In this document: piece by piece, positions 1 to 58,501 of the stretch
Layout of the letters: each line of letters begins with the position of its first letter
Numbering within the stretch: the stretch's first letter is position 1
Virus record (IMG/VR): IMGVR_UViG_3300045988_026548
Coordinates: 1 to 58,501 of that record
Source of the DNA: a virus
Strand: one strand, 5' to 3'
Length of the DNA: 58,501 nucleotides
Program-made: the position numbers and the translations under genes
The notes under the pieces: model-generated
What the model saw: the letters and a program-made list of their open reading frames with translations, nothing else
Told to the model about the DNA's origin: nothing
Database searches by the model: none

Positions 1-119
1 AGCCACTGCAACTGTTGAATCGCAGGATGGAGCCACCTATACGGTGACTGCATACGCTCGTGAGCCTGAATTTAAGAAGGGCATGGACGATTCGCAGATT
101 ACCGGCACTGCAAGCAGCT
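1..119. repeat. Terminal overlap of a circular assembly (1-119 identical to 58383-58501)
   Basis: Same 119 nt (agccactgcaactgttgaatcgcagg...caagcagct) read at both ends; unit length 58382 bp; the erf ORF is in frame across the junction. Confidence 0.95.
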
Positions 120-403
120 ACGCTAGAAAGTACGCTCTGAACGGTCTGTTCTGCATTGACGATACGAAGGATGCTGACACGGACGAGTACCAGAAGCAGA
201 CCACAAGCAGAGCGAACAAGCCTGTGCAAAAGCAAGCGGAAGCAGAAACCATTCCCCCGTGCGCTTGCTGCGGAAAGCAGTTGCAGCCTATTCAGTACAA
301 CAACCGCACCGTATCGCCGCTGGAAACCGCAAGAAGCACGAAGAAACGTTTTGGGCGTGTCCTGTGTTGGGGCTGTGCCCAGAAACAGCCGAAGGAGGGC
401 TAA
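2..403 (+). CDS. erf: ERF-family single-strand annealing recombinase, 3' part (continues from 58177-58501; full ORF 609 nt)
   Basis: Frame continuous across the overlap; ITGTASSYARKYALNGLFCIDDTKDAD is ERF-like; ssb follows directly. Confidence 0.8.
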   Translation, partial: ATATVESQDGATYTVTAYAREPEFKKGMDDSQITGTASSYARKYALNGLFCIDDTKDADTDEYQKQTTSRANKPVQKQAEAETIPPCACCGKQLQPIQYNNRTVSPLETARSTKKRFGRVLCWGCAQKQPKEG

Positions 404-406
404 ACA

Positions 407-826
407 ATGCTTAACTCTATCGCAATTCAGGGGCGTCTGGTTCACACGCCTGAAGCTAAGGTCACGAAGTCTGGCAAGGATGTTTGTACGTTCAGCATTG
501 CTTGCGACCGCCAGAGTGGCGGTCAGAAGGAAACCGACTTCTTTAACTGCACCGCATTTGGCAATACGGCACTGTTCGTTTCCAAGTGGTTCCAGAAGGG
601 CAGCCTGATTCTGGTGACTGGCAGCATCCAGACCCGGAAATATATCGACAAGCAGGGAAACAACCGCACCGCAACGGAAATCATGGCGAACAAGGTTGAC
701 TTTTGCGGTGGAAAGTCTGACGGCAAGCCTGCCGATCGGGCGCAGGATGCGCCGCAAAATTACTCTCAGGGCAACACGGACGACTTCTCTGTGATTGACG
801 ACAGTTCTGATCTCCCTTTTGACTAA
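407..826 (+). CDS. ssb: Single-stranded DNA-binding protein
   Basis: OB-fold N-terminus (MLNSIAIQGRLVHTPE...), acidic C-terminal tail DDSSDLPFD typical of SSB. Confidence 0.9.
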   Translation: MLNSIAIQGRLVHTPEAKVTKSGKDVCTFSIACDRQSGGQKETDFFNCTAFGNTALFVSKWFQKGSLILVTGSIQTRKYIDKQGNNRTATEIMANKVDFCGGKSDGKPADRAQDAPQNYSQGNTDDFSVIDDSSDLPFD

Positions 827-907
827 CGGTTACGCTACCGGGACAAAAGGCGAACCGCCTACCTTATATAAGAGCTGCGCTATCTGGCTGGACGGGCGTT
901 TGGAAAT

Positions 908-1558
908 ATGAAAGTGTTGATTGCCTGCGAGGAATCGCAAGAAGTGTGCAAAGCGTTTCGCGCAAAAGGCCACGAAGCCTATTCCTGCGACCTGATTAAG
1001 CCGTCCGGCGGGCATCCAGAATGGCATATTCTCGGTGACTGCCTAAAGGCTATCGAGGGAGGGCAGGTCGTGACCATGGACGGAACCGTGCATGACGTGC
1101 CCCGCTGGGACATGATTATCGCATTTGTCCCCTGCACAAAGACGAGCAACGCGGGAGCAAGACACCTGTACAAGGGAGGAAAGCTCAATCTTTCCCGGTA
1201 TTATGAGGGATTGTGCGGCAAGGCGCTTTTTCTTGCCGTGTGGGCGGCAGATTGCGAAAAAGTGGTGATTGAGAATCCTACCCCCAGCAAGATTTTTGAT
1301 TACCCAAAGCCTACGCAGGCAATCCAGCCCTACGAGTACGGACATCCGTACAGCAAGAAAACGCTACTATGGGAGCGCGGTGTACCGCCGCTGCACCCGA
1401 CAAACATCGTAGAACCTACCGCGACATGGTGCCCGTCTGGATCTTACTCGCATAAGCATGGTGAGCAGCATAAGGGAATGTTTACCACTGACCGTGCAAG
1501 GAACCGTGCAAAGACTTTTCCGGGCGTGGCAAATGCAATGTCCGAACAATGGGGGTAA
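908..1558 (+). CDS. DNA cytosine-C5 methyltransferase-like protein (short phage type)
   Basis: MKVLIACEESQ N-terminus, FVPCTKTSNAG (PC-like motif), VIENP (ENV-like), C-terminal FPGVANAMSEQWG as in the short phage Dcm-like family. Confidence 0.55.
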   Translation: MKVLIACEESQEVCKAFRAKGHEAYSCDLIKPSGGHPEWHILGDCLKAIEGGQVVTMDGTVHDVPRWDMIIAFVPCTKTSNAGARHLYKGGKLNLSRYYEGLCGKALFLAVWAADCEKVVIENPTPSKIFDYPKPTQAIQPYEYGHPYSKKTLLWERGVPPLHPTNIVEPTATWCPSGSYSHKHGEQHKGMFTTDRARNRAKTFPGVANAMSEQWG

Positions 1559-1562
1559 AACA

Positions 1563-1781
1563 ATGATTACCTGTTGTCTCAACTGCACATCACGCTGCAC
1601 AGCCTGCCACGACACTTGCGAGAAGTACAAGGCAGAGAAAAAAGACTTCGAGGAGCGCAAGGCGTTCGTGCATGAACTGAACCACAGCCAGAGCGTGTAC
1701 CACCGCAACTACGAGGACAAGCACCGGGAACGTGGCAAGAAACGGTTTCTCGGAAGTGAATTTAGAGGTGAACGAGGATGA
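1563..1781 (+). CDS. Small Cys-rich protein
   Basis: ATG at 1563 just after the upstream stop; CCLNCTSRCTACHDTC cysteine cluster. Confidence 0.5.
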   Translation: MITCCLNCTSRCTACHDTCEKYKAEKKDFEERKAFVHELNHSQSVYHRNYEDKHRERGKKRFLGSEFRGERG

Positions 1782-2005
1782 ACGAATGGAGAGAAACGGC
1801 AAAGAACCCTCCGACAAAGAAAGATACTGGCAAAAATGAGATGTTTGTTCTTTCGGTATATTTTTCCGAAAGACAGCATAAATGGCGCATATCTCAGGAA
1901 TCGTGGCTGCTTGTGGCATCGCTTCCTGATGAGCACCCGTTTTGGATGCCGTTGCCTGATTTGCCGAAAGAATTAGAGCGTGTAAACAGGGGAATCGACG
2001 TATGA
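1778..2005 (+). CDS. DUF551-like protein
   Basis: C-terminal HPFWMPLPDLPKE motif; start overlaps the upstream stop. Confidence 0.6.
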   Translation: MNEWRETAKNPPTKKDTGKNEMFVLSVYFSERQHKWRISQESWLLVASLPDEHPFWMPLPDLPKELERVNRGIDV

Positions 2006-2535
2006 ACACCGGCAAGCAGTTTGAAGCAGACTTCAAGGCATCCGTCCCATCCGATGCGTGGTGCTATCGCCTGAAAGACAGTGCTACCACCTACTACGGC
2101 GGCAATGAGAACCTATCCTTTTCCATCGACAACATCTGCGACTTCCTTGTGTACCGATACCCGATGAACCACCTGTTTGAGCTGAAAACCATTGAAACGC
2201 CCTCTATCCCTCTGGAAAAGGTGTTCGGCAAGTACGACAAGGCAAAGTGCAAATACCGCAAGGAAAAGCACATCACGGATATGGTGGATGCAATGGCGTA
2301 CAGCGGCCAGACCGCCCATGTGATAGTCAATTACCGGGCAGTCAACCGCACCTTTGCAATCCCTGCCAGCAAGGTTCTGGCGTTCCGTTACAACGAGAGC
2401 CGGAAAAGCATCCCTTGGCAGTGGGCAGAACAAGAGGGGATAGAGGTCAAAGCAAAAAGGCTGCGTGTCCATTGGCGGTATGACGTGGATAAGCTGCTAA
2501 AGAGATTGGAGAAAGAACATGAAAAAATGGACTAA
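2002..2535 (+). CDS. RecU-like Holliday junction resolvase (PD-(D/E)xK)
   Basis: GKQFEADF N-terminus and CDFLVY...LFELKT core resemble RecU; sits in the recombination module. Confidence 0.5.
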   Translation: MNTGKQFEADFKASVPSDAWCYRLKDSATTYYGGNENLSFSIDNICDFLVYRYPMNHLFELKTIETPSIPLEKVFGKYDKAKCKYRKEKHITDMVDAMAYSGQTAHVIVNYRAVNRTFAIPASKVLAFRYNESRKSIPWQWAEQEGIEVKAKRLRVHWRYDVDKLLKRLEKEHEKMD

Positions 2536-2926
2536 AGAACTTCTGGAAGAAAGCGGATACAAAATCAAGAACGCACAAATTGAAAGCGTTCGTCTTACTA
2601 TGGCAGACCACGGGGTTTTAACTTCCGATTTAGTACTTAATGGTCATGGATGGGGCGTTTGCTATGGTGGGTATGTTCTCGGCAAGGGCTATCTTGGTAG
2701 CAAAGATTTTGAGGGATACGGCTCTGGCATGGAAGCAATTATGCGAATCATGGACACAGTTGGCGTTGAGGAATACGGTCAGATGAAAGGAAAGTATGTT
2801 CGCGTCGCCACAAAAGGTCTTGGAAGCTCTGTAAGAATCATCGGAAATATTTTGGATGATAAGTGGTTTGATTACGAATCTTTCTTTGCAGATAAAAAGG
2901 ATGAAGAAAATGACAATGGTATGTGA
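2519..2926 (+). CDS. Hypothetical protein
   Basis: 135-aa ORF overlapping its operon neighbours. Confidence 0.6.
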   Translation: MKKWTKELLEESGYKIKNAQIESVRLTMADHGVLTSDLVLNGHGWGVCYGGYVLGKGYLGSKDFEGYGSGMEAIMRIMDTVGVEEYGQMKGKYVRVATKGLGSSVRIIGNILDDKWFDYESFFADKKDEENDNGM

Positions 2927-3083
2927 TAGGTGCGGCGAAACGTTTACGTTTGAAGAATGGAATAAATGGAACAAAATGAATGGGAAAATTGAAGTTCGGC
3001 CAATAATCGGCGGGGAAGAAGGGTGGAGCATTCTTCTTTGCCCCTCTTGCATGGCAAGTCCGCCGAAAGAGACGGAATCTTGA
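2910..3083 (+). CDS. Small zinc-ribbon protein
   Basis: CDRCG...CPSC pairs; start among ATGs at 2901/2910/2916 is uncertain. Confidence 0.5.
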   Translation: MTMVCDRCGETFTFEEWNKWNKMNGKIEVRPIIGGEEGWSILLCPSCMASPPKETES

Positions 3084-3173
3084 TTTATAACAGGTACATG
3101 GAAAAGGTTATCAAAATCGAAGATGAAAAAGAAGCCCGCTGGCTCTCTCGCCTTGAAGCAAAGGAGGATAAAA

Positions 3174-3437
3174 ATGGCTGAATACCATGTTGGATGTGGG
3201 ATGTTTGGAAACATCTATGCAGGAACGATGATGAAGCAGCGGAAAGATGGATTGCAGTTATGGAGAAGCAAGTCTGATGTGACCGATGAAGCAGTTTCCG
3301 CTGTTCTGTCTCATTTTATTACTGAAATGGAGTGTTCAGACAAGACGAAGCTCGAAAAGGTGTGGGGCGTTATTGGAAACAAGAAGCTAAAAGTTACATT
3401 CGAGCTTTCAGCCAATAAGGAGCAGTCGGATGAATAA
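3174..3437 (+). CDS. Hypothetical protein
   Basis: aaggaggataaaaATG RBS at 3174 inside ORF 3123-3437. Confidence 0.6.
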   Translation: MAEYHVGCGMFGNIYAGTMMKQRKDGLQLWRSKSDVTDEAVSAVLSHFITEMECSDKTKLEKVWGVIGNKKLKVTFELSANKEQSDE

Positions 3438-3475
3438 ATTCGAAAACTGCCCCTCGAAAAAGAGCTGAGAGAAAG

Positions 3476-3670
3476 GTGGAGCTAACAATGTTTGAATTTG
3501 CAACTCGCTGGCTGGTCTGCCTAGTCCTGCTGGCGATGGTAGTTCAGTCCGAACGGACAATCAAAAACATGGCAGACAACCTGTTTGAAAAACGGCAAGC
3601 AATGCTCGTCTGGCTGTTCGTCAACGTGTGTCTGGTCGTTTGTACGGCTGTTGTGATGGGGTGGAAATGA
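3476..3670 (+). CDS. Small membrane protein
   Basis: Two hydrophobic helices (WLVCLVLLAMVV; LVWLFVNVCLVVCTAVVMGW); GTG 3476 or ATG 3488. Confidence 0.55.
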   Translation: MELTMFEFATRWLVCLVLLAMVVQSERTIKNMADNLFEKRQAMLVWLFVNVCLVVCTAVVMGWK

Positions 3671-3858
3671 TGATTCAGGATATCAACATGATAGGGCGTG
3701 AAAGGCTGGCTTTTCTGTATGGCCTTTATAGTGGCTGTGCGAAATCCGAAACTGAGCTTAATACCAAAGGCATTTATCAGAAAATCGCTTCTGAGTTAGC
3801 TTGGTGTTTGGGATTCAACGAGAACAACAGCAAATGCTATGAGATGAATGAGGAATAA
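3667..3858 (+). CDS. Hypothetical protein
   Basis: ATGA start/stop overlap with the upstream gene. Confidence 0.55.
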   Translation: MMIQDINMIGRERLAFLYGLYSGCAKSETELNTKGIYQKIASELAWCLGFNENNSKCYEMNEE

Positions 3859-3861
3859 CCA

Positions 3862-4026
3862 ATGGACAACGAACTTTACTGCCCGATGAAGATGACCAGC
3901 AATCCACTTGGTCGGTGCGTATGCGAGAAAGAAAAGTGCGCTTGGTGGCGGCAGTTGGATAACTGCTGTTCTATCTGGCAGATTGCACAGAAGCTGGACA
4001 GCATCGAAAAGAAGATGAAGAGGTGA
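3862..4026 (+). CDS. Small Cys-rich protein (54 aa, below the ORF-track cutoff)
   Basis: Hand translation MDNELYCPMKMTSNPLGRCVCEKEKCAWWRQLDNCCSIW...; fills the gap between neighbouring genes. Confidence 0.45.
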   Translation: MDNELYCPMKMTSNPLGRCVCEKEKCAWWRQLDNCCSIWQIAQKLDSIEKKMKR

Positions 4027-4030
4027 GAGT

Positions 4031-4357
4031 GTGAAAAAGCGAATTTACCTTGTTCTCGAAACCGAAGCAGACGAGGATGACAAGAGCATCCGTAGCGATA
4101 TTGAGCAAGAACTTGGGATGGCTACGCATTATTTTGAAATCTGCTCTTATAGCGAAATCGGGTTTGAGGGCTTGTGGAGAAGCACATTTGAGCAACCACC
4201 TAAGAAAGAAGATGCAGATGAAAACGGCTATGTGATGGCGATTGCCGGACCGATCACAAAGTCCGATTGCGTAGGTTATCCATATAAATGGTTGTGGAAT
4301 GGCGTTGCAAAGCATCCATACGCATACCCTGTTTGGAAGCCCATCAAGGAGGCTTGA
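4031..4357 (+). CDS. Hypothetical acidic protein
   Basis: 108-aa ORF with GTG start; ends ...YPVWKPIKEA. Confidence 0.55.
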   Translation: MKKRIYLVLETEADEDDKSIRSDIEQELGMATHYFEICSYSEIGFEGLWRSTFEQPPKKEDADENGYVMAIAGPITKSDCVGYPYKWLWNGVAKHPYAYPVWKPIKEA

Positions 4358-4360
4358 TAC

Positions 4361-5128
4361 ATGGCAACACCCCCGAAGCGTGGTCGTGGCAGACCGCCGC
4401 TGACCGAAGCTGAAAAGAAAAAGCGTGAGAAGCGGGCGCAAAAGGCGAAAGAAGAAGCCGCTGCGAAGCGCGAGAAAGAGCGTGAGAAGAAGAAACAACA
4501 GATGCTTAACAAGCGGAAATCTATCCGATCACAGGTGAGTAAAAAGGTGAAAGAACAACAGGAGTTAGCAATTGAGAAGTCGAAGATGATGAACACGGGC
4601 GATTTGCAGTCGAGAATCGGTGATGAAGAGGACAAGAAAATTATCGGAATGATTGCAGCCAAGTATTTTGGCGACCTTCCGAGCGTGGACATGAACAACC
4701 CGATTGAAGTGCAGCAACGCCTTGACTTCTTCTTTGACGCTTGCATCGAAGCCAGAATCTCCCCTGTGGTGGAATGGATCGCGCTGGTTCTGGGCATCGA
4801 ATGGGTGAGCCTGAAGCAAATTATGGCGGGCAAACGCCGTGACGACAGCTTGCAGCAGAAGTACATTTTGAAACTGATTCTGCAAATGCAGTCCATGTGG
4901 GCGTACAACGGTATGTACGGTCAGGAGAACCCGGCAGAGTGGATTTTCCGAGCCAAGAACTACTTTGGTATGCGTGACAACGTGGAAGTTACCGTTGCGC
5001 CGCCTGAACAGCCGTTGGGCGATGCCCAGAGCGCAGAACAGTTGGCTCAGAAGTACCAGACGGCTTTGCCGAAGGGGATTGACGTGGAGTACAGAGAGGT
5101 GGCGAAAAATGAAACAACGGTTGGTTGA
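4361..5128 (+). CDS. DNA-binding protein with AT-hook-like N-terminus; terminase-small-subunit-like core
   Basis: PKRGRGRPP plus a Lys/Glu coiled coil; QQRLDFFFDACIEARISPVVEWIALVLGI resembles TerS HTH regions. Not adjacent to terL. Confidence 0.35.
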   Translation: MATPPKRGRGRPPLTEAEKKKREKRAQKAKEEAAAKREKEREKKKQQMLNKRKSIRSQVSKKVKEQQELAIEKSKMMNTGDLQSRIGDEEDKKIIGMIAAKYFGDLPSVDMNNPIEVQQRLDFFFDACIEARISPVVEWIALVLGIEWVSLKQIMAGKRRDDSLQQKYILKLILQMQSMWAYNGMYGQENPAEWIFRAKNYFGMRDNVEVTVAPPEQPLGDAQSAEQLAQKYQTALPKGIDVEYREVAKNETTVG

Positions 5129-5894
5129 CTTCTCCGACCCGATTCTTTCAGCGGTGCTGTTTATTTTGCTTAAAGACCGTGCTACCGGCAAAAACATCAT
5201 CTGGGCAACAGAGCCACCGCCTGAACTGGGCATAGGCTTTGCGGATGAAATCACGTTAGGACAAATCAAGAAGTGCCCACCAGTGCCAAGAGTTCTTAAG
5301 CGTCTAGATGAGCAGAAGCAAAGAACCAAAGCAAAAGCAGAGGTTTTCACTCCTTCTTGGGTCTGCGAAAAGATGATAGACATGGGCGAAGAAAACGGTG
5401 CGATGCCCGATATGAAGAAAGAGCCTATCAAGTACATCCATTCGACAGTTCTTGAAATCACCTGCGGAGAAGCACCATTCCTTGTGAACCGATACGACAC
5501 GGTAACAGGCAAAAAGATTCCAGTACCAAGACGGAAAGGACTATTTGACCGCAAACTGAAATGTGTAAACAACTGGTTTGATTGGAATGTCTGGACATGG
5601 CACGATGTGGCAGAGGACGCAGCAACGACTACATACGGCTATGAGTGGCAGGGTGACAGCCTGTTGCTTGCAAGAGCAAATATGCTCATGACATGGCGAG
5701 AGAACTTTAAGTGGCTGTTTGGCATAGAGCCTGACGCTGGGAAGGTTCGCGAGATGGCTGCTATCATCTCATGGAACGTCTGGCAGATGGATGGGCTGAA
5801 AAAGACCGTGCCCGGCACGGACATTCCGTGCAAAATCAAAGACTGGAAAGCTGACAAAGAAATCCTGTTCAAGGATGTTGTGGAGGAAAAATAA
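5109..5894 (+). CDS. N6-adenine methyltransferase-like protein lacking an NPPY motif
   Basis: AEVFTPSWVCEKM and LEITCGEAPFLV (motif I-like), YGYEWQGDSLLLARANM; no (D/N)PP(Y/F) seen before the stop. Confidence 0.4.
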   Translation: MKQRLVDFSDPILSAVLFILLKDRATGKNIIWATEPPPELGIGFADEITLGQIKKCPPVPRVLKRLDEQKQRTKAKAEVFTPSWVCEKMIDMGEENGAMPDMKKEPIKYIHSTVLEITCGEAPFLVNRYDTVTGKKIPVPRRKGLFDRKLKCVNNWFDWNVWTWHDVAEDAATTTYGYEWQGDSLLLARANMLMTWRENFKWLFGIEPDAGKVREMAAIISWNVWQMDGLKKTVPGTDIPCKIKDWKADKEILFKDVVEEK

Positions 5895-5897
5895 GCA

Positions 5898-6110
5898 ATG
5901 GTTGTTTTTGTTACGAAAAGAGAGTTAGAGGACGAAGATTTGAAAACACATATTGCTCAAGGTAAAGAGAGGATTCCAGCCGGAGCAAAGGTAGAACTCG
6001 TCAAGAGAATCGAAAATCTTTATGGAACGTATTACCTTTGCAACTACAAAGGCAAAAACTATTATCTTGACCCTCGCGACTTAAAATTGGAAGAGGAGTA
6101 TTTTGACTAA
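5898..6110 (+). CDS. Hypothetical protein
   Basis: 70-aa ORF tightly packed in the operon. Confidence 0.55.
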   Translation: MVVFVTKRELEDEDLKTHIAQGKERIPAGAKVELVKRIENLYGTYYLCNYKGKNYYLDPRDLKLEEEYFD

Positions 6111-6313
6111 TGCAAACTGACAGAGGAATCTACCACAAGCGAGTATGTGACCGCTGCGGAGCGGTTCTGTGCGGCAGGATGATGAACCCTGACGAATACT
6201 TCAAGGACTGGGCATGGCGCAGGGACACAGGCGACCTTTGCCCGGAGTGCTATGCAGAATATAAGCGATTGATCGGACGGTTCAACAGGGGAAAGAGAGG
6301 GCAAAGAAGATGA
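6110..6313 (+). CDS. Small zinc-ribbon protein
   Basis: CDRCG...CPEC pairs; start overlaps the upstream stop. Confidence 0.55.
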   Translation: MQTDRGIYHKRVCDRCGAVLCGRMMNPDEYFKDWAWRRDTGDLCPECYAEYKRLIGRFNRGKRGQRR

Positions 6314-6543
6314 AAAAGTGCGCTCTTTACAGATGCAAACAGTGCTTTGCAACCATGACGGACGAAGGCGATGTCAGAATCGACAAAGATATTGTTGATT
6401 GGATGTTTGAAAACGAAATGGAAGAAAGCAAGATTGGGTTTATCGCAAAGTTCAAAATAAGCGATAAAGTCCTCATCCATCGTTGCTCCAATAACACCGT
6501 TGGATTGTGTGAGTTTATCGGATGGAAGGAGATAGAGGAATGA
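6310..6543 (+). CDS. Hypothetical protein
   Basis: 77-aa ORF overlapping its neighbours. Confidence 0.55.
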   Translation: MKKCALYRCKQCFATMTDEGDVRIDKDIVDWMFENEMEESKIGFIAKFKISDKVLIHRCSNNTVGLCEFIGWKEIEE

Positions 6544-6785
6544 ACTTCTATTGCACCGCCGAACATTGCTTTATGTCAGGGATGTTTTTTCATAAAGGCG
6601 TTGTCAGGTGTACAGCGCATGACTGCAAAGACAGGACGGAGCCTTCCTGTGGCTCTTGCAAATGGTACGCAGAGCCGGAGGGCGTATGCGTAAACGACCA
6701 GTCAGAACACGTTGCAGACTTCGTGTGGGACGAACGTGGATGCAAGGAATGGGAGAAGAAAGATGACAGCAGGGGAGAAGATTAG
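6540..6785 (+). CDS. Cys-rich hypothetical protein
   Basis: ATG 6540 overlaps the upstream stop; many Cys/His residues. Confidence 0.5.
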   Translation: MNFYCTAEHCFMSGMFFHKGVVRCTAHDCKDRTEPSCGSCKWYAEPEGVCVNDQSEHVADFVWDERGCKEWEKKDDSRGED

Positions 6786-7242
6786 AAAGCGCAGGATTGA
6801 ACTTGGCATCACGCAGAAAGATGTTGCAAGTATTATTGGAACAACCGGCGCGTACGTCAGTGCCGTTGAAAAGCAAAAGCGTGGCGTAAAGAAAGAAACA
6901 CGGCTGGAAAAATTTGCAGAAGCCCTTAAATGCAGCGTTGATGATTTAAGGTCAGATGTTCCTAAAGGCATGGTAGACCCCGCTAATGACGACTTTGGAG
7001 CTGTCTGCAACTGCGCTGCCCGCTACTGCTTGGGCAGACGGTCGTATATGTCTAGCCTTGTCTGCGGATACATCATCTCGCTTCTGCCGGAGCTGACGGA
7101 CAAGACGCTTGATTGCTTTGAGCGTGACATTGCAGAACGAAAGCGGACAGGGTTCGACTTTGGCGATTCCTGCGACTATGAGACGTGGGATACGTTCTAC
7201 AAGGCGGTTTGTAAAGAGATTGAAGGGAGAAAAGAACAATGA
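6763..7242 (+). CDS. XRE-family helix-turn-helix protein
   Basis: GEKIRKRRIELGITQKDVASIIGTTGAYVSAVEKQKR is a classic HTH_3 pattern. Confidence 0.75.
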   Translation: MTAGEKIRKRRIELGITQKDVASIIGTTGAYVSAVEKQKRGVKKETRLEKFAEALKCSVDDLRSDVPKGMVDPANDDFGAVCNCAARYCLGRRSYMSSLVCGYIISLLPELTDKTLDCFERDIAERKRTGFDFGDSCDYETWDTFYKAVCKEIEGRKEQ

Positions 7243-7622
7243 AGAAAGCAATTTTATCTGTAGCATTGGCGGCATCTATCGCATTGTGCGGATGCACAGA
7301 AGCATCTCGTGTGAATCACAATATTTCGCAGCAGGCAAAGAATTTCAACGTCACTCGCAGATTGTCTGTTGTTAATGCAAGAACTGATACGCCGATGCTT
7401 GAAATAATCGGGAACATGGACATTTCCAATAACAGCAACAATGAACTTGTGGTGACTATTGAATTGCCCGATGGCACATACAAAAAGCATTACGTCTATC
7501 TTAACGAGTACACAATGTACATTGTGGAGGATTTGAGCGGTTCTGACGTGGACAAGTATCATTACGAAATCAACATCTTGCCGCAGCAGTTACAAAACTT
7601 CGTTCTCACCTACAATCCGTAA
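7239..7622 (+). CDS. Lipoprotein
   Basis: Signal peptide with lipobox: MKKAILSVALAASIALCGC. Confidence 0.7.
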   Translation: MKKAILSVALAASIALCGCTEASRVNHNISQQAKNFNVTRRLSVVNARTDTPMLEIIGNMDISNNSNNELVVTIELPDGTYKKHYVYLNEYTMYIVEDLSGSDVDKYHYEINILPQQLQNFVLTYNP

Positions 7623-7637
7623 GCGAGGTATCGGATA

Positions 7638-7871
7638 ATGGCTAACACTCTTTGGCATACAGCAAGCGAACCGCCACGAGAGCGGACGCAGCCTTTGTTG
7701 CTTGCGACTAAGACAATCTGGCGTGATAAAGATGGAAAAATGTTGCAAGGATTTTCGCCGGCAGCATACTTTCTTGGCTGTTACGCAGACGGTCAGTTCT
7801 GGGATGAGATAGGTGAGAGACTGCCGAAAGATGTTACGGTAACGCATTGGATGGCGTTCCCGATGGTATGA
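7638..7871 (+). CDS. DUF551-like protein
   Basis: C-terminal VTHWMAFPMV. Confidence 0.6.
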   Translation: MANTLWHTASEPPRERTQPLLLATKTIWRDKDGKMLQGFSPAAYFLGCYADGQFWDEIGERLPKDVTVTHWMAFPMV

Positions 7872-7880
7872 GGTGATGTT

Positions 7881-8087
7881 ATGAATGAATGGATTAGCGT
7901 AAAAAATAAACTTCCAAATGCTGAATACGGCGAATCTAAAGATGTGCTGACAATAAATTCTATGGGTGTTATGCGAGTAATGAACTTTGATGGAGGATGC
8001 TGGTGCTATCCGACTATGGAGCCTTACGCCAGTGCATTCAAAATTACGCACTGGATGCCCCTTCCTCAACCGCCAAAGGAGGCTTGA
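7881..8087 (+). CDS. DUF551-like protein
   Basis: MNEWISVKNKLP... and C-terminal ITHWMPLPQPPKEA. Confidence 0.7.
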   Translation: MNEWISVKNKLPNAEYGESKDVLTINSMGVMRVMNFDGGCWCYPTMEPYASAFKITHWMPLPQPPKEA

Positions 8088-8089
8088 GT

Positions 8090-8266
8090 ATGACGAACAA
8101 GAAGTTTGGTATCATCATTATGGACTTGAGCTTTTTTGATTTTGGGCCGAAGCCACCTTGCGGGTACATCAAGACGAAGCATATTCGCCCAGCTTACGGC
8201 AAAGGCGCAAGGCCTGTCAAGGCGCATAAGAGAATCACGAGAACGAGAGAGGGATTTAGAAAGTGA
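8090..8266 (+). CDS. Small basic hypothetical protein
   Basis: ATG 8090 just after the upstream stop. Confidence 0.45.
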   Translation: MTNKKFGIIIMDLSFFDFGPKPPCGYIKTKHIRPAYGKGARPVKAHKRITRTREGFRK

Positions 8267-8544
8267 AAAAGCTTAAATTTCCTGAGGATTTCTTTGCATA
8301 CGAAAACCCGGACTGCCCTGATAAGGATATTGAAAAAGCCGTAAACAGGATGAAGAACTGGATGAAGGGCGAGACCTACAAGAGCAACCCTTGGTTCTTT
8401 ATGGCTGCTGGCAACTATCTGATCGTAGGCCTAATTGCTGAGGATGGGCAGAAAACAATCTACGTTGCACGGCAGTATTATGAGATAGTCAACATTCCGG
8501 GCGAAGGCTGGCTGCGTGAATCTGACGCTGAGTGCCTGTTTTAA
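8263..8544 (+). CDS. Hypothetical protein
   Basis: 93-aa ORF, GTG start overlapping the upstream stop. Confidence 0.55.
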   Translation: MKKLKFPEDFFAYENPDCPDKDIEKAVNRMKNWMKGETYKSNPWFFMAAGNYLIVGLIAEDGQKTIYVARQYYEIVNIPGEGWLRESDAECLF

Positions 8545-8556
8545 GGAGAATTAAAG

Positions 8557-8820
8557 ATGGAAGAACTTAAAAGATGCCCGTTCTGCGGCAAGAACTCAGT
8601 TTACATTGGCGTGTGCGATGATGAAGGCAACTTTCATGGTCGTTTGGGATGCGAGTACGAACAAGACCCGTGGAGCGGGCTTTCTTATGACTTGCATCAC
8701 GAAGGATGGGGCAAATGTATCCTTTGCACGGATGGAGACAATCAAAGCATGGGTGGCGCACTGTTTGACACGGCAGAGGATGCTATCGAAGCATGGAACA
8801 AACGCTACAAAGAGGATTGA
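8557..8820 (+). CDS. lar: Lar-family restriction alleviation protein
   Basis: LKRCPFCG near the N-terminus and AIEAWNKR at the C-terminus are the Lar-family hallmarks. Confidence 0.7.
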   Translation: MEELKRCPFCGKNSVYIGVCDDEGNFHGRLGCEYEQDPWSGLSYDLHHEGWGKCILCTDGDNQSMGGALFDTAEDAIEAWNKRYKED

Positions 8821-8822
8821 GA

Positions 8823-9461
8823 ATGGACAAAAAACGAGACAGCTTTACATTCCAACGATACTACTTTGAAGCCATTTCCACGCTGAAAAGCAAAGAGAAG
8901 TTGGAACTCTACGATGCAATCTGTGCATACGTTTTTGAAGAAAAAGACGCAACTTTGAACTCAAAAAAAGCAGAATCTTGTTTTATTTTGATTAAGCATC
9001 TGCTCGATGAAGAATCGAAAAGAAGCGATATTGCGTCAAAAGGATGGTCTACACGAAAGTCAGCTCATCCTCATGTCATAAATGAGATGAAGGTCAGCTC
9101 ATCTATGAGTTCAAAGTCAGATGACAATGAACCCATTGTATCAACTGACAGTCAGATGAACGTCAAGACATTGCCGGAGAGCGCAGTCAAGAAGAAACCT
9201 GACATCTTCTCCGACTTTGCTCATGGCGATAAAGCCTTGTTGGAATCCCTGCGAGAGTTCGCACAAATGCGTACAAGAATCAAGAAGCCTATGACAGACC
9301 GTGCAAAACAGATGCTCTGCAACAAGCTGGAAAAGTTTGATCGGCATGACTGGAAAGCCATTCTCGACCAGAGCATCTATGCCGGATGGCAGGACATTTA
9401 CGCATTGAAACAGGATGACCAGTACGAGCAAAGTACGGAGACGGAGTTTCCTAGACTATGA
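8823..9461 (+). CDS. Putative replisome organiser / helicase-loading protein
   Basis: Immediately upstream of and overlapping dnaB; C-terminal WKAILDQSIYAGWQDIY resembles the conserved phage C-terminal replication domain. Confidence 0.4.
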   Translation: MDKKRDSFTFQRYYFEAISTLKSKEKLELYDAICAYVFEEKDATLNSKKAESCFILIKHLLDEESKRSDIASKGWSTRKSAHPHVINEMKVSSSMSSKSDDNEPIVSTDSQMNVKTLPESAVKKKPDIFSDFAHGDKALLESLREFAQMRTRIKKPMTDRAKQMLCNKLEKFDRHDWKAILDQSIYAGWQDIYALKQDDQYEQSTETEFPRL

Positions 9462-10663
9462 CAATGGACGTTCAAACGGTATTTATCGGTGCGCTGATGC
9501 TCTGCAAGCCGGGCGTTGTGGATGAAATCATACCAGACCTTGAACTTGACTTGTTCAGACCTGAGCTGAGAGACACTTTTGCGGCTGTTCAGGGCTATTG
9601 GACTGCTAGGGGTAAAATAGATATAGTCGAGATAAACGCGCAGCATCCAGACGTAGCGCAGACGCTCTTGGCGTGTGTACAAACCTGTGAATCAGAGTGT
9701 GTACGAATTGACAGGGAGCAGATGCAGCGTTGGGCACAGCTTATCAGGGAACAAGCTGCACTCACTCGTGTGCAAAGTCTGGCATTTCAGATGACCAGCG
9801 AGCTTACCGACTATTCTGATCTATCAGACATTTACCAGCAGATGGGCGAATCAATGAGCCTGAAAGCTGAGGAAGAAGATGCGTGGACATACGAGGATGT
9901 GCTGAACGACTATGTGCTTCACATGGACGAGAAGCCTGTGTATATCAAGACAGGCCTAGAGCGTCTGGATGAAGCGCTGCACATCTCACCGGGTGATTTC
10001 ATCATCATCGGCGGCAGACCATCTTCGGGCAAGACAGCCCTATCCTTGCAAATAGCAGCAAGCATGGCAAAGCAGAACTACACCGTGTACTATTTCAGCT
10101 TAGAAACCAGCAAACGAAAGCTGGGCGCACGTCTGATGGCTAATCAAATATACTGCCCTCTGGACACGGTGAAAAATAAGGCGGTCAGCTTGAATGAGAT
10201 TGACGGACAGGCAAAGAACATGAAGATGCCCCTATATATCCGCTCCGCTGCCGGAAAGAACGTGGCATGGATGAAAGCTCAGGCTCTCCGTAAAAAGGCT
10301 CAGGTCATCTTCGTAGACTATCTTCAACTCATTCATGAAACAGGCGTAAAGGACAGATATGCCGCCATTACAGCCATATCTATTGCCTTACACGAACTGG
10401 CACAGACCACAGGCATTGTCGTGGTGGCACTGGCACAGCTTAATCGAAACCCATCCAAGCCCGGAGCAACGCCTACTAACTCCGACTTGCGAGAGAGCGG
10501 ACAGATTGAACAGGACGCTGATGCAATCATCCTTCTGTCTGGTGATAACCCCGACAAGTATCTGTTTCGGCTAAGCAAGAACAAGGAAGGCGAGATAGGC
10601 GACCTTCCCATAACGTTTAACAAGCAGATTCAACGGTTCCAAGAGTATACTTGGATGGACTGA
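9458..10663 (+). CDS. dnaB: Replicative DNA helicase, DnaB family
   Basis: Walker A GGRPSSGKTALSLQIA, VDYLQLI, SDLRESGQIEQDADAIILL. Confidence 0.9.
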   Translation: MTMDVQTVFIGALMLCKPGVVDEIIPDLELDLFRPELRDTFAAVQGYWTARGKIDIVEINAQHPDVAQTLLACVQTCESECVRIDREQMQRWAQLIREQAALTRVQSLAFQMTSELTDYSDLSDIYQQMGESMSLKAEEEDAWTYEDVLNDYVLHMDEKPVYIKTGLERLDEALHISPGDFIIIGGRPSSGKTALSLQIAASMAKQNYTVYYFSLETSKRKLGARLMANQIYCPLDTVKNKAVSLNEIDGQAKNMKMPLYIRSAAGKNVAWMKAQALRKKAQVIFVDYLQLIHETGVKDRYAAITAISIALHELAQTTGIVVVALAQLNRNPSKPGATPTNSDLRESGQIEQDADAIILLSGDNPDKYLFRLSKNKEGEIGDLPITFNKQIQRFQEYTWMD

Positions 10664-10667
10664 TAAT

Positions 10668-11585
10668 ATGAAAATTGGATTGATTGACGTAGACGGACAT
10701 AACTTCCCGAACCTTGCATTGATGCGGATTTCAAGCTATCACAAGGCAAAAGGTGATGATGTTGAATGGTGGTGGAGTGATTTTATCCACTATGACATCG
10801 TGTACATGAGCAAGATTTTTTCAGACGTGTATAGCCCTGACGTGCCAGAGCCCTTGAACGCCGACAAGGTGATTAAAGGCGGCACAGGATACGCAATCCG
10901 CACAGTGGATGGCAAAGAAATATTCGATAAATCGAAAGACGTTGATTTGCCGTCTGAAATTGAAAAGTCTTTTCCCGATTATAGCATTTACCCACAGTTT
11001 CCGTTTGCAGTCAGCATGACAAGCCGGGGATGTCCAAGAGGATGCTCCTTCTGCCATGTTGCAGCAAAAGAGGGAAGATGTGCCGTAAAAGTGGCAGATG
11101 TGAGCGACTTTTGGTGTGGTCAGGACGAAATAAAAGTGCTTGACCCGAACATCACAGCTTGCAAAGATAAGCGTGACCTTATGCAGCAGTACATTGATAC
11201 CCACGCCAAAATCGACTTCACGCAAGGTTTGGACATTCGCTTGCTGAATCAAGCCGACATTGAGGACATCAACAAGATGCGTATTGGCACGCTACATTTT
11301 GCGTGGGATAACCCTAACGATGACTTGAAAGGCAAGTTTGAGGATTTTGCAAAGGGTTTTCGGCGCAAGTCAAACATTGGCATGGTTTACTGTCTAACGA
11401 ACTTCAACAGCACGTTGGAACAAGACCTGTATCGCATCTACACACTTCGTGTTCTGGGCTACGACCCCTATGTGATGATTTATAACAAGCCATCTGCACC
11501 GAAAGAGATTCGGCACTTGCAGAGATGGTGTAACAACAAGATTATCTTCAAGTCGGTGAAACGATTTGAGGACTACATGGCGTAA
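10668..11585 (+). CDS. Radical SAM enzyme
   Basis: CPRGCSFC = CX3CX2C cluster motif, preceded by a Rossmann-like N-terminus (MKIGLIDVDGHNFPNLALMRISSY). Confidence 0.7.
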   Translation: MKIGLIDVDGHNFPNLALMRISSYHKAKGDDVEWWWSDFIHYDIVYMSKIFSDVYSPDVPEPLNADKVIKGGTGYAIRTVDGKEIFDKSKDVDLPSEIEKSFPDYSIYPQFPFAVSMTSRGCPRGCSFCHVAAKEGRCAVKVADVSDFWCGQDEIKVLDPNITACKDKRDLMQQYIDTHAKIDFTQGLDIRLLNQADIEDINKMRIGTLHFAWDNPNDDLKGKFEDFAKGFRRKSNIGMVYCLTNFNSTLEQDLYRIYTLRVLGYDPYVMIYNKPSAPKEIRHLQRWCNNKIIFKSVKRFEDYMA

Positions 11586-11597
11586 AGGAGAACGACT

Positions 11598-11840
11598 ATG
11601 AAAAAGATTTTGACCGTATGTGTATCCGCTCTGGTGGGCATTATGCTGATGACTGGATGCAACAAGCAGGTGATAGACCTGACGTATAGCTACTCATGGG
11701 CACAGCTGAAAATGCCTGATGGAACGATTGTAGAGGGCAAGCTGAATAGTTGGGACGATTACGAGGGCGACCAGCTGCAAGTGAAGATTGACGGCGTAAC
11801 CTATCTGGTTCATTCGTCCAACGTGATCTTGCGGCATTGA
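11598..11840 (+). CDS. Small lipoprotein
   Basis: Signal peptide with lipobox LMTGC. Confidence 0.65.
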   Translation: MKKILTVCVSALVGIMLMTGCNKQVIDLTYSYSWAQLKMPDGTIVEGKLNSWDDYEGDQLQVKIDGVTYLVHSSNVILRH

Positions 11841-11867
11841 AAGCGAATACAGAATCTAAGCGCATGG

Positions 11868-11890
11868 GCTGTCAGCAATGGCAGCTTTTT
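11868..11890 (+). terminator. Rho-independent terminator
   Basis: gctgtc-agcaat-ggcagc stem-loop followed by ttttt. Confidence 0.5.
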
Positions 11891-12032
11891 GCATATACGC
11901 GCAAAGAAGCCCTACAAACGCTTTTAGCGTCAGATGGCAAACTTATCGACAGAATACAGAAAATGGCTCTTGCACGGCTCTACGGGGCTGTGAGCGCATT
12001 GTAGAGGTCTACGACTATTGCAGGAGGAGAAA

Positions 12033-12746
12033 ATGCAGTACATAACAGTGAACATTGTGTGCCCCCGATATAAAATCTACCCACGATTTCTTGATAAGAT
12101 AAACATTAGCGCAAATGCGAAGGTCATCTATGTAGACCTTCTTGATCGTTCGTTCACGTCAAGACATAACGGTAAAGAATGGGTCGATAGCAAAGGACGG
12201 GTGTTTGTTCGATGTTCCAACGCAGAAGCAGGGGACATGGTAGGGAAGAAGGAAAGGATAGCCAAAGAATACTTGAAAGAGCTGAAAGATGCAGGATTGA
12301 TTGAATGCAAGCGCAATTATTCAAAATCCAACACGATTTACGTTGGGTATCCTGACGATGAGAAACTGTTCGACTATCAATCAGGCAATATATTGCCCAA
12401 CTGTAATGGCAAACAGGCAGAAAATTGCCCGACAATCGGGCAAAATAGTGCCCAACAATCGGGCAGAAAATTGCCCACTAGTAGATATATACATAGTAAA
12501 TATAAACATAGTAGATTAGACGAGGGCGCTCCGTGCGCTCCTCAGTTCGAGGAGGTTAGCGAGTTCTTTATTGACAACGGAAGCACGACAAGGTATGCCA
12601 ACCAGTTCATGCGGTATTACGAGGGACTTGGATGGAGAACAAAAAGTGGCAGTCCTATTATCAACTGGAAGCCAATAGCCCTTAATTGGATTGACCGAGA
12701 GCGGGAGAAGCAGCAGACTGATGGGTCTGACTTCCCACGATTGTAA
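12033..12746 (+). CDS. RepA_N-type replication initiator with DnaD-like C-terminus
   Basis: YPRFLDKINISANAKVIYVDLLDRSFTSRHNGKEWVDSKGRVFV...LKELKDAGLIE matches the RepA_N pattern; iteron array lies downstream and one iteron overlaps its RBS region. Confidence 0.65.
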   Translation: MQYITVNIVCPRYKIYPRFLDKINISANAKVIYVDLLDRSFTSRHNGKEWVDSKGRVFVRCSNAEAGDMVGKKERIAKEYLKELKDAGLIECKRNYSKSNTIYVGYPDDEKLFDYQSGNILPNCNGKQAENCPTIGQNSAQQSGRKLPTSRYIHSKYKHSRLDEGAPCAPQFEEVSEFFIDNGSTTRYANQFMRYYEGLGWRTKSGSPIINWKPIALNWIDREREKQQTDGSDFPRL

Positions 12747-12849
12747 AGGTTCTTTCCCCCCTACAACCCTCTATCTCCAAAGCTACACCGTTAGCCAGCA
12801 GAGCAGAGCGTAAGTGAGAACTGGCGTGAGGTTCGGGCTAGTGGATGGT

Positions 12850-13501
12850 CTGCGACTATTTCAGACATGGAGAATTGACTTCATTTTGTAACCGGTTGAA
12901 TATGTAGAAATGTTGCATAGTAGTATGAGCAGTTGATTACAAATTGAAAGCAACTGGTTAATCGGATAGTCTTATTAAATAGTTAAAAGCATTGAGGTAT
13001 TTGCCGAATGAATAATCCTAGTTGATTGGTGTGATATGATTGCAGTTGTCGGTAATTAAATTAGATGAGAACAAACCGAATCGGATGATACGACTATTCT
13101 AGTAGAATAATAGTTAAAAAGATTGAGTAATTGTCTGCGACTATTATAATAAGTACGATGGCTAAAGATTTTGAGGTAATGCGATTGGAATTAAAATCGA
13201 CAGGTGTCTTGACACATATTGATTTTGAGGGTGTCTGACTACTTAGCGACTATCGCACCTCTCTTTCTCTAAAAGGCAAATGACTATTTCACACAAAAAA
13301 TATACGACTATTTGACGAAGGTTCGTAAGAAAATGCTACGACTATCACTCTACGACTATCAGCGGACTGTTCGCTACTATACGATATACAGGACTTTCAA
13401 AGAATAGTCATCTGATGACTTTACGACTATTCTACGACTATTTGTCAGCGGAAACTACGACTATTGGCTACGACTATTCCAGCCGGGACGCTACGACTAT
13501 T
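12850..13501 (+). repeat. Iteron-type origin: at least 12 copies of (C)TACGACTAT(T/C) plus an AT-rich block
   Basis: Copies at 12850, 13089, 13135, 13244, 13303, 13336, 13350, 13422, 13432, 13455, 13468, 13491; inverted core at 13403; extra copy at 12009-12019. Confidence 0.8.
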
Positions 13502-13574
13502 GCTGACCTCTATTGGATATCGGGCGAAAGCCCGAAAAGAGCTGCGGCGGTAGCCGCCAGTTGTTCCGCGCCGC

Positions 13575-13645
13575 CGTGCCAGGAAGAAAGCATAATGCTA
13601 GGCTAATGCCAGGCTAACCAGGTGCCAGGCTAATGCCAGGCGTGG
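13575..13645 (+). repeat. Short tandem repeat (A)ATGCCAGGCTA, 4 copies
   Basis: tgccagg at 13577, 13607, 13623, 13634; ggctaa at 13601, 13612, 13628. Confidence 0.75.
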
Positions 13646-14060
13646 GAAACATCAAAACCCCGCCGGGCTTGCATGGTCTGTGATCTGCCGCACCGTCTGG
13701 CATGGATCCATAACAGGGGCGCACCCCTGCGCCCTTATATACATTATTATAATAGGGCGGCTGTGCTGAGCTGTACAGCGTCCGGCGTGGCGCTTGTATC
13801 TGGTATATGCTGGAGGTGTTACGGCGTTGTGATACGCTCCAGCGTAGCGCAGGCGGTATTATAGCCGCTTGTACCGGTCTTGTATCGTGGGCGGTGGAAT
13901 GGGTGCAATTGCAGGAAACACCCCTGTAAAGCCCTGTGCGCTTTTTTGTGTTGTGGGCGGTATAACTGCATTGACTGCGCAAAACGCACTGTAAACGCTT
14001 GTATGTGGCTGTATTGCAACAGGGCAAAATAAAAGCCCTGCACCCTCAGCAGATGCAAGG

Positions 14061-14092
14061 CAAAAGAAAAGCCCCGCCAGCGTGGGCGGGGT
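14061..14092 (-). terminator. Rho-independent terminator of the minus-strand cassette
   Basis: ccccgcc/ggcgggg stem (14072-14091) followed on the minus strand by CTTTTCTTTT. Confidence 0.7.
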
Positions 14093-14097
14093 GGATA

Positions 14098-14253
14098 TTA
14101 TTTATTTTTTTCTTCAAGGTCTGCAAGGGCGGCGCAAAGCTCTTGCGTTTCTTCTTCTGTCAAGTCGTATTCCGTGCGGAGTTGGTCAGCGTCTGTGCTT
14201 CTCCATCCTCCATCATACAGGGCGGCGGCGCTGCTAGAAACGTCTTTTAACAT
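14098..14253 (-). CDS. Small hypothetical protein (51 aa, below the ORF-track cutoff)
   Basis: Hand translation MLKDVSSSAAALYDGGWRSTDADQLRTEYDLTEEETQELCAALADLEEKNK; RBS ggaaaagaggaaaacc upstream; terminator downstream. Confidence 0.55.
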   Translation of the reverse strand: MLKDVSSSAAALYDGGWRSTDADQLRTEYDLTEEETQELCAALADLEEKNK

Positions 14254-14482
14254 GGTTTTCCTCTTTTCCGGGCTTATACCCCTTTTTTACAGTATAGCAT
14301 ATCGCAAGCCCTAAAAACAGGACTTGCAGAAAGTTTTTTGTCCTTTTGGGCTGGGGCGGGGTTGCTTTATCCGGTGCAGCCCCGCTAAAGTGTCCGGCCG
14401 GTATCACTTGGATGCCTTAAACAGCGCAGAGAAAAACCAGAAGAAAAACAGGATGCAAGAAAATATCACCTGTTGCACCCCC

Positions 14483-14746
14483 TCAGACCACGTTAAAACG
14501 CTTGTATGTGGTGCGCTTGCTACACTCAGCATAAATATCCGGGTGCGCTACCTGCAAAAGTTTGCTATCAAGTCGGACGGAAGAAACATCCTTGTAAATG
14601 GCCTTTGCAGTGCCCTGCACCATTTCAGGCGCTCCCTGCATCATGGTGATTATATCGGCCTTGATTGCGTCATTCATTGCTTCTAATTCTTCCATGAGCC
14701 GCTTGTTTTCGCGGTATGCGTTTACTTTTTCTTCAAACGTCGTCAT
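14483..14746 (-). CDS. Hypothetical protein (coiled-coil N-terminus)
   Basis: aaggagggctaaaaaaATG RBS; MTTFEEKVNAYRENKRLMEELE...TTYKRFNVV. Confidence 0.6.
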   Translation of the reverse strand: MTTFEEKVNAYRENKRLMEELEAMNDAIKADIITMMQGAPEMVQGTAKAIYKDVSSVRLDSKLLQVAHPDIYAECSKRTTYKRFNVV

Positions 14747-14750
14747 TTTT

Positions 14751-15050
14751 TTAGCCCTCCTTAAAATATGTAACATCTTCAACCAAAATTCCGGCATCCC
14801 GTAGCAGAAAAGAAAAATGGTCGAAACTGTAGCGCGTCCAATCTTCACCAATAGAAACTGTGGTGGTTTGAGCCATGAACGGCGTTTTGAGCTTGTCCAA
14901 CTGTTCAAAGATAAAAGAAATCGTTTTGCGCGCTTTGGTTATAAATTCGCTGTCATTCGGTTCGTGTTCTTTCGTCCATGTCAGTTCTTGCACCCAAAAA
15001 GCAAGGGCATCCAGTTTTTTATACTGTTCGTGAGTAATTATAAGTGTCAT
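14751..15050 (-). CDS. Hypothetical protein
   Basis: ggagggcgaaaaaATG RBS at the internal ATG of ORF 14751-15065. Confidence 0.6.
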   Translation of the reverse strand: MTLIITHEQYKKLDALAFWVQELTWTKEHEPNDSEFITKARKTISFIFEQLDKLKTPFMAQTTTVSIGEDWTRYSFDHFSFLLRDAGILVEDVTYFKEG

Positions 15051-15175
15051 TTTTTCGCCCTCCATCAGCTGTTAAGAAATGCAATCATAACGAGCGCGCC
15101 GCTAATCATTCCGCCGATATACCAGAGGGCTGCCCACTGGGAAAAGTCCAAAGTAATCATATTGTAAACCCTCCA

Positions 15176-15373
15176 TTAATCAAATTCCGGCATTGTCAGA
15201 ATGATTTTTTGGCAACGCTCAACGCTCAAGCGGTACGGCTTGGAGCGGGTCAGGTTGTCCGCTACAATCTGAGTGTATACCATTAACGGCAGCTCAAAAA
15301 GCGCGGCGCACTTGGGATACAGGCGCACGGCCTGATTTCTGATTTCGGCGTTGATTTCATCCGTTCTTGTCAT
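15176..15373 (-). CDS. Hypothetical protein
   Basis: 65-aa ORF with aggaggtttaaccc-ATG RBS. Confidence 0.55.
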   Translation of the reverse strand: MTRTDEINAEIRNQAVRLYPKCAALFELPLMVYTQIVADNLTRSKPYRLSVERCQKIILTMPEFD

Positions 15374-15388
15374 GGGTTAAACCTCCTA

Positions 15389-15826
15389 TCAAAACCAGTA
15401 CAATAAATTCATGTCGGTACCCCGCTTCGTGATTTCTCGGATGCAGGGATACAAGCCGTAACTGTCAATCTGCAAGCCGTATTTTGCGAGCTCTTTGTTG
15501 AGCTTTACACGCCGTTTTGCAAGCTGAGCCTGTCGGGTTTTGAGCCACTGAGAATTATAATAGCGGCTGTCGTTGCCAAGCTCCCAAGCTCTTGCGTCTG
15601 CAAGCCCCCAACGCTGCACGCTGTCAAGGAGCTTTCTTGCTTTTTCGTATGCCTCAGTGGGTACGCGGTCAGCGGCTTTATCTGCGGCAGTTGTCAGCGT
15701 GTCAAGCGTGGCAAGTTCAAACGCAGCGCGGGCTCTGTTGTACCATACACACGCGCGATGGTTGCGGCCTTCGTAATCTCCCGGAATGGGGCGGGCGGTG
15801 TAATCGATCTCTTTATTGTTCATCAT
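15389..15826 (-). CDS. Hypothetical protein
   Basis: acaggaggacaaaaccATGATG RBS; first gene of the minus-strand cassette. Confidence 0.6.
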   Translation of the reverse strand: MMNNKEIDYTARPIPGDYEGRNHRACVWYNRARAAFELATLDTLTTAADKAADRVPTEAYEKARKLLDSVQRWGLADARAWELGNDSRYYNSQWLKTRQAQLAKRRVKLNKELAKYGLQIDSYGLYPCIREITKRGTDMNLLYWF

Positions 15827-15883
15827 GGTTTTGTCCTCCTGTTTTGTGGTGGCGTGGTGGTGTACATCCTCTGTACATTTACT

Positions 15884-15911
15884 ATTATACACGATTAAAC
15901 GTACGAGTCAA
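15884..15911 (-). promoter_or_regulatory. Sigma-70-type promoter for the minus-strand cassette, with a 12-mer operator in the spacer
   Basis: Minus strand reads TTGACT-16 nt-TATAAT; spacer contains GATTAAACGTAC (15893-15904). Confidence 0.6.
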
Positions 15912-15918
15912 TAGCATA

Positions 15919-15946
15919 TTCAAGATTAAACGTACAAGCATATAAA
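15919..15946 (+). promoter_or_regulatory. Divergent promoter-like element with the same 12-mer in the spacer
   Basis: TTCAAG-16 nt-TATAAA; spacer contains GATTAAACGTAC (15924-15935). Confidence 0.4.
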
Positions 15947-16322
15947 AACGTTGCACACGCAACATACAAGCGCACACCCTCCAGCGTCCCGGCGTGTCCA
16001 TCGTCTGGGCGTGTGTGCCTTGCCTTGTGTGGTCTGCCTTGCATCTGGAACGGTCTGCCCTGCTGCTTGTGATGTGCAGGCCGTCCGGGTGCGCTGGGGC
16101 TGGGTCTCCACCGGCGGGGGATATAGCCGCCGCCCAGCCCCGCCCGGTCAGTCTCGCCACCACCGAAAAAATAAAAAAGACCCACCCCACTTTCACAAAT
16201 CAGAACCCACCTGATTGTGCAAGTCTCCAAAAATTCCAAAAAATACAAAAAGGCCCCTCTCGGAGCCTAGATTGTGCTATAATCAGCTAAAGGCAACATA
16301 CCAAAGAAAGGAAGAATCAAAA

Positions 16323-16769
16323 ATGAGAAAGAAAATCATTGCGGCAGTTCTGATGGCTGCTTTGGCTTGCATTATGTTGGTTGGCTGTGGGGGTAGCAAG
16401 ACTACATCTAGTTCCTCTCCGGCTGAGCCACTTGACTTAACGGGGAACTGGGAAGAAAAAGATAAAGGCGACAGTTATCAGGCTGGATACATCAAAGATG
16501 GTGAGATTGTCATTTACTGGGTGTCTGATGGTGGCGATACAAAGTCTTTGTATTGGGCTGGCTCTTATGTAGCGCCTACTAACGGTGCAGAACCTTACAC
16601 ATGGGATTCCGAAAACGATAAGGAAAAGACTGGGCTGGCTCTGCTTGCTTCTGGCGATGAAACAAAGACGTTCACTTACGAAAATGGTGAAATCACTTAT
16701 AGCGCATCTGCACTTGGAACAACGAAGAAAATGCACTTTGTCCGTACCGATACGAGTTATGAGGACTAA
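16323..16769 (+). CDS. Lipoprotein
   Basis: MRKKIIAAVLMAALACIMLVGCGG lipobox; RBS aaaggaag upstream. Confidence 0.7.
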   Translation: MRKKIIAAVLMAALACIMLVGCGGSKTTSSSSPAEPLDLTGNWEEKDKGDSYQAGYIKDGEIVIYWVSDGGDTKSLYWAGSYVAPTNGAEPYTWDSENDKEKTGLALLASGDETKTFTYENGEITYSASALGTTKKMHFVRTDTSYED

Positions 16770-16783
16770 ACATTGAAACAATT

Positions 16784-16816
16784 AAAAGCCAGTAGCCGAA
16801 AAGCCGCTGGCTTTTA
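16784..16816 (+). terminator. Rho-independent terminator
   Basis: aaaagccag...ctggctttt stem with T tail. Confidence 0.6.
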
Positions 16817-16819
16817 TGA

Positions 16820-17665
16820 ATGCTGGAGACTTGCTGTATGATAGCTATTGTCGCAATCGTTATATTTTTTTATTTGATAGCGGTTCTATCAAAACGAAGT
16901 GATGAAGATGCGCTTGTAGATATTGATTTCACAAAAATTGACGAGATGGAAGGTCACAGATTTGAGTATTTTATCGCAAAAGTTCTCAGGGAAAACGGAT
17001 TCAAGAATGTTAATGTCACAAAAGCGAGCGGAGACTACGGAGTTGATATAACTGCGAATAAAGACAGCCAAAAATGGGCTTTTCAATGTAAACGGTACAG
17101 CTCAAACTTAGGACTGAAACCAATTCAAGAGATTTATGCTGGCGCAAAGAAATATGGCGCAGATAAAGCCGTTGTGTTCACAAATGTTTATTTTACTCCA
17201 AATGCGCAAACGCTGGCTAAAACGTTAAATGTTGAACTGTGGGACAGGGATTCACTCGCAAGAATGATAGGAAAAGACCCTGAAACAAAACAATCAATAG
17301 AAGCCGATATGGAAGAAGACCAAACCAAGCCGGAACAACGACAAAAGAAAATTCGTGATAATGGAGTTCCTTTGAAGCTGGAAAAGAATCAAATCCCTAC
17401 CGGCGATTATATTGTTGGTAAGGATATACCAGTTGGTGTATACAATTTTAAGTGGGTGTTCGGGGCTGGTTCATTTCAAAAGTATAAAGAAGAAGGAAAC
17501 ACAACGCTTGGCGCTTGTACATATTTTGAACACGTTGGCGTTCAGTACGATTATGAGTATAGCCAGCTTATCAATGTAAATTGTAAAGATGGCGAGTGGA
17601 TTAAAATTAACGGAAACTTGGTTCTTAGTATAGAAAAGTCCGAAAAGTCTGTTATTGACCTATAA
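16820..17665 (+). CDS. Membrane-anchored Mrr-cat restriction-endonuclease-domain protein
   Basis: N-terminal TM helix; GHRFEYFIAKVLRENGF...SGDYGVDITA...WAFQCKRY...VVFTNVYFT is the Mrr_cat pattern; alternative start 16838. Confidence 0.8.
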   Translation: MLETCCMIAIVAIVIFFYLIAVLSKRSDEDALVDIDFTKIDEMEGHRFEYFIAKVLRENGFKNVNVTKASGDYGVDITANKDSQKWAFQCKRYSSNLGLKPIQEIYAGAKKYGADKAVVFTNVYFTPNAQTLAKTLNVELWDRDSLARMIGKDPETKQSIEADMEEDQTKPEQRQKKIRDNGVPLKLEKNQIPTGDYIVGKDIPVGVYNFKWVFGAGSFQKYKEEGNTTLGACTYFEHVGVQYDYEYSQLINVNCKDGEWIKINGNLVLSIEKSEKSVIDL

Positions 17666-17669
17666 CACA

Positions 17670-17708
17670 AAAAGCCAGCGGTTAGAGAACATCTAGCTGC
17701 TGGCTTTT
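17670..17708. terminator. Bidirectional terminator between convergent genes
   Basis: aaaagccagc...gctggctttt with flanking A/T runs. Confidence 0.65.
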
Positions 17709-17720
17709 CTTATTGGTTGT

Positions 17721-18011
17721 TTACTTCACGATTTCACCGTGATAGGGATGGTACTCAACATTTGGCAAGGGCATCCAATACTTCACATCGTGCATGATGC
17801 ACTTGTTGCCCCGGAGCAGAACCGGCTCGATCTCGCCGTTTTCGTCCGGTTCAAAGGAAAGCTGACCGCTATCGACAACCTTTCCGTCACAAGCGATAAC
17901 AGGTTCGTGGACGCACTCGCCGTAGTCAACGGTGCGCCAGAGCTTCAGCATGGCCTCGAAAGCGTAGTTGAGGTATTCCCCCATATCCTGAATCTTATCT
18001 GCGGTAGGCAT
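17721..18011 (-). CDS. DUF551-like protein
   Basis: gaaaggagaacaactATG RBS; C-terminal KYWMPLPNVEY. Confidence 0.6.
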   Translation of the reverse strand: MPTADKIQDMGEYLNYAFEAMLKLWRTVDYGECVHEPVIACDGKVVDSGQLSFEPDENGEIEPVLLRGNKCIMHDVKYWMPLPNVEYHPYHGEIVK

Positions 18012-18024
18012 AGTTGTTCTCCTT

Positions 18025-18768
18025 TCACATGGGCATCTGAGTCTGACCGTTTGTGACCTGAACCAACATAACGGAGTTTGCGCACGGTCTCCACTTCTTG
18101 ATGTACTCGACAGCTTCATCGAACCGCTTCTTTGGCACGTTGTTTCGGCTGTTCACATTGAACCAGTCTTGAATGTCCCGGTTGCATTCCATGAACAGCT
18201 TCTGAGAAACGCTGCGGCTCTTGTAGGCCGGGCTGTCCATACCGCCAAGAGCGTTGATGACCACCGTGTTCACGACACGCTTCAATACACGCTGCTGGTT
18301 GTAGTCGATGGTCATAGTGTTCTCAAGAGCGGAAATGCGCTGCTCCTGCTTCATAGTGCGCTGGTCAATCACAAGGATTGCTTGCAGTTCCTTAGAAAGC
18401 CCTGCAAACTGGTTGACGGACGCGTTCTTTTCAAGGTCAATCAGCTTCTGGCGAATCTCCATGCCCTGCGGCGTCCGCTGAATCATCGCAATGTGCTTTG
18501 CCATGTCCAGATTGATGATGTGGTCGATTTGCTTTTGCGGCATTTTACGCCCATCTTCACGGGTGACATTTTTGACATCCGTGAAATAATCCGTTCCATC
18601 GACAAATCCGTATTCACACATTCTTGCAAACCAATGTGTGTAATCGGTCTTAATTTTCAGCCTTTCGTACAACTCCCTACCCAGCACTACTTTTTCGCCA
18701 GTGTCGGTGTCGTACACGGGGATAACATCTTCGGAGAAGATTCGGATGGTTTCAAGATTATTATTCAT
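18025..18768 (-). CDS. Phage antirepressor (AntA/ORF6N-type N-terminus, ORF6C-like C-terminus)
   Basis: IRIFSEDVIPVYDTDTGEKVVLGRELYERLKIKTDYTHWFARMCEYGFVDGTDY is antirepressor-like. Confidence 0.75.
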   Translation of the reverse strand: MNNNLETIRIFSEDVIPVYDTDTGEKVVLGRELYERLKIKTDYTHWFARMCEYGFVDGTDYFTDVKNVTREDGRKMPQKQIDHIINLDMAKHIAMIQRTPQGMEIRQKLIDLEKNASVNQFAGLSKELQAILVIDQRTMKQEQRISALENTMTIDYNQQRVLKRVVNTVVINALGGMDSPAYKSRSVSQKLFMECNRDIQDWFNVNSRNNVPKKRFDEAVEYIKKWRPCANSVMLVQVTNGQTQMPM

Positions 18769-18891
18769 AGAAATTTGACCTTTCTATCTTGCGAGAGTAG
18801 GCCATCTTTGGTATAATAACCCAAAGAGGGTCTATACTCTCTGAGTGTTTCATAAGACGTTCGCTGTGGTCGCCAAACTTTAGCGAGCGTC

Positions 18892-19065
18892 TTATTCTTT
18901 TTCATCGGTCTCCGGGATGGGATGCAGCGTAAAGAACGCATCTCGAAGCGCAAAGGACAACGATACACACTTCTTGATACAATACGCTTGCAAATGTTCA
19001 AACTGCTTGTCAGTCATACTGATTGTCAGCGTTCGCTTGAACCGCTCGGCGTAAGGGCTACTCAT
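18892..19065 (-). CDS. Ribbon-helix-helix (CopG/Arc-like) protein, 57 aa, not in the ORF track
   Basis: aaggaggtgaatagacATG RBS; MSSPYAERFKRTLTISMTDKQFEHLQAYCIKKCVSLSFALRDAFF fits strand-helix-helix. Confidence 0.6.
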   Translation of the reverse strand: MSSPYAERFKRTLTISMTDKQFEHLQAYCIKKCVSLSFALRDAFFTLHPIPETDEKE

Positions 19066-19195
19066 GTCTATTCACCTCCTTTCATTTGCTGGTGATGTTA
19101 GTATAACCTTATTTTGTGTTAAGTCAAGGAATGAAACACCGGATGTAGTACTGCTATCTGTACTATTCTCTGGATTTCTACGTTTTGCACAAAAC

Positions 19196-19354
19196 TCAGC
19201 TCTTATTTTTGGCCGCTCCCGCTTCGTACCCTGCCCGGTAGTTCAGTTCGGACAGCTTGCCAAGCGCTTCTGCGTACTCCCTGTCCTCGCTGGTCGGCTC
19301 TTTGCCGTGTGCAAGGGTTTCCAGAAATTCTTCGGTTGTCGTGGGAAAGTTCAT
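19196..19354 (-). CDS. Small hypothetical protein (52 aa)
   Basis: gaaaggagcaaaaaacATG RBS; MNFPTTTEEFLETLAHGKEPTSEDREYAEALGKLSELNYRAGYEAGAAKNKS. Confidence 0.5.
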   Translation of the reverse strand: MNFPTTTEEFLETLAHGKEPTSEDREYAEALGKLSELNYRAGYEAGAAKNKS

Positions 19355-19646
19355 GTTTTTTGCTCCTTTCTATTGCAGAAGCGGTCTGCTTCTGCTATAA
19401 TAATTGACAGAAACCGAGACTGCGCCCTTGGTTGCGCAGCTTCTGTTTTGTGGTGGAATAGGTCATCAGTGCAACTTTGGTCTGTGGTGCTGATGGCCTA
19501 TTTTTTATGCCACAAAGGATAAATCTACCGTTGTTGGCTGATTCATCGTGCGTTCTGCTGTCTTAGATTATAGACGCTTGGTATATAGTTGTCAACAGCC
19601 CAATTTGTATAATCTGCATCAGATATTTCTGATTTTTTACTCATTC

Positions 19647-19664
19647 TAACGTAAATTTACGTTA
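19647..19664. promoter_or_regulatory. Perfect 18-bp palindrome TAACGTAAATTTACGTTA
   Basis: Read directly; lies 230 bp upstream of the serine recombinase; related half-sites (cgtaaacgg, ttcgtaagg) nearby. Confidence 0.7.
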
Positions 19665-19840
19665 TTTGATAGCACTTTCGTAAACGGATTAGTTTACCCT
19701 AGTGATAGTAACTTGAAAATTATTTTTCGATAATTCGTAAGGCTGGCATTCGAGTATACAGTTTGTAAAGCAACGAAAAAGTTTACAGCCGTTTGGCCAC
19801 CCTATTGACAGTAAAAAGCTAAAAATACGCAAACTTTCTC

Positions 19841-19869
19841 TTGACGATTAAACGTACATAGTGTATAAT
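19841..19869 (+). promoter_or_regulatory. Consensus-like promoter of the recombinase gene with a 12-mer operator
   Basis: TTGACG-17 nt-TATAAT; GATTAAACGTAC at 19846-19857. Confidence 0.7.
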
Positions 19870-19895
19870 AGGGTCAAGAAAGAGAGCTGGTAAAA

Positions 19896-20642
19896 ATGAA
19901 GAATGTAGCTGCGTATGTCAGAGTTTCCACGGATGGGCAATGTGGCGAAGATAAATTCGGAATGGAATCCCAGAAAGAGCAAATCGAAGAATACTGCCGC
20001 AAGAATGATATGAATATAATCAAGTGGTTTACTGATGCTGGCGAATCTGGCGCAAAGGAAAGGCCGGGATTTGACAGTATCGTGTATGGCGATGTTTCCA
20101 ATCCTCCGTATGAAGCGGTTGTTGTTGCAAAAAGCGATCGAGTTGCAAGAGACATCAACGTTTATTATTATTACAAGATGCTTCTGCTCAAAAAAGAGAT
20201 TTCTCTTATTAGCGTTGCGGAAGATTTTGGGAAAATGGGAGTTTTTTCTACAATGCTTGAAGCATTTACCCTTTGCTGTGCTCAAATGGAGCGTGAGAAC
20301 ATCACGAAAAGGACTTCTAGCGGCAGAGCCATTAAGGCTGCAAGTGGCGGCTATAGTGGTGGCAAGGCTCCTATGGGGTACGAGGTTAAGGATGGTGAAC
20401 TTTCAATCAAAGAAGATGAAGCGATAATTGTTCGGCGTGCTTTTGAATTGCGTGATGCTGGCAATACAATTCGTGGCGTAGCAGACAGATTGAATGAAGA
20501 AGGCTACTGCGGCAGAAACGGAAAGCCGTTTACCTCTAGCACAATTCAATCTATCCTTGGGAACAGAAAGACTTATGAGGGCTATTACCGCTACGGAAAA
20601 AATGATGAATGGGTAAAAGGAAAGCAGGAACCTATTTTGTAA
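19896..20642 (+). CDS. Serine recombinase (resolvase domain plus partial recombinase domain; no zinc-ribbon or coiled-coil)
   Basis: AAYVRVSTDGQ catalytic Ser motif; C-terminal IVRRAFEL...GNTIRGVADRLNEEGY...FTSSTIQSILGNRKTYEGYY is recombinase-domain-like; only 248 aa. Confidence 0.85.
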   Translation: MKNVAAYVRVSTDGQCGEDKFGMESQKEQIEEYCRKNDMNIIKWFTDAGESGAKERPGFDSIVYGDVSNPPYEAVVVAKSDRVARDINVYYYYKMLLLKKEISLISVAEDFGKMGVFSTMLEAFTLCCAQMERENITKRTSSGRAIKAASGGYSGGKAPMGYEVKDGELSIKEDEAIIVRRAFELRDAGNTIRGVADRLNEEGYCGRNGKPFTSSTIQSILGNRKTYEGYYRYGKNDEWVKGKQEPIL

Positions 20643-20662
20643 AAAATACGGAGGATATTTTT

Positions 20663-20851
20663 ATGATTGAAAAGAAGGTTGAAGATTCAACTGCTTGCAA
20701 TGCGTTTATGAAGAACGCAACTGCTGTAATTCTTGAGTATGTGCTTGAAGTTGGAATTGATAAAGCCGTTGAAGATTGCGTTAAAGATAGTGAAATTGTT
20801 CGTTGCTTTCCTCATCTTGAATCCTATGCAAAGGAACACGGATTTATCTAA
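20663..20851 (+). CDS. Hypothetical protein
   Basis: acggaggatatttttATG RBS. Confidence 0.5.
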   Translation: MIEKKVEDSTACNAFMKNATAVILEYVLEVGIDKAVEDCVKDSEIVRCFPHLESYAKEHGFI

Positions 20852-20939
20852 CCCGCCAGACATGGTATCGGATTGCTGAACAGAACAGATGACAGTGTTC
20901 GTGAACTAGAATAAAACCGAATGAGAAAGGAAAAGCGAC

Positions 20940-21101
20940 ATGAAAACCGTAAAATTGTCAGAACAGAGTTTGAAACTCATTGAAACGCTGTGCGATTATA
21001 CCGACAAGCCCGATATTCTCAATGCCGTCGCAGACGCTTTGTACTACGATGCAGACGAGCTGAAACGCAGACTCAACCAGCTTGCAGAAGAAGTTAAATA
21101 A
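20940..21101 (+). CDS. Small hypothetical protein (53 aa)
   Basis: Hand translation MKTVKLSEQSLKLIETLCDYTDKPDILNAVADALYYDADELKRRLNQLAEEVK. Confidence 0.4.
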   Translation: MKTVKLSEQSLKLIETLCDYTDKPDILNAVADALYYDADELKRRLNQLAEEVK

Positions 21102-21233
21102 ACTGTTCAACCCATTTATTAAGATTGATTTTAGTAAATGATTTTCTGAAGTGAAATTATAAAACCGAATATTTGATTTTTGTGCAGTTGTAGGCACTCT
21201 TTACATTTTTAGGTAGGGGGTGCCTATTTTTTT

Positions 21234-22898
21234 ATGCAGCCAAAGCAGTGTATCGCCATCATCGACAGCATCAAAGCGTATGCAAAGCAGAATCCGACCG
21301 AAGCGCAGGTTTATGAGGACTGGTTTCAGGCGGTGGTGAACCTAAGAGATGCCATGCCGCAGGACAAGCGGTTCGATGCCTACAAATACTCTGGTGAGCT
21401 ACGTTCTGTCTGTGCAGTCATGATGGGCAAGATGAAAACAGGTGAGGACGTGGCGAAAGTCTATGACATTATCGGCCGGACGTACCTGTTTGAAGCAAAG
21501 GATGTGTTTGACAGCTATTGCATCTACCTTGAATGGAATCGTGCGCCGGAAAAGAAGTTCTATCAGCCGAGAAGAAAGGTGTTGAGAACCGTTGCGAACG
21601 CCCTGCAAGACCTTGCGGATGACAGACTGGATTTGCTGGCGATCTCGATGCCCCCCGGCTGTGGTAAGACGGCTCTAGCTATTTTCTATTTGACATGGCT
21701 TGCCGGAAGAAACCCTGACGAACCTATGCTCACAGGCTCTCACTCGAACAGCTTTGTGCGTGGCGTTTATGACGAATGTTTGCGTATATTCGACAAGGAC
21801 GGAGAGTATCTGTGGAACGATGTTTTCCCGGACGTCATTGTGTCGAACACAAATGCGAAGGATTGCCGCATTGACTTAGGCAAGAGAAAGCGTTTTGAAA
21901 CTCTTGAATTTACGTCTATTGGCACTGGTAATGCTGGTTTGTACCGCGCATCTACGCTTCTTTACTGCGATGACCTTGTATCCGGTATCGAAGTGGCACT
22001 TTCCAAACCCCGCCTTGATAAGCTGTGGGAAACGTACACTACCGACCTTAGACAGCGTAAAATCGGCAACAAGTGCAAGGAACTGCATATTGCTACACGC
22101 TGGTCTGTCCATGATGTTATCGGACGATTAGAGCAAAACTACGGCGATTCCGACAGGAACAGATTCATTGTTATGCCAGCAATGAACGAAAAAGACGAAT
22201 CCAACTTCGATTATGACTACGGTGTAGGATATAGCACAGAAACGCTCCGCAAGCAACGCGAAGTCATGGATGAAATGAGTTGGAAAGCACTGTACATGAA
22301 CCAACCTGTTGAGCGTGAAGGTTTGCTGTTTCCTGCCGATGAACTGCGGTATTTCAACGGTGTTTTGCCTGATGGTGAGCCTGATCGCAAGCTTATGGTC
22401 ATGGATATTGCATGGGGCGGTGGTGACTTCACGGCTTGTCCTATCGCCTATGTGTACGGCGATGCTGTGTTCATCCCAGACCTTGTGTTCAATAACGGCG
22501 ATAAGACCGTGACTAGGCCGGAAGTTGTGGGCAAAATCATCCAGCATAAAATCAATGTAGTGCGTGGCGAAGCCAACAACGGCGGTGACGAATATTGCGA
22601 TGTGGTAGACAGCCAGCTTCGGCAGCAGGGTTATCACTGCTCTGTCCGCAGCCAACGTGCGCCAAGTGGTCAAAGCAAGCTGTCAAGAATCATCCAGTAT
22701 GCGCCTGATATCAAACGGTTCTATTTCCTTGACGAAAAGCACCAGTCGAAAGAGTACAAGGCATTCATGGAACAGGTGACGATGTTCACGCAGCTTGGCA
22801 AAGTTCCGCACGATGATGCACCGGATAGTTTGGCTCAGCTTGCCGATGAACTGTACAACGGAATCAGTAAAATCGAGCCTGTCAAGAGGCCTTTTTGA
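21234..22898 (+). CDS. terL: Terminase large subunit
   Basis: Walker A ISMPPGCGKT; C-terminal nuclease-like region; portal and capsid genes follow. Confidence 0.85.
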   Translation: MQPKQCIAIIDSIKAYAKQNPTEAQVYEDWFQAVVNLRDAMPQDKRFDAYKYSGELRSVCAVMMGKMKTGEDVAKVYDIIGRTYLFEAKDVFDSYCIYLEWNRAPEKKFYQPRRKVLRTVANALQDLADDRLDLLAISMPPGCGKTALAIFYLTWLAGRNPDEPMLTGSHSNSFVRGVYDECLRIFDKDGEYLWNDVFPDVIVSNTNAKDCRIDLGKRKRFETLEFTSIGTGNAGLYRASTLLYCDDLVSGIEVALSKPRLDKLWETYTTDLRQRKIGNKCKELHIATRWSVHDVIGRLEQNYGDSDRNRFIVMPAMNEKDESNFDYDYGVGYSTETLRKQREVMDEMSWKALYMNQPVEREGLLFPADELRYFNGVLPDGEPDRKLMVMDIAWGGGDFTACPIAYVYGDAVFIPDLVFNNGDKTVTRPEVVGKIIQHKINVVRGEANNGGDEYCDVVDSQLRQQGYHCSVRSQRAPSGQSKLSRIIQYAPDIKRFYFLDEKHQSKEYKAFMEQVTMFTQLGKVPHDDAPDSLAQLADELYNGISKIEPVKRPF

Positions 22899-23112
22899 TT
22901 AAAAACACAATATATTGTGTTCGCTGGGTCTATTTATTTGATTTCACCACTTGACAAGGCTTATAATGTACGCAGGAAGTTTTGCAGCTTCCCTTAAAGG
23001 AATAGCTTGCACGCGGGGTTTTGTCATTTTACTCGCGTGCGTGTCAACAAGCATATTCCTCCTTTCACCGGTGAAGGTTTTCTCACTCTTTCACCTTCAC
23101 CGGGCTTTATAT

Positions 23113-23193
23113 GTTGCGTTTCCAATTGTAAGGGGAATGCCAGTCTGCCTCCCCCATGGCTGGCAAGCAACGGTTCGATTCCGTTACGCAGCA
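23113..23193 (+). ncRNA. tRNA-like element (acceptor and T-arm canonical; 13-nt anticodon loop; possible pseudo-tRNA)
   Basis: GTTGCGT/ACGCAGC acceptor, AACGG-TTCGATT-CCGTT T-arm, ttcc/ggaa D-stem, CCAGT/GCTGG stem enclosing ctgcctcccccat. Confidence 0.4.
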
Positions 23194-23320
23194 CAACCAA
23201 CTACCTAGCTTTGCATGGCTTTATTCTCCAAAACCTCCATCGCTATTCCCGGCTCTCGATGTAATGTTTAGGCATGACATTGCAAAGAGCAGCGGTTAAC
23301 CAATCAAGCCGGGTTTCTAT

Positions 23321-23398
23321 GTTGCATTAGCTCAGTCAGGCTAGAGCACCCGGCTCATAACCGGACATACATTGGTTCAAATCCATTATGCAGCACCA
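23321..23398 (+). tRNA. tRNA-Met(CAU): tRNA with CAT anticodon (Met, or Ile2/fMet type), CCA encoded
   Basis: Hand-folded cloverleaf: GTTGCAT/ATGCAGC acceptor, GCTC/GAGC D-stem, loop CTCATAA, T-loop TTCAAAT, 3' ACCA; one mismatch each in the anticodon and T stems. Confidence 0.75.
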
Positions 23399-23400
23399 AA

Positions 23401-23460
23401 ATTGCAGCCGACCCGTTGACTGTCCGTCAAACTGAATGTAAAGGCTGCAATGGTTTTCTT
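23401..23460 (+). terminator. Stem-loop terminator after the tRNA
   Basis: attgcagcc...ggctgcaat 9-bp stem followed by ggttttctt. Confidence 0.45.
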
Positions 23461-23564
23461 CGGGCGAAGAATAGCACGGCTGGAAGTGCGAACAGTTTCC
23501 CAGTAGCTTCTGACAGGTCTGTGCTCAACAGCCTGTTTCCAGAAATCAAACGAAAGGAGCACAG

Positions 23565-23753
23565 ATGGTAGCGAAAGTCAGGTGCAAGCGTCCTCGAAAA
23601 GACGCAAACGGTAATCCTTGCGATTGTGGGCGTTATCTTGGCGAAGTAGAAGGTAAGTTCTCCCTTCTGTGTCCTCTTTGCCATTGGATTACAATTGGAG
23701 ATTCCAACCTTCCAAAAGATACATGGGTCTCCGTACCAAAGTTTAAGAACTGA
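23565..23753 (+). CDS. Small zinc-ribbon protein
   Basis: aaaggagcacagATG RBS; CDCG...CPLC. Confidence 0.5.
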   Translation: MVAKVRCKRPRKDANGNPCDCGRYLGEVEGKFSLLCPLCHWITIGDSNLPKDTWVSVPKFKN

Positions 23754-23845
23754 ATAGCTTTTGAAGCGCAGTTGTAAGCGCAGTGAGATAAACCTTAACA
23801 GGTTTGTCTTGCTGCGCTTTTTATTTTGCCAGAAAGGAGGAACAC

Positions 23846-25369
23846 ATGGCTGAGTATCAGATAGTTGTTGACGGCTTTTTGAATAATCCACTGACCGGAC
23901 GTAGACCGATTGAAACGCCGGAGACAGAAATCAATCGGGCAAACGTGCTGAAAGTGGTCATGGGCAAGGCAGAGCCTATTCATCTGCTGAACAAGAACGA
24001 GATTCGTTTTCTGCATAACTACTACTTGGGCAGTCAGCCTGTCCTCCATCGCACGAAGGAATATCACGCTGAAATAACCAACCGTATTGTAGAGAACCAT
24101 GCCAACGAATGCGTAGGCTTCTACACCGGCTACATGAGCGGCACTCCTTGCTCTTATGTGCGGTCTGAAACTGCAACTGGTGACGGTGAGGAAATCGCCC
24201 GCCTGTCCAACGCCTTGCAGTATGAGGGCAAGGATGCGCTTGATCGGCGGCTCTGGCAGTGGATGTTGGAGTGCGGACAGGGATACCGCATTGTTCTTCC
24301 CGACAAGGGGTACAACGGCAACTACCCGGACGAAACGCCCCTGTTGGTGGATGTTCCAGACCCGGATATGGCGTATGTGATTTACAACTCCGGCATCGGA
24401 CACAAGCCCATCGCCAACGTGCTGCACATCCCACGCAATTATCAGAATGACCTGAACGACCTGATTTGCGTGTATACGTCAAACCAGTACTTTGAAATCG
24501 ACAACGGCAAGGTTACGAAATCGGAGAACCATTCTCTCGGAATGTTGCCGATGGTCGAATACAAGCTGAACCCTGAGCGGATGGGCTTGTTTGAACCCGC
24601 TATCCCCGTCTTGGATGCAATTAACGACCTTGAAAGCAACCGTTTGGACGGCGTGGCACAGTTCATCCAGTCCATCATGGTGTTCACAAACTGTCTTGTG
24701 GACAAAGATGCTCTCGACCAAGTAAAAGAGCTTGGCGCAATGTGCCTGAAATCTACTTCTGGCCTGCCCGCTTCTGTTTCGCAGATTGCAAACGAGCTTG
24801 ACCAGCAGCAGAGCCAGACCCTGCTTGATTCCATGTTGAACGTGTACCGTAGTCTGACTGCCATGCCTAGTGCCACTGGCAGCGAGAACTCAACGTCTGA
24901 CAACGTGGGTGCGGTCATCGTCCGTAATGGTTGGAACCACACAGAAGCAAGGGCACAGCAGTACGAGAATATGTTCAAGTATGCTGAACGTCAGAGCCTG
25001 TCTGTGATGCTGAAAATCCTGCGTGACACGGCTGGTTCTAAGCTGATGGCAAGTGACATCAACATCAAACTGCCACGCCGCCAGTACGACAACCAGCAGA
25101 GCAAGGTTCAGATTTTTGCGCAGATGCTTAGTCAGAGCATTGACCCGCAGTTGGCGTTCACTACGCCCGGTCTGTTCCCTGACCCGCAGGCTGCTTACGA
25201 AATGAGCAAGCCCTTCCTGATTGCCGCTGGCAAGCTGGGTGAGGATGGGAAAGCGCCGAAGCCGCAGGAACAGCCTAAACAAGATGCTGCCGACACAAAT
25301 GCCGAGAACATGGCAGACAAACAGTCTATCGATACTAACCCGGAGAACGGCGATGGAATCAAACAGTGA
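23846..25369 (+). CDS. Portal protein (SPP1 gp6-like)
   Basis: gaaaggaggaacacATG RBS; about 500 aa with an acidic C-terminus, between terL and the scaffold gene. Confidence 0.8.
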   Translation: MAEYQIVVDGFLNNPLTGRRPIETPETEINRANVLKVVMGKAEPIHLLNKNEIRFLHNYYLGSQPVLHRTKEYHAEITNRIVENHANECVGFYTGYMSGTPCSYVRSETATGDGEEIARLSNALQYEGKDALDRRLWQWMLECGQGYRIVLPDKGYNGNYPDETPLLVDVPDPDMAYVIYNSGIGHKPIANVLHIPRNYQNDLNDLICVYTSNQYFEIDNGKVTKSENHSLGMLPMVEYKLNPERMGLFEPAIPVLDAINDLESNRLDGVAQFIQSIMVFTNCLVDKDALDQVKELGAMCLKSTSGLPASVSQIANELDQQQSQTLLDSMLNVYRSLTAMPSATGSENSTSDNVGAVIVRNGWNHTEARAQQYENMFKYAERQSLSVMLKILRDTAGSKLMASDINIKLPRRQYDNQQSKVQIFAQMLSQSIDPQLAFTTPGLFPDPQAAYEMSKPFLIAAGKLGEDGKAPKPQEQPKQDAADTNAENMADKQSIDTNPENGDGIKQ

Positions 25370-25682
25370 AATCCTTGCAAGGGATTGGGATGACGATTTT
25401 GTCAAGAAGATGCAAAACCGAATCCTTGTCTCTCATTACAAATATGGCTTGATGAGCCAAACTTACCCTGAATTGGCACAAGCTGTCAAGGAGATTCAAC
25501 CACGCATTCAAAAATATCTCGAAACTGGAAATACCGAATGGCTGATTGATGTGGCTAATTTTGCAATGATTGAGTATTTACATCCGAGTGTTAAAAATGC
25601 TCATTTCGTTGGAACGGATAGTGAAGAATCGCCCGGTCTGACTAGTGGGATTAGCTACAAAGAGCTTGTGGACAATATGTAA
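25353..25682 (+). CDS. Hypothetical head-module protein
   Basis: Internal ATG with ggagaacggcg RBS, overlapping the portal end. Confidence 0.5.
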   Translation: MESNSEILARDWDDDFVKKMQNRILVSHYKYGLMSQTYPELAQAVKEIQPRIQKYLETGNTEWLIDVANFAMIEYLHPSVKNAHFVGTDSEESPGLTSGISYKELVDNM

Positions 25683-25789
25683 TCACCCCGAATTTTCGGG
25701 CTGATATATTCCGGCAGGGAAGCCGGGATACAAATTTCGCAGCGTTGCAGGGAAGCAACGGTAAAAAAACGCAGGAGGAAATTAACGAT

Positions 25790-26371
25790 ATGAAACTCAA
25801 TGTGTTGCTTGGTGATGCCTACAAAGAGGGCATGACCGCCGATGAAATCATTTCTGCGCTTGAAAAGGTTGCAGACCCCAGCGCAGAGGTCGAGAAGCTG
25901 CGTAACGCCGTGACGAAAGCCAATGGCGAAGCTGCTGAGTACAAGAAACAGCTCAAGGCAAAGCGTACCGATGACGAGAATGCCGCGCAGGAACAGGCTG
26001 ACAAGCTGGCAAAGATGCAGAAGCAGATTGAAGCCCTGACTGCCGACAAGGAAAACCTCGTCAAGGAAAAAACCCTCGCATCTTACCGTGAGAAGTTCGT
26101 TGCACAGGGTTATGACGCTGAACTTGCCAACAAGGCTGCATCTGCACTGGCTGACGGTGACATGGACAAGGTGTTTAAGTTCCAGTCGGAGTTTATGACC
26201 GCCCATGACACCGCATACAAGGCTTCCCTGCTGAAGGATATGCCCACACCTCCGGGTGCGGATGGCAAGGGCGGCTCTGACAGCGAAGGCGTGGCGTTTG
26301 CTAAGAGCCTTGCACAGCAGAACGCAAATACCTCTAAGGCATCGAGTGACGCAATGAGTGCTTTCCATTAA
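25790..26371 (+). CDS. Scaffolding protein
   Basis: Coiled-coil Lys/Glu/Ala-rich 193-aa protein just upstream of the capsid genes. Confidence 0.7.
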   Translation: MKLNVLLGDAYKEGMTADEIISALEKVADPSAEVEKLRNAVTKANGEAAEYKKQLKAKRTDDENAAQEQADKLAKMQKQIEALTADKENLVKEKTLASYREKFVAQGYDAELANKAASALADGDMDKVFKFQSEFMTAHDTAYKASLLKDMPTPPGADGKGGSDSEGVAFAKSLAQQNANTSKASSDAMSAFH

Positions 26372-26384
26372 CAAGGAGGAAAAC

Positions 26385-26753
26385 ATGAAGTTTACCCGAA
26401 ACACGGTCAACGGAATCAACGATACTATCCTTGCTTCCAATGACTACACCGCCATTCCCTTTACCGTGACCGAAACTGCTACGGTTAAGGCTGGCTATCC
26501 TATGACGCTGGCTGGCAAGAAAGCTGTTGCTGCTGGCGAGACTGGTTCTAAGACCATCAACGCTGACGGCATCCTGCTGTATGACGTTGACCCGGCAGAG
26601 AACCCCAACGCTTCCCTGCTGATTCGTGGCGTTATCGACACCAAGAAGGCAGCGGCAAGTTCCAGCTTCACCTTTGACGCTGACGCAATCAAGGCACTCA
26701 AGACCGCCGTCCCTGGCATCTTCTGCCGTGACAACATCAGCGTGAATGCTTAA
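26385..26753 (+). CDS. Head decoration-like protein
   Basis: About 120 aa, immediately upstream of an E-type major capsid gene; aaggaggaaaacATG RBS. Confidence 0.5.
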   Translation: MKFTRNTVNGINDTILASNDYTAIPFTVTETATVKAGYPMTLAGKKAVAAGETGSKTINADGILLYDVDPAENPNASLLIRGVIDTKKAAASSSFTFDADAIKALKTAVPGIFCRDNISVNA

Positions 26754-26769
26754 TAGGAGGTAAAACAAC

Positions 26770-27846
26770 ATGGCACTGAATCTTAAGGAAGTCTTTGCCC
26801 CGGCTGCGATTGCCGCCTATTGGACGAACGACCCCACCAATGCGATGCCCTTTGCATCTGATGCACTGTTCCCCGCCAAGAAGAAGGCTGGTCTCGACCT
26901 GAAGTGGCTGCGCGGCCACAAGGGCGTTGGCGTATCCCTGATGCCAAGCGCATTTGATGCAAAGGCTACGTTCCGCACCCGTGAGGGCTTCAAGTTCGAT
27001 GAGACCGAGATGCCGTTCTTCCGTGAGGGCTACCATCTGGGTGAGAAAGACCGTCAGGAGATCCTGCGTGTTCTGGACAGCAACGACCCCTATGCTCGTG
27101 ACGTGATGAACCGCCTGTACAATGACACCGCACAGCTTATCACTGGTGCTCGTATCGTACCCGAGCGCATGATCTGGCAGCTGCTGGCTCCCGCCAATGG
27201 CGTTCCTGGCATCACCATCAAGGCAAACGGCGTGAACTACACCTACAACTACGACCCGGACGGCACTTGGAAGTCCACTAACTACAAGGAAATCTCTGCC
27301 ACAAAGTCCAAGTGGAACGTCACTACTGCCACTCCCATTGCTGACCTGAACGCCGCAAAGGATGCTGTTCTGGCGAGCGTGGGCGAGGTCGTGACCGAAG
27401 TGTACATGAACACTGCCACCTTCCGCAACATGATTGCTGCGGACGAGGTGAAGAATCGGTTCATGACCGTCACCGCAAAGGCAAATGCCGTTCTGCTGGA
27501 TGCCGAAGCACGGCAGATTATCGAATCTGCAACCGGTCTGAAGATTCATCTGTACGACAAGATGTTCAAGGCAGACCAGTACAGCGCAAGTGAGAAGTAT
27601 CTTCCCGACGGCATGGTGGTGGTTGCTCCTTCCGGCGCTCTGGGCAGCACTTGGTACGGCACTACTCCCGAGGAAGCCGACTTGCTGTCTGGTCAGTCTG
27701 GCGCATCCGTGTCCATCGTGAACACCGGCGTTGCCATTACTACCGAGCTGACCGTTCACCCGGTCAACGCCAACGTCTATGCTTCTGAAATCGTCCTGCC
27801 GTCCTTTGAGCGCATGGACGCTGTGTACTGCATCAAGGCTTACTAA
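26770..27846 (+). CDS. Major capsid protein (lambda E-like family)
   Basis: 358 aa; N-terminal ...AAYWTNDPTNAMPFASDALFPAKKKAGLDLKWLRG typical of capsid E family; position in the head module. Confidence 0.8.
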   Translation: MALNLKEVFAPAAIAAYWTNDPTNAMPFASDALFPAKKKAGLDLKWLRGHKGVGVSLMPSAFDAKATFRTREGFKFDETEMPFFREGYHLGEKDRQEILRVLDSNDPYARDVMNRLYNDTAQLITGARIVPERMIWQLLAPANGVPGITIKANGVNYTYNYDPDGTWKSTNYKEISATKSKWNVTTATPIADLNAAKDAVLASVGEVVTEVYMNTATFRNMIAADEVKNRFMTVTAKANAVLLDAEARQIIESATGLKIHLYDKMFKADQYSASEKYLPDGMVVVAPSGALGSTWYGTTPEEADLLSGQSGASVSIVNTGVAITTELTVHPVNANVYASEIVLPSFERMDAVYCIKAY

Positions 27847-27866
27847 GGCGAAAGGAGGAAAGCAGC

Positions 27867-28211
27867 ATGGGAGACCAGTATTCCGAAGCGGCAGTCAAGC
27901 TGGGGCAGTACATCGCCCCTGCACTTGACCGTGAAATCACGGACGAGGACTACCCACTCTTCGACCTGCTACTTGATTTCGCCAAAGACAAGATATTTGC
28001 GCAGGGCTACCCATTTGGTAACAGACCGGACGATTTGCCCTCGCAGTATCAGTCGTTGCAGATACGCATTGCAGCGGAACTGTACAACCACATCGGCGCA
28101 AACGGACAAACGAGCTACACAAACAATGGCATTACTCGTGTGTGGGAAAGCTCCGATGTGGCGCAGTCCCTGCTAAATGAAGTGGTTCCGAGAGTAGGTG
28201 TTATCGGCTGA
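27867..28211 (+). CDS. Head-tail connector (gp6-like)
   Basis: Size and position after the capsid gene. Confidence 0.5.
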   Translation: MGDQYSEAAVKLGQYIAPALDREITDEDYPLFDLLLDFAKDKIFAQGYPFGNRPDDLPSQYQSLQIRIAAELYNHIGANGQTSYTNNGITRVWESSDVAQSLLNEVVPRVGVIG

Positions 28212-28657
28212 TGTTCAATGGTAGCCCGCTGGATAAGCGCCCGCTGTGGTATTCAAACCCGGTTGGCGAAAAAACGCCTGTTGTTGACGAGTGGGGAAAC
28301 GAAACCGGCGAAACATCGCAGACGTGGAGTGACCCCGCGAAGCTGATGCTGAACGTCAGCCCGCCTACTGGTTCTGCGGAAGCAAACCCTTTTGGAGCGT
28401 TCACGGATTACAGCTACATAGTCAGCACGCCAAGAAAGAAACGGAGAAATTGGTTTCTTGTTGGATATTCAAAGCTGGCGTCAAGGGACATTTTAGGCTC
28501 TTCCAGCAAGCTTAACAACAACTCACTTTGCGAGGGTAGCCATGTCTGGTTCGGTGTAAAACCGGATGTGCCTTACAACTACATCGTGGTCAAGGTCGCA
28601 GAGCATATCACGGACACGAAGTATGCGCTGAAAGAGGTGGTTACAAGTGAAAATTAA
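28211..28657 (+). CDS. Head-tail adaptor / hypothetical structural protein
   Basis: Overlapping start/stop in the structural operon. Confidence 0.45.
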   Translation: MFNGSPLDKRPLWYSNPVGEKTPVVDEWGNETGETSQTWSDPAKLMLNVSPPTGSAEANPFGAFTDYSYIVSTPRKKRRNWFLVGYSKLASRDILGSSSKLNNNSLCEGSHVWFGVKPDVPYNYIVVKVAEHITDTKYALKEVVTSEN

Positions 28658-29165
28658 AGTGAGGTTGAGCAATGCCGGACTTCGTGACGCGGAACGTCAG
28701 ATACAGGAGTACAAGACCACCCTGAACAAAAAGGCTAGAGCGTTTGCTTTTCGCCTTTCTTGGCTGGGGCTTGAAGTCGCAAAGATACGTTTTGCCAATG
28801 CAAAATATTCTGGCTCCAATGACGTGAAATGCCATATCAACCAAAAAGACAAGACTTGTACCATCGTTGCAGAGGGCAAGGCAGTTGCCTTTATCGAGTT
28901 TGGCACTGGCGTAGCGCATTCCGCTTATGGCGGCGAGCTTCCTGCTGGTGTTGGAGAACACGGCACTTACGGAAAAGGGAACGGCAAGCGTGACCACTGG
29001 AGTTACTACGGAGACCCCGGCAATGATGCCAACACCGTGATGTACAAAAACAAGGGAACGCTAGTCGTAACCAGCGGCAATGAACCAGCTATGGCTATGT
29101 GGGGAGCTGTTGAGGAAATGGCTTCTCAGGTCGAAGCAACGTGGAGGGAGGTTTGGAATAGTTGA
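28647..29165 (+). CDS. HK97 gp10-like tail-completion protein
   Basis: Position and size; GTG start. Confidence 0.4.
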   Translation: MKIKVRLSNAGLRDAERQIQEYKTTLNKKARAFAFRLSWLGLEVAKIRFANAKYSGSNDVKCHINQKDKTCTIVAEGKAVAFIEFGTGVAHSAYGGELPAGVGEHGTYGKGNGKRDHWSYYGDPGNDANTVMYKNKGTLVVTSGNEPAMAMWGAVEEMASQVEATWREVWNS

Positions 29166-29563
29166 TTGATTATTTCAACTCTATCTACACGGCTGTTGCC
29201 AAGGAACTGCGAAAACAAGTTCCAGGCATCTTCGTCACTGGCGAAATCAATGACAGCAATGTCAAGAAGTTTCCGTGTGTGCAGATAGAGGAAAACAGCA
29301 ATCTCCCGGTTCATCGCGATTCTGCCAGCCGAAGCAAGTACGCCGCTGTTTCCATGCGTGTGCGTGTATATTCCAACAAAACCAGCGGACGCATTGCAGA
29401 GGCTCGTTCCATCGTTGGAATCGTGGATTCTATTCTTGAACCGCTCAATTTCTATCGAAAGTCATTTGCCCCGTTGAATGGGCTGTACAACAATTCCGTC
29501 TATCGGATTGATTGCAGCTATGGGGCAACAATCGGAGAGGACGGAATGATTTACCGAAACTAA
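29162..29563 (+). CDS. Tail-completion / hypothetical structural protein
   Basis: TTG start overlapping the upstream stop. Confidence 0.4.
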   Translation: MIDYFNSIYTAVAKELRKQVPGIFVTGEINDSNVKKFPCVQIEENSNLPVHRDSASRSKYAAVSMRVRVYSNKTSGRIAEARSIVGIVDSILEPLNFYRKSFAPLNGLYNNSVYRIDCSYGATIGEDGMIYRN

Positions 29564-29578
29564 GGAGGTAAACATTCT

Positions 29579-30016
29579 ATGAGTACTGCTATCTCCGGTC
29601 TGAATACCACCCTGTATTGTGGCGACAGCGCAACCACTCTTGCGAAGCTGTGCGACATCAAGGATGTGCCCGACCTGATCTCCGACCCGAACCTTCTGGA
29701 TGCAACCACCTTGTCTGATGGTATGCAGAAGCAGATTTTTGGCATCGTTCAGGCTGACACCAAAGCCTTTACCGCCAACTACAACAAGACCGACTACGCC
29801 GCCGTCAAGGCTGCTGGTTATGACGATACCTCTGAGAGCAACGTGGACAAGTACTACGCCCTGAAAATGCAGGATGGTTCCGGCTTCACTTGGCAGGGTA
29901 TGCACCAGGTCGGTCTGTCTGGTTTTGGCGTGGACGAGGTCGTGGAAATGACCATCAATTGCATCTTCCACTCTACCCCGAAGTTCAGCGAGAGCCTGAC
30001 CGTTAATGGCGGCTAA
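29579..30016 (+). CDS. Major tail protein
   Basis: aaggaggtaaacattctATG RBS; 145 aa, immediately before the chaperone pair and tape measure. Confidence 0.55.
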   Translation: MSTAISGLNTTLYCGDSATTLAKLCDIKDVPDLISDPNLLDATTLSDGMQKQIFGIVQADTKAFTANYNKTDYAAVKAAGYDDTSESNVDKYYALKMQDGSGFTWQGMHQVGLSGFGVDEVVEMTINCIFHSTPKFSESLTVNGG

Positions 30017-30101
30017 TCCGCAAAAAATCGAATCAATCAAACTGGGCAGAACTGAACAACGGATTTGGTTCTGCCCCTATTTATAAAGGAGAGCATTTAT
30101 T

Positions 30102-30449
30102 ATGGCTGCTAAGGTTATCAATTTTCATTCCCCCGATGGTAAGAACACTTACGAGCTGACTTTCACCCGCGAGAGTGCCGAAGCCACTGAACGCAACGGC
30201 TTCCAGATTTACGAGTTCTCCAACGGCATCAACCCCATCAAGAACACTTCCGCTCTGTTCTATGGCGCGTTCATTGCCCGCAACAAGGGCATCAACCGAA
30301 AGACGGTCGATGATATGCTTGTGCACACCGAGAACAAGGAAGGTCTGATTGCTGCCCTGATGGAGATGTACGCGAATTCTATCAAGGCTCTGATTGCCAC
30401 CGATGAAGAGGATAAGACCGCAAAAAACGCAACGTGGGAGATTGTGTAA
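30102..30449 (+). CDS. Tail assembly chaperone (gpG-like)
   Basis: Position upstream of the tape measure; slippery site near its 3' end. Confidence 0.7.
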   Translation: MAAKVINFHSPDGKNTYELTFTRESAEATERNGFQIYEFSNGINPIKNTSALFYGAFIARNKGINRKTVDDMLVHTENKEGLIAALMEMYANSIKALIATDEEDKTAKNATWEIV

Positions 30450-30859
30450 CCTCACAGTCTCAAGAATCGGACAGCAATACAGAGCCATTCTCTGTGTCTA
30501 AGCTGTTCCACGATGTAGAAGCCTATTACATCTCCATTGGCATGACCTATGACCAGTTCTGGCGTGATGACGTCTGGCTGGCAAAGGTCTACCGGGACGC
30601 AGAAGAACTGCGCGCCCGCAGAGCCAATGTTGAAGCGTGGAGAAATGGTTTCTACACGGCATCTGCGCTTTCCTCTACGGTTGGCAATATGTTCCGCAAG
30701 AAAGGGTCTAGCCCCATCAAGTACATGGATAGACCGATTCCTCTTACTCAGAAAGAGCAGGACGAGTACGAATACCAACGCGCACTGGAAGCGCAGGAAC
30801 GCATCAAGAGAGCAATGTTCTCTATGATGAATCAGAAGGACGGTGGTAGCAATGGCTGA
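30102..30859 (+). CDS. Tail assembly chaperone G-T fusion made by a -1 programmed frameshift
   Basis: A_AAA_AAC at 30422-30428 is in the zero-frame phase; the -1 frame is open from 30428 to 30859. Confidence 0.65.
30422..30428 (+). promoter_or_regulatory. -1 ribosomal frameshift slippery heptamer A_AAA_AAC
   Basis: Zero-frame codons GCA AAA AAC; canonical X_XXY_YYZ. Confidence 0.65.
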
Positions 30860-33800
30860 TGTTGATATTACAAGCTTATCCGTAGAAATTTCTGCGGAAT
30901 CGCAGGGCGCAGAGCTTAACATTGACAAGCTTGCTACCGCCATTTCTAATTTGCGGACGAAGGGCAGTGTTGGCAAGGTTTGTACAAGCCTTGATAAGCT
31001 GTCTAGTTCCATTGCATCGCTGAAACAGGCGTCTGCCGGTATTTCCGGTCTTGATAAAGTCACAAACTTCCTGAATGGTATCTCTTCTGTCAACACAACC
31101 GCTGGCGTGAAGGGCGTTAACTCTGTTGTAAATGCTATCAAGAAGATTCCAAACGCGGTATCTGCTCTGAACGGCGTGGACTTCTATTCCATGTCTGGTA
31201 GCATCACGCAGCTGACGAATGCTCTTGCGCCGCTGTCCATTTTGGATATTTCCGGCTTGAAATCGCTTGGCAGCGCGTTCAAAGCGATTGGCACTGTGCC
31301 AGACCTTACCGACAAGCTGAAAGCGGCAGACCTTGATTCTTTCGCGGATTCTTGCCAGAAGATATCCACCGCTCTCGCTCCCCTTGCATCTCAGCTTGAC
31401 AAGGTGGGCAACGCTTTTGCAAAGCTACCGCCGCAGTTGAGTAAGGTTGTGACACAGGCTAACCGCGTGACCGCTGCCAACGAACGGCAGAAGAAAAGCT
31501 ACATGAGCCTTTCCAGCCAAATGAACAGCTTCATGCGGAACATGGCCAAGCTAGTCTCGCTAAAAGCTATTGCCACCTATCTTGGCAACGCAGCGGAAAA
31601 GTTCAACAGCTACTACGAAGCTGCAAACCTGTTCGGCGTGTCCATGAAGGGGCTGACCGGCGAAGCAAGCACGTTCATCAACAAGATGGAGACCCTGCTT
31701 GGTATCGACCCAACCGAAGCCATGAACAACATGGCAACGATTCAGGGTCTAACTACCTCGTTTGGTTTGGCAAGCGACAAGGCGTATGTGCTGTCGAAAA
31801 ACCTGACGCAGCTTGGCTACGACCTAGCTTCTTTGAAGAATATCCCGGTTGCGGAATCCTTTACAAAGATTCAGGCAGCTATCTCCGGCGAATTGGAACC
31901 GATTCGCCGTCTGGGTGTTGACCTGTCGCAGGCTCGGTTGCAGCAGGAACTGCTTAATCTTGGTTATTCGCAGAGCGTTTCTACTCTGTCTCAGGCTGAT
32001 AAGGCTGTTCTGCGGTACATTGCCATCATGAAGCAGACCACCGATGCACAGGGTGATTTTGCCCGCACTTTGTCCAGCCCTGCCAATATGATTCGCATTT
32101 TGCAGGCACAGCTGAACAGTCTGGCTCGTGCTGTTGGTTCTTTGCTCTACCCCGCCCTGAAATCTATCCTTCCCCCGCTGATCGCAGCCGTTGAACTAGT
32201 CAAAGAGCTTGTGACCGGCATCGCATCGTTAATGGGCGTCAAGGTGGAGTTCCCAGACTTTAGCAGCGCAAGCGATGCTGTTGGTGGCGTCACGGATGCG
32301 ATGGACAATACCACCAAAGCGACCGGCAAAGCTGCAAAGGCGTTCAAGAACTACATCATGGGATTTGATGAACTGAACGTCATCCAGAAGGACAGTGGCT
32401 CTTCCGGCGGTTCAGGTTCCGGTGCTGGCGCTGCTGGCAACCTCTTGGGCGATGTAGACCTGTCTGGCTACGATATGTTCAAGAACTACGTTGGTTCTTC
32501 TGTTGATGAAATCAAGGCAAAACTTGAAAAGTTGCTTCCGCTTATCTCTGGAATTGCAGCCGGGTTTGCGACATGGGCAATTAGCAACTCAGTTCTTACC
32601 GCTCTTGAGAAAATCAAAGGCGAAGGTTCTTTGATCGAAGCAGTCTTGAAGCTTTGGAAAAACCCGATAATGGCAGCTGCGGTTGCCGTTGGCATTATTG
32701 TTGCAAGGTTTGTAAGCCTTTATCAGAATAGTGAGAAATTCCGAAAAGGTCTTGAGCGTGTAAGGGCGCTTGTCTACCTCGCGGCGGAAGGATTCAAACA
32801 GGGTTGGAACATATCACTTACCGATGGGAAACTCGGAGAATCCATTGAATACCTGAAAGAATCTCTTTCCAATCTTGGACAATCTATCCTGAATCTGCTT
32901 CCTGAAAGCTGGCAGGAAGGAATCACTTCCGCGTTTGATTCCATTTCAAAAGTTGTGAAGAAACTCGACCTTGACGTTTGGGATTTAGTTACAACGCTTG
33001 CTGGCATCGGACTTATCGTGTCCGGCCATCCTGTTGCAGGTCTTGCGGTTATAGGCTTTGAAGCTATTTCCGTAGCCGTTCGCGGGCTTGGAAGTGAAAA
33101 CCAGAAAACTGCCTTTGGAATGGAAACTGACTGGTTCAATTCCTTCAAGTCTATTGGCGAAAGCGTTGCAAACTTTGCGGCTGCTGCCGTTACCGCGATT
33201 GGGAACATCATTAACGATATTGCAATCTTTGTTGGTTGGATTAAAAACGGAGTTTCCGAAACAGACCGCTTGGATTTGCAGATGAATGGCAACTTCATTG
33301 AAAACTTTGTGATGGGCATTGCCCAAACAATCCACAATATAGGCGTTTTTGTTGGTTGGATTACAAGTGGCGTTGATGAAGCTGACCGATTGGCAATTGC
33401 GGCAAATGGTAACTTCGCTGAAAAGTTTATTCTTCTGATTGCTGACGTTATCAACGGAATTAAAGAAGCCGTGAAGTGGTTCGGAACCCTGATTGAAAAA
33501 ATCTCGAAGTTCAATCCTGTTAGCGTTGGCAAAAACATCATAGATGGCATCGCAAAAGGCATCGTTGGCAAAAAGAACGTTGCAGATGATGCTGTCAAGG
33601 TTGTAACGAACGGAATCCAAGAAAAAGCACAGACTGAACTTGGCATACACTCCCCTTCCAAAGTCTTTAAGGGCTACGGTGGTTACATCGTAGAAGGTCT
33701 CGCCAACGGTATCTCCGCTGCCAAAGACCTTGCGGTGAAAGCTATCCAGTCCGTGTCTGACGCGGTAAAGACCATCGGCTCTCAGCTGGCAGACGACAAC

Positions 33801-35060
33801 TACGGTCTGCGCGATGGCTCTATCAGCCTTTCCGTTGACGCAAGCGGTAAGTCCATGATGGAAACCGCAAACGCACTAAAACGCACGATGCGCACCACCA
33901 ATGATAGTTTTGGCGGTTGGTTCAAGAAGATGAAAACCGACTTGGGCGATTTCACGGAGGGCATCAACGCGGTTACTAAGGCGGGCAAGGACATCTCCAA
34001 CGGCTTCAAATCTTCTATTGACGCACTTACCGCTGCATCGAAGTCCATTCTAAACACGCATGATGGTTTTGTGAGCGCAGTCTCTGATATTCGTTCTTTT
34101 GTGAAAAAGAGCGTTGCGGAGATAGAGAACGAGTACCAGTACAACGGTTTCTTTGGCGCTGCTGGTCTTGCCATTCAAAAGGCGTTTGAGGGCGTGTACC
34201 TTGTTTTTGACAAGGTTTCCACTGCCATCAAGAACGTGTCCGACACCATCGATAGTGTGAAGAACGTTATCACCACCTTTAATAACCTGAAAACCAAAGT
34301 CGGCGAGGTCATCGACCAAGTTCCCGCTTTGAAACAGGCGTATGGTGGGCTGAAATCCTTCTTCGGCGATTTGTTTGACAAAGATAAAGGCATCGGGAAA
34401 ATCGTTTCTGATGGTTTTGACTTTATCAAAACAAAAGCCAGCGATGTAATAAGCTGGCTTATACAAAAAATGCAAGGAATCAAGTTTGGCGGTTCTGGCT
34501 CTTCTTCCGGTGGATTGGCCGGTAGCGCAGCGGCATCCGGTGGAGCGTTGTCTCACCTTGGTGCTTACGGCGGAATAGGCGCTGGTGTTGGCCTTGGCCT
34601 TTCTGGTGGTATCCAGTGGTGGAAGGACATGATAGGGACTTGGAAGGATTCTGACAAGTCTGCAGGTACAAAAGTTCTTGAATCCATAAAACACACCCTT
34701 TGGGATTTGTCGCCTATTGGAGCACTCGTAAATCTTGGCAAAAAGATTTTCGGCTTTGCAAGTGGCGGTTTCCCCGATGCCGGGCAGCTGTTCATTGCCC
34801 GAGAAGCCGGTGCAGAGATGGTCGGCTCTCTGGGTGGCCACACAGCAGTTGCCAACAATGACCAAATCGTTGAGGGCATCCGCGAAGGTGTTGAAGCTGC
34901 AATGGAGCGGCAGAACCAGCTGCTGCGCCGTCAGAACGAGCTGTTGCAGGCTCTGCTTGAGAAGGAAGGGAGCGCAGAGATCAACGTGTCCAGCTTCTAT
35001 CAGGCAGTGAACAGAACAAACCAGCGCAACGGCAAAACAATTATCCCGGTAGGTACTTAA
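30852..35060 (+). CDS. Tape measure protein
   Basis: About 1400 aa, helical and Gly-rich segments, an internal 120-nt tandem duplication; follows the chaperones. Confidence 0.85.
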   Translation: MADVDITSLSVEISAESQGAELNIDKLATAISNLRTKGSVGKVCTSLDKLSSSIASLKQASAGISGLDKVTNFLNGISSVNTTAGVKGVNSVVNAIKKIPNAVSALNGVDFYSMSGSITQLTNALAPLSILDISGLKSLGSAFKAIGTVPDLTDKLKAADLDSFADSCQKISTALAPLASQLDKVGNAFAKLPPQLSKVVTQANRVTAANERQKKSYMSLSSQMNSFMRNMAKLVSLKAIATYLGNAAEKFNSYYEAANLFGVSMKGLTGEASTFINKMETLLGIDPTEAMNNMATIQGLTTSFGLASDKAYVLSKNLTQLGYDLASLKNIPVAESFTKIQAAISGELEPIRRLGVDLSQARLQQELLNLGYSQSVSTLSQADKAVLRYIAIMKQTTDAQGDFARTLSSPANMIRILQAQLNSLARAVGSLLYPALKSILPPLIAAVELVKELVTGIASLMGVKVEFPDFSSASDAVGGVTDAMDNTTKATGKAAKAFKNYIMGFDELNVIQKDSGSSGGSGSGAGAAGNLLGDVDLSGYDMFKNYVGSSVDEIKAKLEKLLPLISGIAAGFATWAISNSVLTALEKIKGEGSLIEAVLKLWKNPIMAAAVAVGIIVARFVSLYQNSEKFRKGLERVRALVYLAAEGFKQGWNISLTDGKLGESIEYLKESLSNLGQSILNLLPESWQEGITSAFDSISKVVKKLDLDVWDLVTTLAGIGLIVSGHPVAGLAVIGFEAISVAVRGLGSENQKTAFGMETDWFNSFKSIGESVANFAAAAVTAIGNIINDIAIFVGWIKNGVSETDRLDLQMNGNFIENFVMGIAQTIHNIGVFVGWITSGVDEADRLAIAANGNFAEKFILLIADVINGIKEAVKWFGTLIEKISKFNPVSVGKNIIDGIAKGIVGKKNVADDAVKVVTNGIQEKAQTELGIHSPSKVFKGYGGYIVEGLANGISAAKDLAVKAIQSVSDAVKTIGSQLADDNYGLRDGSISLSVDASGKSMMETANALKRTMRTTNDSFGGWFKKMKTDLGDFTEGINAVTKAGKDISNGFKSSIDALTAASKSILNTHDGFVSAVSDIRSFVKKSVAEIENEYQYNGFFGAAGLAIQKAFEGVYLVFDKVSTAIKNVSDTIDSVKNVITTFNNLKTKVGEVIDQVPALKQAYGGLKSFFGDLFDKDKGIGKIVSDGFDFIKTKASDVISWLIQKMQGIKFGGSGSSSGGLAGSAAASGGALSHLGAYGGIGAGVGLGLSGGIQWWKDMIGTWKDSDKSAGTKVLESIKHTLWDLSPIGALVNLGKKIFGFASGGFPDAGQLFIAREAGAEMVGSLGGHTAVANNDQIVEGIREGVEAAMERQNQLLRRQNELLQALLEKEGSAEINVSSFYQAVNRTNQRNGKTIIPVGT

Positions 35061-35073
35061 AGGAGGGGCATTT

Positions 35074-35451
35074 ATGGAACTTGACCAGTACAATCCGATT
35101 CGGAGTGTGGATGGGCAGTATCTTAAATGCCCCTCTTCTTATCAGTGGCGGTTACAGGACATTTCGGCATCCGATGCCGGACGCACAGAGGATAACAAGA
35201 TGGACAAAAAACGTCTTGGACAGTGCGTCAAGCTAGAACTGGAATGGAAGTACACCACGATAAAAGAAGCCGCTGCTATCCTGAAAGCGTTCAACCCGGA
35301 ATACATCAACGTTACCTATCTTGATGCAATGGCTGGCGATTGGAAAACCAGCGAGTTCTACGTTGGCGACCGTGCTGTTCCGATGTACAATTCAAGGATG
35401 AATCGCTGGGAAGGGATATCTTTTAACATCATTGAAAGGGCTGCACACTGA
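35074..35451 (+). CDS. Distal-tail-region protein (small)
   Basis: Position after the tape measure. Confidence 0.4.
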   Translation: MELDQYNPIRSVDGQYLKCPSSYQWRLQDISASDAGRTEDNKMDKKRLGQCVKLELEWKYTTIKEAAAILKAFNPEYINVTYLDAMAGDWKTSEFYVGDRAVPMYNSRMNRWEGISFNIIERAAH

Positions 35452-37673
35452 TGGTCAATGTATCGCAAGATATCATAAAATCCTTCAACGAGGGCAACAA
35501 ACAGACTGCTCTTATTGAGGTTACTGCTGGCAGCAAGACGTTCACCATCACCGATGCAGATATCATTCAGGGCGGGTTGAAGATTGACCGGTACTGCGTG
35601 ACCAACAGCAAAATTGAGGTCGGCTCTGCGGTTGCGTCCGAACTGTCCTTGAAACTGCGAAACTACGATGGCAAGTTTAACGATGTTTCCTTTGAGGGCG
35701 CTGTCCTGAACGTCAAAATCGGCATCAAACTGTCCAGCGTCCTTGAGGGCGCAACGCTTGGCAAAGGCATTCTTGGGCGCATGATTCTTGGTTCTGCATC
35801 TTCCGATCAAGACGTTGCGTATGTTCCCTGTGGTTTGTTCATTGTGGACACGCCGCCAAGAAAGCTAAGCACTATAAGCATTTCTGCATTGGACTACATG
35901 GTCTTGTTTGACCGTGAGGTGAACGCTTCTGCCCTCTCTTTTCCTATTCATGTTGACGCGCTTATTCAAAAAATCTGCTCCATCTGCAATGTCACGCTTT
36001 CAACGGACGTTTCGGCGCTGCCAAACCACTATTTCAGCATCGGCGGTCTGCCGGATACTAACCAAAAGCTGACCTACCGCCAGCTCTTGCAATGGTGCGC
36101 ACAGCTTACCGGCACTTGCGCGTTCATGAATGGCAGCGGAAGGCTTGTGCTAAAATGGTATGAGCAGACCGGCGTGACCATTACCGCAAGTGAGCGCTAT
36201 TCCAGCGATATGTTGGAGAACGACATCACCATTACCGGCTTCACCTGTGACGATGGAAAGGGCAACACATACCTGTTTGGCACGGCAGATTACACGCTTG
36301 ACATAAGTGACTGCGGCTTCCTGACCAACGCCTACGAGGGTGTTTTGAAGGAACTGCAAGCTGCACGCGGCGGGTTTGCCTACCGCCCATATAGTGCCAC
36401 TATCAAGTCTGCACCGTATTTGTTCCCGCTGGACATGATACGCTACAAGGACAAAGATGGCGTTGTGCATGATACCATTGTCACCAACGTTACGCTTGCT
36501 TTGAACTGCAATACGGCGATTTCCGGCGCTGGCGAAACGGTCACGAGTTCTTCTTACGCGCAGTCTACAAGCGGCGTTACAAGCCAACAGGCGGCAACAG
36601 ACAGAGCAAACCTCGAAAAGATAAACCAGACCGCCACGCAGACGAACCAGACCAAGAACGACTTGACGCAGTTCAAGACGCAATATTCTTCCGATTTTGA
36701 AAAGACGCAAGCTGCCATTGAATCCCGCGTCACGAAGGAAACATACCAAACTGACATGGCTGGCGTTTCTACGCGTATCGGTGTAGCAGAAACAAAGATT
36801 TCTCAAAACGCTGATGCTATTACTCTGCGTGCAACAAAAGAAGAGCTTGCGACTGCAAAGTCTGACGCAATTAACAGCGCTGCTGCGGACGCCACAAGCA
36901 AAGCAACCGCAGCCGAAAGCAATGCAAAGTCTTACGCGGACGCGCAACTGAAAGTTACCAACGAAAAGATTGAAACAAAGGTTTCCAAGGGCGATATTGC
37001 TTCCACGATAAATCAGACTGCACAATCGGTGCAAATCGAAGCGTCCAAAATCAACCTGAAGGGCGCGGTAACGACTGAGGATATTTCCGCTGATGGTCTG
37101 AACGCAAAGGTGATTCAAGCCGGAACGATTACCGCAACGGAAATCAAAGCGGATACGATTACGGCTGGAAATCTTGCTTCTGGTCAAGTCATGGTCAAAA
37201 TTTGGGAGAACGCAAGCCAAGATTCTGCATTCCAGACACAAAATATCATCTTAAAAGATAATGCATGGTCGCAAATTATGTTTGTTTTTAATGGAGCAAA
37301 ATCAGAAAGCGTTAAAGTTGACGGTCAAACGTATAAAATTGGGATGCCAAACATCACTTATACAATTCCATGCCCTCATAGAGATGATACTTCATCGGTT
37401 GAGGTATATTACAGCGCTTCTGCCGTTGCTCCAGCAAGTGGTTCTCCTACGTTTGGCGCTTCATCGTTGCCTTTAATCGCAAGAAGGCTTTTTAGTGCTT
37501 GGAATGAATTAGAAAATGGGGAAAATCGAATATATTTTGTTTTTCAAGACGCAATGCTTTTATTCTTTAGTGGGGCATCTAGTACTCCATCTGATATTTC
37601 AAGCGGCAAAAAATATGGCAACCGTCTTGTTAATGAGTATATGATTCCAATTGCAGCTTATGGCATTAAATGA
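35451..37673 (+). CDS. Tail-associated / baseplate protein with central coiled coil
   Basis: 740 aa; N-terminus typical of siphophage tail proteins; long Ala/Thr/Gln coiled-coil segment. Confidence 0.6.
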   Translation: MVNVSQDIIKSFNEGNKQTALIEVTAGSKTFTITDADIIQGGLKIDRYCVTNSKIEVGSAVASELSLKLRNYDGKFNDVSFEGAVLNVKIGIKLSSVLEGATLGKGILGRMILGSASSDQDVAYVPCGLFIVDTPPRKLSTISISALDYMVLFDREVNASALSFPIHVDALIQKICSICNVTLSTDVSALPNHYFSIGGLPDTNQKLTYRQLLQWCAQLTGTCAFMNGSGRLVLKWYEQTGVTITASERYSSDMLENDITITGFTCDDGKGNTYLFGTADYTLDISDCGFLTNAYEGVLKELQAARGGFAYRPYSATIKSAPYLFPLDMIRYKDKDGVVHDTIVTNVTLALNCNTAISGAGETVTSSSYAQSTSGVTSQQAATDRANLEKINQTATQTNQTKNDLTQFKTQYSSDFEKTQAAIESRVTKETYQTDMAGVSTRIGVAETKISQNADAITLRATKEELATAKSDAINSAAADATSKATAAESNAKSYADAQLKVTNEKIETKVSKGDIASTINQTAQSVQIEASKINLKGAVTTEDISADGLNAKVIQAGTITATEIKADTITAGNLASGQVMVKIWENASQDSAFQTQNIILKDNAWSQIMFVFNGAKSESVKVDGQTYKIGMPNITYTIPCPHRDDTSSVEVYYSASAVAPASGSPTFGASSLPLIARRLFSAWNELENGENRIYFVFQDAMLLFFSGASSTPSDISSGKKYGNRLVNEYMIPIAAYGIK

Positions 37674-37684
37674 GGTGACGTTTT

Positions 37685-37879
37685 ATGATTGCACTAAACG
37701 TTGACAAAAAAACAAGTCGTGTCCTTAGTGCTTCGCTTCTCTTTAACGGCGCATCCATGCCTGGAAGCGTAGAGGTTGAAGCGCTGCCCGATGGCAATCT
37801 TTACGATTATCTGTATGTCAACGGGGAGTTCGTCTACTCCCCGATTGAAAAACAAGAAGAGGAGGTAACCTATCAATGA
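37685..37879 (+). CDS. Hypothetical tail-module protein
   Basis: 64-aa ORF in the operon. Confidence 0.45.
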   Translation: MIALNVDKKTSRVLSASLLFNGASMPGSVEVEALPDGNLYDYLYVNGEFVYSPIEKQEEEVTYQ

Positions 37880-38211
37880 GCTATCAAAAGCAGAACTTTG
37901 CAAACGGTGAAGTGCTTACCGCTCCGCAACTGAACCACATCGAGGACGGCATTGTGGACTTGGAAAGCAATTCAAGCACGGCGCTTGCTGGCAAAGCAGA
38001 TAAAACAGAAGTGCAAGCGAACGCAAAAAGCATTTCTGATGAAATTACCCGCGCCAAGAGCGAGGAGCAGCGCTTGGGCACCGCCATCACCGCCGAAACC
38101 GCCCGCGCGGAACAGGCAGAGCAAGCGCTCTCCGAGCGTACCGCAGCCCTCGAATCCTGCGGATTTGTCGTGGTTGACGGCAAGATCTGCATGAAATACC
38201 GCAAATCCTGA
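37876..38211 (+). CDS. Tail-fibre-like coiled-coil protein
   Basis: NFANGEVLTAPQLNHIEDGI N-terminus is common in tail fibres; coiled coil follows. Confidence 0.5.
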   Translation: MSYQKQNFANGEVLTAPQLNHIEDGIVDLESNSSTALAGKADKTEVQANAKSISDEITRAKSEEQRLGTAITAETARAEQAEQALSERTAALESCGFVVVDGKICMKYRKS

Positions 38212-38223
38212 AAGGAGTAACAC

Positions 38224-39507
38224 ATGGCTGAAAACGAAATTAGCACGCAGGCACCTGCCACTGAGGTGGTGGAGCCTATCTATCTGGACAAGACCGCAAA
38301 AGACAACGGCAAAAAGCTTGACCAGATGACCGCTGCCCTGCTAGGTATGTCCAGTTCGCTGGGCGTGATTGCACGGGCACAGACCGGCGTGGTGGAGGAG
38401 ATGGACTATAACGGCATCAAGGCCGTGGTGGCTGCCGGTAACGCACCGGCGGTTTTCCCGGTGGGCACCCAGCTTGTCAACACCTACACCGGCAAGGACG
38501 GCAAAGTCTACGACTGCCCGTGGGACGTGGTAAAGACGGACGATATCGCCGAGGGTGAGACCGGCACCACCGCACCCGCAATTGTGCTGCAGATGCACTA
38601 CGCATCTCTGGAAGATATCCAGTTTTCTGCATATCAGGCTTTCTATGTTGTGCCCGAGGCCGGTCTGGTGGCTGGCACTTACAACGTAAAGTTTGGTCTT
38701 GACTGGGGCGCCAACGTCAAGACCGGCACCACCTACCAGTTTACCCTGACCAAAAATGCGCCCGCTGGTGCACGCTTGACCGGCTTCTACAACGCCCCGG
38801 ATACTGCTCCCACCAGCTGGAAGGTCTACGTCTACAAAGACCAGAACAAGAGCGAACTGCTGGAGACCTGCAACGTCTCTGCCGGTGAAGCCGGTACCAA
38901 TCTGGGCACCTTCCTTGCTAAGCCCAACGGCAAGCTGAACGGCTTGCATCCCGTGGGCTACGGCGACAACCGGTGGTGGAAGTCCGCATACCGGCAGTAC
39001 CTCAACAGCGATGCAGCTGCCGGTGGGTGGTGGACTCCGCAGGATGAATGGGATATGAAGCCCGATCAGGCAGACACCGTGCCCGGCTTCCTTGCGGGCT
39101 TCTCTGATGACTTTAAGGCTGCCCTGACCCGCGTGAAGGTCGTGACCTACGGCAACACCGTCACCGATGACGGCAGCGCTGTGGTGACTTACGACAAGAT
39201 TTTTCTGCCCTCCCTGCAGGAGATCTACTGCTCGCCGCAGGTGTCCGGCGAGGGCACCGGCTACTGGCCTTACTGGAAAGAGCGCACCGGCGCAAAGACC
39301 CCGCAGGCTCTGTGGCAGACCTACCCGCTGCGCATCACCCGCGATCTTGCACAGCGCACTGTGGGCCGCTATGTGCGGCTGCGCTCTGCGAATCGTGGCG
39401 GCGGCAGCTATGCCTTCCGCGTGAACTCCAGCGGCGACGTCGGCGCCTGGGGCGCGGTCTACGCGTATCGCTGCGCCCCGGCTTGCGAAATGACCAATCT
39501 TAAATAA
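38224..39507 (+). CDS. DGR target protein (putative receptor-binding tail protein) with C-terminal variable region
   Basis: C-terminal GRYVRLRSANRGGGSYAFRVNSSGDVGAWGAVYAYRCAPAC corresponds to TR-encoded GRNVRLRSANRGNGNNAFNVNSSGNVNNWNAINANRCAPDW. Confidence 0.9.
   Translation: MAENEISTQAPATEVVEPIYLDKTAKDNGKKLDQMTAALLGMSSSLGVIARAQTGVVEEMDYNGIKAVVAAGNAPAVFPVGTQLVNTYTGKDGKVYDCPWDVVKTDDIAEGETGTTAPAIVLQMHYASLEDIQFSAYQAFYVVPEAGLVAGTYNVKFGLDWGANVKTGTTYQFTLTKNAPAGARLTGFYNAPDTAPTSWKVYVYKDQNKSELLETCNVSAGEAGTNLGTFLAKPNGKLNGLHPVGYGDNRWWKSAYRQYLNSDAAAGGWWTPQDEWDMKPDQADTVPGFLAGFSDDFKAALTRVKVVTYGNTVTDDGSAVVTYDKIFLPSLQEIYCSPQVSGEGTGYWPYWKERTGAKTPQALWQTYPLRITRDLAQRTVGRYVRLRSANRGGGSYAFRVNSSGDVGAWGAVYAYRCAPACEMTNLK
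39362..39485 (+). repeat. DGR variable region (VR)
   Basis: Aligned by eye to 39985-40108: 106 of 124 identical; all 18 mismatches fall on TR adenines. Confidence 0.9.
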
Positions 39508-39533
39508 TCACCGGGCAATCCCTTGCCCGGTGA
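39508..39533 (+). promoter_or_regulatory. Perfect 11-bp-stem hairpin just 3' of VR (DGR target-recognition hairpin and/or terminator)
   Basis: tcaccgggcaa-tccc-ttgcccggtga begins 1 nt after the target stop codon. Confidence 0.7.
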
Positions 39534-39551
39534 GAAAGTGAGTGCTATCCC

Positions 39552-39962
39552 ATGGCAATGCGCAAAGACCAGATACCGGACAATAAATTCACGCTGCCGC
39601 TTGACGCGCGTGAGCTGGCACTGTATACCAGACAGATCACCAAAAACGCGAAAGTGTTTGACCTCGGGATTGACGCAAGTCTTCCCGGCCAGCTACGCGC
39701 TACGGCAGACCGGATATTTTTTGATATCTTCGGAGCAAACGACCTCCGGCTGGACAAGCCGAACGAAAGAGAGGAGCGCTTTAAGCTTCAAAGGCACGCC
39801 GTCCGGCTGTGCACCGTCCTTTTGGCGGAGATAGACATGGCAAAAGCCAGCTATCACCTTTCTGGCAAACGGTGCTCTTTCTGGGGCAACACTGTGCGCG
39901 ATATCCGGCAGCGTTGCCGGGACTGGCACGAGAGTGATGCAAAGCGTGCAAAAGCGCTTTGA
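39552..39962 (+). CDS. avd: DGR accessory variability determinant (four-helix-bundle protein)
   Basis: 136-aa basic helical protein between VR and TR; position and size match Avd. Confidence 0.75.
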   Translation: MAMRKDQIPDNKFTLPLDARELALYTRQITKNAKVFDLGIDASLPGQLRATADRIFFDIFGANDLRLDKPNEREERFKLQRHAVRLCTVLLAEIDMAKASYHLSGKRCSFWGNTVRDIRQRCRDWHESDAKRAKAL

Positions 39963-39984
39963 CATAAAAATGGCTGTAGGCTAA

Positions 39985-40108
39985 TGGGCCGCAATGTGCG
40001 GCTGCGCTCTGCGAATCGTGGCAACGGCAACAATGCCTTCAACGTGAACTCCAGCGGCAACGTCAACAACTGGAACGCGATCAACGCGAATCGCTGCGCC
40101 CCGGATTG
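39985..40108 (+). repeat. DGR template repeat (TR)
   Basis: Non-coding copy of VR, rich in AAC/AAT triplets at the variable positions. Confidence 0.9.
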
Positions 40109-40264
40109 GACGGCAGCACGCCCACAAAAGCCCCTGCATAGCAGAGGCCGGGCAAAAACTGCCGTGCAAGGAGCCGAGTGCCATGTCTGTCCTCTGGCAG
40201 ACGAACAATATCAGCCGGACGTGGCCACCCTGCGGGGTGTTGACCGCTATCACCCGGCAGATCC

Positions 40265-41329
40265 TTGCGAGGAGAGCTGAAAAAATCAGTGCAAGAAGAA
40301 GAAATAATAATCGGGTTCGATGCCCTGTATAATTCCGAGGGCAAGTGCGCCAAAGGCGTGTGCCGCAAGGCAAGCGTTGGACGGTTTCACCTGTTTCGGA
40401 TGGACGAGATCCTGAAACTCCAAAAGGAGCTCGCGACAGGTACATACAAGGCACGGCCAACAATCAAAGTTAGAATCACCTATCCCAAGCCCCGCACAGC
40501 GGTTGCGAATGGCTTTCGGGATAGGGTATACCAGCGCTCTCTCAACGACAATGCTGTTTATCCAGCAATGACACGGAGTTTCATCCGGCAAAACGCGGCC
40601 TGTCAGACCGGCAAAGGTACCGACTGGGCGCGCAAGCAGGTCAAGCTCATGATGGAGCGCGAATACCGGCAACACGGCGCTGATGGCTATGTGCTGTTGG
40701 TAGATATCCGGCACTATTACGACACGATGCCCCATGACGTGGCAAACCGCTGCTTTGAGCGGCATCTGCCGCCAAGTGTGCATAACCGCGTGCGTGAGGT
40801 GCTGGATCGTCAATATACCGGCGAGGCCGGTTATAATCCGGGCAGCCAGATGGTGCAGCTTGCCGGGATCTCGGTGCCCGACCCCATAGATCACTACATC
40901 AAGGAGCGCCTGCGGGCGAAAAAGTACGTCCGTTTTATGGATGATAGCCTCATCATCCACCACGACAAGGCACGGCTTGAGGAGTGGCGGGAGGCGATCC
41001 GCGCCCGGTACGCTGCCGATGGCATGGAGCTGCACCCGACCAAGACCAAGATCGTCAGGCTAAAGGATGGATTCCGTTTTCTAGGTTTCATCTACCGCTT
41101 GACCCCGGCGGGCAAGGTCGTTATGACCGTTGACCCGCAGAACGTCAAGGCCGAGCGCAAGCGCCTGTTTCGGCTTGCCCAGCTCATCAAGGCAGGAGAG
41201 AAACCGGCATCTGCCCTGTATGAGCAGTATGGATCATGGAAAGCCCATGCCGCTAAAGGCAACTCCAAAAAGCTGCTGCAGCGCATGGATCAATATGTTA
41301 AAACTCTGCTGGAGGGGATAACGACATGA
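40265..41329 (+). CDS. DGR reverse transcriptase
   Basis: RT motifs incl. VLLVDIRHYYDTM and YVRFMDDSLI (YxDD box), LHPTKTKIV; start TTG 40265 or GTG 40289. Confidence 0.9.
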   Translation: MRGELKKSVQEEEIIIGFDALYNSEGKCAKGVCRKASVGRFHLFRMDEILKLQKELATGTYKARPTIKVRITYPKPRTAVANGFRDRVYQRSLNDNAVYPAMTRSFIRQNAACQTGKGTDWARKQVKLMMEREYRQHGADGYVLLVDIRHYYDTMPHDVANRCFERHLPPSVHNRVREVLDRQYTGEAGYNPGSQMVQLAGISVPDPIDHYIKERLRAKKYVRFMDDSLIIHHDKARLEEWREAIRARYAADGMELHPTKTKIVRLKDGFRFLGFIYRLTPAGKVVMTVDPQNVKAERKRLFRLAQLIKAGEKPASALYEQYGSWKAHAAKGNSKKLLQRMDQYVKTLLEGITT

Positions 41330-41493
41330 AAATTGTTCGCAACACTGGCGGCATCAAGACCGCCGCCGAAAACGAGAACCGGGACGCGGATTTGGCACAG
41401 ATCGCGTCTATGGTAGATTTCCTGTGCATTCTGGCCGATGTGCCCATTGAGGACGAGGCCGCAGACAAGGAGGGCATGAGCCATGAGCGATAA
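41326..41493 (+). CDS. Small hypothetical protein (55 aa)
   Basis: ATGA overlap with the RT stop; MKIVRNTGGIKTAAENENRDADLAQIASMVDFLCILADVPIEDE... Confidence 0.45.
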   Translation: MKIVRNTGGIKTAAENENRDADLAQIASMVDFLCILADVPIEDEAADKEGMSHER

Positions 41494-41635
41494 GTACAGC
41501 GCGATCTTCGGCAAAGCGAAAGACGAGTACGAGGCGGGCCGCTGGTCTAAGGCTATGCTGCGCATCCTTGTGCAGCGCAAGCCCCAGCGCCTGACCGCAG
41601 AGGAGTACGAAGAGATCACCGGCGAAAAGTATTAA
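41483..41635 (+). CDS. XkdX-family protein (50 aa)
   Basis: MSDKYSAIFGKAKDEYEAGRWSKAMLRILVQRKPQRLTAEEYEEITGEKY; ...LTAEEYEEITG ending typical of XkdX, upstream of the lysin. Confidence 0.6.
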   Translation: MSDKYSAIFGKAKDEYEAGRWSKAMLRILVQRKPQRLTAEEYEEITGEKY

Positions 41636-41645
41636 GGAGCAGAGT

Positions 41646-42326
41646 ATGAGACCTATCATGGATGTTTCCCGCTTTCAGGGCAGCATCGACTGGGACAAGG
41701 TCAAGGCAAGCGGCCTTGTCTCCGGTGTGATGCTTAAAGCCGTGTCCACAAACCGCAAGCTGAGCAAGCGCAAGGATGGGCTGTACATTGACCCAACGTT
41801 TGAGCGCAACTACGCCGAGTGCAAGCGCGTTGGTCTGCCGGTTGGCGTATACTACTACACCTACGCCACCGATAAAGAGATGGCAGACGCAGAGCTTGCC
41901 TTGCTCAAGACTGCCTTGACCGGAAAAACCTTTGAGTTACCCATCAGCGTGGACGTTGAGGACAACAAAATCAAGAAGCTGTCCACGCAGTCGCTAACCG
42001 ACCTTGCCGCCTATGCGCTTGATACGGTAGAGCGCTGGGGCTTTTATGCCCTGCTGTATGTCGGACTAAATTTTGCGCAGACGGAGTTGTACATGGGTGG
42101 CGCGGCGCTCAAGCCTTATGACGTGTGGCTGGCTGCCTACCGCAGCAAAAAGCCTGAACCGGGCTGGCCGTTCGGCTTGTGGCAGTACACCAGCAAGGGC
42201 AAGATTCCTGGCGTTGTGGACGCGATACCGGGCAAGATTTCCGGTGTGGACTTGTCTGTGCCCTACAAGGACTACGCTAAAATCATCGCAAAGAAGGGTC
42301 TGACCCGTCTCCGGGAGGGCGCATGA
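41646..42326 (+). CDS. Endolysin, GH25 muramidase
   Basis: MDVSRFQGSIDWDKVK, VYYYTYA, VDVE, WLAAY, LWQYTSKGKIPGV...VDLSV. Confidence 0.88.
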   Translation: MRPIMDVSRFQGSIDWDKVKASGLVSGVMLKAVSTNRKLSKRKDGLYIDPTFERNYAECKRVGLPVGVYYYTYATDKEMADAELALLKTALTGKTFELPISVDVEDNKIKKLSTQSLTDLAAYALDTVERWGFYALLYVGLNFAQTELYMGGAALKPYDVWLAAYRSKKPEPGWPFGLWQYTSKGKIPGVVDAIPGKISGVDLSVPYKDYAKIIAKKGLTRLREGA

Positions 42327-42580
42327 GCGAAGCAATCATCGTGGCAATCATCACCGGCGGTCTGAGCCTGATCGGCGCGATCGTCTCCAACAACCACACC
42401 GCCCAGAGTATGGACGCTAAGTTGGACAAGCAGCAGGCCGTCACTGAAACCAAGCTGGAAGATCTGACCCGCGAAGTTCGGGCGCACAACAACTTTGCCC
42501 AGCGCATCCCGGTGCTGGAAGAACAAATCAAGGTGGCAAACCACCGCATCGAAGATCTCGAAAAAGAGAGAGGAGAGTAA
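42323..42580 (+). CDS. XhlA-like membrane protein
   Basis: N-terminal TM helix followed by a coiled coil ending ...VANHRIEDLEKE. Confidence 0.55.
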   Translation: MSEAIIVAIITGGLSLIGAIVSNNHTAQSMDAKLDKQQAVTETKLEDLTREVRAHNNFAQRIPVLEEQIKVANHRIEDLEKERGE

Positions 42581-42583
42581 CAC

Positions 42584-42925
42584 ATGGAAACCATTCTTAA
42601 CACCATTCTCACCCCGCTGCCCTCGTGGCTGGCACTGGTGCTCATCGTTGTGGGCGCTGTGTCGCTTGTGCTGGGGCTTATCCGTCTGGGCTACGGCGCA
42701 GCGGTCAGGACGCTGGTGCTTGACCTCATCGACCAAGCAGAACATGAGATTCAGGGCACCAAGCGCGGCGCAGAGCGCAAGGCATGGTGCGTCAAAATGC
42801 TGCGCCACTATCTGGACAACAGCCGGTGGGGCAAGCTAGTCTCGTGGGCAATTACCGAAGAGACCATGAGCAAGGTCATCCAGTTTTTCTTTGACCGGGC
42901 ACGAGCGGCACTGCAAAAGCAGTAA
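42584..42925 (+). CDS. Holin (LL-H-like)
   Basis: N-terminal TM helix, then ...GTKRGAERKAWCVKML... as in LL-H holins; lysis-module position. Confidence 0.55.
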   Translation: METILNTILTPLPSWLALVLIVVGAVSLVLGLIRLGYGAAVRTLVLDLIDQAEHEIQGTKRGAERKAWCVKMLRHYLDNSRWGKLVSWAITEETMSKVIQFFFDRARAALQKQ

Positions 42926-42935
42926 GGAGGATATC

Positions 42936-43118
42936 ATGGCAAGCACTACATACGAGCAGAAACGATTTTGTGAAATCAAGAGATGCGGCAAAATCGACCA
43001 TCTCGGTAACGTCCCTGTAATGGTGCGCAACGCCGGAGAGCTGCCGCAGCCTTTCTGGCTCGGCATTGCTCATGGCGGCGGCTCGTGTAGTGCTGCCCGC
43101 TGCGCTGCAAGGACTTGA
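42936..43118 (+). CDS. Hypothetical protein; possibly the N-terminal part of a split regulator
   Basis: Strong taaggaggatatcATG RBS; overlaps the next ORF by 53 nt in another frame. Confidence 0.4.
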   Translation: MASTTYEQKRFCEIKRCGKIDHLGNVPVMVRNAGELPQPFWLGIAHGGGSCSAARCAART

Positions 43119-43311
43119 CCGGCAGAGGATGATCGCCGCCATCAAGAACGCACCGCTTGGGAGGGTTGACCGTAAGATAGCCTTACTGCGGTACGTTGAG
43201 CGGCTTCCGCTGCCGGACATTGCAGCGCAAACACATTATAGCCGGACGGCAATCAGCTACCGGCTGAAAGGCATTGATTTGATTTTGGAGGAATCGAATG
43301 GTTGTAGGTAA
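43066..43311 (+). CDS. Sigma-70 region-4-like HTH protein (ArpU/RinA-like late regulator candidate)
   Basis: IALLRYVERLPLPDIAAQTHYSRTAISYRLKGI resembles region 4 HTH; no RBS of its own. Confidence 0.4.
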   Translation: MLMAAARVVLPAALQGLDRQRMIAAIKNAPLGRVDRKIALLRYVERLPLPDIAAQTHYSRTAISYRLKGIDLILEESNGCR

Positions 43312-43831
43312 AATCGCAAACAGTCACAATGATGAATACTATACTCCAGCGTATGCAATCGAGCCAATTCTTTGCTATATTCCAAACAATGCAAAGGTTT
43401 GGTGCCCATTTGATACAGATGAATCACTGTTCGTGAAGATGCTTGTAGCGCATGGATGCAAAGTTGTTCATTCTCATATTGCCGAAGGACAGGATTTCTT
43501 TTCAATGCCTGTCCCGGAATGCGACTTCATTGTTTCAAATCCTCCGTATTCTTGCAAAACAAGGATTTTTAAACGTCTTTTTGAAATTGGAAAGCCATTT
43601 GCTATGCTTGTCGGAAGTGTTGGGCTGTTTGACTGCAAAGAGCGATTTGATATTTTTTCGCAGAACGAGTTTGAAATCTTGTGGCTAGGCGGACGTGTTG
43701 CGTATTTCAAAAATTATTCCGACAAAGTTCCAAGCGTCAATCCGCCTTATCAGAGCGTATATATCTGTTCCGGCATTTTGCCAAACCGCATTTGTTTTGC
43801 CCCGATTGACAAAAAGCACAATGTGATGTAA
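43298..43831 (+). CDS. N6-adenine DNA methyltransferase (NPPY type)
   Basis: DEYYTP near the N-terminus and FIVSNPPYS catalytic motif. Confidence 0.6.
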   Translation: MVVGKIANSHNDEYYTPAYAIEPILCYIPNNAKVWCPFDTDESLFVKMLVAHGCKVVHSHIAEGQDFFSMPVPECDFIVSNPPYSCKTRIFKRLFEIGKPFAMLVGSVGLFDCKERFDIFSQNEFEILWLGGRVAYFKNYSDKVPSVNPPYQSVYICSGILPNRICFAPIDKKHNVM

Positions 43832-44144
43832 AATAAAACCAACAAATCCTCCCGGCCTCTCGGAGAAGCGCAAGAGGGTGGATATCTGAACCCGTCAAGC
43901 CTCTCAACGATGCGTATCATGGCGGGTCTTTTTTTGTTTTATTCGCACTAGTTTTGTCGAAACTCTTGTCTTGCAAGTCAAAACATGATATTTTATTTTT
44001 GCTTCCAATGTGAAGCCCTTAACAGTTAAGCGCTCATGCGGATTTTTCCGTGTGGGCGCTTTTTCTTTTTGTCCTTCGTTGTACCTTCGTTGTCCTTCAC
44101 TTTTTGCTGATGCGGTACACTGAGAGCACAAGGAGGGATGTTTT

Positions 44145-44663
44145 ATGAGCTATTACCAGATACCCGGAACGCCCTACGTTCCGCAGCAGCCTGTCAATCC
44201 TTACGGCGGCATGGGTACAGTAGGGCTTGCCACTTCCCTGCCAAACACGCAGATGCAGCAGCCACAGCCGCAGCGTCCGCAGCCGATGAATGGGCAGCAG
44301 CCTGTTCAGCAGTCGGCACAAGATGGCGGCTGGTTGCTTGGCAGACCTGTGTCCAGCAGGGAAGAGTTTTTGGCGATACCGTCCGACCTATACGGAAGAT
44401 GGACGTATTGCCCGGATTTGCGTAGTGGTGTCATCTACTGCAAACGTCTGAATCCAAACACTTGCGAATCTGACGTGTTAGAGTTTTACAGCCCGGAAGC
44501 ATGGCGGCAAATGCAAGCACAACAGGCACAACAGACCGCTGCACCGACACAGCAGTATGTGCCTATTGAGCAGTACAATGCCCTCGTGCACCGGCTGGAT
44601 GAACTGGAAAAGTGGCAGAAGAGCTTTTCTAAGCCCGCTGCCGCAGCAAAGAAAGGAGAATGA
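44145..44663 (+). CDS. Gln/Pro-rich hypothetical protein
   Basis: aaggagggatgttttATG RBS; low-complexity PQQPVNPYGG...QMQQPQPQRPQP N-terminus. Confidence 0.6.
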   Translation: MSYYQIPGTPYVPQQPVNPYGGMGTVGLATSLPNTQMQQPQPQRPQPMNGQQPVQQSAQDGGWLLGRPVSSREEFLAIPSDLYGRWTYCPDLRSGVIYCKRLNPNTCESDVLEFYSPEAWRQMQAQQAQQTAAPTQQYVPIEQYNALVHRLDELEKWQKSFSKPAAAAKKGE

Positions 44664-44666
44664 GTG

Positions 44667-44918
44667 ATGTCCTCTCCGTTTGATATGATTACTCACAGCC
44701 CTATCATGCAGCTTGCAAATCTGGCTCGAGCCGGGCAGAACCCGATGGGGCTTATCCAGCAGTTAAGCGGGCAGAATGCTCCTATCATGCAGGGCTTGAA
44801 TTTGATTCAGGGCAAGAACGAAGCACAGCTCAGGACGATGGCACAGAACCTCGCCAAAGAGCGTGGCATTGACCTGAACCAGCTGGCAAGCGTCCTGAAC
44901 CTGACGCTGCCCCGATAA
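44667..44918 (+). CDS. Hypothetical protein
   Basis: aaaggagaatgagtgATG RBS; internal repeat GQNPMGLIQQLSGQNAPIMQGLNLIQG. Confidence 0.55.
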   Translation: MSSPFDMITHSPIMQLANLARAGQNPMGLIQQLSGQNAPIMQGLNLIQGKNEAQLRTMAQNLAKERGIDLNQLASVLNLTLPR

Positions 44919-45044
44919 CGCATCCCCTCCTCTAAGCGAAACGCTTCTCAGTTTTGCGGACTTGACAAAAACCGCTTTTGTTTGGCTTCGCCCATCGCAT
45001 ACGGCGGTGGGATAGCATAACGCAAAACTGAAAGGAGTTTTGTT

Positions 45045-45917
45045 ATGGACGATTTTGCAACTGGCTACCTGGCCGGGCAGGACGGCGGCAATAACAACGG
45101 CGGATTCTTCGGCAACGAAGGTCTGTGGGCTGTTATTATCCTTGCCATCATCTTCGGCTGGGGCACAAACGGCTATGGCCGGAACGGTGGTGACAACGGC
45201 ATGAACGCCTACATCCCCTATCTGGTCGGCACTGGCGCAACCGGTCAGGGCGGTGCAGACACCCGTGCGGCTCTGTCTGAGGGCTTCTACCAGCAGGACA
45301 CCTCCCGCTCTCTGGCAGGCATCCAGAGCGGTATCTGCTCTCTGGGCTATGACCAGCTGGCGCAGATCAATGGCATCAACGCCAACATCGCAAGCGGCTT
45401 TGCTGGTGTGAACAGCGCCATCTGTCAGCTTGGCTACCAGAACGCACAGCTCGTGAACGGTCTGGAACGCAGCGTGTCCAACGGTGACAACGCCATCAAC
45501 CTTGCCATCATGCAGGAGGGCAACGCACGGCAGGCTGGCCAGACCGCACTTGCCACGCAGCTGGCATCTTGCTGCTGCGAGAACAAGCAGCTCATCGGCG
45601 ACCTGAAGTACACCATCGCAACAGAGGACTGCGCTACCCGTCAGGCCATCGCAGACAACGCCCGCGCCATCGTGGACAACTGCAACGCCAACTTCCGCAG
45701 CATGATGGACTACTTCACGCAGGATAAGATCGCTACTCTGACCGCTGAGAACCAGAGCCTCAAGTTCGCGGCTTCTCAGGATCGTCAGAATGCGCTTCTG
45801 ACCACCGTGATGTCCCAGCAGACCGATACCATCCTGAACCGGGTCAATCCTCGTCCGATTCCCGCTTATCAGGTGGCAAACCCCAACGTGGGCGTGAACT
45901 GCTGCGGCTGCTGCTAA
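45045..45917 (+). CDS. Gly/Asn-rich membrane protein with C-terminal CCGCC
   Basis: aaaggagttttgttATG RBS; GGFFGNEGLWAVIILAIIFGWG TM segment; ends ...NVGVNCCGCC. Confidence 0.6.
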   Translation: MDDFATGYLAGQDGGNNNGGFFGNEGLWAVIILAIIFGWGTNGYGRNGGDNGMNAYIPYLVGTGATGQGGADTRAALSEGFYQQDTSRSLAGIQSGICSLGYDQLAQINGINANIASGFAGVNSAICQLGYQNAQLVNGLERSVSNGDNAINLAIMQEGNARQAGQTALATQLASCCCENKQLIGDLKYTIATEDCATRQAIADNARAIVDNCNANFRSMMDYFTQDKIATLTAENQSLKFAASQDRQNALLTTVMSQQTDTILNRVNPRPIPAYQVANPNVGVNCCGCC

Positions 45918-46002
45918 CCAACACACTCCCCGATAACACCGGGTGAACCATCGGGGCAGGGGTAAGACACCTCTGCCCCTGATTTTTTAGGAGGAAAACA
46001 TT

Positions 46003-46374
46003 ATGGCTTGCAAAACAAGCTGCAAACTCTGCCCGCGCCTCGTCATCTCGAATGCGGTCACGTTCGCCAATGACACGCTGACCATCAACATCCCTGCTGG
46101 CGCATACCAGAACGGAGAGAAGTATTGCATCGTGGTTGCCCAGAGCATCCCGGACACGACCACCATCAACGCTCCTGTGGTCATTACCATCGGCGCAGGC
46201 ACTACCGCATACCCTCTGACCGACTGCAACTGCGCTCAGGCAACTTCCGAGAGCATCCACACCCGCACCCGCTATGCTACCCGCGTTGCAACGTCTGCGA
46301 CCGGCACCGGCACGTTCAAGTATCTTGGCTGCTTCTGCCGCTCCCACGCTGGTGCGCCCGCGTCCATTTCTTGA
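46003..46374 (+). CDS. Cys-containing hypothetical protein
   Basis: taggaggaaaacattATG RBS; MACKTSCKLCPRLVISNAVTF... Confidence 0.6.
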   Translation: MACKTSCKLCPRLVISNAVTFANDTLTINIPAGAYQNGEKYCIVVAQSIPDTTTINAPVVITIGAGTTAYPLTDCNCAQATSESIHTRTRYATRVATSATGTGTFKYLGCFCRSHAGAPASIS

Positions 46375-46387
46375 GGAGGTATAGATT

Positions 46388-47026
46388 ATGGGCAAGAACA
46401 ATTTTCGCCGCATGATGATGCTCCGTGACCACGACAAAAACCGTGAGCCGGAACGTGACCGCCTTGAGGAAGAGCGTGACCGCAGGGAGCGTGAGATGGA
46501 ACGCCGTCTGCGTAAGCTGGAAGGTGGCAACGACCGCCATCCCTACTATCCGCAGGAGGAAAACCGCTACATCGACCCTTACCCTATCCCCCGCTACCCT
46601 GACGTAGAGTATGGGCGCAAGATGCCGCAAATCGGTTTTTCGCAGAACGGCGACTGGGATAAACGGTCTGGTCAGTATGAACATGGCGGTGCGGACAGCC
46701 GCTCCATCAAGATGCCACGCCAGCACCTCACCCACGATGAAGCGGAGGAATGGTGCGACAGCATGGTGAACGCTGACGGCACAAAGGGTTGCCACTGGAC
46801 GTTGGAGCAGACGCAGGACGTTGCCAAACAGCGCAACATCACTTGTGACCCGAACGATTTCTGGGCGGTCATGAACATGATGTACTCGGATTATTGTCAG
46901 GTCGCAAAGCGTCAGTCCGTTGACACTCCGGGCTTCTACGCTGACATGGCAAAGGCGTTCCTTGAGGACGCAGATGCCGCAGATGGCAAGGCGTATCTCT
47001 ACTGGGATTGCATTGCTGATAAGTAA
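46388..47026 (+). CDS. Hypothetical protein with a charged Arg/Glu/Asp N-terminus
   Basis: tgaggaggtatagattATG RBS; REPERDRLEEERDRREREMERRLRK, then a globular C-terminal domain (...MNMMYSDY...). Confidence 0.6.
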   Translation: MGKNNFRRMMMLRDHDKNREPERDRLEEERDRREREMERRLRKLEGGNDRHPYYPQEENRYIDPYPIPRYPDVEYGRKMPQIGFSQNGDWDKRSGQYEHGGADSRSIKMPRQHLTHDEAEEWCDSMVNADGTKGCHWTLEQTQDVAKQRNITCDPNDFWAVMNMMYSDYCQVAKRQSVDTPGFYADMAKAFLEDADAADGKAYLYWDCIADK

Positions 47027-47031
47027 AACAG

Positions 47032-47070
47032 AACCCCTGTGCGGTCGTTGTGGCTACACAGGGGTTTATT
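47032..47070. terminator. Bidirectional terminator
   Basis: aacccctgtg...cacaggggtt 10-bp stem between convergent genes. Confidence 0.7.
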
Positions 47071-47071
47071 G

Positions 47072-47503
47072 TTATCTCCAAATCATAAAGCACTTATTGT
47101 CTACGCAATCTTGAAGGATTTCTTTGAAGTCTTTGAACTTTGCGGGATTTTCTCTACCAGCATATCCGTAAATAATGCTATCGTCATAATCGCCTATGAC
47201 TTTCAAAATTTCCTTGCAAGCACCGTACCGAATTTTCCCATCACAGTCTGACTGATAAAGAAAATCTGCAATTTTGATTGGAAGTTCCTTGCTTTCAACC
47301 AATCGCTCCGTTTCGTCATCGTACAATTCAAGAGCGTGTTCTTTTTCGGGAGATGGCATATCGAAAATACCATCAAGCTTTTTATAGTGTTCTCCGACTT
47401 CTGAACCAACAAGTTCTGCAACTTTCGTTCTCAACTTGAAAAAACCGAAATAGCCCACATCTATTTCACGCCCAGTCTTTTTGCATTTGATTGTTACACC
47501 CAT
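47072..47503 (-). CDS. Hypothetical protein
   Basis: 143-aa ORF, last gene of the minus-strand plasmid-module operon. Confidence 0.6.
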   Translation of the reverse strand: MGVTIKCKKTGREIDVGYFGFFKLRTKVAELVGSEVGEHYKKLDGIFDMPSPEKEHALELYDDETERLVESKELPIKIADFLYQSDCDGKIRYGACKEILKVIGDYDDSIIYGYAGRENPAKFKDFKEILQDCVDNKCFMIWR

Positions 47504-47506
47504 TCG

Positions 47507-48079
47507 TTAATCCTCCAAGAAATCCTCCAATTCAATCTTTCCTTCTGCCGCCGCAACCGCCAGAGCGTACACGAACTGTCCAATCGTCATTCCGTGCCGT
47601 CTGGCTTCACGGTTGATGTACTTGCGCTCTTCCTCGCTCATAAGGATGGTAATGCGCTTGGAACGCTTGCCATCGCCACTTGCAACGCCCTGATGTGATT
47701 CCGGCATCGGGATTTTTTTCTTTGTCAGACCAGCTTCAGCTAGTGCGCCGGGAACATCGCCTTGTTCGATAAGACGTTGAACTTCCTTTGCCTGTTTCAG
47801 CTTCTTTGGCTTACTTTCGCTTACTACGGCATTGTTCGGCTGTGTTTCGCTGTCTTTGGCTTGCTTCGGCTTAATATCGCTTAACTGTGCTTCATTAGGC
47901 TGTGTACGGCTGTCTGTGGCTTCATTAGGCTTAATCAATGCTTGTTCGGCTTCGTTCGGCTTCGCTTGGCTTACTTCTTCTTCCTTTGGCTCACTTCGGC
48001 TTAATGTCTGTTCCGAAAAAATAGGCTGAAAATCAAACCCGCCAAGCAAACCTGAGGATTTTTTGCTGGTCGATTTCAT
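47507..48079 (-). CDS. RHH DNA-binding protein with 10-aa tandem repeats (candidate centromere-binding ParG/ParR-like protein)
   Basis: C-terminal KRITILMSEEERKYINREARRHGMTIGQFVYALAV fits ribbon-helix-helix; six xxxKPNEAxx repeats; same operon as parA. Confidence 0.5.
   Translation of the reverse strand: MKSTSKKSSGLLGGFDFQPIFSEQTLSRSEPKEEEVSQAKPNEAEQALIKPNEATDSRTQPNEAQLSDIKPKQAKDSETQPNNAVVSESKPKKLKQAKEVQRLIEQGDVPGALAEAGLTKKKIPMPESHQGVASGDGKRSKRITILMSEEERKYINREARRHGMTIGQFVYALAVAAAEGKIELEDFLED
47801..48000. repeat. Array of 20 consecutive decamers, TTnnTTnGGC type (10-bp-phased GGCT)
   Basis: 14 of 20 decamers end in GGC, 3 in CGC, 1 in TGC; 30-bp super-period; lies inside CDS 47507-48079. 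Confidence 0.85.
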
Positions 48080-48603
48080 TCTGTGTCAGCCTCCTCATAA
48101 TCCGAATCTTCAAAGGACGGAGCTTCTGGTAGCGGCATCCAATGCGTCGCTCCAAGATTATTACACCAATCTGTTTTCCAAATAGGTTTACCACCGTCTT
48201 CTGGATAGAAGTAACACTGTGCAATATCTGTTCCTGTCAACGGCGATGCAACGAGGACGGGATTGCTTTCAAGTTCTCCGTTTATATCCACCATTTCTGG
48301 GTAGTGGTCGCTCACTTTAATCCATTCCTTGCTCCATAACCATTTTTCCTTGAAATATTGTACATCCTTCTTATACTGCTCTTTATCAGTGTCGCCACTT
48401 CTGTACCAATCACAGCTATGCAAAACACAAAGCAAATCGTACAGAAGCATACTCAAATCTTTGTCTCCAAGCGGATTTTCTTCTCGTGCAATAATCGAAA
48501 GCTCTTTTACACGTTCATCTGCAAGGCCATAATCTGGGTAGCAATGCTGATAAATAGCATTTGCAAGGCTGTCATTTTGATAATCCCAATGTCCACCGCT
48601 CAT
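48076..48603 (-). CDS. Protein with DUF551-like C-terminus
   Basis: C-terminal ATHWMPLPEAPSFE; overlaps both neighbours by 4 nt. Confidence 0.6.
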   Translation of the reverse strand: MSGGHWDYQNDSLANAIYQHCYPDYGLADERVKELSIIAREENPLGDKDLSMLLYDLLCVLHSCDWYRSGDTDKEQYKKDVQYFKEKWLWSKEWIKVSDHYPEMVDINGELESNPVLVASPLTGTDIAQCYFYPEDGGKPIWKTDWCNNLGATHWMPLPEAPSFEDSDYEEADTE

Positions 48604-49370
48604 TTTTCTTCTCCTTCTACAATAATCTCTGCCAACGCCTTGAAGTCCTCTGCGCTTGTGCTCTTTGCCGTGTCGCCGCTAAACAGGCTGTGCCGCTCTG
48701 CCTGCGCCTTACGAACGCCCATAGACGGTCTAATCTTCACATCCAACAGCGTTGTACCCATACTCTGTGCAATCACCGGAAGCTGCTCCACAACCTCTTT
48801 GGACAGGTTCTCCCGGCTCTTGTACTGGTTCAAAAGCAGACCTTCAATCTTCAAAGTTGGGTTGAAATATCTGCGAACATCTCCGATTGTCTGCGAAAGC
48901 TGGCTCAAACCAGCCAGTGCATATCGGTCTGCTGTGATTGGCACGATAATACTGTTGGCGGCGATCAGCGCGTTCACAAGCGCAAGACCAAGCTGCGGGG
49001 GAGTGTCCAGCACAATGTAATCATACTGACCAGACACGCTTTCAAGGGCTTCTCGTAGCCGGAAGTTCTTGCCCATGTCCCGGACGAGCTGTTCATCAAT
49101 GTCCTTCAATGCGTTGTCAGACGGCAGAATGTCACCGGCTTCACAGTGCTGGATTCCTTCTTCGACCGTACCTTGCCGTGTCATCACATCGAACAGGGTG
49201 CATACGTCCTCTGTCTGTGCGCCGTAGGTGTCCGTTGCGTTGCACTGGGCATCGCAGTCCACCAGCAGGACTTTCTTGCCAAGCAACTGCAACGCACCAG
49301 CCAGACAGGTGCTTGTGGTGGTCTTTCCTGTGCCGCCCTTCTGGTTGGCGACAGCTATGATTTTTGCCAT
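48600..49370 (-). CDS. parA: ParA/Soj-type partition ATPase
   Basis: MAKIIAVANQKGGTGKTT deviant Walker A; LLVDCDAQCN; YDYIVLDTPP. Confidence 0.9.
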   Translation of the reverse strand: MAKIIAVANQKGGTGKTTTSTCLAGALQLLGKKVLLVDCDAQCNATDTYGAQTEDVCTLFDVMTRQGTVEEGIQHCEAGDILPSDNALKDIDEQLVRDMGKNFRLREALESVSGQYDYIVLDTPPQLGLALVNALIAANSIIVPITADRYALAGLSQLSQTIGDVRRYFNPTLKIEGLLLNQYKSRENLSKEVVEQLPVIAQSMGTTLLDVKIRPSMGVRKAQAERHSLFSGDTAKSTSAEDFKALAEIIVEGEEK

Positions 49371-49387
49371 TTTATCACTCTTTCTTT

Positions 49388-49669
49388 TTAGTAGAACGGC
49401 CATGCTGCTTTTATCTCGTCTCCGACCCACAACACAGGCGTGACGTGCCATGCAATTACAGTTTCTTTGATTTCATTACTATCGGAATCAAACCATTTGC
49501 CGTTGATTGTATCGTACTCGCCGGTTATGAAACTTTTTTCTCCTGTTTTCTCATCTTCGATACGAAGTAAAAGCCCATGCGGCCATCCTTCTAGGCTTTT
49601 ATCCGGCATAACATCTTTAGTCATGTACCACTTGTCTTTGTCAAAACCTTTCGGAAACATTGGAACCAT
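49388..49669 (-). CDS. Hypothetical protein (weak DUF551-like end)
   Basis: 93-aa ORF between rep and parA. Confidence 0.5.
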   Translation of the reverse strand: MVPMFPKGFDKDKWYMTKDVMPDKSLEGWPHGLLLRIEDEKTGEKSFITGEYDTINGKWFDSDSNEIKETVIAWHVTPVLWVGDEIKAAWPFY

Positions 49670-49714
49670 ACTCTTTCTCCTTTCTGCATTATCTGCTCAA
49701 TGTGCTACATCTGA

Positions 49715-50836
49715 CTACTTCAAGAAGCTATCATCAAACGTAGCATAATCGTCAAGGTCTGCTTCTTTCAAAATTGAGTACATATAAGCGCCGGGGTCTT
49801 TTTCAATCCTATCAAGTCGCTCGCTGACTAGAATCCTGTATGCATTCTCAATGATATTCACAACAGCTTCTTTTTTCTTGTTAGGCTTGATGTTCGGATA
49901 CTTCTCCGGCAATCTCTTTGCCACCAGCTTTGCGGTCAAGATACACTGGTTTTTAGACATCTCCGGTGCAATAGATGCCCAATCCACATCCTCGTATGCG
50001 CCGCTACGGGGCTTTCTGGCAGGTCGTTGGCTCTTTGGAACATCTTTTAGCTCTACGCTTTCAACCTCGTTAGCTTCCACGTCTATGACTGGCTCATTAG
50101 ACTTGAAAGCCACATTGAACTTCACAGCAACCGCATTGCGACCTCTCATGACCTTGTCATATTCAACGCACAGGTCTGATACTTCGTTTATTTCAGCTAC
50201 CGCAATATCAATGACACGCCGCCTAAGATGCTTGAACTCTTGATAACTAGGTTCTCTTGCACCAAGCTGTTCCCTTAATCTATCCAACGTAATTTCGGGC
50301 TGGCTCACGCCACGCCCAATAAACTCTCGGAGAATCGAATACAACAAAATGCTATACTGCGATTTCATATTTGCTGTGTAGCGTAAACGGTACTTGACAT
50401 ATCCACGCTCCGCAATGTCGAAGAAAACAGGTTGCAGAAGCGGATTGCAACACAATGACACAGTAATATTCATTAAACTAGGTTCAAAGTTTACAGTTGC
50501 TCTACTGAACAGGGGATACAAGTCAAACGAGCCTGAACCGTCACCTCTAGGAACTTCAACAGAGTTGTCGATGAAATGCTTAACCTGTGCTTTCAAATTC
50601 CTAGAGTTGATTTTCAACCCCAGAAATTCGCAATATTCTTGTAACGTAAACTGAACCGTTGAAGTTTCAGGGTCTCTCGGATTGATACGGCTAAGATAAA
50701 CTTCAAGTAACCGTAGTTCTCCTGCTGTATAATCAGTGAACTTTGCCCAAACAAGCTGTCTGCTTTTTTCAACCAAGTTCCCGCCTTTAATATCAGACAA
50801 TCTTATCACGCCTCCTCTCGTATAAGAGTATATCAC
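49715..50836 (-). CDS. rep: Rep_3/RepB-family plasmid replication initiator
   Basis: LVWAKFTDYTAGELRLLEVYLSRI..., KYRLRYTANMKSQYSILLYSILREF, IDIAVAEINEVSDLCVEYDKVMRGRNAVAVKFNV; a TTG at 50800 has the better RBS spacing. Confidence 0.85.
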   Translation of the reverse strand: MIYSYTRGGVIRLSDIKGGNLVEKSRQLVWAKFTDYTAGELRLLEVYLSRINPRDPETSTVQFTLQEYCEFLGLKINSRNLKAQVKHFIDNSVEVPRGDGSGSFDLYPLFSRATVNFEPSLMNITVSLCCNPLLQPVFFDIAERGYVKYRLRYTANMKSQYSILLYSILREFIGRGVSQPEITLDRLREQLGAREPSYQEFKHLRRRVIDIAVAEINEVSDLCVEYDKVMRGRNAVAVKFNVAFKSNEPVIDVEANEVESVELKDVPKSQRPARKPRSGAYEDVDWASIAPEMSKNQCILTAKLVAKRLPEKYPNIKPNKKKEAVVNIIENAYRILVSERLDRIEKDPGAYMYSILKEADLDDYATFDDSFLK

Positions 50837-50838
50837 AG

Positions 50839-50964
50839 ATAGGTGTACAAATCAATAGCAAATGTACACCTATTTCCACTTCTTGTACACCTAACTGTCC
50901 ACATTTCGTACACCTATTTCCACAATCTGTACACCTATATCCATTTTTTGTACACCTCTTTACA
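50839..50964. repeat. Rep_3 iteron array (TGTACACCTATnTCCA, 5 direct copies at 21-22 bp spacing plus 1 inverted)
   Basis: Direct copies at 50863, 50884, 50907, 50928, 50949; inverted core ataggtgtaca at 50839. Confidence 0.85.
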
Positions 50965-51148
50965 TTATATAAAACAAGACTATTAACAAGATTATAAAAT
51001 AACTTCTACTAATAGCAGAAGAAGAAAATTTTCCACAAAATCTTTTCTTTCTCTCTTAAAAAGTGGAAAACACAAAGCGAATACTACCAAATAAACAGAT
51101 GTTCAACATCCGAAAGGTCGAAGCACTTAACGGTTAGGTTTACCTAAC

Positions 51149-51348
51149 GTGTACAAAAAGTGGATGAAAAACTTTTAAGCCGGTGTTATGGGGGACAGAA
51201 TGACAAGACACTCAATCGCAAACAATAAATTAGCGATAATCCGCTATTTATTCCGCACGAATATTGTCGATTCATAGCCTATGGGGGACGGATTGACAAG
51301 GCAAATTTGCCCGATAGGTGTACAAAAAGTGGATGAACGTGTACAAAA
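51149..51348. repeat. Paired 20-21 bp repeats A (gtgtacaaaaagtggatgaa) and B (tatgggggacRgaWtgacaag) in A-B...B-A order
   Basis: A at 51149 and 51318; B at 51187 and 51280; extra gtgtacaaaa at 51339. Confidence 0.8.
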
Positions 51349-51378
51349 TGTTCTTCAAAAACTGCGATAATTCGACAA

Positions 51379-51972
51379 TCATCCAGTTATATTATTTGGA
51401 TTTACGGTATAGGAATCATTGGACTTCATAGCAGCTTCCGTTCCAGCATCCTGCGCCTGATAGAGAATTTCCATCTTTGGGGCGGTACCGTTCGGGTCTG
51501 GGTCTGTTCCGGTGGCCTGTGCCATCTCATAGCTACCAGACACCATCCGGCAGACAGCGACCCTGTCCTTCAACGGCGTGTGGAGGTTTGCCAGAATCTC
51601 CGTCAACACGCCGATATGGTCTGAACCGTGATCTCCGTACCGGATGTACAGCAGGGCGTCTATCTCATAGGAAGAACACTCCATCATAGCATCTATGAGA
51701 ATCCGCCGTTTTTCCATGTCGGAAGGGTCGTCCTCAAGGTGTTCAAGTAGTCCCGGATGAATACAAGCGTCCATGTATCGAGCGACCGATACGCCGCAGC
51801 AGGTAAACCAGCGCATAGCCATTGGAAGGGAAATGGCTGCCAGACCTTGCTCCCAATTTGCTATCGTGCCACGATTTACGCCCATTCTTGCCGCCAATTT
51901 CTGCTGGCTCAAGCCGGAATGCATTCGCGCCATCTCTAATGCTTTGGCTGTTCTTACCAAATATTCATCCAT
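51379..51972 (-). CDS. XRE-family HTH regulator with C-terminal domain
   Basis: MHSGLSQQKLAARMGVNRGTIANWEQG HTH. Confidence 0.7.
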   Translation of the reverse strand: MDEYLVRTAKALEMARMHSGLSQQKLAARMGVNRGTIANWEQGLAAISLPMAMRWFTCCGVSVARYMDACIHPGLLEHLEDDPSDMEKRRILIDAMMECSSYEIDALLYIRYGDHGSDHIGVLTEILANLHTPLKDRVAVCRMVSGSYEMAQATGTDPDPNGTAPKMEILYQAQDAGTEAAMKSNDSYTVNPNNITG

Positions 51973-52190
51973 AAATTCTCACCCTTTCAACAAAATCCAG
52001 CAAAACTGCCGGATTCGACAAGCCAAAAAATGGAAAAAGCTGCTATGGAGAACCAACAGCAGCCTGTGTTATAACTGTACCATCGAAAAAAACAATCAAA
52101 ACAGGAGGTAACAACATGATTATCATTGACGGAATGCCCGCATCTGAACCGAACGAAAACAAAACGCCGAAACCGTGGGAGGGTTAGTGT

Positions 52191-52394
52191 ATGAACCAGA
52201 TTGACACTATGCTCATTCCCTATGCCCGCCAGACCGCCTTAAAGCTGGTCTACAACCTCGCAAACAACGATGCTGATAAGTTTGCTTATGAAGAAGCAAA
52301 AAACGTTCTTGAACGCGCCATAGCCGCCTTAGACGATGGACGCGACCCGGCAGATAGCATCGAACGCATTGACGGGCAGCTCGTGGAGCTGTGA
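52191..52394 (+). CDS. Hypothetical protein
   Basis: 67-aa ORF divergent from the XRE gene. Confidence 0.5.
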   Translation: MNQIDTMLIPYARQTALKLVYNLANNDADKFAYEEAKNVLERAIAALDDGRDPADSIERIDGQLVEL

Positions 52395-52510
52395 TTGGAG
52401 GAAAGATGGATAGGCGTTGTCCCTTTTGACTTGAACACTCTCGGCTTCCCTGACGTGAAGTAATGGATGCGAAGAAAATGTTCGATTTTTACAAAGTTGT
52501 TCAAAATACA

Positions 52511-52538
52511 TTGACTTGACAACCATAAGATGTATAAT
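52511..52538 (+). promoter_or_regulatory. Promoter TTGACT-16 nt-TATAAT
   Basis: Read directly upstream of the small ORF at 52586. Confidence 0.55.
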
Positions 52539-52585
52539 CGTATCAAATGAACATCTGCACTTACCGATTGGGAGGATATGCCACA

Positions 52586-52687
52586 ATGAGTGAACAGGAA
52601 AGAACTAAGATTGACCGATTTATTGCATGGCTGCTGGAACATCCTGAAAAGATTCAGGCAGCTAAAGAAATAATAACTAACGCATGA
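52586..52687 (+). CDS. Very small ORF (33 aa)
   Basis: gggaggatatgccacaATG RBS; MSEQERTKIDRFIAWLLEHPEKIQAAKEIITNA; flanked by a promoter and a terminator. Confidence 0.4.
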   Translation: MSEQERTKIDRFIAWLLEHPEKIQAAKEIITNA

Positions 52688-52688
52688 C

Positions 52689-52740
52689 AAAACCCCTTGC
52701 GCATAAGGCTACCGAAAGCCCGGCGCAAGGGGTTTTATTT
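52689..52740. terminator. Strong bidirectional terminator
   Basis: aaaaccccttgcgc...gcgcaaggggtttt 14-bp stem. Confidence 0.8.
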
Positions 52741-52748
52741 GTACCGGG

Positions 52749-53228
52749 TCAATCTTCACAGACCTTCATCAGTTTTAAGAACCGGCTAGAATCAGATTTT
52801 ACAGTTTCGCTTCCGTGATGCCCATCTTCATACGTCACATAAAACGTGACGGTGGTTTTAGATTTTGCGGATGCTGCACCGTAAACAGCACCGGGCAATC
52901 CGGCAATTGAACCGCCAACAGCGGAACGGAGTGCGGCGCTTCCGGCCTTCTTGCTTTCACCAGAGCCTACAATCTTTGCGGACACAGGTGTTTCGTACAT
53001 TTTTGTTTTGAGCTTTTCTCTTTCAAGAAACATATCGTATCCGCGTTTACCTTTTATCAACATCATAGCCCCAATGGCTGCAACGATTAAAAAGGTGGTT
53101 GAAGAATACACAAGGAAAATAAATGAAGCAACCAAGAAAAGCACACCGAAGGCAAATGAAAACCTATCACCCATGTGAGAACTTTTGTCGTTCAGCAGTT
53201 CTTCTTTGCTAAATTTCTTTTTGCCCAC
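52749..53228 (-). CDS. Membrane protein co-transcribed with the repressor
   Basis: Two TM helices (FAFGVLFLVASFIFLVY; FLIVAAIGAMMLI), then a soluble C-terminal domain. Confidence 0.6.
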   Translation of the reverse strand: MGKKKFSKEELLNDKSSHMGDRFSFAFGVLFLVASFIFLVYSSTTFLIVAAIGAMMLIKGKRGYDMFLEREKLKTKMYETPVSAKIVGSGESKKAGSAALRSAVGGSIAGLPGAVYGAASAKSKTTVTFYVTYEDGHHGSETVKSDSSRFLKLMKVCED

Positions 53229-53237
53229 GCCGTCACC

Positions 53238-53558
53238 TCACATCGTTTTGATAAGCTTCATCAAGGCTTCACGTTTTTCTTTTGACATCTCCACCAACTT
53301 CTGCTCAATCCATTTGATATCCGCGTCAACTTCACCTTTCGGCTGCTGGGGCGGGTTTTCTTTTTGACTACCAGTCAGTTCTTCAACTGTAACGCCTAGC
53401 GCGTTGGCTACTGGCGAAAGCATTTCATCTGGAAAATCTCTGTCGGTAGTCAGCATTTGAGAGATATAACCTCTGCTTTTCCCGATTTCTCTGCACACAA
53501 AGGATATATTCACACCTTTGTCGGCAGCGATTTTCTTGGCTCGCTCCACATTGCGCAT
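53238..53558 (-). CDS. CI-like XRE-family repressor
   Basis: AKKIAADKGVNISFVCREIGKSRGYISQML HTH; divergent from the cro-like gene. Confidence 0.7.
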   Translation of the reverse strand: MRNVERAKKIAADKGVNISFVCREIGKSRGYISQMLTTDRDFPDEMLSPVANALGVTVEELTGSQKENPPQQPKGEVDADIKWIEQKLVEMSKEKREALMKLIKTM

Positions 53559-53618
53559 AGAAAAAGACCTCTCTTTTTGTGCAAATAGACAAATGTTTAC
53601 AGAATTGAAAATTGACTA

Positions 53619-53647
53619 TTGAAAAATAGCCACTTGGCTAGTATAAT
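53619..53647 (+). promoter_or_regulatory. Early rightward promoter with a palindromic operator
   Basis: TTGAAA-17 nt-TATAAT; spacer holds the 14-bp palindrome TAGCCACTTGGCTA (53627-53640). Confidence 0.65.
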
Positions 53648-53785
53648 ATGAAGCATAGGGCAAACAAAAACCAAGACCCCTGACAAATCTATCAGGAAGT
53701 CGCTAGAAAATGTTCACTTTGTACTTCGCAACTACATAGTAGCATATTTTCTAGTAAAATGCAAGCCAAGAAAGGAGAATGGCTA

Positions 53786-53986
53786 GTGAATCTTTCTAAA
53801 ATCGACGAGTTTCGCAAGTTACATGGTCTGTCTCGTACTGACTTGGAAGTAGCCGCTGGTTTAAGCAACGGCGCACTGGGCAAGTGGGAACGCTCCGCAA
53901 ATGGGCCGAGCATTCGACAGCTTGTGAAAGTCGCTGATTACTTCCGTGTGTCGGTAGACGCTTTGCTTGTGAGAGACAAGCAGTAA
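53786..53986 (+). CDS. Cro-like XRE-family HTH protein
   Basis: GTG with aaaggagaatggcta RBS (alternative ATG 53759); LHGLSRTDLEVAAGLSNGALGKWERS HTH. Confidence 0.7.
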   Translation: MNLSKIDEFRKLHGLSRTDLEVAAGLSNGALGKWERSANGPSIRQLVKVADYFRVSVDALLVRDKQ

Positions 53987-54006
53987 GTCATAAGAAAGGA
54001 TTAAAA

Positions 54007-54768
54007 ATGAACGACATTATTTTATCCATGCAAAATGGCGAGCCTGTGGTTTCCAGCCGTCAGATTGCAGAGAGCTTCGAGAAGCGTCATGACCATGTGA
54101 TGCGTGACATCGAAGACATTATGAGGGGTCTCCCCAAAAATGGGGACACCCCCATGTTCTACAAGACCGAGTACGTCCATGAGCAGAACGGCCAGAGCTA
54201 CCCCATGTATCTGATGAACCGTGACGGCTTCACCCTGCTGGCTATGGGCTTTACCGGCAAGGCTGCTCTCGAGTGGAAACTGAAATACATTGCAGCGTTC
54301 AACGAGATGGAAAAGAAGCTGACCGAACAACCGCAACTTACCCGCTCGCAGCTCCTTGCAACTGCGCTGATCGCAGCGCATGAGGAGCTGGAGGAGAAGG
54401 ACAAGCGGATTGCAGAACTTACGCCGAAGGGCGTTTTTGCTGACGCGGTGAGCGCAAGCAGCCAGAGCATTCTTGTTGGTGAAATGGCAAAGCTGCTGTC
54501 ACAGAACGGCATCCAGATGGGGCAGAACCGCTTGTTCTCATGGCTGCGTGAGAACGGATATCTGATTAAGGACAGAAAGCGGACGGACTACAATATGCCG
54601 ACCCAGAAGTCTATGGAACTTCGCTTGTTTGAAATCAAGGAAACGTCCATTGCACATTCCGATGGGCACACTTCTATCAATAAGACCCCGAAGGTGACGG
54701 GTATCGGTCAGGTCTATTTCGTTAATCTCTTCTTAAAGACGGAGAAGAGCAAGAAAGTGGAGGACTGA
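54007..54768 (+). CDS. Rha-family regulator fused to a KilAC/antirepressor domain
   Basis: VVSSRQIAESFEKRHDHVMRDI and ...YLMNRDGFTLLAMGFTGKAALEWKLKYIAAFNEME (Rha); C-terminal ...ILVGEMAKLLSQNGIQMGQNRLFSWLRENGYL. Confidence 0.8.
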   Translation: MNDIILSMQNGEPVVSSRQIAESFEKRHDHVMRDIEDIMRGLPKNGDTPMFYKTEYVHEQNGQSYPMYLMNRDGFTLLAMGFTGKAALEWKLKYIAAFNEMEKKLTEQPQLTRSQLLATALIAAHEELEEKDKRIAELTPKGVFADAVSASSQSILVGEMAKLLSQNGIQMGQNRLFSWLRENGYLIKDRKRTDYNMPTQKSMELRLFEIKETSIAHSDGHTSINKTPKVTGIGQVYFVNLFLKTEKSKKVED

Positions 54769-54770
54769 AC

Positions 54771-55145
54771 ATGGAGAAGATTATCACCTTAAAGGTTGAC
54801 CTTGAGCACCCTGATGAAGCCAAGTTTGCCATTGACGCTGCGGCTGAGGCCTACGAGGAAAGCAAAAAGTGCTGGGATGCCTTTGAAATCAACGAAGCCA
54901 AAAGCAAAGCACGAGACATTCTGTACAACCTGTGCAATGAAGGCTACAGTATGATATGGACGGTCACGGATGGCGCTGTCGGCCTGACGATCTGGAAAAG
55001 CTTTAAGGAGCCTTCTGTTGGCCAGTGCTATATGCCAAAAGAAAGCCTGTTTGACATCTGGGTCGAAAAGCTAGTTGCATTGTGCATTGCCACAGGCAAG
55101 GAAGTCCCGAAGTTCATCACAGATAAGGCTGGTGAGTGCTGGTGA
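54771..55145 (+). CDS. Hypothetical protein
   Basis: 124-aa ORF in the early operon. Confidence 0.55.
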   Translation: MEKIITLKVDLEHPDEAKFAIDAAAEAYEESKKCWDAFEINEAKSKARDILYNLCNEGYSMIWTVTDGAVGLTIWKSFKEPSVGQCYMPKESLFDIWVEKLVALCIATGKEVPKFITDKAGECW

Positions 55146-55327
55146 TGAAATTTCGCAAAGCACAAAGCCACAAGCGCAGACTAAAGCTTGCAATGGCTGC
55201 TGGCGTGTCAAGAAACGATGCCAACAAGGTGCTGTGGATGGAGAAATCCATCAACCAGTGCTTTGAACGTCACAATCGTGAAGCCAGACTGAAAGAGGAG
55301 ATGCAGCGTGGAAGAAAAGTACTGTGA
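55145..55327 (+). CDS. Small basic hypothetical protein
   Basis: ATGA-type overlap with the upstream stop. Confidence 0.45.
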   Translation: MKFRKAQSHKRRLKLAMAAGVSRNDANKVLWMEKSINQCFERHNREARLKEEMQRGRKVL

Positions 55328-55733
55328 GCGCTGCGGCCTGTATCTTGGCGTGGTCAGACCGACAAGACGTTATTGCAAAGAATGCGCAATATTGGTTGGA
55401 AAAGAAAACCAGGCAGCGCGGCGCGCTCCGTATGGTGTTGTTCCGTGCGAATGGTGCAAAAGGCCGATGCGCAAAATGTACAAGTATCAAAAATATCATA
55501 AGGAATGTGCAAACGCCGTTAAGCGAAAACAGGCCGCAGACTGGCGGAAGGAACACCCAGACTACATCAGAGCTTCTTCCGATGAATCTAGACAGGAAGG
55601 AAATGCAACGAAAGAAAAGCCGAAGTACAGCCTTAAACAAGTAAATGACAAGGCGAAAGAACTTGGAATGAGTTATGGGCATTACAGTGGCTTGCTTGCA
55701 CAAGGAAAGGTAGACCCTCCCGATGAACGGTAA
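55308..55733 (+). CDS. Zinc-finger protein
   Basis: Three CxxC pairs (CERCG, CKEC, CEWC); GTG start. Confidence 0.5.
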   Translation: MEEKYCERCGLYLGVVRPTRRYCKECAILVGKENQAARRAPYGVVPCEWCKRPMRKMYKYQKYHKECANAVKRKQAADWRKEHPDYIRASSDESRQEGNATKEKPKYSLKQVNDKAKELGMSYGHYSGLLAQGKVDPPDER

Positions 55734-55928
55734 GTATTACGGAAAGCGGGAAATCCGCTGGCACAGCCGGGAGAAAGACCGGCTGGAACACATCTAACGC
55801 AAGCGGAGGATGGCAAACGATGAAGAAAGCAATAAACAGCTTCAACAAAAGCAGTCCGTGGAAGAAGCGCTGGCAAGAGCGTGAACCTTTAAGAGTGGAA
55901 CATATCGAGAAAGAAAGAGTGAACAAAA

Positions 55929-56552
55929 ATGAAAAAAATCAAAGTAAGAATCACATTCATCGAAGCGGTTCTTGGCACTTGGCCTAGCAACCAGAATATC
56001 GCGAGAGAGTTCATCGCCAGCAAGTCCCCGGATGCAAACACTATCGAGGACGAAGTTGCCGCTTTGGGCGCTGATGCTGTGGCAGACAAGGGCATGACCG
56101 TGTTCCCTCGCAACGAGAACGGCGAACCCATCCTGTATGACTACCAGATTAAGGGCTTCTTCAAGGATTCTTGCGGTATGCTGGGTCGTATCGGCGGCAA
56201 GACCGAGACCGGCAAAAAGAAAGCTGTCAACGAATCCGGCAAGCTGACTGCTTACAAGAAGGTCATTGACGGCCTGATTTTCGTTCAGCCCCGCATGATT
56301 CCCATTCATGTAAACGGTGAGATTACCGAGTGCCAGCGTCCTCTCCGCGCCCAGACTGCGCAGGGCGAACGTGTAAGCCTTGCCAACAGTGAGCAGATTC
56401 CCGCTGGTTCGACCTGCGAGTTTGAAATCGTTCTTCTGGACGATTCTCATGAGAAGGTCGTGCGTGAGTGGCTGGACTACGGTGCTCTGCGTGGTATCGG
56501 CCAGTGGCGCAACAGCGGAAAAGGCCGCTATACCTACGAAATCCTCAATTAA
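55929..56552 (+). CDS. Hypothetical protein with a RAMP-like C-terminal glycine-rich loop
   Basis: MKKIKVRITFIEAVLG first strand, YDYQIKGFFKDSCG helix, C-terminal LRGIGQWRNSGKGRYTYE; family not confidently recognised. Confidence 0.6.
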   Translation: MKKIKVRITFIEAVLGTWPSNQNIAREFIASKSPDANTIEDEVAALGADAVADKGMTVFPRNENGEPILYDYQIKGFFKDSCGMLGRIGGKTETGKKKAVNESGKLTAYKKVIDGLIFVQPRMIPIHVNGEITECQRPLRAQTAQGERVSLANSEQIPAGSTCEFEIVLLDDSHEKVVREWLDYGALRGIGQWRNSGKGRYTYEILN

Positions 56553-56883
56553 TCGCTATGGCAGGGTAGGGATGTGCTGCACTCGGCGTAGAACGGCAAC
56601 AGCATAGTGACGATTGTCTCAGAAATGCTAAGGCAACGCTTGGAGACGAAGCGACTTGAGCGGCAACGGCGATGCGCTGATTTGACGAGACCTTCAAAGG
56701 CATGGCGAAGCAAGGCTCAGACGAGCAATGGAATTGCATGGAACCGACATGAGCGGCACAGCAAAGGCTATGGATGCAAGGCGTAGAATTGACTAGCGAA
56801 GGAAAAGCAATGCAATGTAGCACGAAGCGAGGGAATTGCATAGACCAGCTATGGCATGGAAAAATAAACGAAAGGGGATAGAA
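56553..56883 (+). other. 330-bp non-coding, repeat-bearing gap within the early operon
   Basis: All three plus frames have many stops; repeated words ggaattgcat (x2), ggcgtagaa (x2), gagcggca (x2), gctatgg (x3). Confidence 0.6.
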
Positions 56884-57084
56884 ATGAAAGTTCTTATAGA
56901 AATTATTCTGATGTGGAGCGCTGCTCTTGCAGTAGTGTTGGCAGCATTCCTTTTAAACCTGTGGCTTGTACATCTTGTTGAACTACTGGTCGGTGCAAAA
57001 GGCACATGGGGAATCATCGTAGCGGCTGCCGTAATGGCAACTGGCTGGATTTTAAGTTTTGGAAGCAAAAAGGAGAACCAATGA
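56884..57084 (+). CDS. Small membrane protein
   Basis: aaaggggatagaaATG RBS; two hydrophobic helices. Confidence 0.55.
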   Translation: MKVLIEIILMWSAALAVVLAAFLLNLWLVHLVELLVGAKGTWGIIVAAAVMATGWILSFGSKKENQ

Positions 57085-57344
57085 AAACTTTGAAAGGAAA
57101 GGCGCTTTCCATGGTCGGTCTGGTCGCGGCTATCGCAGCAGTTGGCTGCGGCGATGCGATTCAAGGATGCCAGACCACAGCGCAGATGCTTGGCTGGGTG
57201 ATCGTGTCCTGCGGGCTTCTCGCAACGGCTATTGTCTTGTGTGCGCTGTCTGTCAGCGCCGAAGAGGACGAACGCAGCGAGCGTGATCGCCGGAAAATCA
57301 AGCGTGTTGCCCACCACACCAGCGAGTGGAGGGATGCACGATGA
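57081..57344 (+). CDS. Small membrane protein
   Basis: aaaggagaaccaATG RBS; two TM helices and a charged tail. Confidence 0.55.
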   Translation: MKTLKGKALSMVGLVAAIAAVGCGDAIQGCQTTAQMLGWVIVSCGLLATAIVLCALSVSAEEDERSERDRRKIKRVAHHTSEWRDAR

Positions 57345-57535
57345 AATGCCCGATGTGCGGTAGCGACAGCATCACAACAGTTGACAGCCGGCCTGAACAC
57401 GACAGCATCACTCGACGCAGGAAGTGTCTTGTATGTAACTACCGGTGGTCTACCATCGAAATCGACAAAGACCAGTGGCACAGTGCGTTGCAAATCAAAG
57501 AGGAACGCAGGAGAGGGAGACCAAAAGATGATTAA
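57341..57535 (+). CDS. NrdR-like zinc-ribbon protein (no ATP-cone)
   Basis: MKCPMCGSDSITTVDSRPEHDSITRRRKCLVCNYRWSTIE parallels the NrdR N-terminus. Confidence 0.6.
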   Translation: MKCPMCGSDSITTVDSRPEHDSITRRRKCLVCNYRWSTIEIDKDQWHSALQIKEERRRGRPKDD

Positions 57536-57722
57536 CCTTGACAGATTCGGTGGCGTGACCGAGCCGGAGGACGGCGTGTATTTCATGACCCGTGAGCAGG
57601 AAGCAGAAGCCAAAGAAGCTGACCGACTGGCTGAGATTGAGGACTTGCGGTCTGAAATTGAGGACAGAGAAGCGGAGCTGAAAGACCTCCGTGCACAGTT
57701 GGCAGAACTGATGGCGGGTTGA
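57528..57722 (+). CDS. Small coiled-coil protein
   Basis: ATG 57528 overlaps the upstream gene end; acidic coiled coil. Confidence 0.5.
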   Translation: MINLDRFGGVTEPEDGVYFMTREQEAEAKEADRLAEIEDLRSEIEDREAELKDLRAQLAELMAG

Positions 57723-57730
57723 TTTTGTAC

Positions 57731-57780
57731 AGCCAAGTTAAGCCAAAGTAAGAACAATGAAGCCTAATGAAGCCGAAGAA
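57731..57780. repeat. Second 10-bp-phased AGCC array (reverse orientation relative to 47801-48000)
   Basis: AGCC at 57731, 57741, 57761, 57771; 57760-57774 aagcctaatgaagcc is the exact reverse complement of 47918-47932. Confidence 0.8.
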
Positions 57781-57790
57781 AGGAAAGAAA

Positions 57791-58177
57791 ATGGGCAAAT
57801 ACAAGAAAGAAATCAAGCATTGCGAAAAGTGCAATAAGCCTTTTTCAGTGTTCCCAAACAGCACGGAAACTCTTTGCACAAGTTGCAAAAGAGACAATTT
57901 GGAGGAGACGCTTCGCAAGAACGGTTACGCACCGCAGCATACGCTTGTTAGGAGCCCTTATGACGGAATCAAGGAAGTGCTTGCTGTCGAAGATGCCGCA
58001 ATAAGAGCTTCGGGGGACGGGAACACAAGCGTTGAGAAAACGTGCCGTGACTGCGGCAAGCCTTTTGAAATTACCAAAGCAGAGCGCATTTTCTTTGAAT
58101 CGCACAACATGGCATTGCCTAAGCGTTGCCCGGCTTGCCGCAAAGCGAGAAAAGAAGCGAGGAAGGAGAACAACTGA
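57791..58177 (+). CDS. Zinc-ribbon protein (C-terminal CxxC...PKRCxxCR type)
   Basis: CRDCGKPFEITKAERIFFESHNMALPKRCPACRKARK; alternative ATG 57767. Confidence 0.6.
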   Translation: MGKYKKEIKHCEKCNKPFSVFPNSTETLCTSCKRDNLEETLRKNGYAPQHTLVRSPYDGIKEVLAVEDAAIRASGDGNTSVEKTCRDCGKPFEITKAERIFFESHNMALPKRCPACRKARKEARKENN

Positions 58178-58501
58178 TGGACAACAGCAAAATCCATGAA
58201 GCTCTGATGGCTGTTCAGTCAGAGTTGAAAGCCCCGAAGGGGCAGATGAACAAATTTGGTGGCTACAAGTACCGCTCGTGTGAGGACATCCTTGAAGCGG
58301 TCAAGCCCATCTTGAAAGCGCATAGCCTTGTGCTGCGGCTTTCCGACAAGCCTGTTATCGTGGACAGTTGGCACTACATCGAAGCCACTGCAACTGTTGA
58401 ATCGCAGGATGGAGCCACCTATACGGTGACTGCATACGCTCGTGAGCCTGAATTTAAGAAGGGCATGGACGATTCGCAGATTACCGGCACTGCAAGCAGC
58501 T
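58177..58501 (+). CDS. erf: ERF-family recombinase, 5' part (continues at window position 2)
   Basis: ATGA overlap with the upstream stop; MDNSKIHEALMAVQSELKAPKGQMNKFGGYKYRSCEDILEAVKPIL is the ERF N-terminus. Confidence 0.8.
   Translation, partial: MDNSKIHEALMAVQSELKAPKGQMNKFGGYKYRSCEDILEAVKPILKAHSLVLRLSDKPVIVDSWHYIEATATVESQDGATYTVTAYAREPEFKKGMDDSQITGTASS

Follow-up and report, generated by a model that had tools for sequence, protein, structure and literature searches.

We propose, with moderate confidence and from comparison of sequences, that the TACGACTAT/CGACTAT array of this gut phage-plasmid is a putative pac-type site recognised by the small terminase and not a set of replication iterons. 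So read, the array extends over 13245-13500 of the 58,501-nt stretch of DNA analysed (the window), with outliers at 12851, 13089 and 13136. The preliminary description had taken the same repeats for a second iteron origin belonging to the neighbouring RepA_N-type initiator gene (12033-12746).

A motif scan of the whole window bore out the array itself. The 58.5 kb contain 10 exact copies of TACGACTAT, every one on the + strand (starts at 12010, 13089, 13303, 13337, 13351, 13422, 13433, 13456, 13469 and 13492), far above the ~0.45-0.5 copies expected by chance on both strands by an arithmetic estimate. At one mismatch or fewer there are 26 matches, compared with 5.7 +/- 2.5 in shuffled sequence, a count reached in 0 of 100 shuffles. 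The 7-mer core CGACTAT is found 19 times on the + strand of the window and once on the - strand; its 12 copies within 12853-13494 take in TGCGACTAT at 12851 and 13136 and AGCGACTAT at 13245. The cluster that the preliminary description placed in 13303-13501 is thus real, although the exact motif is present there eight times (13303-13500) and not nine, and its figure of at least 12 copies downstream of CDS 12033-12746 holds for the CGACTAT core only, not for exact TACGACTAT. All copies in the array are direct repeats, with family spacings of 11, 13-14, 21-24 and 34 bp, and TACGACTAT has neither dyad symmetry nor an A-tract.

The copies fall into two + strand clusters. Cluster I (13245-13359) has five sites, at 13245, 13279, 13303, 13337 and 13351, that hold their position across 44 distinct aligned sequences. 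Cluster II (13413-13500) opens with a degenerate GATGACTTT at 13413, followed by five exact copies of TACGACTAT (13422, 13433, 13456, 13469, 13492) spaced by 11, 23, 13 and 23. Between the clusters is a highly conserved spacer (13375-13420; CGATATAyAGGACTTTCAAA...GTCATCTGA), in which most columns are at least 95% conserved among 44 distinct aligned sequences and which holds one degenerate inverted copy of the motif at 13404. We infer that this spacer is a candidate cleavage or nucleation region.

The array recurs beside small-terminase genes well outside the window's own family. A scan of viral contigs with the motif alone returned ~30 distant phages with TerL 35-63% identical, and in all 27 of those with upstream sequence a GP3_package terS gene has its stop codon where the array begins or a little beyond that point. 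When loci were instead selected by TerS similarity (42 loci from bacterial genomes, 35 of them analysable), 17 of 35 had at least four CGACT[ATC]T within ~600 bp around the terS stop, against a background of ~1 copy per 6 kb, and none was on the reverse strand. A locus retrieved by protein search, L206, shows the same array-at-terS pattern. The tie between TerS and array is one of co-occurrence, a case of guilt by association.

The proposed reader of the array in the window is the small-terminase-like gene at 4361-5128 (+ strand). It matches terS genes that abut CGACTAT arrays with tblastn E-values of 1e-6 to 1e-17, and those genes in turn match PF16677 at 5e-15; a homologue (P0033, 37% identical to the 4361-5128 product, E 1e-36) also carries PF16677. 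The window's product itself falls below every Pfam and PHROG threshold, the gathering cut-off of PF16677 included, so that its membership of the GP3_package family follows from the PF16677-matching homologues together with a weak fold match: the best relevant match of its AF2 model (pLDDT 77) is the P22 gp3 nonamer 3p9a, at TM 0.53-0.58 with a weak E-value. TerS profiles compared with PDB by sequence gave nothing significant, and no close relative of the window's TerS was found in 185,579 species genomes. Homologues in cultured marine phages are annotated as small terminase and lie directly 5' of TerL. The large terminase of the window is encoded at 21234-22898 (+ strand; phrog_38 at 6e-59), so that matching TerS and TerL are both present; the ORF list for 20.5-21.4 kb has no small-terminase ORF directly 5' of TerL, and no second TerS family was found in the window. 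Fixed genome ends at the array were also considered and rejected: the break points of 47 related contigs of 54-62 kb do not cluster there and are scattered round the genome, which is incompatible with a cos end fixed at that place and is expected for circular or headful-permuted DNA, circular plasmid DNA giving the same picture.

Were the array a pac site, about 12 phased, same-orientation sites would be read by the small terminase (the 4361-5128 product), which, like P22 gp3, presumably forms a ring-shaped oligomer. The bound ring would recruit the large terminase (21234-22898) to make a nearby cut, for which the nearly invariant 45-bp spacer flanked by the two clusters would be the candidate cut or nucleation point, and headful packaging would start from that cut. 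By analogy, the geometry of the array fits a ring of DNA-binding domains, as in TerS rings roughly one turn of DNA separates each HTH motif from the next, and sets of direct repeats are part of the pac site of SPP1 (PMC4737164). Several observations count against this reading. The HTH-like motif of P22 gp3 has been reported to be occluded (PMC4737164); in the window family 8.2 kb separate the array from terS and 7.7 kb separate it from terL, and its neighbour is the replication module; and CGACT arrays are missing from about half of the TerS-selected prophages, although these closely resemble array-bearing relatives in their HTH regions. No clear pattern of TerS HTH residues separates array-bearing from array-less relatives.

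Like the headful pac sites of SPP1 (pacL/pacC/pacR), P1 and P22, the putative site is a cis element with short direct repeats in two groups round a central region; in distant relatives it is linked to terS, which in the window itself lies 8.2 kb 5' of it. In P1, pac consists of 4+3 hexamers; in P22, it lies within gene 3. Further likenesses are that the TerS is assigned, by way of its homologues, to the Pfam family of P22 gp3 (PF16677) and that the genomes look circularly permuted. What sets the array apart from these pac sites is that a single well-conserved 7-9-mer is repeated 10-14 times, that its core is shared by a wide clade of phages found mainly in Oscillospiraceae and other Clostridia genomes, and that in the window family the array is 8 kb from terS, beside replication genes, with binding and cutting as predictions. 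The sequence AACGACTT is present in the reverse complement of P22 pac as quoted in PMC5261728, a match that may be due to chance. Clostridium phage vB_CpeS_BG3P has a similar terS / non-coding / TerL layout, and its paper contains no end mapping.

If the array is a pac site, the start of packaging could be located by an easily recognised array of CGACTWT direct repeats, at terS or close to it, throughout a large clade of mostly uncultured phages and phage-plasmids known from metagenomes of the human gut and elsewhere; thousands of member sequences belong to the terminase clusters of the window alone. Packaging starts, their direction and likely transduction hot-spots would then be predictable from sequence, and the array would provide a natural, strongly sequence-specific and phased substrate with which to test the wrapping of DNA round a small-terminase ring.

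The earlier reading, in which the RepA_N-like product of 12033-12746 binds the array as the iterons of a second origin and the copy at the ribosome-binding site serves autoregulation, is extremely unlikely, because array and initiator do not go together. The array is unchanged in L001, where the Rep allele, with an exchanged N-domain, is 37% identical to the 12033-12746 product and has different intragenic repeats. It is also kept in L002 and in 27 of 39 related loci with a flank reaching DnaB, where the RepA_N gene is absent before the cassette that holds the array, and in L249, where DUF6291-DnaB is followed by 1.8 kb of non-coding DNA and the same array. In the other direction, L250, an element with a 45%-identical RepA_N and DnaB, has no CGACTAT in 12.7 kb. 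The position of the array 500 bp 3' of the initiator gene, past an AT-rich block, and the motif copy just 5' of the ribosome-binding site do speak for the initiator as its reader, as does the existence of RepA_N initiators with an origin outside the gene, such as PLE RepA (PMC7145576). Iterons of RepA_N initiators have inverted arms converging on an A-tract (PMC7145576), however, whereas TACGACTAT has no such symmetry or tract and does not co-vary with the initiator as pSK41-type iterons would. Moreover, in distant phages the array adjoins terS with no replication genes as neighbours, and the initiator gene has intragenic iterons of its own that vary with the allele.

SaPI-type origins, in which the initiator gene is followed by an AT-rich region with short iterons on either side, offered a possible model. 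The likeness is superficial, consisting of an initiator gene, an AT-rich block and short repeats in that order, and the model was rejected because the repeats do not track the initiator in related genomes.

The gene at 12033-12746 (+ strand) encodes a RepA_N-like / DnaD-like initiator with an N-terminal winged-helix, a repeat-encoded linker and a conserved C-terminal domain. Its resemblance to RepA_N, already remarked upon, is upheld by a Pfam RepA_N match over residues 24-84 that scores 32.1 bits (cut-off 30) and by the presence of PF06970 in all close homologues; its PHROG match is 'DnaD-like helicase loader'. In the middle of the gene, at 12378-12479 (+ strand), are four semi-palindromic direct repeats of 23-24 nt of the CAATCGGGCAAAATAGTGCCCAAC type (GGGCA, an A-rich centre, TGCCC), with spacings of 32, 23 and 23, which the preliminary description had missed. 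Folded as single-stranded DNA, this segment has z = -4.9. Directly 3' of it is an A+T-rich stretch (12480-12520, 19.5% GC) containing two 15-nt repeats, a candidate DNA-unwinding element; an AT-rich stretch likewise follows the intragenic repeats in L250 and L001. The repeats differ in sequence by allele (GGGCAAAATAGTGCCC in the window, GGTGAACAATCATTCACC in L001, GACGGAAAACCGTC in L250) while keeping the same positions and 23-bp spacing: in L001, GAGGTGAACAATCATTCACCTC is found three times in the window's layout, and in L250 GACGGAAAACCGTC is found four times with spacings of 32, 23 and 23. The homologue P0047 lacks exactly the 26 aa encoded by the 12378-12479 repeats.

These repeats are probably the cognate iterons of the RepA_N-like initiator. 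In pSK41, four Rep boxes lie centrally in the rep gene and the linker that they encode is dispensable (PMC5703833); in the window, about four boxes lie centrally, P0047 has dispensed with the encoded linker, and the repeats are semi-palindromic with an A-rich centre and track the N-domain in sequence. The likeness to pSK41 / pAD1-type RepA_N replicons, which concerns 12378-12520 and not the TACGACTAT array, thus covers the RepA_N N-domain, the conserved C-terminal domain, four mid-gene semi-palindromic repeats and a linker that P0047 has lost; N-domain and repeats are swapped as one block, in the manner of the pPR9 chimera (PMC5703833). Unlike the plasmid initiators of that type, which work with host DnaG, the gene at 12033-12746 is phage-borne and paired with a phage DnaB, and no antisense-RNA control was seen here. 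We would expect the initiator to bind its own four 23-bp iterons (12378-12479), and not the array, to open the 19.5%-GC stretch 3' of them, and to use its conserved C-terminal domain for loading the phage DnaB. For annotation, short repeats beside an initiator gene need not be the iterons of that initiator, and phage RepA_N-type initiators are predicted here to carry their origin within the gene.

That the window has two separate replication systems, as first described, is supported. One, at 8.8-12.7 kb, comprises the DUF6291 or 'replication initiation O-like' protein (8793-9461, + strand), the DnaB-type helicase (DnaB_C; 9458-10663, + strand) and the RepA_N-like initiator downstream of them, which agrees with the DnaB helicase and organiser-like neighbour noted earlier. 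The other is a plasmid replicon on the - strand (48600-51324; 48.6-51.3 kb) with ParA at 48600-49451, a Rep_3 initiator at 49715-50836 (Rep3_N 1.5e-21, Rep3_C 6e-16) and, adjoining its gene, tandem iterons of ~22 bp (21-22 bp): TGTACACCTAT is found seven times at 50839-51324, and 50863-50961 holds 4.6 tandem units of 21 nt, plus inverted copies. This Rep_3 origin is real and, as had been stated, unrelated in sequence to the array. BLASTP found no C-terminal domain common to the window's two initiator-like proteins. Phages of the P1 oriR/oriL type have separate maintenance and lytic replication functions, and the window resembles such phage-plasmids in pairing an iteron replicon and partition ATPase (Rep_3, ParA), which would keep the prophage as a plasmid, with a separate phage module; unlike in P1, the replication systems belong to other protein families.

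The array itself is embedded in a conserved non-coding cassette of 1.35 kb (12747-14100, + strand) that runs from the rep stop codon to a bidirectional intrinsic terminator (14071-14092). At 75-95% identity, 42-54 related loci cover most of 12750-14100, with drops across 12900-13100 and 13550-13700, whereas the rep gene is covered by 1-14 only. Most of the 54 related loci with a match here keep the cassette as one block, and in the window family it is always 3' of the DnaB module. No convincing ORF was found in it: an ORF at 13614-14027 (- strand) has tblastn matches in 50 loci because the underlying DNA is conserved, and was rejected as a gene since its translation is not protein-like. The AT-rich block (12880-13230; 32.5% GC against 48.9% for the whole window) is present as described and shows the lowest conservation in the cassette, only ~17 loci aligning over 12950-13050; it contains the motif copies at 13089 and 13136. 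Its two imperfect direct repeats are likewise genuine, with a 24-nt core (12978-13001 and 13109-13132, 83% alike) directly preceded in each case by AATCGGAT. The best sigma-70-like promoter of the region (13123-13150, + strand; TTGAGT-16-TATAAT, 10/12 matches) is directed into the array and has a copy of TGCGACTAT within its spacer; TATAATAAGTAC of the promoter region is conserved in L001, L002 and L249. On the far side of the array is a conserved, GC-rich (55%) non-coding region with hairpins (13501-14100, + strand), ending at the terminator and showing some compensatory pairs, for example in the helix 13786-13849. It has no match in Rfam, and an nhmmer profile search with 13500-14100 detected nothing outside the window family.

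Because a conserved promoter-like site is directed into the array, an RNA-level or regulatory role is possible. The array could be an operator field through which a DNA-binding regulator acts on the promoter at 13123-13150 and on rep expression, or it could be an RNA repeat, UACGACUAU, within a ncRNA of ~0.95 kb that would start at this promoter and end at the 14071-14092 terminator. We consider this rather unlikely. The conservation of TATAAT(AAGTAC), the presence of the motif within the spacer of this promoter, the strictly single-stranded orientation of the motif, the conserved and partly compensating 3' region with its terminator end, and the location of the distant-phage arrays within the terS 3' end and 3' UTR all agree with such a role, but none of the candidate regulators tracks the array, the GC-rich region is without an Rfam match and its conservation is undetectable outside the window family. 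Known protein-binding RNA repeats do not, to our knowledge, typically take the form of back-to-back 7-nt units such as those seen here. It is unlikely, too, that the array is an origin or other replication cis-site used by the O-like/DUF6291 protein, by DnaB loading or by a host protein. Short same-orientation repeats by an AT-rich region are typical origin anatomy, the cassette includes such a block and in the window family always follows the DnaB module, and the early operon of each of these phages has the array at its end; yet the motif stays constant where the protein 5' of DnaB is replaced (L001) or 35% identical (elsewhere), the AT-rich block is what the cassette conserves least, and in the distant phages the array runs across the stop codon of terS and has no replication gene beside it. 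Very unlikely, finally, is a combination in which the 1.35-kb cassette is a self-contained and movable control module, more than a simple site for protein binding, that joins a DNA packaging signal to an RNA decoy or sponge for a terminase-like protein: the promoter at 13123-13150 would give the ~0.95-kb ncRNA, with at least 10 copies of UACGACUAU in its 5' half and a conserved, structured domain in its 3' half, and the sponge would time the switch from plasmid maintenance to packaging.

Other proteins were considered as readers of the array and rejected. The window lacks a homologue of the cluster 16 protein, a small protein that many relatives encode directly 5' of the cassette, and the DUF6291 protein is replaced in L001. 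A conserved 87-aa gene at 14483-14747 (- strand), which resembles the C-terminus of RecE-type PHROG 434, is present at 4 of 17 array-bearing TerS-selected loci and 10 of 30 motif-selected distant loci (14 of 47).

The isolated motif copy at 12010 (12010-12018) is placed 5' of the ribosome-binding site and ATG of CDS 12033-12746, as noted earlier, at a distance of 15 nt, but its context does not support the autoregulation ascribed to it. It is part of the left arm (12006-12023, + strand; GGTCTACGACTATTGCAG) of an 18-nt direct repeat whose right arm (GGTCTGCGACTATTTCAG, 12847-12864) is 89% alike, and the two arms bracket the whole rep module. The repeat pair looks like an insertion junction and not an operator. 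In L001, the counterpart of 12006-12023 is CTATGACTATT.

The cluster of repeats close to the RepA_N-type gene is genuine. Exact TACGACTAT occurs 10 times in the 58.5-kb window by motif count, always on the plus strand (8 copies in 13303-13500 and single copies at 13089 and 12010), and 26 matches with at most one mismatch compare with 5.7 ± 2.5 in shuffled sequence. The preliminary description placed nine copies in the dense stretch, a slightly high count for a cluster with eight exact ones. The 7-mer core, CGACTAT, occurs 12 times from 12853 to 13494, with a pronounced strand bias over the whole window (19 plus versus 1 minus). The AT-rich block at 12880-13230 (32.5% GC versus 48.9% overall) was also borne out, and a repeat search recovered its pair of imperfect repeats. 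Across 44 distinct aligned sequences, approximately 12 array sites are fixed in position in two clusters (13245-13359 and 13413-13500) with a nearly invariant 45-bp spacer between them. Spacings within the array family (11, 13-14, 21-24 and 34 bp) are near helical-turn multiples.

The array had been taken for the iteron origin of the initiator encoded at 12033-12746, a gene with a Pfam RepA_N match barely over threshold that follows DUF6291 / 'O-like', DnaB helicase and radical-SAM genes. Four direct repeats of 23-24 nt, overlooked in that description, lie inside the initiator gene at 12378-12479 (spacing 32, 23, 23), each a half-palindrome with an A-rich centre (GGGCA-AAATA-GTGCCC), directly followed by two 15-nt repeats in a 19.5% GC stretch. 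In a related locus, L001, DNA shared with the window extends to the first rep codons (11867-12048) and resumes from the C-terminal domain (12546-12918 and 13069-14090); the N-domain and intragenic repeats between are swapped for others, with three different 22-nt half-palindromes in the same place and Rep proteins 37% identical, and despite this different allele the same CGACTAT array lies downstream. A third allele (L250, 45% identical), within an integrase / HTH / RepA_N / DnaB element, carries four copies of GACGGAAAACCGTC at the window's spacing of 32, 23 and 23, then an AT-rich stretch, and has no CGACTAT across 12.7 kb. An initiator homologue, P0047, lacks exactly the 26 residues that the repeats encode. 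Therefore, it is the intragenic repeats, not the TACGACTAT array, that travel with the initiator and vary with its allele, an outcome that argues against the array as the RepA_N iteron origin.

In pSK41, the binding sites of Rep are four Rep boxes in the middle of the rep gene, where the encoded linker is dispensable, and the repeats at 12378-12479 fit this description of a RepA_N origin (PMC5703833). The candidate origin of the RepA_N-like protein is most plausibly 12378-12520, within its gene; judged by sequence, it belongs to the pSK41-type RepA_N class as an ordinary new member. The whole gene is flanked by 18-nt direct repeats (12006-12023 and 12847-12864; 16/18 identical, CGACTAT in each), an arrangement that looks like a junction left by insertion or deletion of a module, because the RepA_N gene is missing in many relatives. 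The copy at 12010 is an arm of this pair, and its previous reading as a sign of autoregulation at the RBS is not supported. The L250 element (ena:ERZ28575215 scaffold_181, 3052-9036; integrase, HTH repressor, HTH_17, RepA_N initiator, DnaB) is found on short contigs as well as on a 343-kb contig; it looks like a small integrative element or a satellite that uses the same initiator-helicase pair.

A motif-only scan of viral contigs returned 120 loci, 90 of them with at least six copies within 700 bp, nearly always in one orientation. Approximately 55 are relatives of the window, in which the non-coding cassette 12747-14100 is kept as a unit: most of it is covered by 42-54 related loci at 75-95% identity, the rep gene by 1-14 only. 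No RepA_N gene separates DnaB from the cassette in 27 of the 39 related loci with flank reaching DnaB; one of the loci compared, L249, with a small terminase (TerS) 37% identical to the window's, lacks the RepA_N gene and has the same array after DnaB. The other genuine matches come from some 30 more distant phages (TerL 35-63%, portal 31-42% identical). Wherever upstream sequence was available in these (27/27), the array starts at the stop codon of one gene family or just ahead of it. Members of this family match Pfam GP3_package (5e-15), and homologues in cultured marine phages carry the annotation small terminase and sit directly upstream of TerL.

The window's homologue, 4361-5128, is related to the array-adjoining terS genes by tblastn (E 1e-6 to 1e-17); P0033, a homologue of its product, carries PF16677, and the only sensible PDB matches of its AlphaFold model (pLDDT 77), with weak statistics, are P22 gp3 nonamer chains. 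Near TerL (21234-22898) there is no other small-terminase candidate. The sole small-terminase-like gene is an early-region gene, preceded by SSB, methyltransferase and Holliday-junction resolvase genes and lying 16 kb from TerL, which has no adjoining terS. In a motif-independent set of 42 loci from bacterial genomes, chosen by TerS similarity alone and mostly from Oscillospiraceae and other Clostridia, 17 of 35 analysable loci have the motif CGACT[ATC]T at least four times around the terS stop, with zero copies on the opposite strand and a background of ~1 copy per 6 kb. Several relatives without the array have short direct repeats of another kind in this position (TTTGACC x4, TGAAAA x5, ACAAAGG x4, GCAGAA x5-6). 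Clostridium phage vB_CpeS_BG3P (OK247671.1) has a remote TerS homologue followed by four or five repeats; the layout is like that of the array-bearing phages, but the repeat is TGTATAA. Its linear record stops 373 bp beyond the TerS homologue (region 48155-48528), and TerL is found 1.7 kb into the record.

On the simplest reading, the array is a probable terminase recognition (pac) site made of many copies of one heptamer and conserved over a large phage clade, mostly from gut-type metagenomes; from sequence comparison, we put a pac-type site for the small terminase at slightly better than even. The pac sites of P1 and SPP1 are bipartite, and the two array clusters around a conserved centre resemble them. 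Repeats read by a ring of identical DNA-binding domains would be direct, not inverted. In small-terminase rings neighbouring HTH motifs lie about one turn apart, and SPP1 pac has sets of direct repeats (PMC4737164). Among 47 related contigs of 54-62 kb, break points are dispersed round the genome, as expected of circular or headful-permuted DNA, and a fixed genome end at the array is thereby ruled out. Thirteen of the 47 break points fall at ~36-40 kb (window coordinates), in what is probably a hypervariable region for tail or host range that breaks assemblies.

Against a pac site, the array in the window family lies 8 kb from terS, beside replication genes; it is missing from half of the TerS-selected prophages despite similar helix-turn-helix regions, and no TerS residues tracking the motif were found between array-bearing and array-less prophages; and the window's TerS by itself falls below Pfam and PHROG thresholds. 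A conserved promoter-like site (TTGAGT-16-TATAAT, 13123-13150) points into the array, and the GC-rich 3' half of the cassette, with a terminator at its end, contains some compensatory base pairs; the array may therefore act at the transcript level or as a regulatory element. This half (13501-14100; 55% GC, non-coding, conserved in ~25-50 related loci depending on position) may be a non-coding RNA or DNA structure: RNAalifold predicts hairpins with some compensatory changes (helix 13786-13849, inner stem 13810-13824), with no Rfam match and no detectable homologues outside the window family. Its stretch at 13593-13641, ~5 copies of the 11-nt unit TAATGCCAGGC, lies in the cassette's least conserved part (~23 loci only, 61% identity). 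Immediately right of the cassette, between two small minus-strand genes, is a RAGATH-5 RNA (Rfam RF02685; 14345-14397, minus strand; 62.5 bits versus a gathering score of 50).

No alternative protein partner for the array survived testing. An 87-aa protein (14483-14747, minus strand) is not consistently adjoining it; this protein has matches to PHROG 434 ('RecE-like recombination exonuclease'), in the C-terminal part of that family, and to small PHROGs lacking an assigned function, and occurs at 56 loci, 14 distant phages among them.

Two replication systems in one genome, as previously proposed, are supported: the RepA_N-like module with DnaB, and a textbook Rep_3 replicon with a Rep3_N+Rep3_C gene, ParA and 21-22-bp TGTACACCTAT iterons. 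The window also encodes TerL, portal, capsid and tail genes, which together with the Rep_3 replicon make it a phage-plasmid; its nearest relatives in the databases are phage contigs of human faecal origin that lack annotation. Runs of a 10-nt tandem unit of TTCGGCTTGC type (~8 copies, 47795-47997), in or beside a NikA-like (ribbon-helix-helix) gene downstream of ParA, are a candidate partition centromere of the plasmid replicon. Just upstream of TerL, a 248-aa serine recombinase (19896-20642, plus strand; Resolvase and Recombinase domains) matches an integrase profile of 651 positions over 87-343 only. Homologues occupy the equivalent place in distant integrated prophages, and the window's gene may be an integrase remnant in a lineage turned plasmid.

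Follow-up and report, generated by a model that had tools for sequence, protein, structure and literature searches.

A complete BPP-1-type diversity-generating retroelement in a human-gut phage, with natural copies that differ at template-adenine codons of a DUF6273 protein

Introduction

In the diversity-generating retroelement (DGR) of phage BPP-1, a DNA hairpin acts as a target-recognition element whose loop sequence mattered, and hairpins of this type have been described by a stem of 7–10 bp, a GRNA loop and a distance of 4–34 bp from VR (PMC3240598). DGRs that instead target DUF6273 proteins have been reported from phages of Faecalibacterium and other gut Clostridia (Lelie, Roos, Pioen, CP11 and Toutatis-like phages, and nd4/nd12 target2), where VR lies at the C-terminus of the DUF6273 domain (PMC11792537; bioRxiv 10.1101/2024.10.15.618418; PMC10743442), and a C-type-lectin fold has been reported for this domain (PMC10743442). 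Thus DUF6273-targeting DGRs of Faecalibacterium-type gut phages are already published, and the locus described here leaves knowledge of the DGR mechanism unchanged. What it adds is a clean natural example, present in dozens of public assemblies with different VRs, in which variation follows the TR adenines codon for codon.

The window (the whole stretch of DNA that was analysed, 58,501 nt) is a complete phage genome of ~58.4 kb with 119-bp identical ends, and the phage is of human-gut origin. The original prediction for this DNA was a complete BPP-1-type DGR in the order target-avd-TR-RT. All of its testable parts were found (Table 1) and natural copies diversify at the codons that carry TR adenines; we consider it very likely that the element is a functional DGR of the BPP-1 type.

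Table 1. Coordinates of the DGR, its flanking genes and the replication and partition genes in the window
Feature	Position	Strand	Remarks
Small ORF (111 aa)	37876-38211	+	directly upstream of target; PHROG 2012
DGR target gene (427 aa)	38224-39507	+	DUF6273 at C-terminus; contains VR
VR	39362-39485	+	mutagenised part 39370-39467 = codons 383-415
IMH-like 3′ end of VR (putative)	39469-39507	+	GC-rich run, then VR-specific sequence
DNA hairpin/cruciform	39508-39533	+	11-bp stem, 4-nt loop TCCC
Avd-type gene (136 aa)	39552-39962	+	PHROG 3206
TR	39985-40108	+	pairs with VR
Structured spacer, DGR RNA	40109-40288	+	between TR and RT gene
DGR RT (346 aa)	40289-41329	+	GTG start; 354 aa from TTG 40265
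Small ORFs, two holin-sized ORFs and GH25 endolysin (41646-42326)	41326-42925	+	Pfam, PHROG
ParA	48600-49451	-	partition gene
Plasmid-type Rep	49715-50836	-	homologues in 2362 PLSDB records

Results

The VR/TR repeat pair

A computed alignment of VR with TR (offset 623) bears out the original prediction of a 124-nt match with no gaps and 18 mismatches, every one of which sits at a TR adenine. TR contains 29 adenines and 13 in-frame AAY codons, and the chance of placing 18 of 18 mismatches on those 29 adenines, 18 of which are hit, is 1.7e-14 (hypergeometric). No mismatch touches a third codon position in the target reading frame; each one is on the first or the second. Although all 18 are at adenines of TR, one of them should not be counted as mutagenesis: at position 39482 TR has A and VR has C, and since C is found there in 35 of 36 related VRs, this is a fixed difference between IMH and IMH*. 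It is also the position at which VR begins to differ from TR after a 13-nt GC-rich run, CGCTGCGCCCCGG (39469-39481), that both share; beyond 39485 the two are wholly unrelated in sequence. The 3′ end of VR, from this run to the target stop codon, therefore has the arrangement of a putative IMH facing a differing IMH* at TR. A conserved GTAGGCTA block stands immediately 5′ of TR. No second VR was found anywhere else within the window.

The target protein and its probable place on the virion

The target has a disordered N-terminus, a long helix (residues 23–53), a beta-rich middle domain and a C-terminal DUF6273 domain (Pfam, residues 242–413, E 1.7e-11), and its AlphaFold2 model has a pLDDT of 91. 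Homologues are numerous (1601 cluster representatives at E ≤ 0.001), and the protein matches PHROG 19280 and PHROG 10993. Sequence comparison gave no match for the target in the PDB and no pairwise similarity to Mtd. At the level of structure, Foldseek searches with the full model and with the C-terminal domain returned no significant match to a C-type lectin, Mtd or TvpA, and the sole solved neighbour was an N-terminal DUF6273 domain, that of an IgA peptidase from a gut bacterium. We had considered this last match as a clue to the ligand and dropped it: the paper on this peptidase shows that its DUF6273 domain is not needed to recognise IgA, and for that reason the match gives no functional lead.

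The original prediction had the target as a tail protein, probably the one that binds the receptor. In gene order it stands between a group of tail genes (tape-measure, distal-tail, tail-tip) and the lysis genes, and among its structural neighbours in BFVD are entries with the names tail-collar fibre and receptor-binding protein, both of which are in accordance with that prediction. One PHROG label is not, since the family matched by residues 245–423 (PHROG 10993) is called ‘Hoc-like head decoration’, and this leaves room for a decoration or adhesin role and makes the tail location less than secure. On balance we regard the target as probably a tail-tip receptor-binding protein for the host surface.

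The strongest alternative, which we nevertheless consider rather unlikely, is that the target is an accessory adhesin or decoration, a tentaclin-like or Hoc-like DUF6273 protein that binds gut or bacterial glycans and is not the primary receptor-binding protein. Besides the PHROG 10993 label, it can draw on the published DUF6273 DGR targets, among which are tentaclins and a secreted Hoc-like protein (PMC10743442; bioRxiv 10.64898/2026.05.08.723808), and on the only solved neighbour being an IgA-peptidase domain of unassigned role. Against this, a Pfam scan detected no Ig-like repeat domains in the target, the gene has tail-tip genes on one side and lysis genes on the other, which is also the position of mtd in BPP-1, it is transferred together with the C-terminal part of the small tail-module ORF before it, and the BFVD neighbours carry names of tail proteins. 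If the adhesin reading were true, the DGR would tune adherence instead of host range.

Diversification across natural copies

The mutagenic pattern seen in this genome is repeated across related copies. Among 120 target proteins from independent metagenomes, 91–97% identical to the query, the only residues with more than 1.5 bits of entropy are 383, 390, 393, 395, 396, 399, 401, 405, 407, 408, 410, 412, 413 and 415, and these 14 coincide exactly with the 14 A-initial codons of TR (13 AAY and one ATC). At the DNA level, comparing each of 37 distinct VRs with its own TR gave 594 substitutions at 1052 A sites versus 10 at 3536 non-A sites, so that 594 of 604 substitutions fall on TR adenines. Since the top residues are those of the TR A-codons and nearly all substitutions are at adenines, the DGR appears to be active now, or to have been so very recently, an assessment made from differences between assemblies and not from reads within one sample. 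The direction of transfer can also be read from these copies: the TR variants C43T+A44T, A95G+A104T and A8G+A9G, which are non-A or fixed, lineage-specific changes, are mirrored in their cognate VRs, showing that information flows from TR to VR and that non-A polymorphisms of TR are copied faithfully.

The TR itself is less uniform than this picture might suggest. Among 47 related cassettes 23 depart from the majority form, the differences being nearly all A-to-N, and in some related contigs TR has lost many adenines. Heavily altered TRs could be assembly chimeras. Some variants, however, are common to independent contigs with different VRs, which is hard to account for by assembly path-switching; one of them, A95G+A104T, occurs in two contigs (L025 and L027) with the intervening A98 and A99 intact. 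It is conceivable, though we hold it to be unlikely, that TR in this lineage is incompletely protected and has its adenines occasionally overwritten, either because mutagenised cDNA homes into it or through gene conversion from VR. If so, variable codons would gradually ‘freeze’ and the element would erode its own mutagenic capacity.

The adenine-poor TRs also bear on whether the DGR in the present genome is a recently inactivated relic whose VR differences reflect past activity of the lineage. They suggest that decay of this kind may occur in the lineage, but for the copy studied here we judge it very improbable: every ORF is intact, TR retains its 29 adenines and has the form of the majority (identical in 24 of 48 related cassettes), the RT is 99–100% identical to dozens of copies with a different VR in each, and VR is nearly unique per contig, with 37 distinct sequences among the 38 compared.

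The reverse transcriptase and the Avd-type protein

The RT matches Pfam RVT_1 and PHROG 1423 (E 2e-68). Its best solved relative is a 328-aa ‘Reverse transcriptase’ (8ub7_A, E 1.9e-15, residues 21–343), which we take to be bRT of BPP-1, with a group II maturase following more weakly (E 2.2e-7). Among its motifs are FMDD (as RFMDDS) and PGSQMVQ, the latter a PGSQM(V/I)Q form that departs from the usual (I/L/V)GxxxSQ. The RT with an FMDD box that had been called earlier stands, with a correction of its start, which is most likely the GTG at 40289 that gene callers chose in related contigs, not the TTG. By these profile matches the RT would belong to the DGR clade, and it adjoins TR. That it might be a retron, group II intron or defence RT, with the VR/TR pair a coincidental repeat, is extremely improbable: the matches that speak for it (NCBIfam group II RT/maturase at 74.8 bits, and weak ones to Drt3a, Drt5 and Drt2) score far below the curated cut-offs of 300, 200, 550 and 390 bits, Rfam at the gathering threshold found only RAGATH-5 and a tRNA in the whole window, so that the structured RNA plus above-cut-off RT of a retron or group II intron is lacking, the best solved relative is presumably a DGR enzyme, and the A-specific pattern, with a chance of ~1e-14, recurs in dozens of copies.

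The gene predicted to be Avd-like, between target and TR, likewise falls into the family ‘Avd protein of DGR’ (PHROG 3206, E 2.1e-7, residues 3–135), a family to which BPP-1 Avd (8.8e-29) and the ORFs in the Avd position of five relatives match as well. By family and position it would be the Avd of this element. A Pfam scan of the Avd-like proteins gave no bAvd match, the protein has no pairwise similarity to BPP-1 Avd, and a profile comparison with BPP-1 Avd gave a probability of 0.1%. A search of the PDB, including one with a 7-sequence Avd profile, found no solved relative, and the homologues found were close relatives only, all of them without annotation.

The structured spacer and the hairpin

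In the spacer between TR and the RT gene, a stem of three tiers closes on a GCAUAGC loop; besides it there are an invariant ACAAGGAGCCGAA block and a variable stem-loop, after which GAACAA is again invariant. Covariation supports this structure: of the 29 pairs that RNAalifold proposes, 16 show compensatory changes. The share of paired cells is 94.6%, it drops to 38–42% when the partners are slid, and none of 500 shuffles comes up to what is observed. The stem-loop with GAACAA resembles the ‘cPRT Stop’ of BPP-1, a stem-loop plus adenosines (bioRxiv 10.1101/2023.10.23.563531). An RNAduplex search for primer:template and avd:spacer duplexes returned only long, uninterpretable duplexes and did not identify the priming nucleotide.

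The hairpin foreseen at the target stop, with an 11-bp stem and a 4-nt loop, is present (dG -14 kcal/mol, z = -6.05). Its first base adjoins the TAA stop (39505-39507) and lies 22 nt beyond the VR homology, so that in position, stem and loop size it agrees with the recognition element of BPP-1. The stems found there in relatives with 46–50% RT identity are GC stems of 9 bp that differ in sequence, again with 4-nt loops; a compensatory G/C swap is among the changes, and the hairpin thus covaries across relatives. Neither the TCCC loop here nor the TTCC or CACC loops of relatives fit GRNA on the sense strand. We rejected an intrinsic terminator on the plus strand, as no T-run follows the hairpin; a terminator scan flags it on the minus strand only, owing to the A-rich stop region.

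The phage genome and the mobility of the cassette

The genome carries a partition gene and a Rep homologous to plasmid replication initiators, together with a repressor, an anti-repressor and a full virion module, and no integrase match was found among scanned ORFs of at least 300 aa. A megablast search of the replication and partition arm against PLSDB gave no nucleotide match. The proposal that this is a plasmid-like prophage is supported by this context and by the identical 119-bp ends, and the phage may be carried as an episome.

The DGR seems to travel independently of its backbone. Positions 38014-42925 are 91–92% identical in nucleotide sequence to two contigs, L002 (an unrelated backbone) and L005, with no similarity elsewhere. 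This cassette of ~5 kb, which holds the DGR and the lysis genes, also occurs (~92% identity) in an integrated prophage whose backbone is unrelated. The ORFs downstream of the RT gene, among them the endolysin (Pfam Glyco_hydro_25, PHROG endolysin), lie outside the DGR mechanism, yet they move with the DGR as one module of this length. At the other end, the shared segment includes the C-terminal ~64 aa of the 111-aa ORF (from about 38014): a 185-aa protein of L002 has a C-terminus with 81% identity to them, whereas the N-termini are unrelated. This ORF, which weakly matches PHROG 2012 ‘minor tail protein’, could possibly serve as an adaptor through which the target is attached to the tail.

Discussion

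In the mechanism that we propose, a complex of RT and Avd would bind an RNA that covers TR together with the end of avd on one side and the structured spacer on the other, and this RNA, which on the model of BPP-1 would prime itself, would be reverse-transcribed with random misincorporation opposite adenines. The cDNA would then enter the 3′ end of the target gene in place of VR. Its guides would be the IMH-like, GC-rich stretch that ends VR and the hairpin after the stop, which on the same model may have a role in homing. In this way 14 codons (13 AAY and one ATC) would be rewritten, giving roughly 10^16 possible peptides. These codons belong to the final portion of the C-terminal DUF6273 domain, and the protein itself most likely has its place at the tail tip, where it would bind the host surface.

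Because many near-identical cassettes carry different VRs, the lineage is a convenient study system. It suits asking how retargeting by a gut-phage DGR proceeds, whether this also happens during plasmid-like carriage, and how the module of target, DGR and lysis genes moves among phage backbones.

Compared with BPP-1 (mtd-avd-TR-brt), the locus has the same gene order, with the tail fibre upstream and small ORFs and an endolysin downstream. In both, VR occupies the very 3′ end of its target, TR measures about 124–134 nt and is rich in AAC, and a GC-rich run closes the VR/TR homology. The two Avd proteins share a PHROG family, although the one here has no Pfam bAvd match. The hairpin is at the same position, with an 8-bp stem and a GAAA loop in BPP-1 versus an 11-bp stem here and a TCCC loop that is neither GAAA nor GRNA. 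The RTs are only 25% identical (IGSLTSQ in BPP-1, PGSQMVQ here), Mtd has no detectable sequence similarity to the present target, which carries DUF6273 and not the Mtd fold family, and BPP-1 encodes an integrase, while the present genome encodes ParA and Rep and no integrase could be recognised in it.

With the Faecalibacterium and gut Clostridia phages the element shares human-gut origin and a VR at the DUF6273 C-terminus, and a Faecalibacterium MAG contains an RT 84% identical to the one here. In contrast to the named Faecalibacterium-type phages, it has a single target without an Ig-like ‘tentaclin’ partner, and a backbone with ParA and Rep; its RT is only 31–37% identical to theirs and its target only 30–40% over parts of the length. 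A megablast search of the DGR against GenBank phages gave no nucleotide match. The closest GenBank phage is MT835491.1, an uncultured gut phage of 59.5 kb from human faeces (Mexico), whose record is without annotation. It is a distant relative, with an RT 48.5% and a target 42% identical and no nucleotide similarity except in TR, but it has target, avd, TR and RT in the same order, at nearly the same genome position, and a VR/TR pair of its own.

Adenine-specific differences between the template and variable repeats

The variable repeat (VR, 39362-39485) and template repeat (TR, 39985-40108) align without gaps over 124 positions at an offset of 623 nt, and at all 18 positions where they differ (18/124) the TR base is an adenine. 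TR contains 29 adenines, and 18 of 18 mismatches would fall on them by chance with P = 1.7e-14, so the computed alignment bears out the original prediction of a 124-nt repeat pair with adenine-only mismatches. Every change lies at codon position 1 or 2 of the target coding sequence (38224-39507), and TR holds 13 in-frame AAY codons. No third copy of the repeat was found in the window on either strand, also when adenine positions were ignored. Directly 5′ of TR lies a conserved GTAGGCTA block that also occurs in related loci L004, L063, L064, L068 and L070 and is kept across clades whose reverse transcriptases (RTs) share only ∼50% identity; it possibly belongs to the RNA upstream of TR that cDNA synthesis requires, and no pairing partner was identified for it.

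In place of the read mapping proposed in the original prediction, we used a population comparison of assemblies. Searching for homologues of the target gave 120 proteins, 91–97% identical, from many independent assemblies; in their alignment, mean entropy was 0.12 bits at residues 1–379 versus 0.97 bits at residues 380–421. Entropy exceeded 1.5 bits only at positions 383, 390, 393, 395, 396, 399, 401, 405, 407, 408, 410, 412, 413 and 415. These 14 positions are exactly the 13 AAY codons of TR plus one ATC codon, and the residues found at them are those that NNY (or NTC) codons can encode. Related RTs are encoded in 69 IMG/VR loci, and both repeats are present in a total of 55 loci. When 37 distinct VRs were compared with their own TR, 594 of 1052 adenine sites were substituted (A>G in 315, A>T in 160 and A>C in 119), versus 10 of 3536 other sites; between assemblies, polymorphism lies almost wholly at TR-adenine positions. 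The adenine of an AGC codon (39430, Ser403) is unchanged in every VR compared, which presumably reflects selection. As one-way TR-to-VR transfer predicts, TR changes of a lineage that are non-A or fixed recur, base for base, in its cognate VRs: C43T with A44T (L002, L003, L059, L043), A95G with A104T (L025, L027) and A8G with A9G (L013, L033).

TR itself departs from the majority TR in 23 of 47 close copies, nearly always by A-to-N changes. TRs with 1–4 changes look real and inherited. Some of these variants are common to independent contigs with different VRs, and in L025 and L027 the substituted positions, 95 and 104, lie on either side of adenines 98 and 99, which are intact in TR but differ in the VRs, making assembly path-switching an unlikely cause. 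Another 11 contigs carry 6–18 changes; the TRs of L014, L060 and L050 look like block mosaics of their own VR and the standard TR, and those of L007, L010 and L043 resemble another VR variant. The TR changes could come from chimeric assembly or from real erosion of TR, whether by gene conversion from VR or by homing that now and then hits TR.

Features of the window and of related loci
Feature	Position (strand)	Details
Radical SAM domain protein	10668-11585 (+)	PHROG 9298, E 8e-97; directly 3′ of DnaB-like helicase
RAGATH-5 RNA (RF02685)	14345-14397 (-)	full-length Rfam match, 62.5 bits vs gathering score 50, E 6e-8
tRNA-Met (CAT)	23321-23398 (+)	between terminase and portal genes
DUF6711 protein	35074-35451	virion module
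740-aa tail protein	35451-37673	virion module
Hairpin	39508-39533	11-bp stem, loop TCCC; begins right after TAA stop
Avd-type ORF	39552-39962	136 aa
GTAGGCTA block	39970-39984	directly 5′ of TR
Maintenance set	47507-50836 (-), 51379-51972 (-), 54007-54768 (+)	ParA-like ATPase, Rep initiator, weak NikA-like match; beside HTH repressor and anti-repressor
Cassette shared with L002 and L005	38014-42925 plus 43020-43277	L002 9789-14699; L005 9791-14707
Acb2/Tad1 hairpin-domain ORF	L002 14704-14898	64 aa; PF24729, anti-defence sponge family
TRs with A-to-N changes	∼5721-5844 in each locus	L007, L010, L014, L028, L034, L037, L043, L045, L050, L059, L060
Further loci with TR changes		L025/L027, L013/L033, L005/L011

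Reverse transcriptase, Avd-type protein and target

The RT with an FMDD box expected after TR was confirmed by profile search, matching Pfam RVT_1 and PHROG 1423 (E 2e-68). Among solved structures its closest relative is 8ub7_A, described as a ‘Reverse transcriptase’ of 328 aa (E 1.9e-15), which we take to be BPP-1 bRT; a group II maturase comes next (2.2e-7). Scores against NCBIfam group II and defence-RT models were far under the cut-offs, and an Rfam search of the window detected neither intron nor retron RNA. In the alignment with bRT the catalytic FMDD is present, whereas PGSQM(V/I)Q, the counterpart of IGSLTSQ in bRT, retains the Gln but not the Ser. Gene callers start the RT of related contigs at a GTG equivalent to 40289, giving 346 aa. 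Between VR and TR, the proposed Avd-like gene is supported by a nearly full-length match to PHROG 3206, ‘Avd protein of DGR’ (E 2.1e-7), a family also matched by BPP-1 Avd (8.8e-29) and by the equivalent ORFs of five relatives. The ORF does not match Pfam bAvd, whereas BPP-1 Avd does, and it shows no similarity to BPP-1 Avd in pairwise or profile comparison.

The target (427 aa) matches Pfam DUF6273 at residues 242–413 (E 1.7e-11), which places VR at the domain's end. Its family comprises 1601 cluster representatives at E ≤ 0.001, with a core of ∼360 residues (roughly 60–422) joined to N-terminal parts of very different lengths. AlphaFold2 predicts with confidence (pLDDT 91; 94 when the C-terminal domain is modelled by itself) a disordered N-terminus, then a helix spanning 23–53, a beta-rich domain and, at the C-terminus, DUF6273. 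In Foldseek against the PDB only one structure matched significantly, 9qa6, the IgA peptidase of Thomasclavelia ramosa (target residues 236–427, window 38929-39504; E 5e-6 with the full model; E 1.2e-5 and query-normalised TM-score 0.69 with the domain). The N-terminal domain of this peptidase is a DUF6273 domain that is dispensable for IgA recognition and cleavage. The C-type-lectin fold for which the original prediction proposed testing the target C-terminus was not confirmed by this search, where genuine C-type lectins appeared only at E 4–6 over ∼40 columns; Mtd and TvpA were absent from the results for both the full model and the C-terminal domain. Against viral models, Foldseek returned phage proteins with DUF6273, plus a few that bear the name tail-collar fibre or receptor-binding protein.

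Cis-acting elements

The predicted 11-bp-stem, 4-nt-loop hairpin after the target stop codon folds at −14 kcal/mol versus −4.2 for shuffles (z = −6). Relatives whose RTs are only 46–50% identical have their own adenine-specific VR/TR pairs and a hairpin at the equivalent site, with different stems and 4-nt loops in both groups: the stem is GCCGGCCGA/TCGGCCGGC in one group and GCCGCCCGA/TCGGGCGGC in another, a compensatory swap. The BPP-1 hairpin at the equivalent position, with a stem of 8 bp and a GAAA loop, is required for efficient homing; the stem works as structure, while the loop is sequence-dependent with consensus GRNA (Guo et al., PMC3240598). The loops here and in relatives (TCCC, TTCC or CACC) depart from that consensus. 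No T-run follows the hairpin on the coding strand, which rules out a classical terminator.

At 39482, TR has A but 35 of 36 VRs have C; this base therefore marks the start of a VR-specific, IMH-like segment at the 3′ end of VR and is not a product of mutagenesis. Downstream of TR, an 11-sequence alignment of the spacer RNA folds into a consensus with 29 pairs, of which 16 show compensatory changes; 94.6% of cells are paired versus 38–42% with partners slid, and 0/500 shuffles reach the observed values. The spacer contains an invariant ACAAGGAGCCGAA block and a variable stem–loop followed by invariant GAACAA. In BPP-1, the ‘cPRT Stop’ includes a short stem–loop with unpaired adenosines after it and positions the RNA on bRT-Avd (bioRxiv 10.1101/2023.10.23.563531). 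The priming nucleotide and an avd:spacer duplex were not identified.

Genome context and the mobile cassette

Bases 1-119 are identical to 58383-58501, so the window is a complete genome of ∼58.4 kb, circularly assembled or terminally redundant; related contigs of 58–61 kb are common in IMG/VR. The virion module runs from terminase, portal, major head protein and tape measure to the DUF6711 and 740-aa tail proteins, and is followed by two small ORFs, the DGR, small ORFs, a GH25 endolysin and two holin-sized ORFs. Of the plasmid-like prophage originally proposed, the components were found, namely a ParA-like protein, a plasmid-type Rep initiator with homologues in 2362 plasmid records, and a repressor with anti-repressor, with no integrase family match among scanned ORFs of at least 300 aa; the plasmid-like lysogenic state itself is plausible. 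Elsewhere, the genome encodes a tRNA-Met and a radical SAM domain protein, and the early/replication region holds a candidate ribozyme-class RNA, the RAGATH-5 match.

G+C content is 56–58% in the DGR region versus 44–50% for most of the genome. The same cassette occurs at 91–92% nucleotide identity in L002 (a 133.7-kb ENA contig) and L005 (an NCBI assembly contig); the rest of these loci has nothing resembling the window, and their tape measure and tail-tip protein are different proteins. The DGR and lysis genes form a mobile module of ∼5 kb. Among 48 close IMG/VR loci, ∼20 share the upstream tail genes of the window and the remainder share the cassette only. The left junction falls inside ORF 37876-38211, whose C-terminal 64 residues match the end of an L002 protein of 185 aa at 81% identity while the N-termini are unrelated; we infer that this ORF is an adaptor, the N-terminus of which would fit the tail of the backbone and the C-terminus hold the target. 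An SmpB gene near the downstream end of the L002 locus suggests that the cassette there sits in an integrated prophage. In a third group (RT 82–84% identical), only 38272-41632 is shared; this group includes a Faecalibacterium MAG, an indication that the cassette has Faecalibacterium-like hosts, though not thereby that the window phage does. Just after the shared lysis genes, L002 carries an Acb2/Tad1 ORF that the nucleotide alignment skips, so the window probably does not have it. Horizontal transfer and atypical GC content of DGRs are already documented (PMC5758913).

Comparison with known DGRs

The local order in BPP-1 (tail fibre, mtd, avd, TR, brt, small ORFs, endolysin) is that of the window. 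The reading of a complete BPP-1-type DGR is upheld; the element carries the features that define a DGR and would work like the BPP-1 DGR in every respect testable here. The variations from BPP-1 (loop sequence, RT motif, divergent Avd, ParA/Rep backbone) are minor. GenBank phages gave no nucleotide match, and the closest record among them is the unannotated MT835491.1, with an RT 48.5% identical. The closest published group consists of the DUF6273-targeting DGRs of phages of Faecalibacterium and other gut Clostridia (PMC11792537, PMC10743442, bioRxiv 10.1101/2024.10.15.618418, bioRxiv 10.64898/2026.05.08.723808), and RT identity to the named phages is 31–37%. DUF6273-targeting DGRs in such gut phages are already known, and the present finding is correct, well supported and ordinary.

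Follow-up and report, generated by a model that had tools for sequence, protein, structure and literature searches.

A temperate phage whose genome carries the replication and partition genes of a plasmid raises the question of whether its prophage is integrated into the host chromosome or persists as a free replicon. The locus considered here lies in IMG/VR record IMGVR_UViG_3300045988_026548, the whole of which (58,501 nt) was analysed and is referred to as the window. An initial annotation had proposed that the prophage is a plasmid rather than an integrated element, and this proposal is supported by the agreement between initiator and iteron types at related loci, by unit-length assemblies and by the exchange of the module for an integrase in sibling phages. 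The window comprises the entire genome of a temperate siphovirus whose family is very common in the human gut. Selection acts on its replicon and partition genes, which are intact, and the prophage is, in our judgement, most likely a low-copy circular plasmid.

Genome completeness and the phage family

The ends of the genome share a 119-nt overlap, and the name of the source record (k119_96606) identifies this length as the k-mer size of the assembler. The closed circle described in the initial annotation therefore stands as a circular assembly path, but a circular molecule is not proven by an overlap of k-mer size. Virion DNA or excised circles would likewise yield a circular assembly path and unit-length contigs. 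Assemblies of the family, which is very common in gut metagenomes, measure approximately 55–62 kb, and hundreds of them end at unit length; among the 80 best IMG/VR contigs, 53 have lengths of 52–63 kb, with ParA at an arbitrary offset, and five of the 80 (one of them inspected) exceed 63 kb. Exact-protein look-ups with ParA, the major capsid protein and Rep found no contig of more than 200 kb. Protein clusters of the family comprise 913–6359 member sequences, and the longest contigs among those listed for them are about 55–66 kb, with two outliers of 79 and 115 kb. One contig of 96.8 kb continues into phage tail genes rather than host DNA, and another of 84.5 kb (L267), viewed from 26 kb onward, has no second copy of a late gene and is thus not a simple concatemer.

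The host is probably a member of the Bacillota. One scan of reference genomes, swamped by generic ParA matches, found no close relative. The closest cultured relative is Clostridium phage Maintenon of [Clostridium] innocuum (ON453900; 54% identity in the large terminase), which resembles the present phage in genome size (57 kb) and siphovirus layout but differs in being integrative, with a tyrosine integrase and a LexA-like repressor; no Rep_3 or ParA annotation is found in the 50 of its 57 kb that were examined.

The rep gene, its iterons and its alleles

The Rep_3/RepB-type initiator that had been assigned to the minus-strand ORF at 49715–50836 is confirmed by profile matches to Pfam Rep3_N (1.5e-21) and Rep3_C (6e-16), by matches to solved RepE-type initiators in the PDB (~4e-8) and by phrog_4402, although its start is to be moved. 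A TTG codon at 50800 is preceded by a ribosome-binding site, GAGAGGAGG, and is the likely start of rep (49715–50800), giving a product of 361 aa; a 361-aa Rep is also called on independent contigs, in agreement with this start.

Upstream of rep lies a proximal iteron array (50863–50961), whose unit in the sense of rep is AGGTGTACAnnnnnTGGAnAT. Its core, TGTACACCT, occurs seven times in the window against 0.18 expected, with six of the seven occurrences between 50841 and 51324, and Tandem Repeats Finder gives the array a period of 21, 4.6 copies and a score of 110, the highest in the window. The five direct iterons noted earlier at this position are thus a real array, but one of four full copies and one degenerate copy, with spacings of 23, 21 and 21 bp. 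The inverted copy that had also been noted is equally real. It lies at 50839–50849, within the spacer of a minus-strand promoter detected by a promoter scan (50827–50855; TTGATT-17-TATACT with an extended −10 TG), and is 100% complementary to the other arm of the inverted repeat at 50863–50873. Because an inverted half-iteron is inside the rep promoter spacer, this element is probably an autorepression operator.

The array adjoins an AT-rich tract (50958–51140; 23% GC across 50958–51070) that probably serves as the DNA-unwinding region. It contains two short TCTTGTT(T/A)A repeats, which are kept in all four Rep types described below, and a single DnaA-box-like site (51029–51037) that is by itself not above chance. 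Beyond it is a conserved distal control region (51146–51363), an addition to the initial annotation, in which inverted iterons of type A and A/C-like type (51146–51173 and 51315–51342, with a half copy at 51336–51363) and of the non-cognate type B (51187–51210 and 51280–51303) flank a core with a hairpin at 51231–51246. Cognate distal inverted iterons were found at 86 of 91 loci.

Rep exists in the family as four allelic types, of which this phage has type A. Pairwise identity between the four Rep clusters is 49–58%, on a near-identical backbone across which ParA is at least 97% identical; in one relative (L003), ParA is 100% identical to that of the window and Rep just 51%. Nucleotide similarity to the other Rep types collapses within a cassette of rep and proximal iterons whose borders, at 49720 and 51149, are sharp, and resumes beyond them. 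Rep type and proximal iteron type agree at all 91 related loci.

The partition genes and the repeat array within the RHH gene

The ParA reported at 48600–49370 on the minus strand is borne out as a short (type Ib) partition ATPase of 256 aa with the deviant Walker-A motif KGGTGKTT, matching Pfam AAA_31 (1e-53), CbiA, phrog_164 ('ParA-like partition protein') and solved ParA/Soj structures (1e-41). The third protein of the proposed module, a ribbon-helix-helix (RHH) protein of 190 aa encoded by the second gene downstream of parA (47507–48079, minus strand), gave a weak NikA-like match (1.8e-5) below the Pfam cut-off. It consists of a disordered N-terminal half, two short helices and a C-terminal RHH domain at approximately residues 140–178. 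In a single-sequence AlphaFold model, two C-terminal helices are confident and the top PDB fold matches are almost all RHH proteins (CopG, Arc, NikA, AmrZ), with E-values of 0.5–3, none of them individually significant. Purifying selection on this C-terminal domain is strong (617 synonymous to 113 non-synonymous differences), and the protein is a candidate centromere-binding partner of ParA. The operon also has variable positions: a DUF551 protein (48076–48603, minus strand) is variable cargo in the interval between parA and the RHH gene, the slot between rep and parA is variable and here holds a 93-aa ORF (49388–49669, minus strand), a relative's homologue of which matches Phage_ProQ_C_like, and across the family variable cargo is also found in the interval adjoining the final gene of the operon, a 143-aa ORF (47072–47503, minus strand).

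Inside the RHH gene, on the minus strand, are about 21 tandem 10-nt units of the form CCrAAnwAAG, with the core AAGCC (47789–48001), which we regard as a candidate partition centromere. It is possible, though we think it rather doubtful, that their periodicity is instead a by-product of a repetitive disordered linker that evolves by 30-nt slippage, and that the real centromere is situated at another position, such as the distal region ahead of rep, which contains conserved motif islands. The reading frame is indeed open at all 91 loci, length variants mostly differ in 30-nt steps (with a single 9-nt deletion close to the N-terminal edge), and type Ib centromeres are normally located upstream of the operon (PMC3074162), a position at which no centromere-like array was found upstream of parA. 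Slippage of the linker does not readily account for the finer structure of the array, however. Autocorrelation at lag 10 (0.51) at least equals that at lag 30 (0.49), diversity tracks position modulo 10 (R2 0.18, p<=2e-4) and not codon position (R2 0.02), and non-synonymous differences (654) outnumber synonymous ones (399), so that the array is constrained at the DNA level and not at the codon level. Neither 1.16 Mb of unrelated DNA nor the integrase-type siblings contain phased chains of such units. Furthermore, a second, short array of four to five copies of the same units (57730–57776, plus strand), which precedes a zinc-ribbon gene of the early operon, is conserved in the diverged relative L003 and, being intergenic, cannot be explained by a peptide. 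This second array is possibly an operator or a second binding site.

Replacement of the module by an integrase, and the serine recombinase

When essentially all ORFs of at least 130 aa were scanned against Pfam and PHROG, neither a tyrosine integrase nor a full-length large serine recombinase was detected, as the initial annotation had stated. Of 80 relatives sampled without bias by means of a late gene, 69 carry the rep/par module and three encode a tyrosine integrase at precisely that position. The integrase of these siblings lies downstream of the DUF7841 gene (46388–47026); one of them (L282) is 91% identical to the window across 38014–46989, in the late region, and diverges afterwards. 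The boundary is at 46989–47072. That the rep/par module occupies the integrase slot of its siblings leads us to infer that the prophage is most likely a free plasmid.

The one recombinase of note is a serine recombinase of 248 aa (19896–20642, plus strand), an accessory gene in the family. Through it, or through an unrecognised integrase, the phage might integrate after all, rep and par then being a captured plasmid fragment without a role in lysogeny. The protein is most similar to large serine integrases such as TP901-1, TnpX and SprA, it matches phrog_95 ('integrase'), its relatives are labelled 'integrase' in third-party GenBank annotations, and a few contigs of the family exceed one genome length. 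We nevertheless consider integration very improbable. The protein, a member of a genuine conserved short family of truncated large-serine-recombinase type, has the catalytic domain and stops at residue 248, inside the 'recombinase' domain; the zinc-ribbon and coiled-coil domains with which large serine integrases recognise and pair att sites are missing from it. The gene is carried by just ~56 IMG/VR contigs, compared with more than 555 that carry ParA; contig _076039 is colinear with the window around it and shows no junction; and the truly integrative siblings rely on a tyrosine integrase, encoded at a site other than that of the recombinase. Finally, the covariation of Rep and iterons and the purifying selection on the RHH domain indicate a plasmid module maintained by selection. 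As to the recombinase itself, the multimer-resolvase role proposed in the initial annotation is putative and weakly supported. No res site was identified for it, and an unrelated 205-aa resolvase is found on ~56 other contigs of the family, in the same slot in the member examined (L320).

Operon context and proposed mechanism

Directly upstream of the origin and in the same orientation as rep is a gene for an HTH_3 (XRE-type) regulator (51379–51972, minus strand), and farther on there is a divergent pair of HTH genes (53238–53986), CI-like (53238–53558, minus strand) and Cro-like (53759–53986, plus strand). This pair is probably the immunity switch that heads a leftward maintenance operon and a rightward lytic operon. 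Both rep and parA belong to the leftward operon, which runs on the repressor side from 53558 to 47072, whereas the rightward early operon has its own replication module, comprising DUF6291, a DnaB helicase and an initiator of RepA_N type with 23-bp internal repeats and an AT-rich stretch. This arrangement bears on the unlikely alternative that the Rep_3/iteron system functions as an origin for early or lytic replication and ParA has a different task, the phage persisting in an unstable carrier state or as a pseudolysogen. Rep_3-like initiators do occur in other phage records, and all of the metagenomic contigs could come from virions. However, the early operon already has a separate replication module, rep and parA are transcribed with the CI-like repressor side, and the rep/par module occupies the integrase slot of the siblings; moreover, a phage that needed only to grow lytically would have little use for a dedicated partition ATPase with a DNA-binding partner and a constrained repeat array.

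For the plasmid prophage, our working model is as follows. Rep monomers would bind the four to five direct iterons adjoining the 23%-GC tract and thereby open it for theta replication, while Rep dimers on the inverted half-iterons straddling the rep promoter would repress rep, and the distal inverted iterons might provide further copy control by looping or handcuffing. Partition would be carried out by the short ParA ATPase together with the 190-aa RHH protein, the latter predicted to bind the ~21-unit AAGCC array in its own gene and the four- to five-unit array 10 kb away. Lytic growth would depend on the separate module of the DnaB helicase and the RepA_N initiator, which has internal repeats of its own.

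Comparison with known systems

The P1 plasmid prophage has RepA and oriR with incC and incA iterons, a ParA-ParB-parS system, Cre-lox and a separate lytic replicon. The present phage resembles it in organization: each is a tailed temperate phage without an integrase, its iteron-binding initiator is accompanied by iterons that flank a control region, partition is active and ParA-based, lytic replication has a module to itself, and a site-specific recombinase is encoded at another place in the genome. P1, however, is a 94-kb myovirus of enterobacteria with a long type Ia ParA, an HTH ParB partner and parS downstream, whereas here ParA is of the short type Ib and is partnered by an RHH protein whose own gene contains the candidate centromere. 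Burkholderia phage KS14, reported to persist as a plasmid, has a Rep_3-related 'replication initiation protein', but it is a P2-like myovirus of Proteobacteria and the identity is 34% over just 30% of Rep.

Rep_3 theta replicons include F (RepE), pPS10, R6K (pi) and, in Gram-positive bacteria, the pUCL287 type. Common to these and the present replicon are a two-winged-helix initiator, direct iterons of 21–23 bp next to AT-rich DNA that contains short repeats, and a rep promoter with an inverted-repeat operator; peculiar to the latter are an extra C-terminal region of ~130 aa in Rep, four exchangeable alleles on one phage backbone and non-cognate iterons in the distal region. Omega of pSM19035 binds arrays at several promoters as well as its centromere, and the second mini-array would suggest similar multi-site binding here. 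Type Ib RHH systems in general (pCXC100 ParAB, TP228 ParFG/parH and pSM19035 delta/omega) share with ours a short Walker-type ParA, a small partner whose N-terminal tail is flexible and whose C-terminal part forms an RHH dimer, and a centromere of short repeats that directly adjoin one another, nine of 9 nt in pCXC100 (PMC3074162) and degenerate tetramer boxes spanning ~100 bp in parH. Their centromeres are upstream of the par operon, whereas our array is inside the RHH coding sequence; in addition, parA and the RHH gene are here kept apart by a cargo gene, and the partner has a far longer N-terminal region (~140 aa). In the 'parABS' and RepA mycobacteriophages of cluster A, partition/replication cassettes are colinear with the integration cassettes of relatives (Wetzel et al. 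2020, PMC7157519), just as rep/par here is colinear with the tyrosine integrase of siblings. Most of these phages have RNA-based origins and ParB-type partners and infect Actinobacteria, in contrast to the Rep_3 iteron replicon with four allelic specificities, and the probable Bacillota host, of the phage described here.

Integration or probable plasmid maintenance on one phage backbone

The initial annotation had read this genome as that of a prophage kept as an extrachromosomal plasmid rather than integrated. A scan of essentially all ORFs of at least 130 aa in the window detected neither a tyrosine integrase nor a full-length serine integrase, bearing out the absence of an integrase as first described, and the 248-aa serine recombinase was likewise the only recombinase found. 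The most stringent test of this reading was a survey of the wider family through 80 loci picked via a late gene, a choice that takes no account of which maintenance module is present. In 69 of these loci a ParA or ribbon-helix-helix (RHH) gene was present downstream of the DUF7841 gene (46388-47026), and a tyrosine integrase stood in place of rep/par in three, including the metagenomic contig L282 (PF00589, 2e-20); five loci were uninformative. L282 is 91% identical to window positions 38014-46989 and diverges thereafter, so that one phage backbone carries either an integration or a rep/par module at a single site. In the remaining three loci (L245, L289 and L298) the contig ends within 100 nt past the DUF7841 gene, where integrase-type and rep/par-type relatives diverge; these ends could represent either assembly breaks in mixed variant populations or true prophage ends.

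The same exchange has been documented in cluster A mycobacteriophages, in which prophages carrying parABS are extrachromosomal (PMC7157519), and the alternation of integration and partition modules at one site is the feature that the window's family shares with them. As in phage-plasmids of the P1/N15/SSU5 type, replication and partition genes are combined in one molecule from which an integrase is absent, and as a phage-plasmid the window is of a known kind. Maintenance of the prophage as a plasmid is the best-supported reading and, judged from the integrase-bearing siblings, the unit-length contigs and the covariation of Rep with its iterons, a probable one.

In human-gut data the family is encountered very often, and gut viromes have already been reported to hold many phage-plasmids (gut-phageome preprint). 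Integrase-based lifestyle predictors can misclassify phage-plasmids in general (gut-phageome preprint), and the same applies to phages of this family; equally, host assignment from chromosome junctions cannot work for a non-integrating element. If the family is plasmid-borne, estimates of both lysogeny and mobile plasmid content in gut Bacillota need adjusting. That one backbone carries a tyrosine integrase in some phages and a rep/par module in others also provides a natural comparison of the two modules.

The Rep_3 replicon and its exchangeable cassettes

The assignment of the initiator to the Rep_3 family was upheld by profile searches, in which both Rep3_N (1.5e-21) and Rep3_C (6e-16), corresponding to the two winged-helix domains WH1 and WH2, exceeded the curated Pfam cut-offs, and by matches to RepE-type PDB chains (approximately 4e-8). 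The ORF annotated at 49715-50836 (-) stands but its start does not: translation most likely begins at the TTG at 50800, which is preceded by GAGAGGAGG and gives a 361-aa product in agreement with independent gene calls. The iteron core TGTACACCT occurs seven times in the window against 0.18 expected. The proximal array beside rep (50863-50961) is real, being the top-scoring tandem repeat of the window, although it comprises 4.6 copies with a period of 21 rather than the five clean direct iterons initially listed, and the tract adjoining the iterons has a GC content of 23%. The inverted iteron copy was also recovered, in the 17-bp spacer of the rep promoter (TTGATT/TATACT, 50855-50827), with inverted-repeat arms at 50839-50849 and 50863-50873 that are 100% complementary. 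An inverted iteron within the rep promoter spacer is the classical site for a Rep autorepression operator, and the inverted half-iterons lying over this promoter form a predicted operator of the sort characteristic of Rep_3 replicons. In its initiator domains, direct iterons of about 19-23 bp, AT-rich tract and cognate specificity, the replicon fits the Rep_3 (RepB/RepE/pi-type) iteron class. DnaA boxes are not enriched, with 14 near-matches in the window against 11.7 expected and one within the origin.

Among 91 loci with near-identical ParA, the Rep proteins fall into four clusters (types A to D, the window being type A) that are 49-58% identical to one another; the ParA of locus L003, for example, is 100% identical to that of the window while its Rep is only 51% identical. 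Each type is always paired with its own proximal iteron unit (AGGTGTACAnnnnnTGGAAAT for type A, CATGGGGGACnnnnTGAC for type B, CGTGTACAAnAAGTGGAG for type C and AGGTATACnAAAnCTGCA for type D), and a non-cognate proximal array was found in 0 of the 91 loci. Similarity between types is lost from window position 49720 to 51149 and regained outside this interval, indicating that rep and the proximal iterons constitute an exchangeable cassette. The covariation of Rep with its iterons is good evidence that the replicon is in use, and the pattern is what would be expected under selection to escape incompatibility. Four exchangeable Rep-iteron specificities on the same backbone thus offer a second natural comparison, of a kind expected if incompatibility drives diversification, and the four cassettes, with the partition unit, are candidates for a set of compatible vector parts in those gut anaerobes in which engineering is difficult.

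A second set of iterons lies in the distal region (51146-51363), which is flanked by the AT-rich tract and the HTH gene, as single copies in the opposite orientation to the proximal array that are kept in all Rep types. Cognate distal iterons were found in 86 of the 91 loci and fit ordinary control by looping or handcuffing. Non-cognate iterons are present as well: those of B type in all 30 A loci, 20 of 23 C loci and all four D loci; those of A/C type in 30 of 34 B loci and, again, all four D loci; and those of D type in 16 of 34 B loci. Across all 73 unique sequences the distal motifs form islands of conservation, and within type-A elements diversity at the non-cognate B sites is 0.04-0.07, compared with 0.147 in the spacers. 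Cross-type interference is one possible explanation for the conserved non-cognate iterons; a universal docking locus for swapped cassettes is another. That the distal region acts as a multi-specific hub, with sites for the initiators of rival types as well as its own, we consider an improbable extension of these observations. Were it true, the plasmid-prophage already resident in a cell could trap an incoming relative's Rep, or handcuff it, which would amount to superinfection exclusion at the level of the replicon, or alternatively the region could serve as a ready-made control locus for whichever rep cassette swaps in.

A short hairpin, followed on either strand by a T-rich tail, is located at the centre of the distal region (51231-51246), and its stem shows compensatory change in relatives (TAGCG/CGCTA compared with TAACGA/TCGTTA). 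It may be a terminator insulating rep from the upstream HTH gene.

Predicted partition genes and a candidate centromere

The product of the annotated parA gene (48600-49370, minus strand) is indeed a ParA: a 256-aa protein with the KGGTGKTT motif that matches AAA_31 (1e-53) and aligns from residue 1 with ParA/Soj structures of 255-276 aa. Like the ATPases of type Ib partition systems, it is short, has a deviant Walker A motif and lacks an N-terminal HTH domain. The proposed RHH gene (47507-48079, minus strand) is also present, but the match of its 190-aa product to the RHH profile is below the Pfam threshold. In a single-sequence structural model the first 89 residues are disordered and two C-terminal helices are confidently predicted; the best PDB fold matches to this model are nearly all RHH proteins, none of them individually significant. 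A large protein search returned near-identical family members only, and a sequence search of the PDB gave no match, so that the fold assignment rests on the single-sequence model. The gene is the second rather than the first downstream of parA, and co-occurs with ParA in 153 loci.

No repeat array was found upstream of parA, the usual position of a type Ib centromere. Instead, the stretch of the RHH gene coding for the disordered region (47789-48001) contains approximately 21 tandem 10-nt units of consensus CCrAAnwAAG. Its autocorrelation is 0.51 at lag 10 and falls only to 0.49 at lag 30, the background being 0.26. The diversity of the array in 71 unique alleles of the family tracks position modulo 10 (R2 0.18, a value reached in 0 of 5,000 permutations), as opposed to codon position, on which it does not depend (R2 0.02). 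Non-synonymous differences outnumber synonymous ones in the array (654 vs 399), and the corresponding figures for the RHH domain of the same gene are 113 and 617. The reading frame is open in all loci, and length variants differ by steps of 30 nt, the common multiple of 3 and 10, with the exception of one 9-nt deletion near the edge. A second run of four to five of the same units is intergenic (57730-57776) and is kept in a diverged relative. Phased 10-nt chains were found neither in 1.16 Mb of unrelated DNA nor in the integrase-type siblings.

The RHH partition proteins of pCXC100 (PMC3074162) and TP228 bind short contiguous runs of repeats, and for this reason we propose the 10-nt array as the partition centromere, a proposal to which we give about an even chance. 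The repeat runs of pCXC100 and TP228 lie upstream of the operon, whereas the array of the window lies inside the RHH gene. A centromere elsewhere in the par region was considered and rejected, since the only repeats found by searching 46.9-49.8 kb and 51.1-54.1 kb were the 10-nt array and the iterons. If both the distal hub and a centromere within the gene for its own binding protein were real, they would represent a maintenance architecture undescribed for phage-plasmids. The literature found, incomplete in its coverage and weak as support for novelty, contained general reports of gut phage-plasmids and no description of this family, of the gene-embedded array or of the non-cognate iterons. 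The embedded 10-bp array and the non-cognate distal iterons are both relevant to the wiring of partition and copy control and, along with the allelic Rep cassettes, mark this phage-plasmid as a variant that merits experimental follow-up.

The interval between the RHH and DUF7841 genes is variable in its cargo. In L055 and 34 other loci it holds a 329-aa ORF in which an antirepressor-like N-terminal part is joined to a further RHH domain (KRSKRITILMSDSERTF...) and whose product would be paralogous to the candidate centromere-binding protein; the interval also holds other genes, for example one for a 293-aa AAA ATPase.

The serine recombinase

The 248-aa recombinase has a complete Resolvase domain and a Recombinase domain covering profile positions 1-77 of 102, and matches positions 87-343 of the 651-position phrog_95 profile. 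It is thus unlike the large serine integrases, which comprise catalytic, recombinase and zinc-ribbon domains with a coiled coil in about 450-700 aa. We rejected the possibility that it is a pseudogene because homologues of 63-74% identity end within 33 residues of the same point, and the sequence comparison indicates that it is a real short family rather than a broken gene. It occurs on only about 56 IMG/VR contigs, and about 56 other family contigs (L324-L379 among them) encode an unrelated 205-aa classical resolvase (PF00239), which in one member (L320, 1990-2607) occupies the slot of the 248-aa recombinase upstream of the terminase, together with a 344-aa unknown protein. Many family members may be without a serine recombinase. 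The recurrence of serine recombinases upstream of the terminase is compatible with a possible role in multimer resolution; searches for a res site upstream and downstream of the 248-aa recombinase gene yielded short, unconvincing repeats only.

Long contigs, family and host

More than 555 relatives of the ParA were found in IMG/VR. The best 80 of these are at least 97% identical, and their contigs comprise 53 of 52-63 kb, 22 shorter fragments and five above this range. The offset of ParA within these contigs is arbitrary and its strand varies, a pattern that circular or permuted assemblies would be expected to give. When ParA, the capsid protein and Rep were looked up by exact sequence, no contig above 200 kb was returned. 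The corresponding clusters at 90% identity hold 6,359, 1,299 and 913 member sequences, respectively, and for those members that were sampled the longest listed contigs cluster at 55-66 kb, with outliers of 79 and 115 kb. One contig of 96.8 kb extends beyond a genome length and might have signalled integration, a reading that was rejected as the sequence runs on into the tape-measure, Dit and tail genes of a variant module, with no host genes; as the recombinase is present only once, it is possibly a chimera of two relatives. A further contig, L267 (IMGVR_UViG_3300029466_000004, 84.5 kb), ends about 750 nt before the boundary between DUF7841 and the maintenance module. Its late gene is in single copy, so it is not a simple concatemer; it was analysed beyond its first 26 kb, and those 26 kb could be host DNA or another phage.

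A reference-genome scan with ParA gave generic ParA proteins, 47% identical at best among the matches listed, and exact-protein look-ups returned metagenomic records only. Among PLSDB plasmids nothing exceeded 25% identity to the large terminase, and hence no plasmid of this phage family is represented there. Among cultured phages, Clostridium phage Maintenon of [Clostridium] innocuum is the closest (large-terminase identity 54%), and it encodes a tyrosine integrase together with a LexA-like repressor. The nearest plasmid Rep is that of a 6.9-kb plasmid from Mediterraneibacter gnavus. Taken together, these two relationships suggest that the host is probably a gut member of the Bacillota.

Gene content of the genome

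The window (source record ena:ERZ27229850:k119_96606) is 58,501 nt long and its ends overlap by 119 nt. As this equals the assembler k-mer size, the overlap is the mark of an assembly path that closes into a circle of 58,382 nt. The siphovirus gene set is complete: virion, packaging and lysis genes are all encoded, among them the large terminase (21234-22898), portal (23804-25369), major capsid protein (26770-27846), tape measure (30843-35060), a tail protein (35451-37673) and a GH25 endolysin (41646-42326). ERF/SSB recombination genes, two antirepressors and a divergent pair of HTH regulators (53238-53986) are also present, as is a lytic-type replication cluster of DUF6291, DnaB helicase (9458-10663) and RepA_N (12018-12746) genes.

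The RepA_N gene, which adjoins the helicase gene, contains mid-gene repeats (12416-12513) in the form of 2.7 copies of a 23-bp unit followed by an AT-rich 15-bp repeat, and this stretch encodes a low-complexity peptide. It looks like a lytic origin within its own initiator gene, as in lambda O, and if so would be a second cis-acting array within a linker-coding region of this genome. A tRNA-Met (CAT) gene (23321-23398, plus strand) lies between the large terminase and portal genes. The accessory-gene region contains a match to the Rfam family RAGATH-5 (14345-14397, minus strand; 62.5 bits against a cut-off of 50) and a gene (16820-17665, plus strand) for a protein with an Mrr-type restriction endonuclease domain (Mrr_cat 3e-32), possibly defence cargo. 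Finally, a complete diversity-generating retroelement occupies 38224-41329, with its target gene (38224-39507, variable repeat 39362-39485), accessory gene (39552-39962), template repeat (39985-40108) and reverse transcriptase (40265-41329), and all 18 of the mismatches between template and variable repeat fall on template adenines.

What the first reader, a model, noticed from the sequence alone, without database searches (positions are those of the whole stretch)
47801..48000. 200-bp array of helically phased GGCT decamers embedded in the coding sequence of the RHH protein
Seen: cut into 10-mers from 47801, 20 consecutive decamers follow a TTnnTTnGGC pattern. Fourteen end in GGC, three in CGC and one in TGC. 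A 30-bp super-period corresponds to six 10-aa repeats (xxxKPNEAxx) in the minus-strand RHH protein.

A strict 10-bp DNA period is not expected from coding constraints alone, since 10 is not a multiple of 3. It places the GGCT motifs on one face of the helix.

Established knowledge: RHH centromere-binding proteins (ParR/ParG types) bind arrays of short, helically phased direct repeats.

Inference: this may be the partition centromere, or an autoregulatory site, dual-coded within the gene for its own binding protein. That arrangement would be unusual.
Basis: partly seen in the sequence, partly recalled or inferred. Interest (0 to 1): 0.7.

Follow-up and report, generated by a model that had tools for sequence, protein, structure and literature searches.

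The report
Partition-site repeats written inside their binding-protein gene
A gut phage-plasmid carries about twenty 10-bp-spaced DNA motifs inside the gene for its ribbon-helix-helix partition protein, and comparison with relatives indicates they are a DNA site (most likely the protein's own centromere/operator) rather than a by-product of coding.

Summary
Positions 47801-48002 hold 20 decamers, AAGCCnAAgn on the coding (-) strand. Lag-10 identity is 0.61 and z is 12 against a Markov null.

The 10-nt unit is read in all three frames, which produces the 10-aa peptide repeat. Codon choice adds periodicity beyond what the protein requires (z 4.7-6.2).

In 74 relatives, diversity follows the decamer register and not the codon register. 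Third-codon-position diversity in the array is halved.

The only other phased AAGCC array in the 58.5-kb window is non-coding (57730-57784) and is conserved.

Distant homologues (30-47% identity) sit in the same Rep_3-ParA-RHH module. Their tail peptide is not conserved, but most keep a 10-bp DNA period with type-specific cores. Each examined locus of a type with a 10- or 20-bp intragenic array, except one 3-kb contig (L186), has a second array with its own core. Two of these lie directly upstream of parA. A short-tailed member has no intragenic array, but has non-coding phased repeats just downstream of its gene and a shared 15-nt word upstream of parA.

Best reading: these are binding arrays for the RHH centromere-binding protein of a type Ib-like ParA system, with the main array embedded in the region that codes for its own disordered tail. 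Binding itself is untested.

Intragenic parS sites and intragenic replication origins are known. An RHH direct-repeat array of this kind inside its own gene turned up in none of five full-text literature searches.

The parts
47801..48002 (-). Array 1. About 20 direct decamers with consensus AAGCCnAAgn, forming the coding sequence for residues ~27-93 of the RHH protein (the disordered tail).
47507..48079 (-). Gene for the 190-aa RHH protein, the candidate centromere-binding protein (ParG/omega-like architecture).
48020..48079 (-). Codes for the conserved N-terminal peptide MKSTSKKSSGLLGGFDFQPI. This is the only tail segment conserved across distant homologues. A role as a ParA-contact motif is inferred.
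47537..47668 (-). Codes for the ribbon-helix-helix domain (residues ~138-181). The beta strand is KRITILM.
48600..49370 (-). ParA, a Soj-like Walker ATPase. The likely true start is MAKIIAV.
48076..48603 (-). DUF551 gene lying between parA and the RHH gene. It is absent at this position in variant relatives, so it is an insertion in the par operon.
57730..57784 (+). Array 2. Five to six phased units with the same AAGCC core, in the 68-nt intergenic region upstream of a zinc-ribbon gene.
57791..58177 (+). Treble-clef zinc-ribbon gene immediately downstream of array 2. A 1-nt indel in relatives excludes the upstream ATG at 57767 as its start.
49715..50836 (-). Rep_3 (WH1-WH2) plasmid replication initiator at the head of the same minus-strand module.
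50838..50961 (.). 21-22-bp iterons (TGTACACCTATTTCCAC...) upstream of rep, with inverted copies at 51146-51165 and 51314-51351 and an AT-rich stretch. These are the presumed Rep_3 origin, distinct from the 10-bp arrays.

Best explanation
The window is a ~58-kb gut phage-plasmid. Its maintenance module reads: iterons, Rep_3, ParA, (DUF551), RHH protein.

The RHH protein is built like a type Ib centromere-binding protein. It has a short conserved N-terminal peptide, a ~70-residue disordered tail, a helical linker and a C-terminal ribbon-helix-helix domain.

Proposed mechanism. The 200-bp array of 10-bp-spaced AAGCC cores that encodes the tail is the main cis site for this protein. One RHH dimer would bind each core in successive major grooves on roughly one face of the helix and coat the array cooperatively. 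The many N-terminal tails would then be presented to nucleoid-bound ParA, so that the prophage-plasmid is partitioned.

The small array upstream of the zinc-ribbon gene would be a secondary operator or centromere. Coating of its own ORF could also limit RHH expression.

The 10-aa peptide repeat is a by-product of a 10-nt DNA unit being read in three frames inside a sequence-tolerant disordered tail.

Shown here: the periodicity, the DNA-level constraint, the non-coding copies, the type-specific co-variation of cores, the synteny and the fold. Inferred: that the RHH protein is the binder, the centromere role, the ParA stimulation and the autoregulation.
For: (1) The DNA period exceeds what coding requires. 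z is 4.7-6.2 against synonymous nulls. The same holds in four other decamer-type genes (z 2.5-3.9) and in the 20-bp type (z 2.1).

(2) In 74 unique relatives, diversity tracks the decamer register (eta2 0.21, z 8.3) and not the codon position (eta2 0.036). Third-position diversity is 0.097 in the array against 0.155-0.205 elsewhere in the gene.

(3) Only two places in the 58.5 kb have at least 4 phased AAGCC units, and 20 shuffles gave none. The second place is non-coding and conserved in 58 unique relatives: pi is 0.070 against 0.146-0.273 at flanking third positions, with cores at 0.050 and spacers at 0.104. As in array 1, the base after AAGCC is the most variable position.

(4) Distant homologues keep the module Rep_3-ParA-RHH-<DUF7841. 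Their tail peptides differ, but the tail DNA is periodic: 10-nt in five of them (lags 10/20/30, z 3.8-7.1) and about 20-nt in the P0136 type (z 4.3). The cores are type-specific.

(5) Every examined locus of a type with a 10- or 20-bp intragenic array, apart from the 3-kb contig L186 (no second array found), has a second array with its own core. In L182 and L185 it lies in the Rep-ParA intergenic region directly upstream of parA. In L184 and L187 it lies in another gene. Cores from one type give no phased arrays in another type's locus.

(6) The short-tailed member L268 has no intragenic array. It has phased [CG]AAGT repeats in non-coding DNA just after its RHH gene, and shares a 15-nt word with the region upstream of parA.

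(7) Unit similarity parallels the beta strand. KRITILM goes with AAGCCnAA and PRITIIM with CAGCgGAA. TRMAIAM and KRVSVAM go with different units.

(8) No conventional site is available. The gap between parA and the gene upstream of it is ~17 bp, and the iterons fit Rep_3.

(9) Known RHH centromeres are arrays of 7-11-bp-spaced short repeats. Examples are nine 9-bp repeats in pCXC100 (PMC3074162) and the tetramer boxes of parH (PMC3130281).
Against: No binding, footprint or plasmid-stability data exist.

One genome (IMG/VR contig 083472; loci L167 and L100) carries a different RHH type (47% identical) yet still has the AAGCC array 2. Either array 2 is orphaned there after a recent cassette swap, or another protein reads it.

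That variant type has a 9-nt period that is fully explained by its peptide (z 0.5), so an intragenic DNA site is not universal in the family.

A few window-family variants break strict phase: a 6-nt deletion in P0027, and a 51-nt deletion in the 173-aa forms.

All arrays whose orientation can be assessed have the core on the local sense strand, so an RNA-level reading is not excluded.

The Pfam RHH hits are below their gathering thresholds.
Confidence: 0.7

Rival explanations
1. The arrays are real DNA sites but are read by a protein other than the RHH protein, for example a phage regulator or host factor conserved across the phage family. Their position inside the RHH gene would then be incidental.
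For: Genome 083472 has a different RHH type but keeps the AAGCC array 2. Array 2 lies in the early operon, far from the par genes.
Against: The core motif changes together with the RHH type in five types. The second arrays carry the type-specific core. ParA stays ~90% identical while the RHH gene and its array are swapped. Two second arrays sit at the usual type Ib operator position upstream of parA.
Confidence: 0.1
2. This is a peptide-level, low-complexity repeat. The disordered tail expanded by slippage or unequal recombination, and the DNA period has no function of its own.
For: The tail is predicted to be disordered. Copy number varies in steps of 10 aa (150/160/170/180/190 aa). The P0126 type has a purely peptide-explained 9-nt repeat.
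Against: The unit is 10 nt and not a multiple of 3, and lag-10 identity is at least as high as lag-30. Synonymous sites are constrained in the decamer register. The same phased core recurs in conserved non-coding DNA. Peptides are not conserved among types while a 10- or 20-nt period is kept in every type except P0126.
Confidence: 0.07
3. This is an RNA-level element. The repeated AAGCC motifs on the sense strand would form a single-stranded binding platform in the mRNA or 5' UTR, for example for translational control.
For: In the window, L182, L185, L184 and L187, the core lies on the sense strand of the local transcription unit. Array 2 abuts the ribosome-binding site. The array RNA is less structured than shuffled versions (z +2.46).
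Against: No Rfam family matches. RHH domains are double-stranded-DNA binders. A ~10-nt period fits the DNA helical repeat. L268's array lies after a terminator-like hairpin, downstream of the gene. The orientation argument rests on only about four independent cases.
Confidence: 0.05
4. This is a contingency (phase-variation) locus. Gain or loss of one 10-nt unit would shift the frame and switch the RHH domain on and off.
For: The unit length is not a multiple of 3. Some database proteins are frameshifted or truncated after the array (P0122, P0124).
Against: The units are degenerate (TRF reports 66-87% matches), which is poor for slippage. Almost all full-length variants differ by multiples of 30 nt. 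The truncated forms are rare singletons on short contigs.
Confidence: 0.03

Closest known systems
Type Ib partition systems with RHH centromere-binding proteins: TP228 ParF/ParG-parH, pSM19035 delta/omega, pCXC100 ParA/ParB
   Same: A small Walker ParA is paired with a protein that has a flexible N-terminal tail and a C-terminal RHH domain. The cis site is an array of short, closely spaced, often non-palindromic repeats that are coated cooperatively (nine 9-bp repeats in pCXC100; tetramer boxes in parH; PMC3074162, PMC3130281). Some relatives here also have an array directly upstream of parA.
   Different: The main array here (20 x 10 bp) lies inside the binding protein's own ORF and encodes its tail, whereas PMC3074162 places type Ib centromeres upstream of the operon. 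There is no detectable sequence similarity to ParG, omega or pCXC100 ParB (no PDB sequence hit). The tail is much longer (~90 residues against ~20-65).
parS inside the gene of its own binding protein: SCP2 parT (PMC12260392). B. subtilis spo0J is a further example, cited from my own knowledge.
   Same: The centromere is dual-coded within the gene for the protein that binds it.
   Different: Those are single inverted-repeat sites (18 bp in SCP2 parT) bound by ParB-type proteins. They are not a 200-bp direct-repeat array, and they do not generate a peptide repeat.
Replication origins inside initiator genes: pSK41 Rep boxes in rep (RepA_N; PMC5703833). Lambda ori in gene O is a further example, cited from my own knowledge.
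   Same: Repeated binding sites for a protein are embedded in the part of its own gene that encodes a dispensable or variable linker. Site and protein are inherited as one unit.
   Different: Those are replication initiators, not partition proteins. Here a separate Rep_3 with conventional upstream iterons is present.
Archaeal SegA/SegB (10.1101/2025.02.07.637068)
   Same: An RHH protein partnered with a ParA-like ATPase has sites that are mostly intragenic, some of them within segAB.
   Different: Those are scattered single palindromic 13-bp sites on a chromosome, not a phased tandem array.

Membership tests
Type Ib (ParA + RHH CBP) partition system | Small Walker-type ParA ATPase lacking an N-terminal HTH domain | tested here: met
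   AAA_31 1.2e-53, CbiA 3.8e-24, PHROG ParA-like 3.5e-60. Relatives start at MAKIIAV, giving 255-256 aa.
Type Ib (ParA + RHH CBP) partition system | [quoted passage not shown] | tested here: met
   Pfam NikA-like 1.8e-5, TacA1 and DUF6290, all below gathering score. In the AF2 model, residues 1-90 have block-mean pLDDT of 42-54 and the two C-terminal helices have block means of 83-94. The top Foldseek hits are all RHH proteins; CopG 1ea4 has TM 0.83 normalised by target, with weak E-values.
Type Ib (ParA + RHH CBP) partition system | CBP gene immediately downstream of parA in one operon | tested here: met
   The two genes are directly adjacent or overlapping in L163-L167, L184, L185, L187, L268 and L269. 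In the window itself a DUF551 gene is inserted between them.
Type Ib (ParA + RHH CBP) partition system | [quoted passage not shown] | tested here: inconclusive
   Repeat arrays exist. In the window, however, the main one is intragenic and the second is 10 kb away. L182 and L185 do have an array directly upstream of parA.
Type Ib (ParA + RHH CBP) partition system | The CBP binds the repeats cooperatively, and its tail stimulates the ParA ATPase | not testable with these tools
   Only indirect evidence is available: the core motif co-varies with RHH type and the N-terminal peptide is conserved.
Rep_3 iteron origin | Direct repeats of ~20-22 bp next to the rep gene with an AT-rich region | tested here: not met
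   The 10-bp array does not fit this description. True 21-22-bp iterons lie at 50838-50961 next to rep.
Simple-sequence contingency locus | Near-perfect short tandem repeats with frame-shifting copy-number variation | tested here: not met
   Units match at only 66-87%. Length variants are multiples of 30 nt.

The most novel reading that the evidence does not exclude
A family of phage-plasmid partition proteins writes its own centromere into the DNA that encodes its disordered tail. A 10-bp binding unit is read in all three frames, so the peptide repeat is a shadow of the DNA site. Site and DNA-binding domain then travel and diversify as one ~600-bp specificity cassette, creating new incompatibility types while ParA stays constant.
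Probability: 0.55. Interest if true: 0.8.

Novelty: new variant of a known kind. Interest (0 to 1): 0.72.

Why it matters
If confirmed, this would be a clear natural case of a protein-coding region whose sequence is dictated mainly by a DNA-binding array. It would show that disordered tails can serve as 'free' coding space for cis elements.

It would add a new layout to type I partition systems, in which the centromere lies inside the gene of the RHH centromere-binding protein.

It suggests how site and binder specificity stay linked in highly mosaic phage genomes.

It gives a very abundant but uncharacterised gut phage-plasmid group a testable maintenance mechanism. Hundreds of 55-60-kb contigs belong to this group, and one protein cluster has 3,621 member sequences.

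It also warns annotators that peptide repeats whose DNA unit is not a multiple of 3 nt may mark hidden DNA sites.

Tried and rejected
- PLSDB plasmids: no nucleotide match.
- GenBank phages: only two unannotated fecal contigs.
- PDB by sequence: no hit.
- GTDB genomes: no relative of the RHH protein. ParA gave only generic hits at 47% identity or less, so the host remains unknown.
- Alignment-based locus search in GTDB failed because no conserved stretch was available.
- The P0132 type is absent from IMG/VR. The metagenome scan gave one fragment.
- Cluster look-up gave no organism names.
- Promoter and terminator scans were uninformative at both arrays.
- Structured RNA was rejected: fold z +2.46 and no Rfam match.
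- The 21-bp repeats at 50863-50961 were considered as the centromere and rejected. They are typical Rep_3 iterons next to rep, with an AT-rich stretch.
- The antisense ORF 47832..48029 was judged a stop-free artefact of the repeats.
- Five full-text literature searches found no description of this element or of an intragenic RHH direct-repeat centromere.

Full report
**Observation**

Fourteen units end in GGC, three in CGC and one in TGC; two are off-pattern.

On the coding (-) strand the unit is AAGCCnAAgn, repeated 20 times and running to 48002.

Identity at lag 10 is 0.61, at lag 20 it is 0.52, at lag 30 it is 0.57, and at other lags it is 0.15-0.35. The information in the 10-column alignment is 9.56 bits. 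A Markov null gives 2.7 +/- 0.56 (z 12). The region has the strongest period-10 Fourier power in the window.

An unbiased lag-10 scan of all 58.5 kb flags only this array and one other place.

**Relation to coding**

The array lies in the ORF 47507..48079 (-), which encodes 190 aa. Lag-30 identity does not exceed lag-10, so the DNA unit is 10 nt.

The frame passes over the unit in three registers: AGC-C gives Ser, AAG-CCn gives Lys/Gln-Pro, and GCC gives Ala. This generates the ~10-aa peptide repeat (S..KPNEA..).

Codon choice adds periodicity beyond what the amino-acid sequence requires. z is 6.2 when the same protein is recoded with local codon usage. z is 4.7 when its own synonymous codons are permuted, and 0 of 5000 permutations reach the observed value.

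**Population evidence**

The protein has 819 database relatives. The 120 best hits of the first search are 188-190 aa long and 88-96% identical, most from 55-60-kb gut phage contigs. IMG/VR holds 513 loci.

I analysed 74 unique gene sequences with 92-96% nucleotide identity. In the array, third-codon-position diversity is 0.097, against 0.155-0.205 in the rest of the gene. First and second positions are more variable than elsewhere.

Diversity follows the decamer register (eta2 0.21, z 8.3 against permutation; other periods give z below 3). It hardly follows codon position (eta2 0.036).

The positions G, C, A5 and A9 are the most conserved. The base after GCC is hypervariable (pi 0.21).

Length variants of 150, 160, 170 and 180 aa differ by whole multiples of 10 aa, which is three units. 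Rare variants break phase: a 6-nt deletion and a 51-nt deletion.

**A second, non-coding array**

Only two places in the window have at least four phased AAGCC units, and 20 shuffles gave none. The second is 57730-57784 on the + strand. Its units are CAGCCAAGTT, AAGCCAAAGT, AAGAACAATG, AAGCCTAATG and AAGCCGAAGA.

It lies in the 68-nt gap before a treble-clef zinc-ribbon gene. A 1-nt indel in relatives rules out the upstream in-frame ATG as that gene's start.

Across 58 unique upstream sequences (67 unique rows in the wider alignment used for the diversity figures), the intergenic region has pi 0.070, against 0.146-0.273 at flanking third-codon positions. Cores have pi 0.050 and spacers 0.104. 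Again the base after AAGCC is the most variable. One relative lacks exactly one 10-bp unit.

**Context**

The minus-strand block contains, in order:
- a cI-like HTH gene;
- 21-22-bp iterons with an AT-rich stretch (50838-50961);
- a Rep_3 initiator (49715..50836);
- a 93-aa ORF;
- ParA (48600..49370);
- a DUF551 gene;
- the RHH gene;
- a 143-aa ORF.

A terminase gene and other phage genes lie elsewhere in the window. The element is therefore a phage-plasmid.

The protein hits RHH families in Pfam, all below their thresholds. AF2 predicts residues 1-90 as disordered, followed by linker helices and two confident C-terminal helices. The best Foldseek matches are CopG-DNA (TM 0.83 normalised by target), CdbA, AtaR, TacA, AmrZ, Arc and NikA.

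**Distant homologues: the decisive comparison**

An exhaustive profile search found only about 30 clusters at 50% identity, so the family is narrow. DNA for six further types was recovered.

All of them lie in the same module, Rep_3-ParA-RHH, and in most the RHH gene overlaps the end of parA. The DUF551 gene of the window is therefore an insertion.

Across types, only the N-terminal peptide (MKxTSKKxSGLLGGLDFQ) and the RHH domain are conserved. The tail peptides are unrelated.

Yet the tail-coding DNA of five of these genes (from L182, L184, L186, L187 and L269, i.e. the P0132 type and the PRITIIM group) has the same 10-nt period. Four of them gave z 3.8-7.1 at lags 10, 20 and 30; L269 was flagged by the lag-10 scan. 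The period exceeds synonymous nulls in the four that were tested (z 2.5-3.9). The cores are type-specific:
- ACAGCgGAAt in the types with beta strand PRITIIM. This is close to the window's AAGCCnAA, whose beta strand is KRITILM.
- GtCAGagGAA in the type with beta strand TRMAIAM.
- A 20-bp unit in the type with beta strand KRVSVAM.

Every examined locus of a type with a 10- or 20-bp intragenic array, apart from L186 (a 3-kb contig) where none was found, has a second array with its own core:
- L182 (1194-1260) and L185 (391-467): in the Rep-ParA intergenic region directly upstream of parA. PMC3074162 describes this as the usual centromere/operator position of type Ib systems.
- L184 and L187: inside another gene.

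Cores from one type give no phased arrays in another type's locus.

The short-tailed member L268 (102 aa) has no intragenic array. Instead it has phased [CG]AAGT repeats in non-coding DNA just downstream of its gene, and shares a 15-nt word with the region upstream of parA.

The exception is the P0126 type (47% identical to the window protein). Its tail has a 9-nt period that is fully explained by the peptide.

**Interpretation**

The arrays are DNA-level elements. Their motif co-varies with the RHH domain, and in some types they occupy the usual par operator position. The simplest reading is that they are binding arrays for the RHH centromere-binding protein of a type Ib-like ParA system.

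In the window, parA has no room for an upstream site; the gap is ~17 bp. The 200-bp intragenic array is therefore the best centromere candidate.

The rest is inference from known RHH segrosomes (PMC3074162, PMC3130281):
- one dimer binds per decamer on roughly one face of the helix;
- binding is cooperative;
- the N-terminal peptides are displayed to ParA;
- coating of the ORF may act as an autoregulatory roadblock.

**Caveats**

- No experiment exists.
- One genome combines the P0126-type RHH with an intact AAGCC array 2 (loci L167 and L100).
- L163 and L164 show a visible swap scar: the P0126-type gene is followed by a truncated window-type RHH with 4-5 AAGCC units. This suggests recent cassette replacement. 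ParA stays ~90% identical across the swap.
- All arrays whose orientation can be assessed have the core on the local sense strand, so an RNA-level role cannot be fully excluded. However, the RNA is unstructured and matches no Rfam family.

**Comparison with known systems**

By architecture this is a type Ib-like system. It differs in where the centromere lies.

Sites inside the binder's own gene are known: parS in SCP2 parT (PMC12260392), SegB sites within segAB (10.1101/2025.02.07.637068), and Rep boxes/ori in the linker-coding part of pSK41 rep (PMC5703833).

I found no description of an RHH direct-repeat centromere array that forms the tail-coding sequence of its own protein, nor of this phage-plasmid family. 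I rate it a new variant of a known kind.

Noticed in passing
window 50838-50961, 51146-51165, 51314-51351: 21-22-bp iterons (TGTACACCTATTTCCAC) in direct and inverted copies flank an AT-rich stretch upstream of the Rep_3 gene. This is the presumed plasmid-mode origin.
   Followed up: partly
window 48076-48603: A DUF551 gene is inserted between parA and the RHH gene, with 4-nt start/stop overlaps. Relatives with other RHH types lack it at this position; L167 has a DUF551-like 69-aa ORF upstream of parA instead.
   Followed up: partly
L163 5594-6218 and L164 (same region): After a P0126-type RHH gene comes a small zinc-ribbon ORF, then a truncated window-type RHH (66-aa ORF, RHH domain only). 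The truncated copy is preceded by 4-5 AAGCC units and a TATAAT-like box. This looks like a recombination scar or a stand-alone regulator.
   Followed up: partly
L174 3200-4189: A 329-aa protein whose N-terminal part resembles antirepressor-type (Bro-N/ANT-like) phage proteins by eye (no family search was run on it). It carries a C-terminal RHH with the identical beta strand KRSKRITILM and lies next to a window-type RHH gene. The same DNA-reading head is therefore reused in another protein.
   Followed up: no
window 47801-48002 and 57730-57784: The base immediately 3' of AAGCC (G/A, giving a CpG when it is G) is the most polymorphic position in both arrays (pi up to 0.6). This may reflect a mutational hotspot or a position that is not contacted.
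   Followed up: partly
window 12400-12515: Three copies of a palindrome-like GGGCA(G/A)AAAATTGCCC element at 23-bp spacing are followed by 15-bp TAGTAAATATAAACA repeats. This looks like an unrelated operator or origin cluster.
   Followed up: no
window 13593-13641: TRF reports about five copies of an 11-bp unit (TAATGCCAGGC) with many indels. I did not examine it.
   Followed up: no
L184 5327-5371; L187 5602-5646 (homologue in window: 44145-44663): In the ACAGC-type phages the second array lies inside the Q/P-rich N-terminal part of a conserved 171-174-aa protein of unknown function. This is a second instance of an array embedded in coding DNA. The window's homologue has CAGCC-rich DNA there, but it is not phased.
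   Followed up: partly
window 47832-48029 (+): A 65-aa antisense ORF runs through the array. It is most likely a stop-free artefact of the repeat.
   Followed up: no
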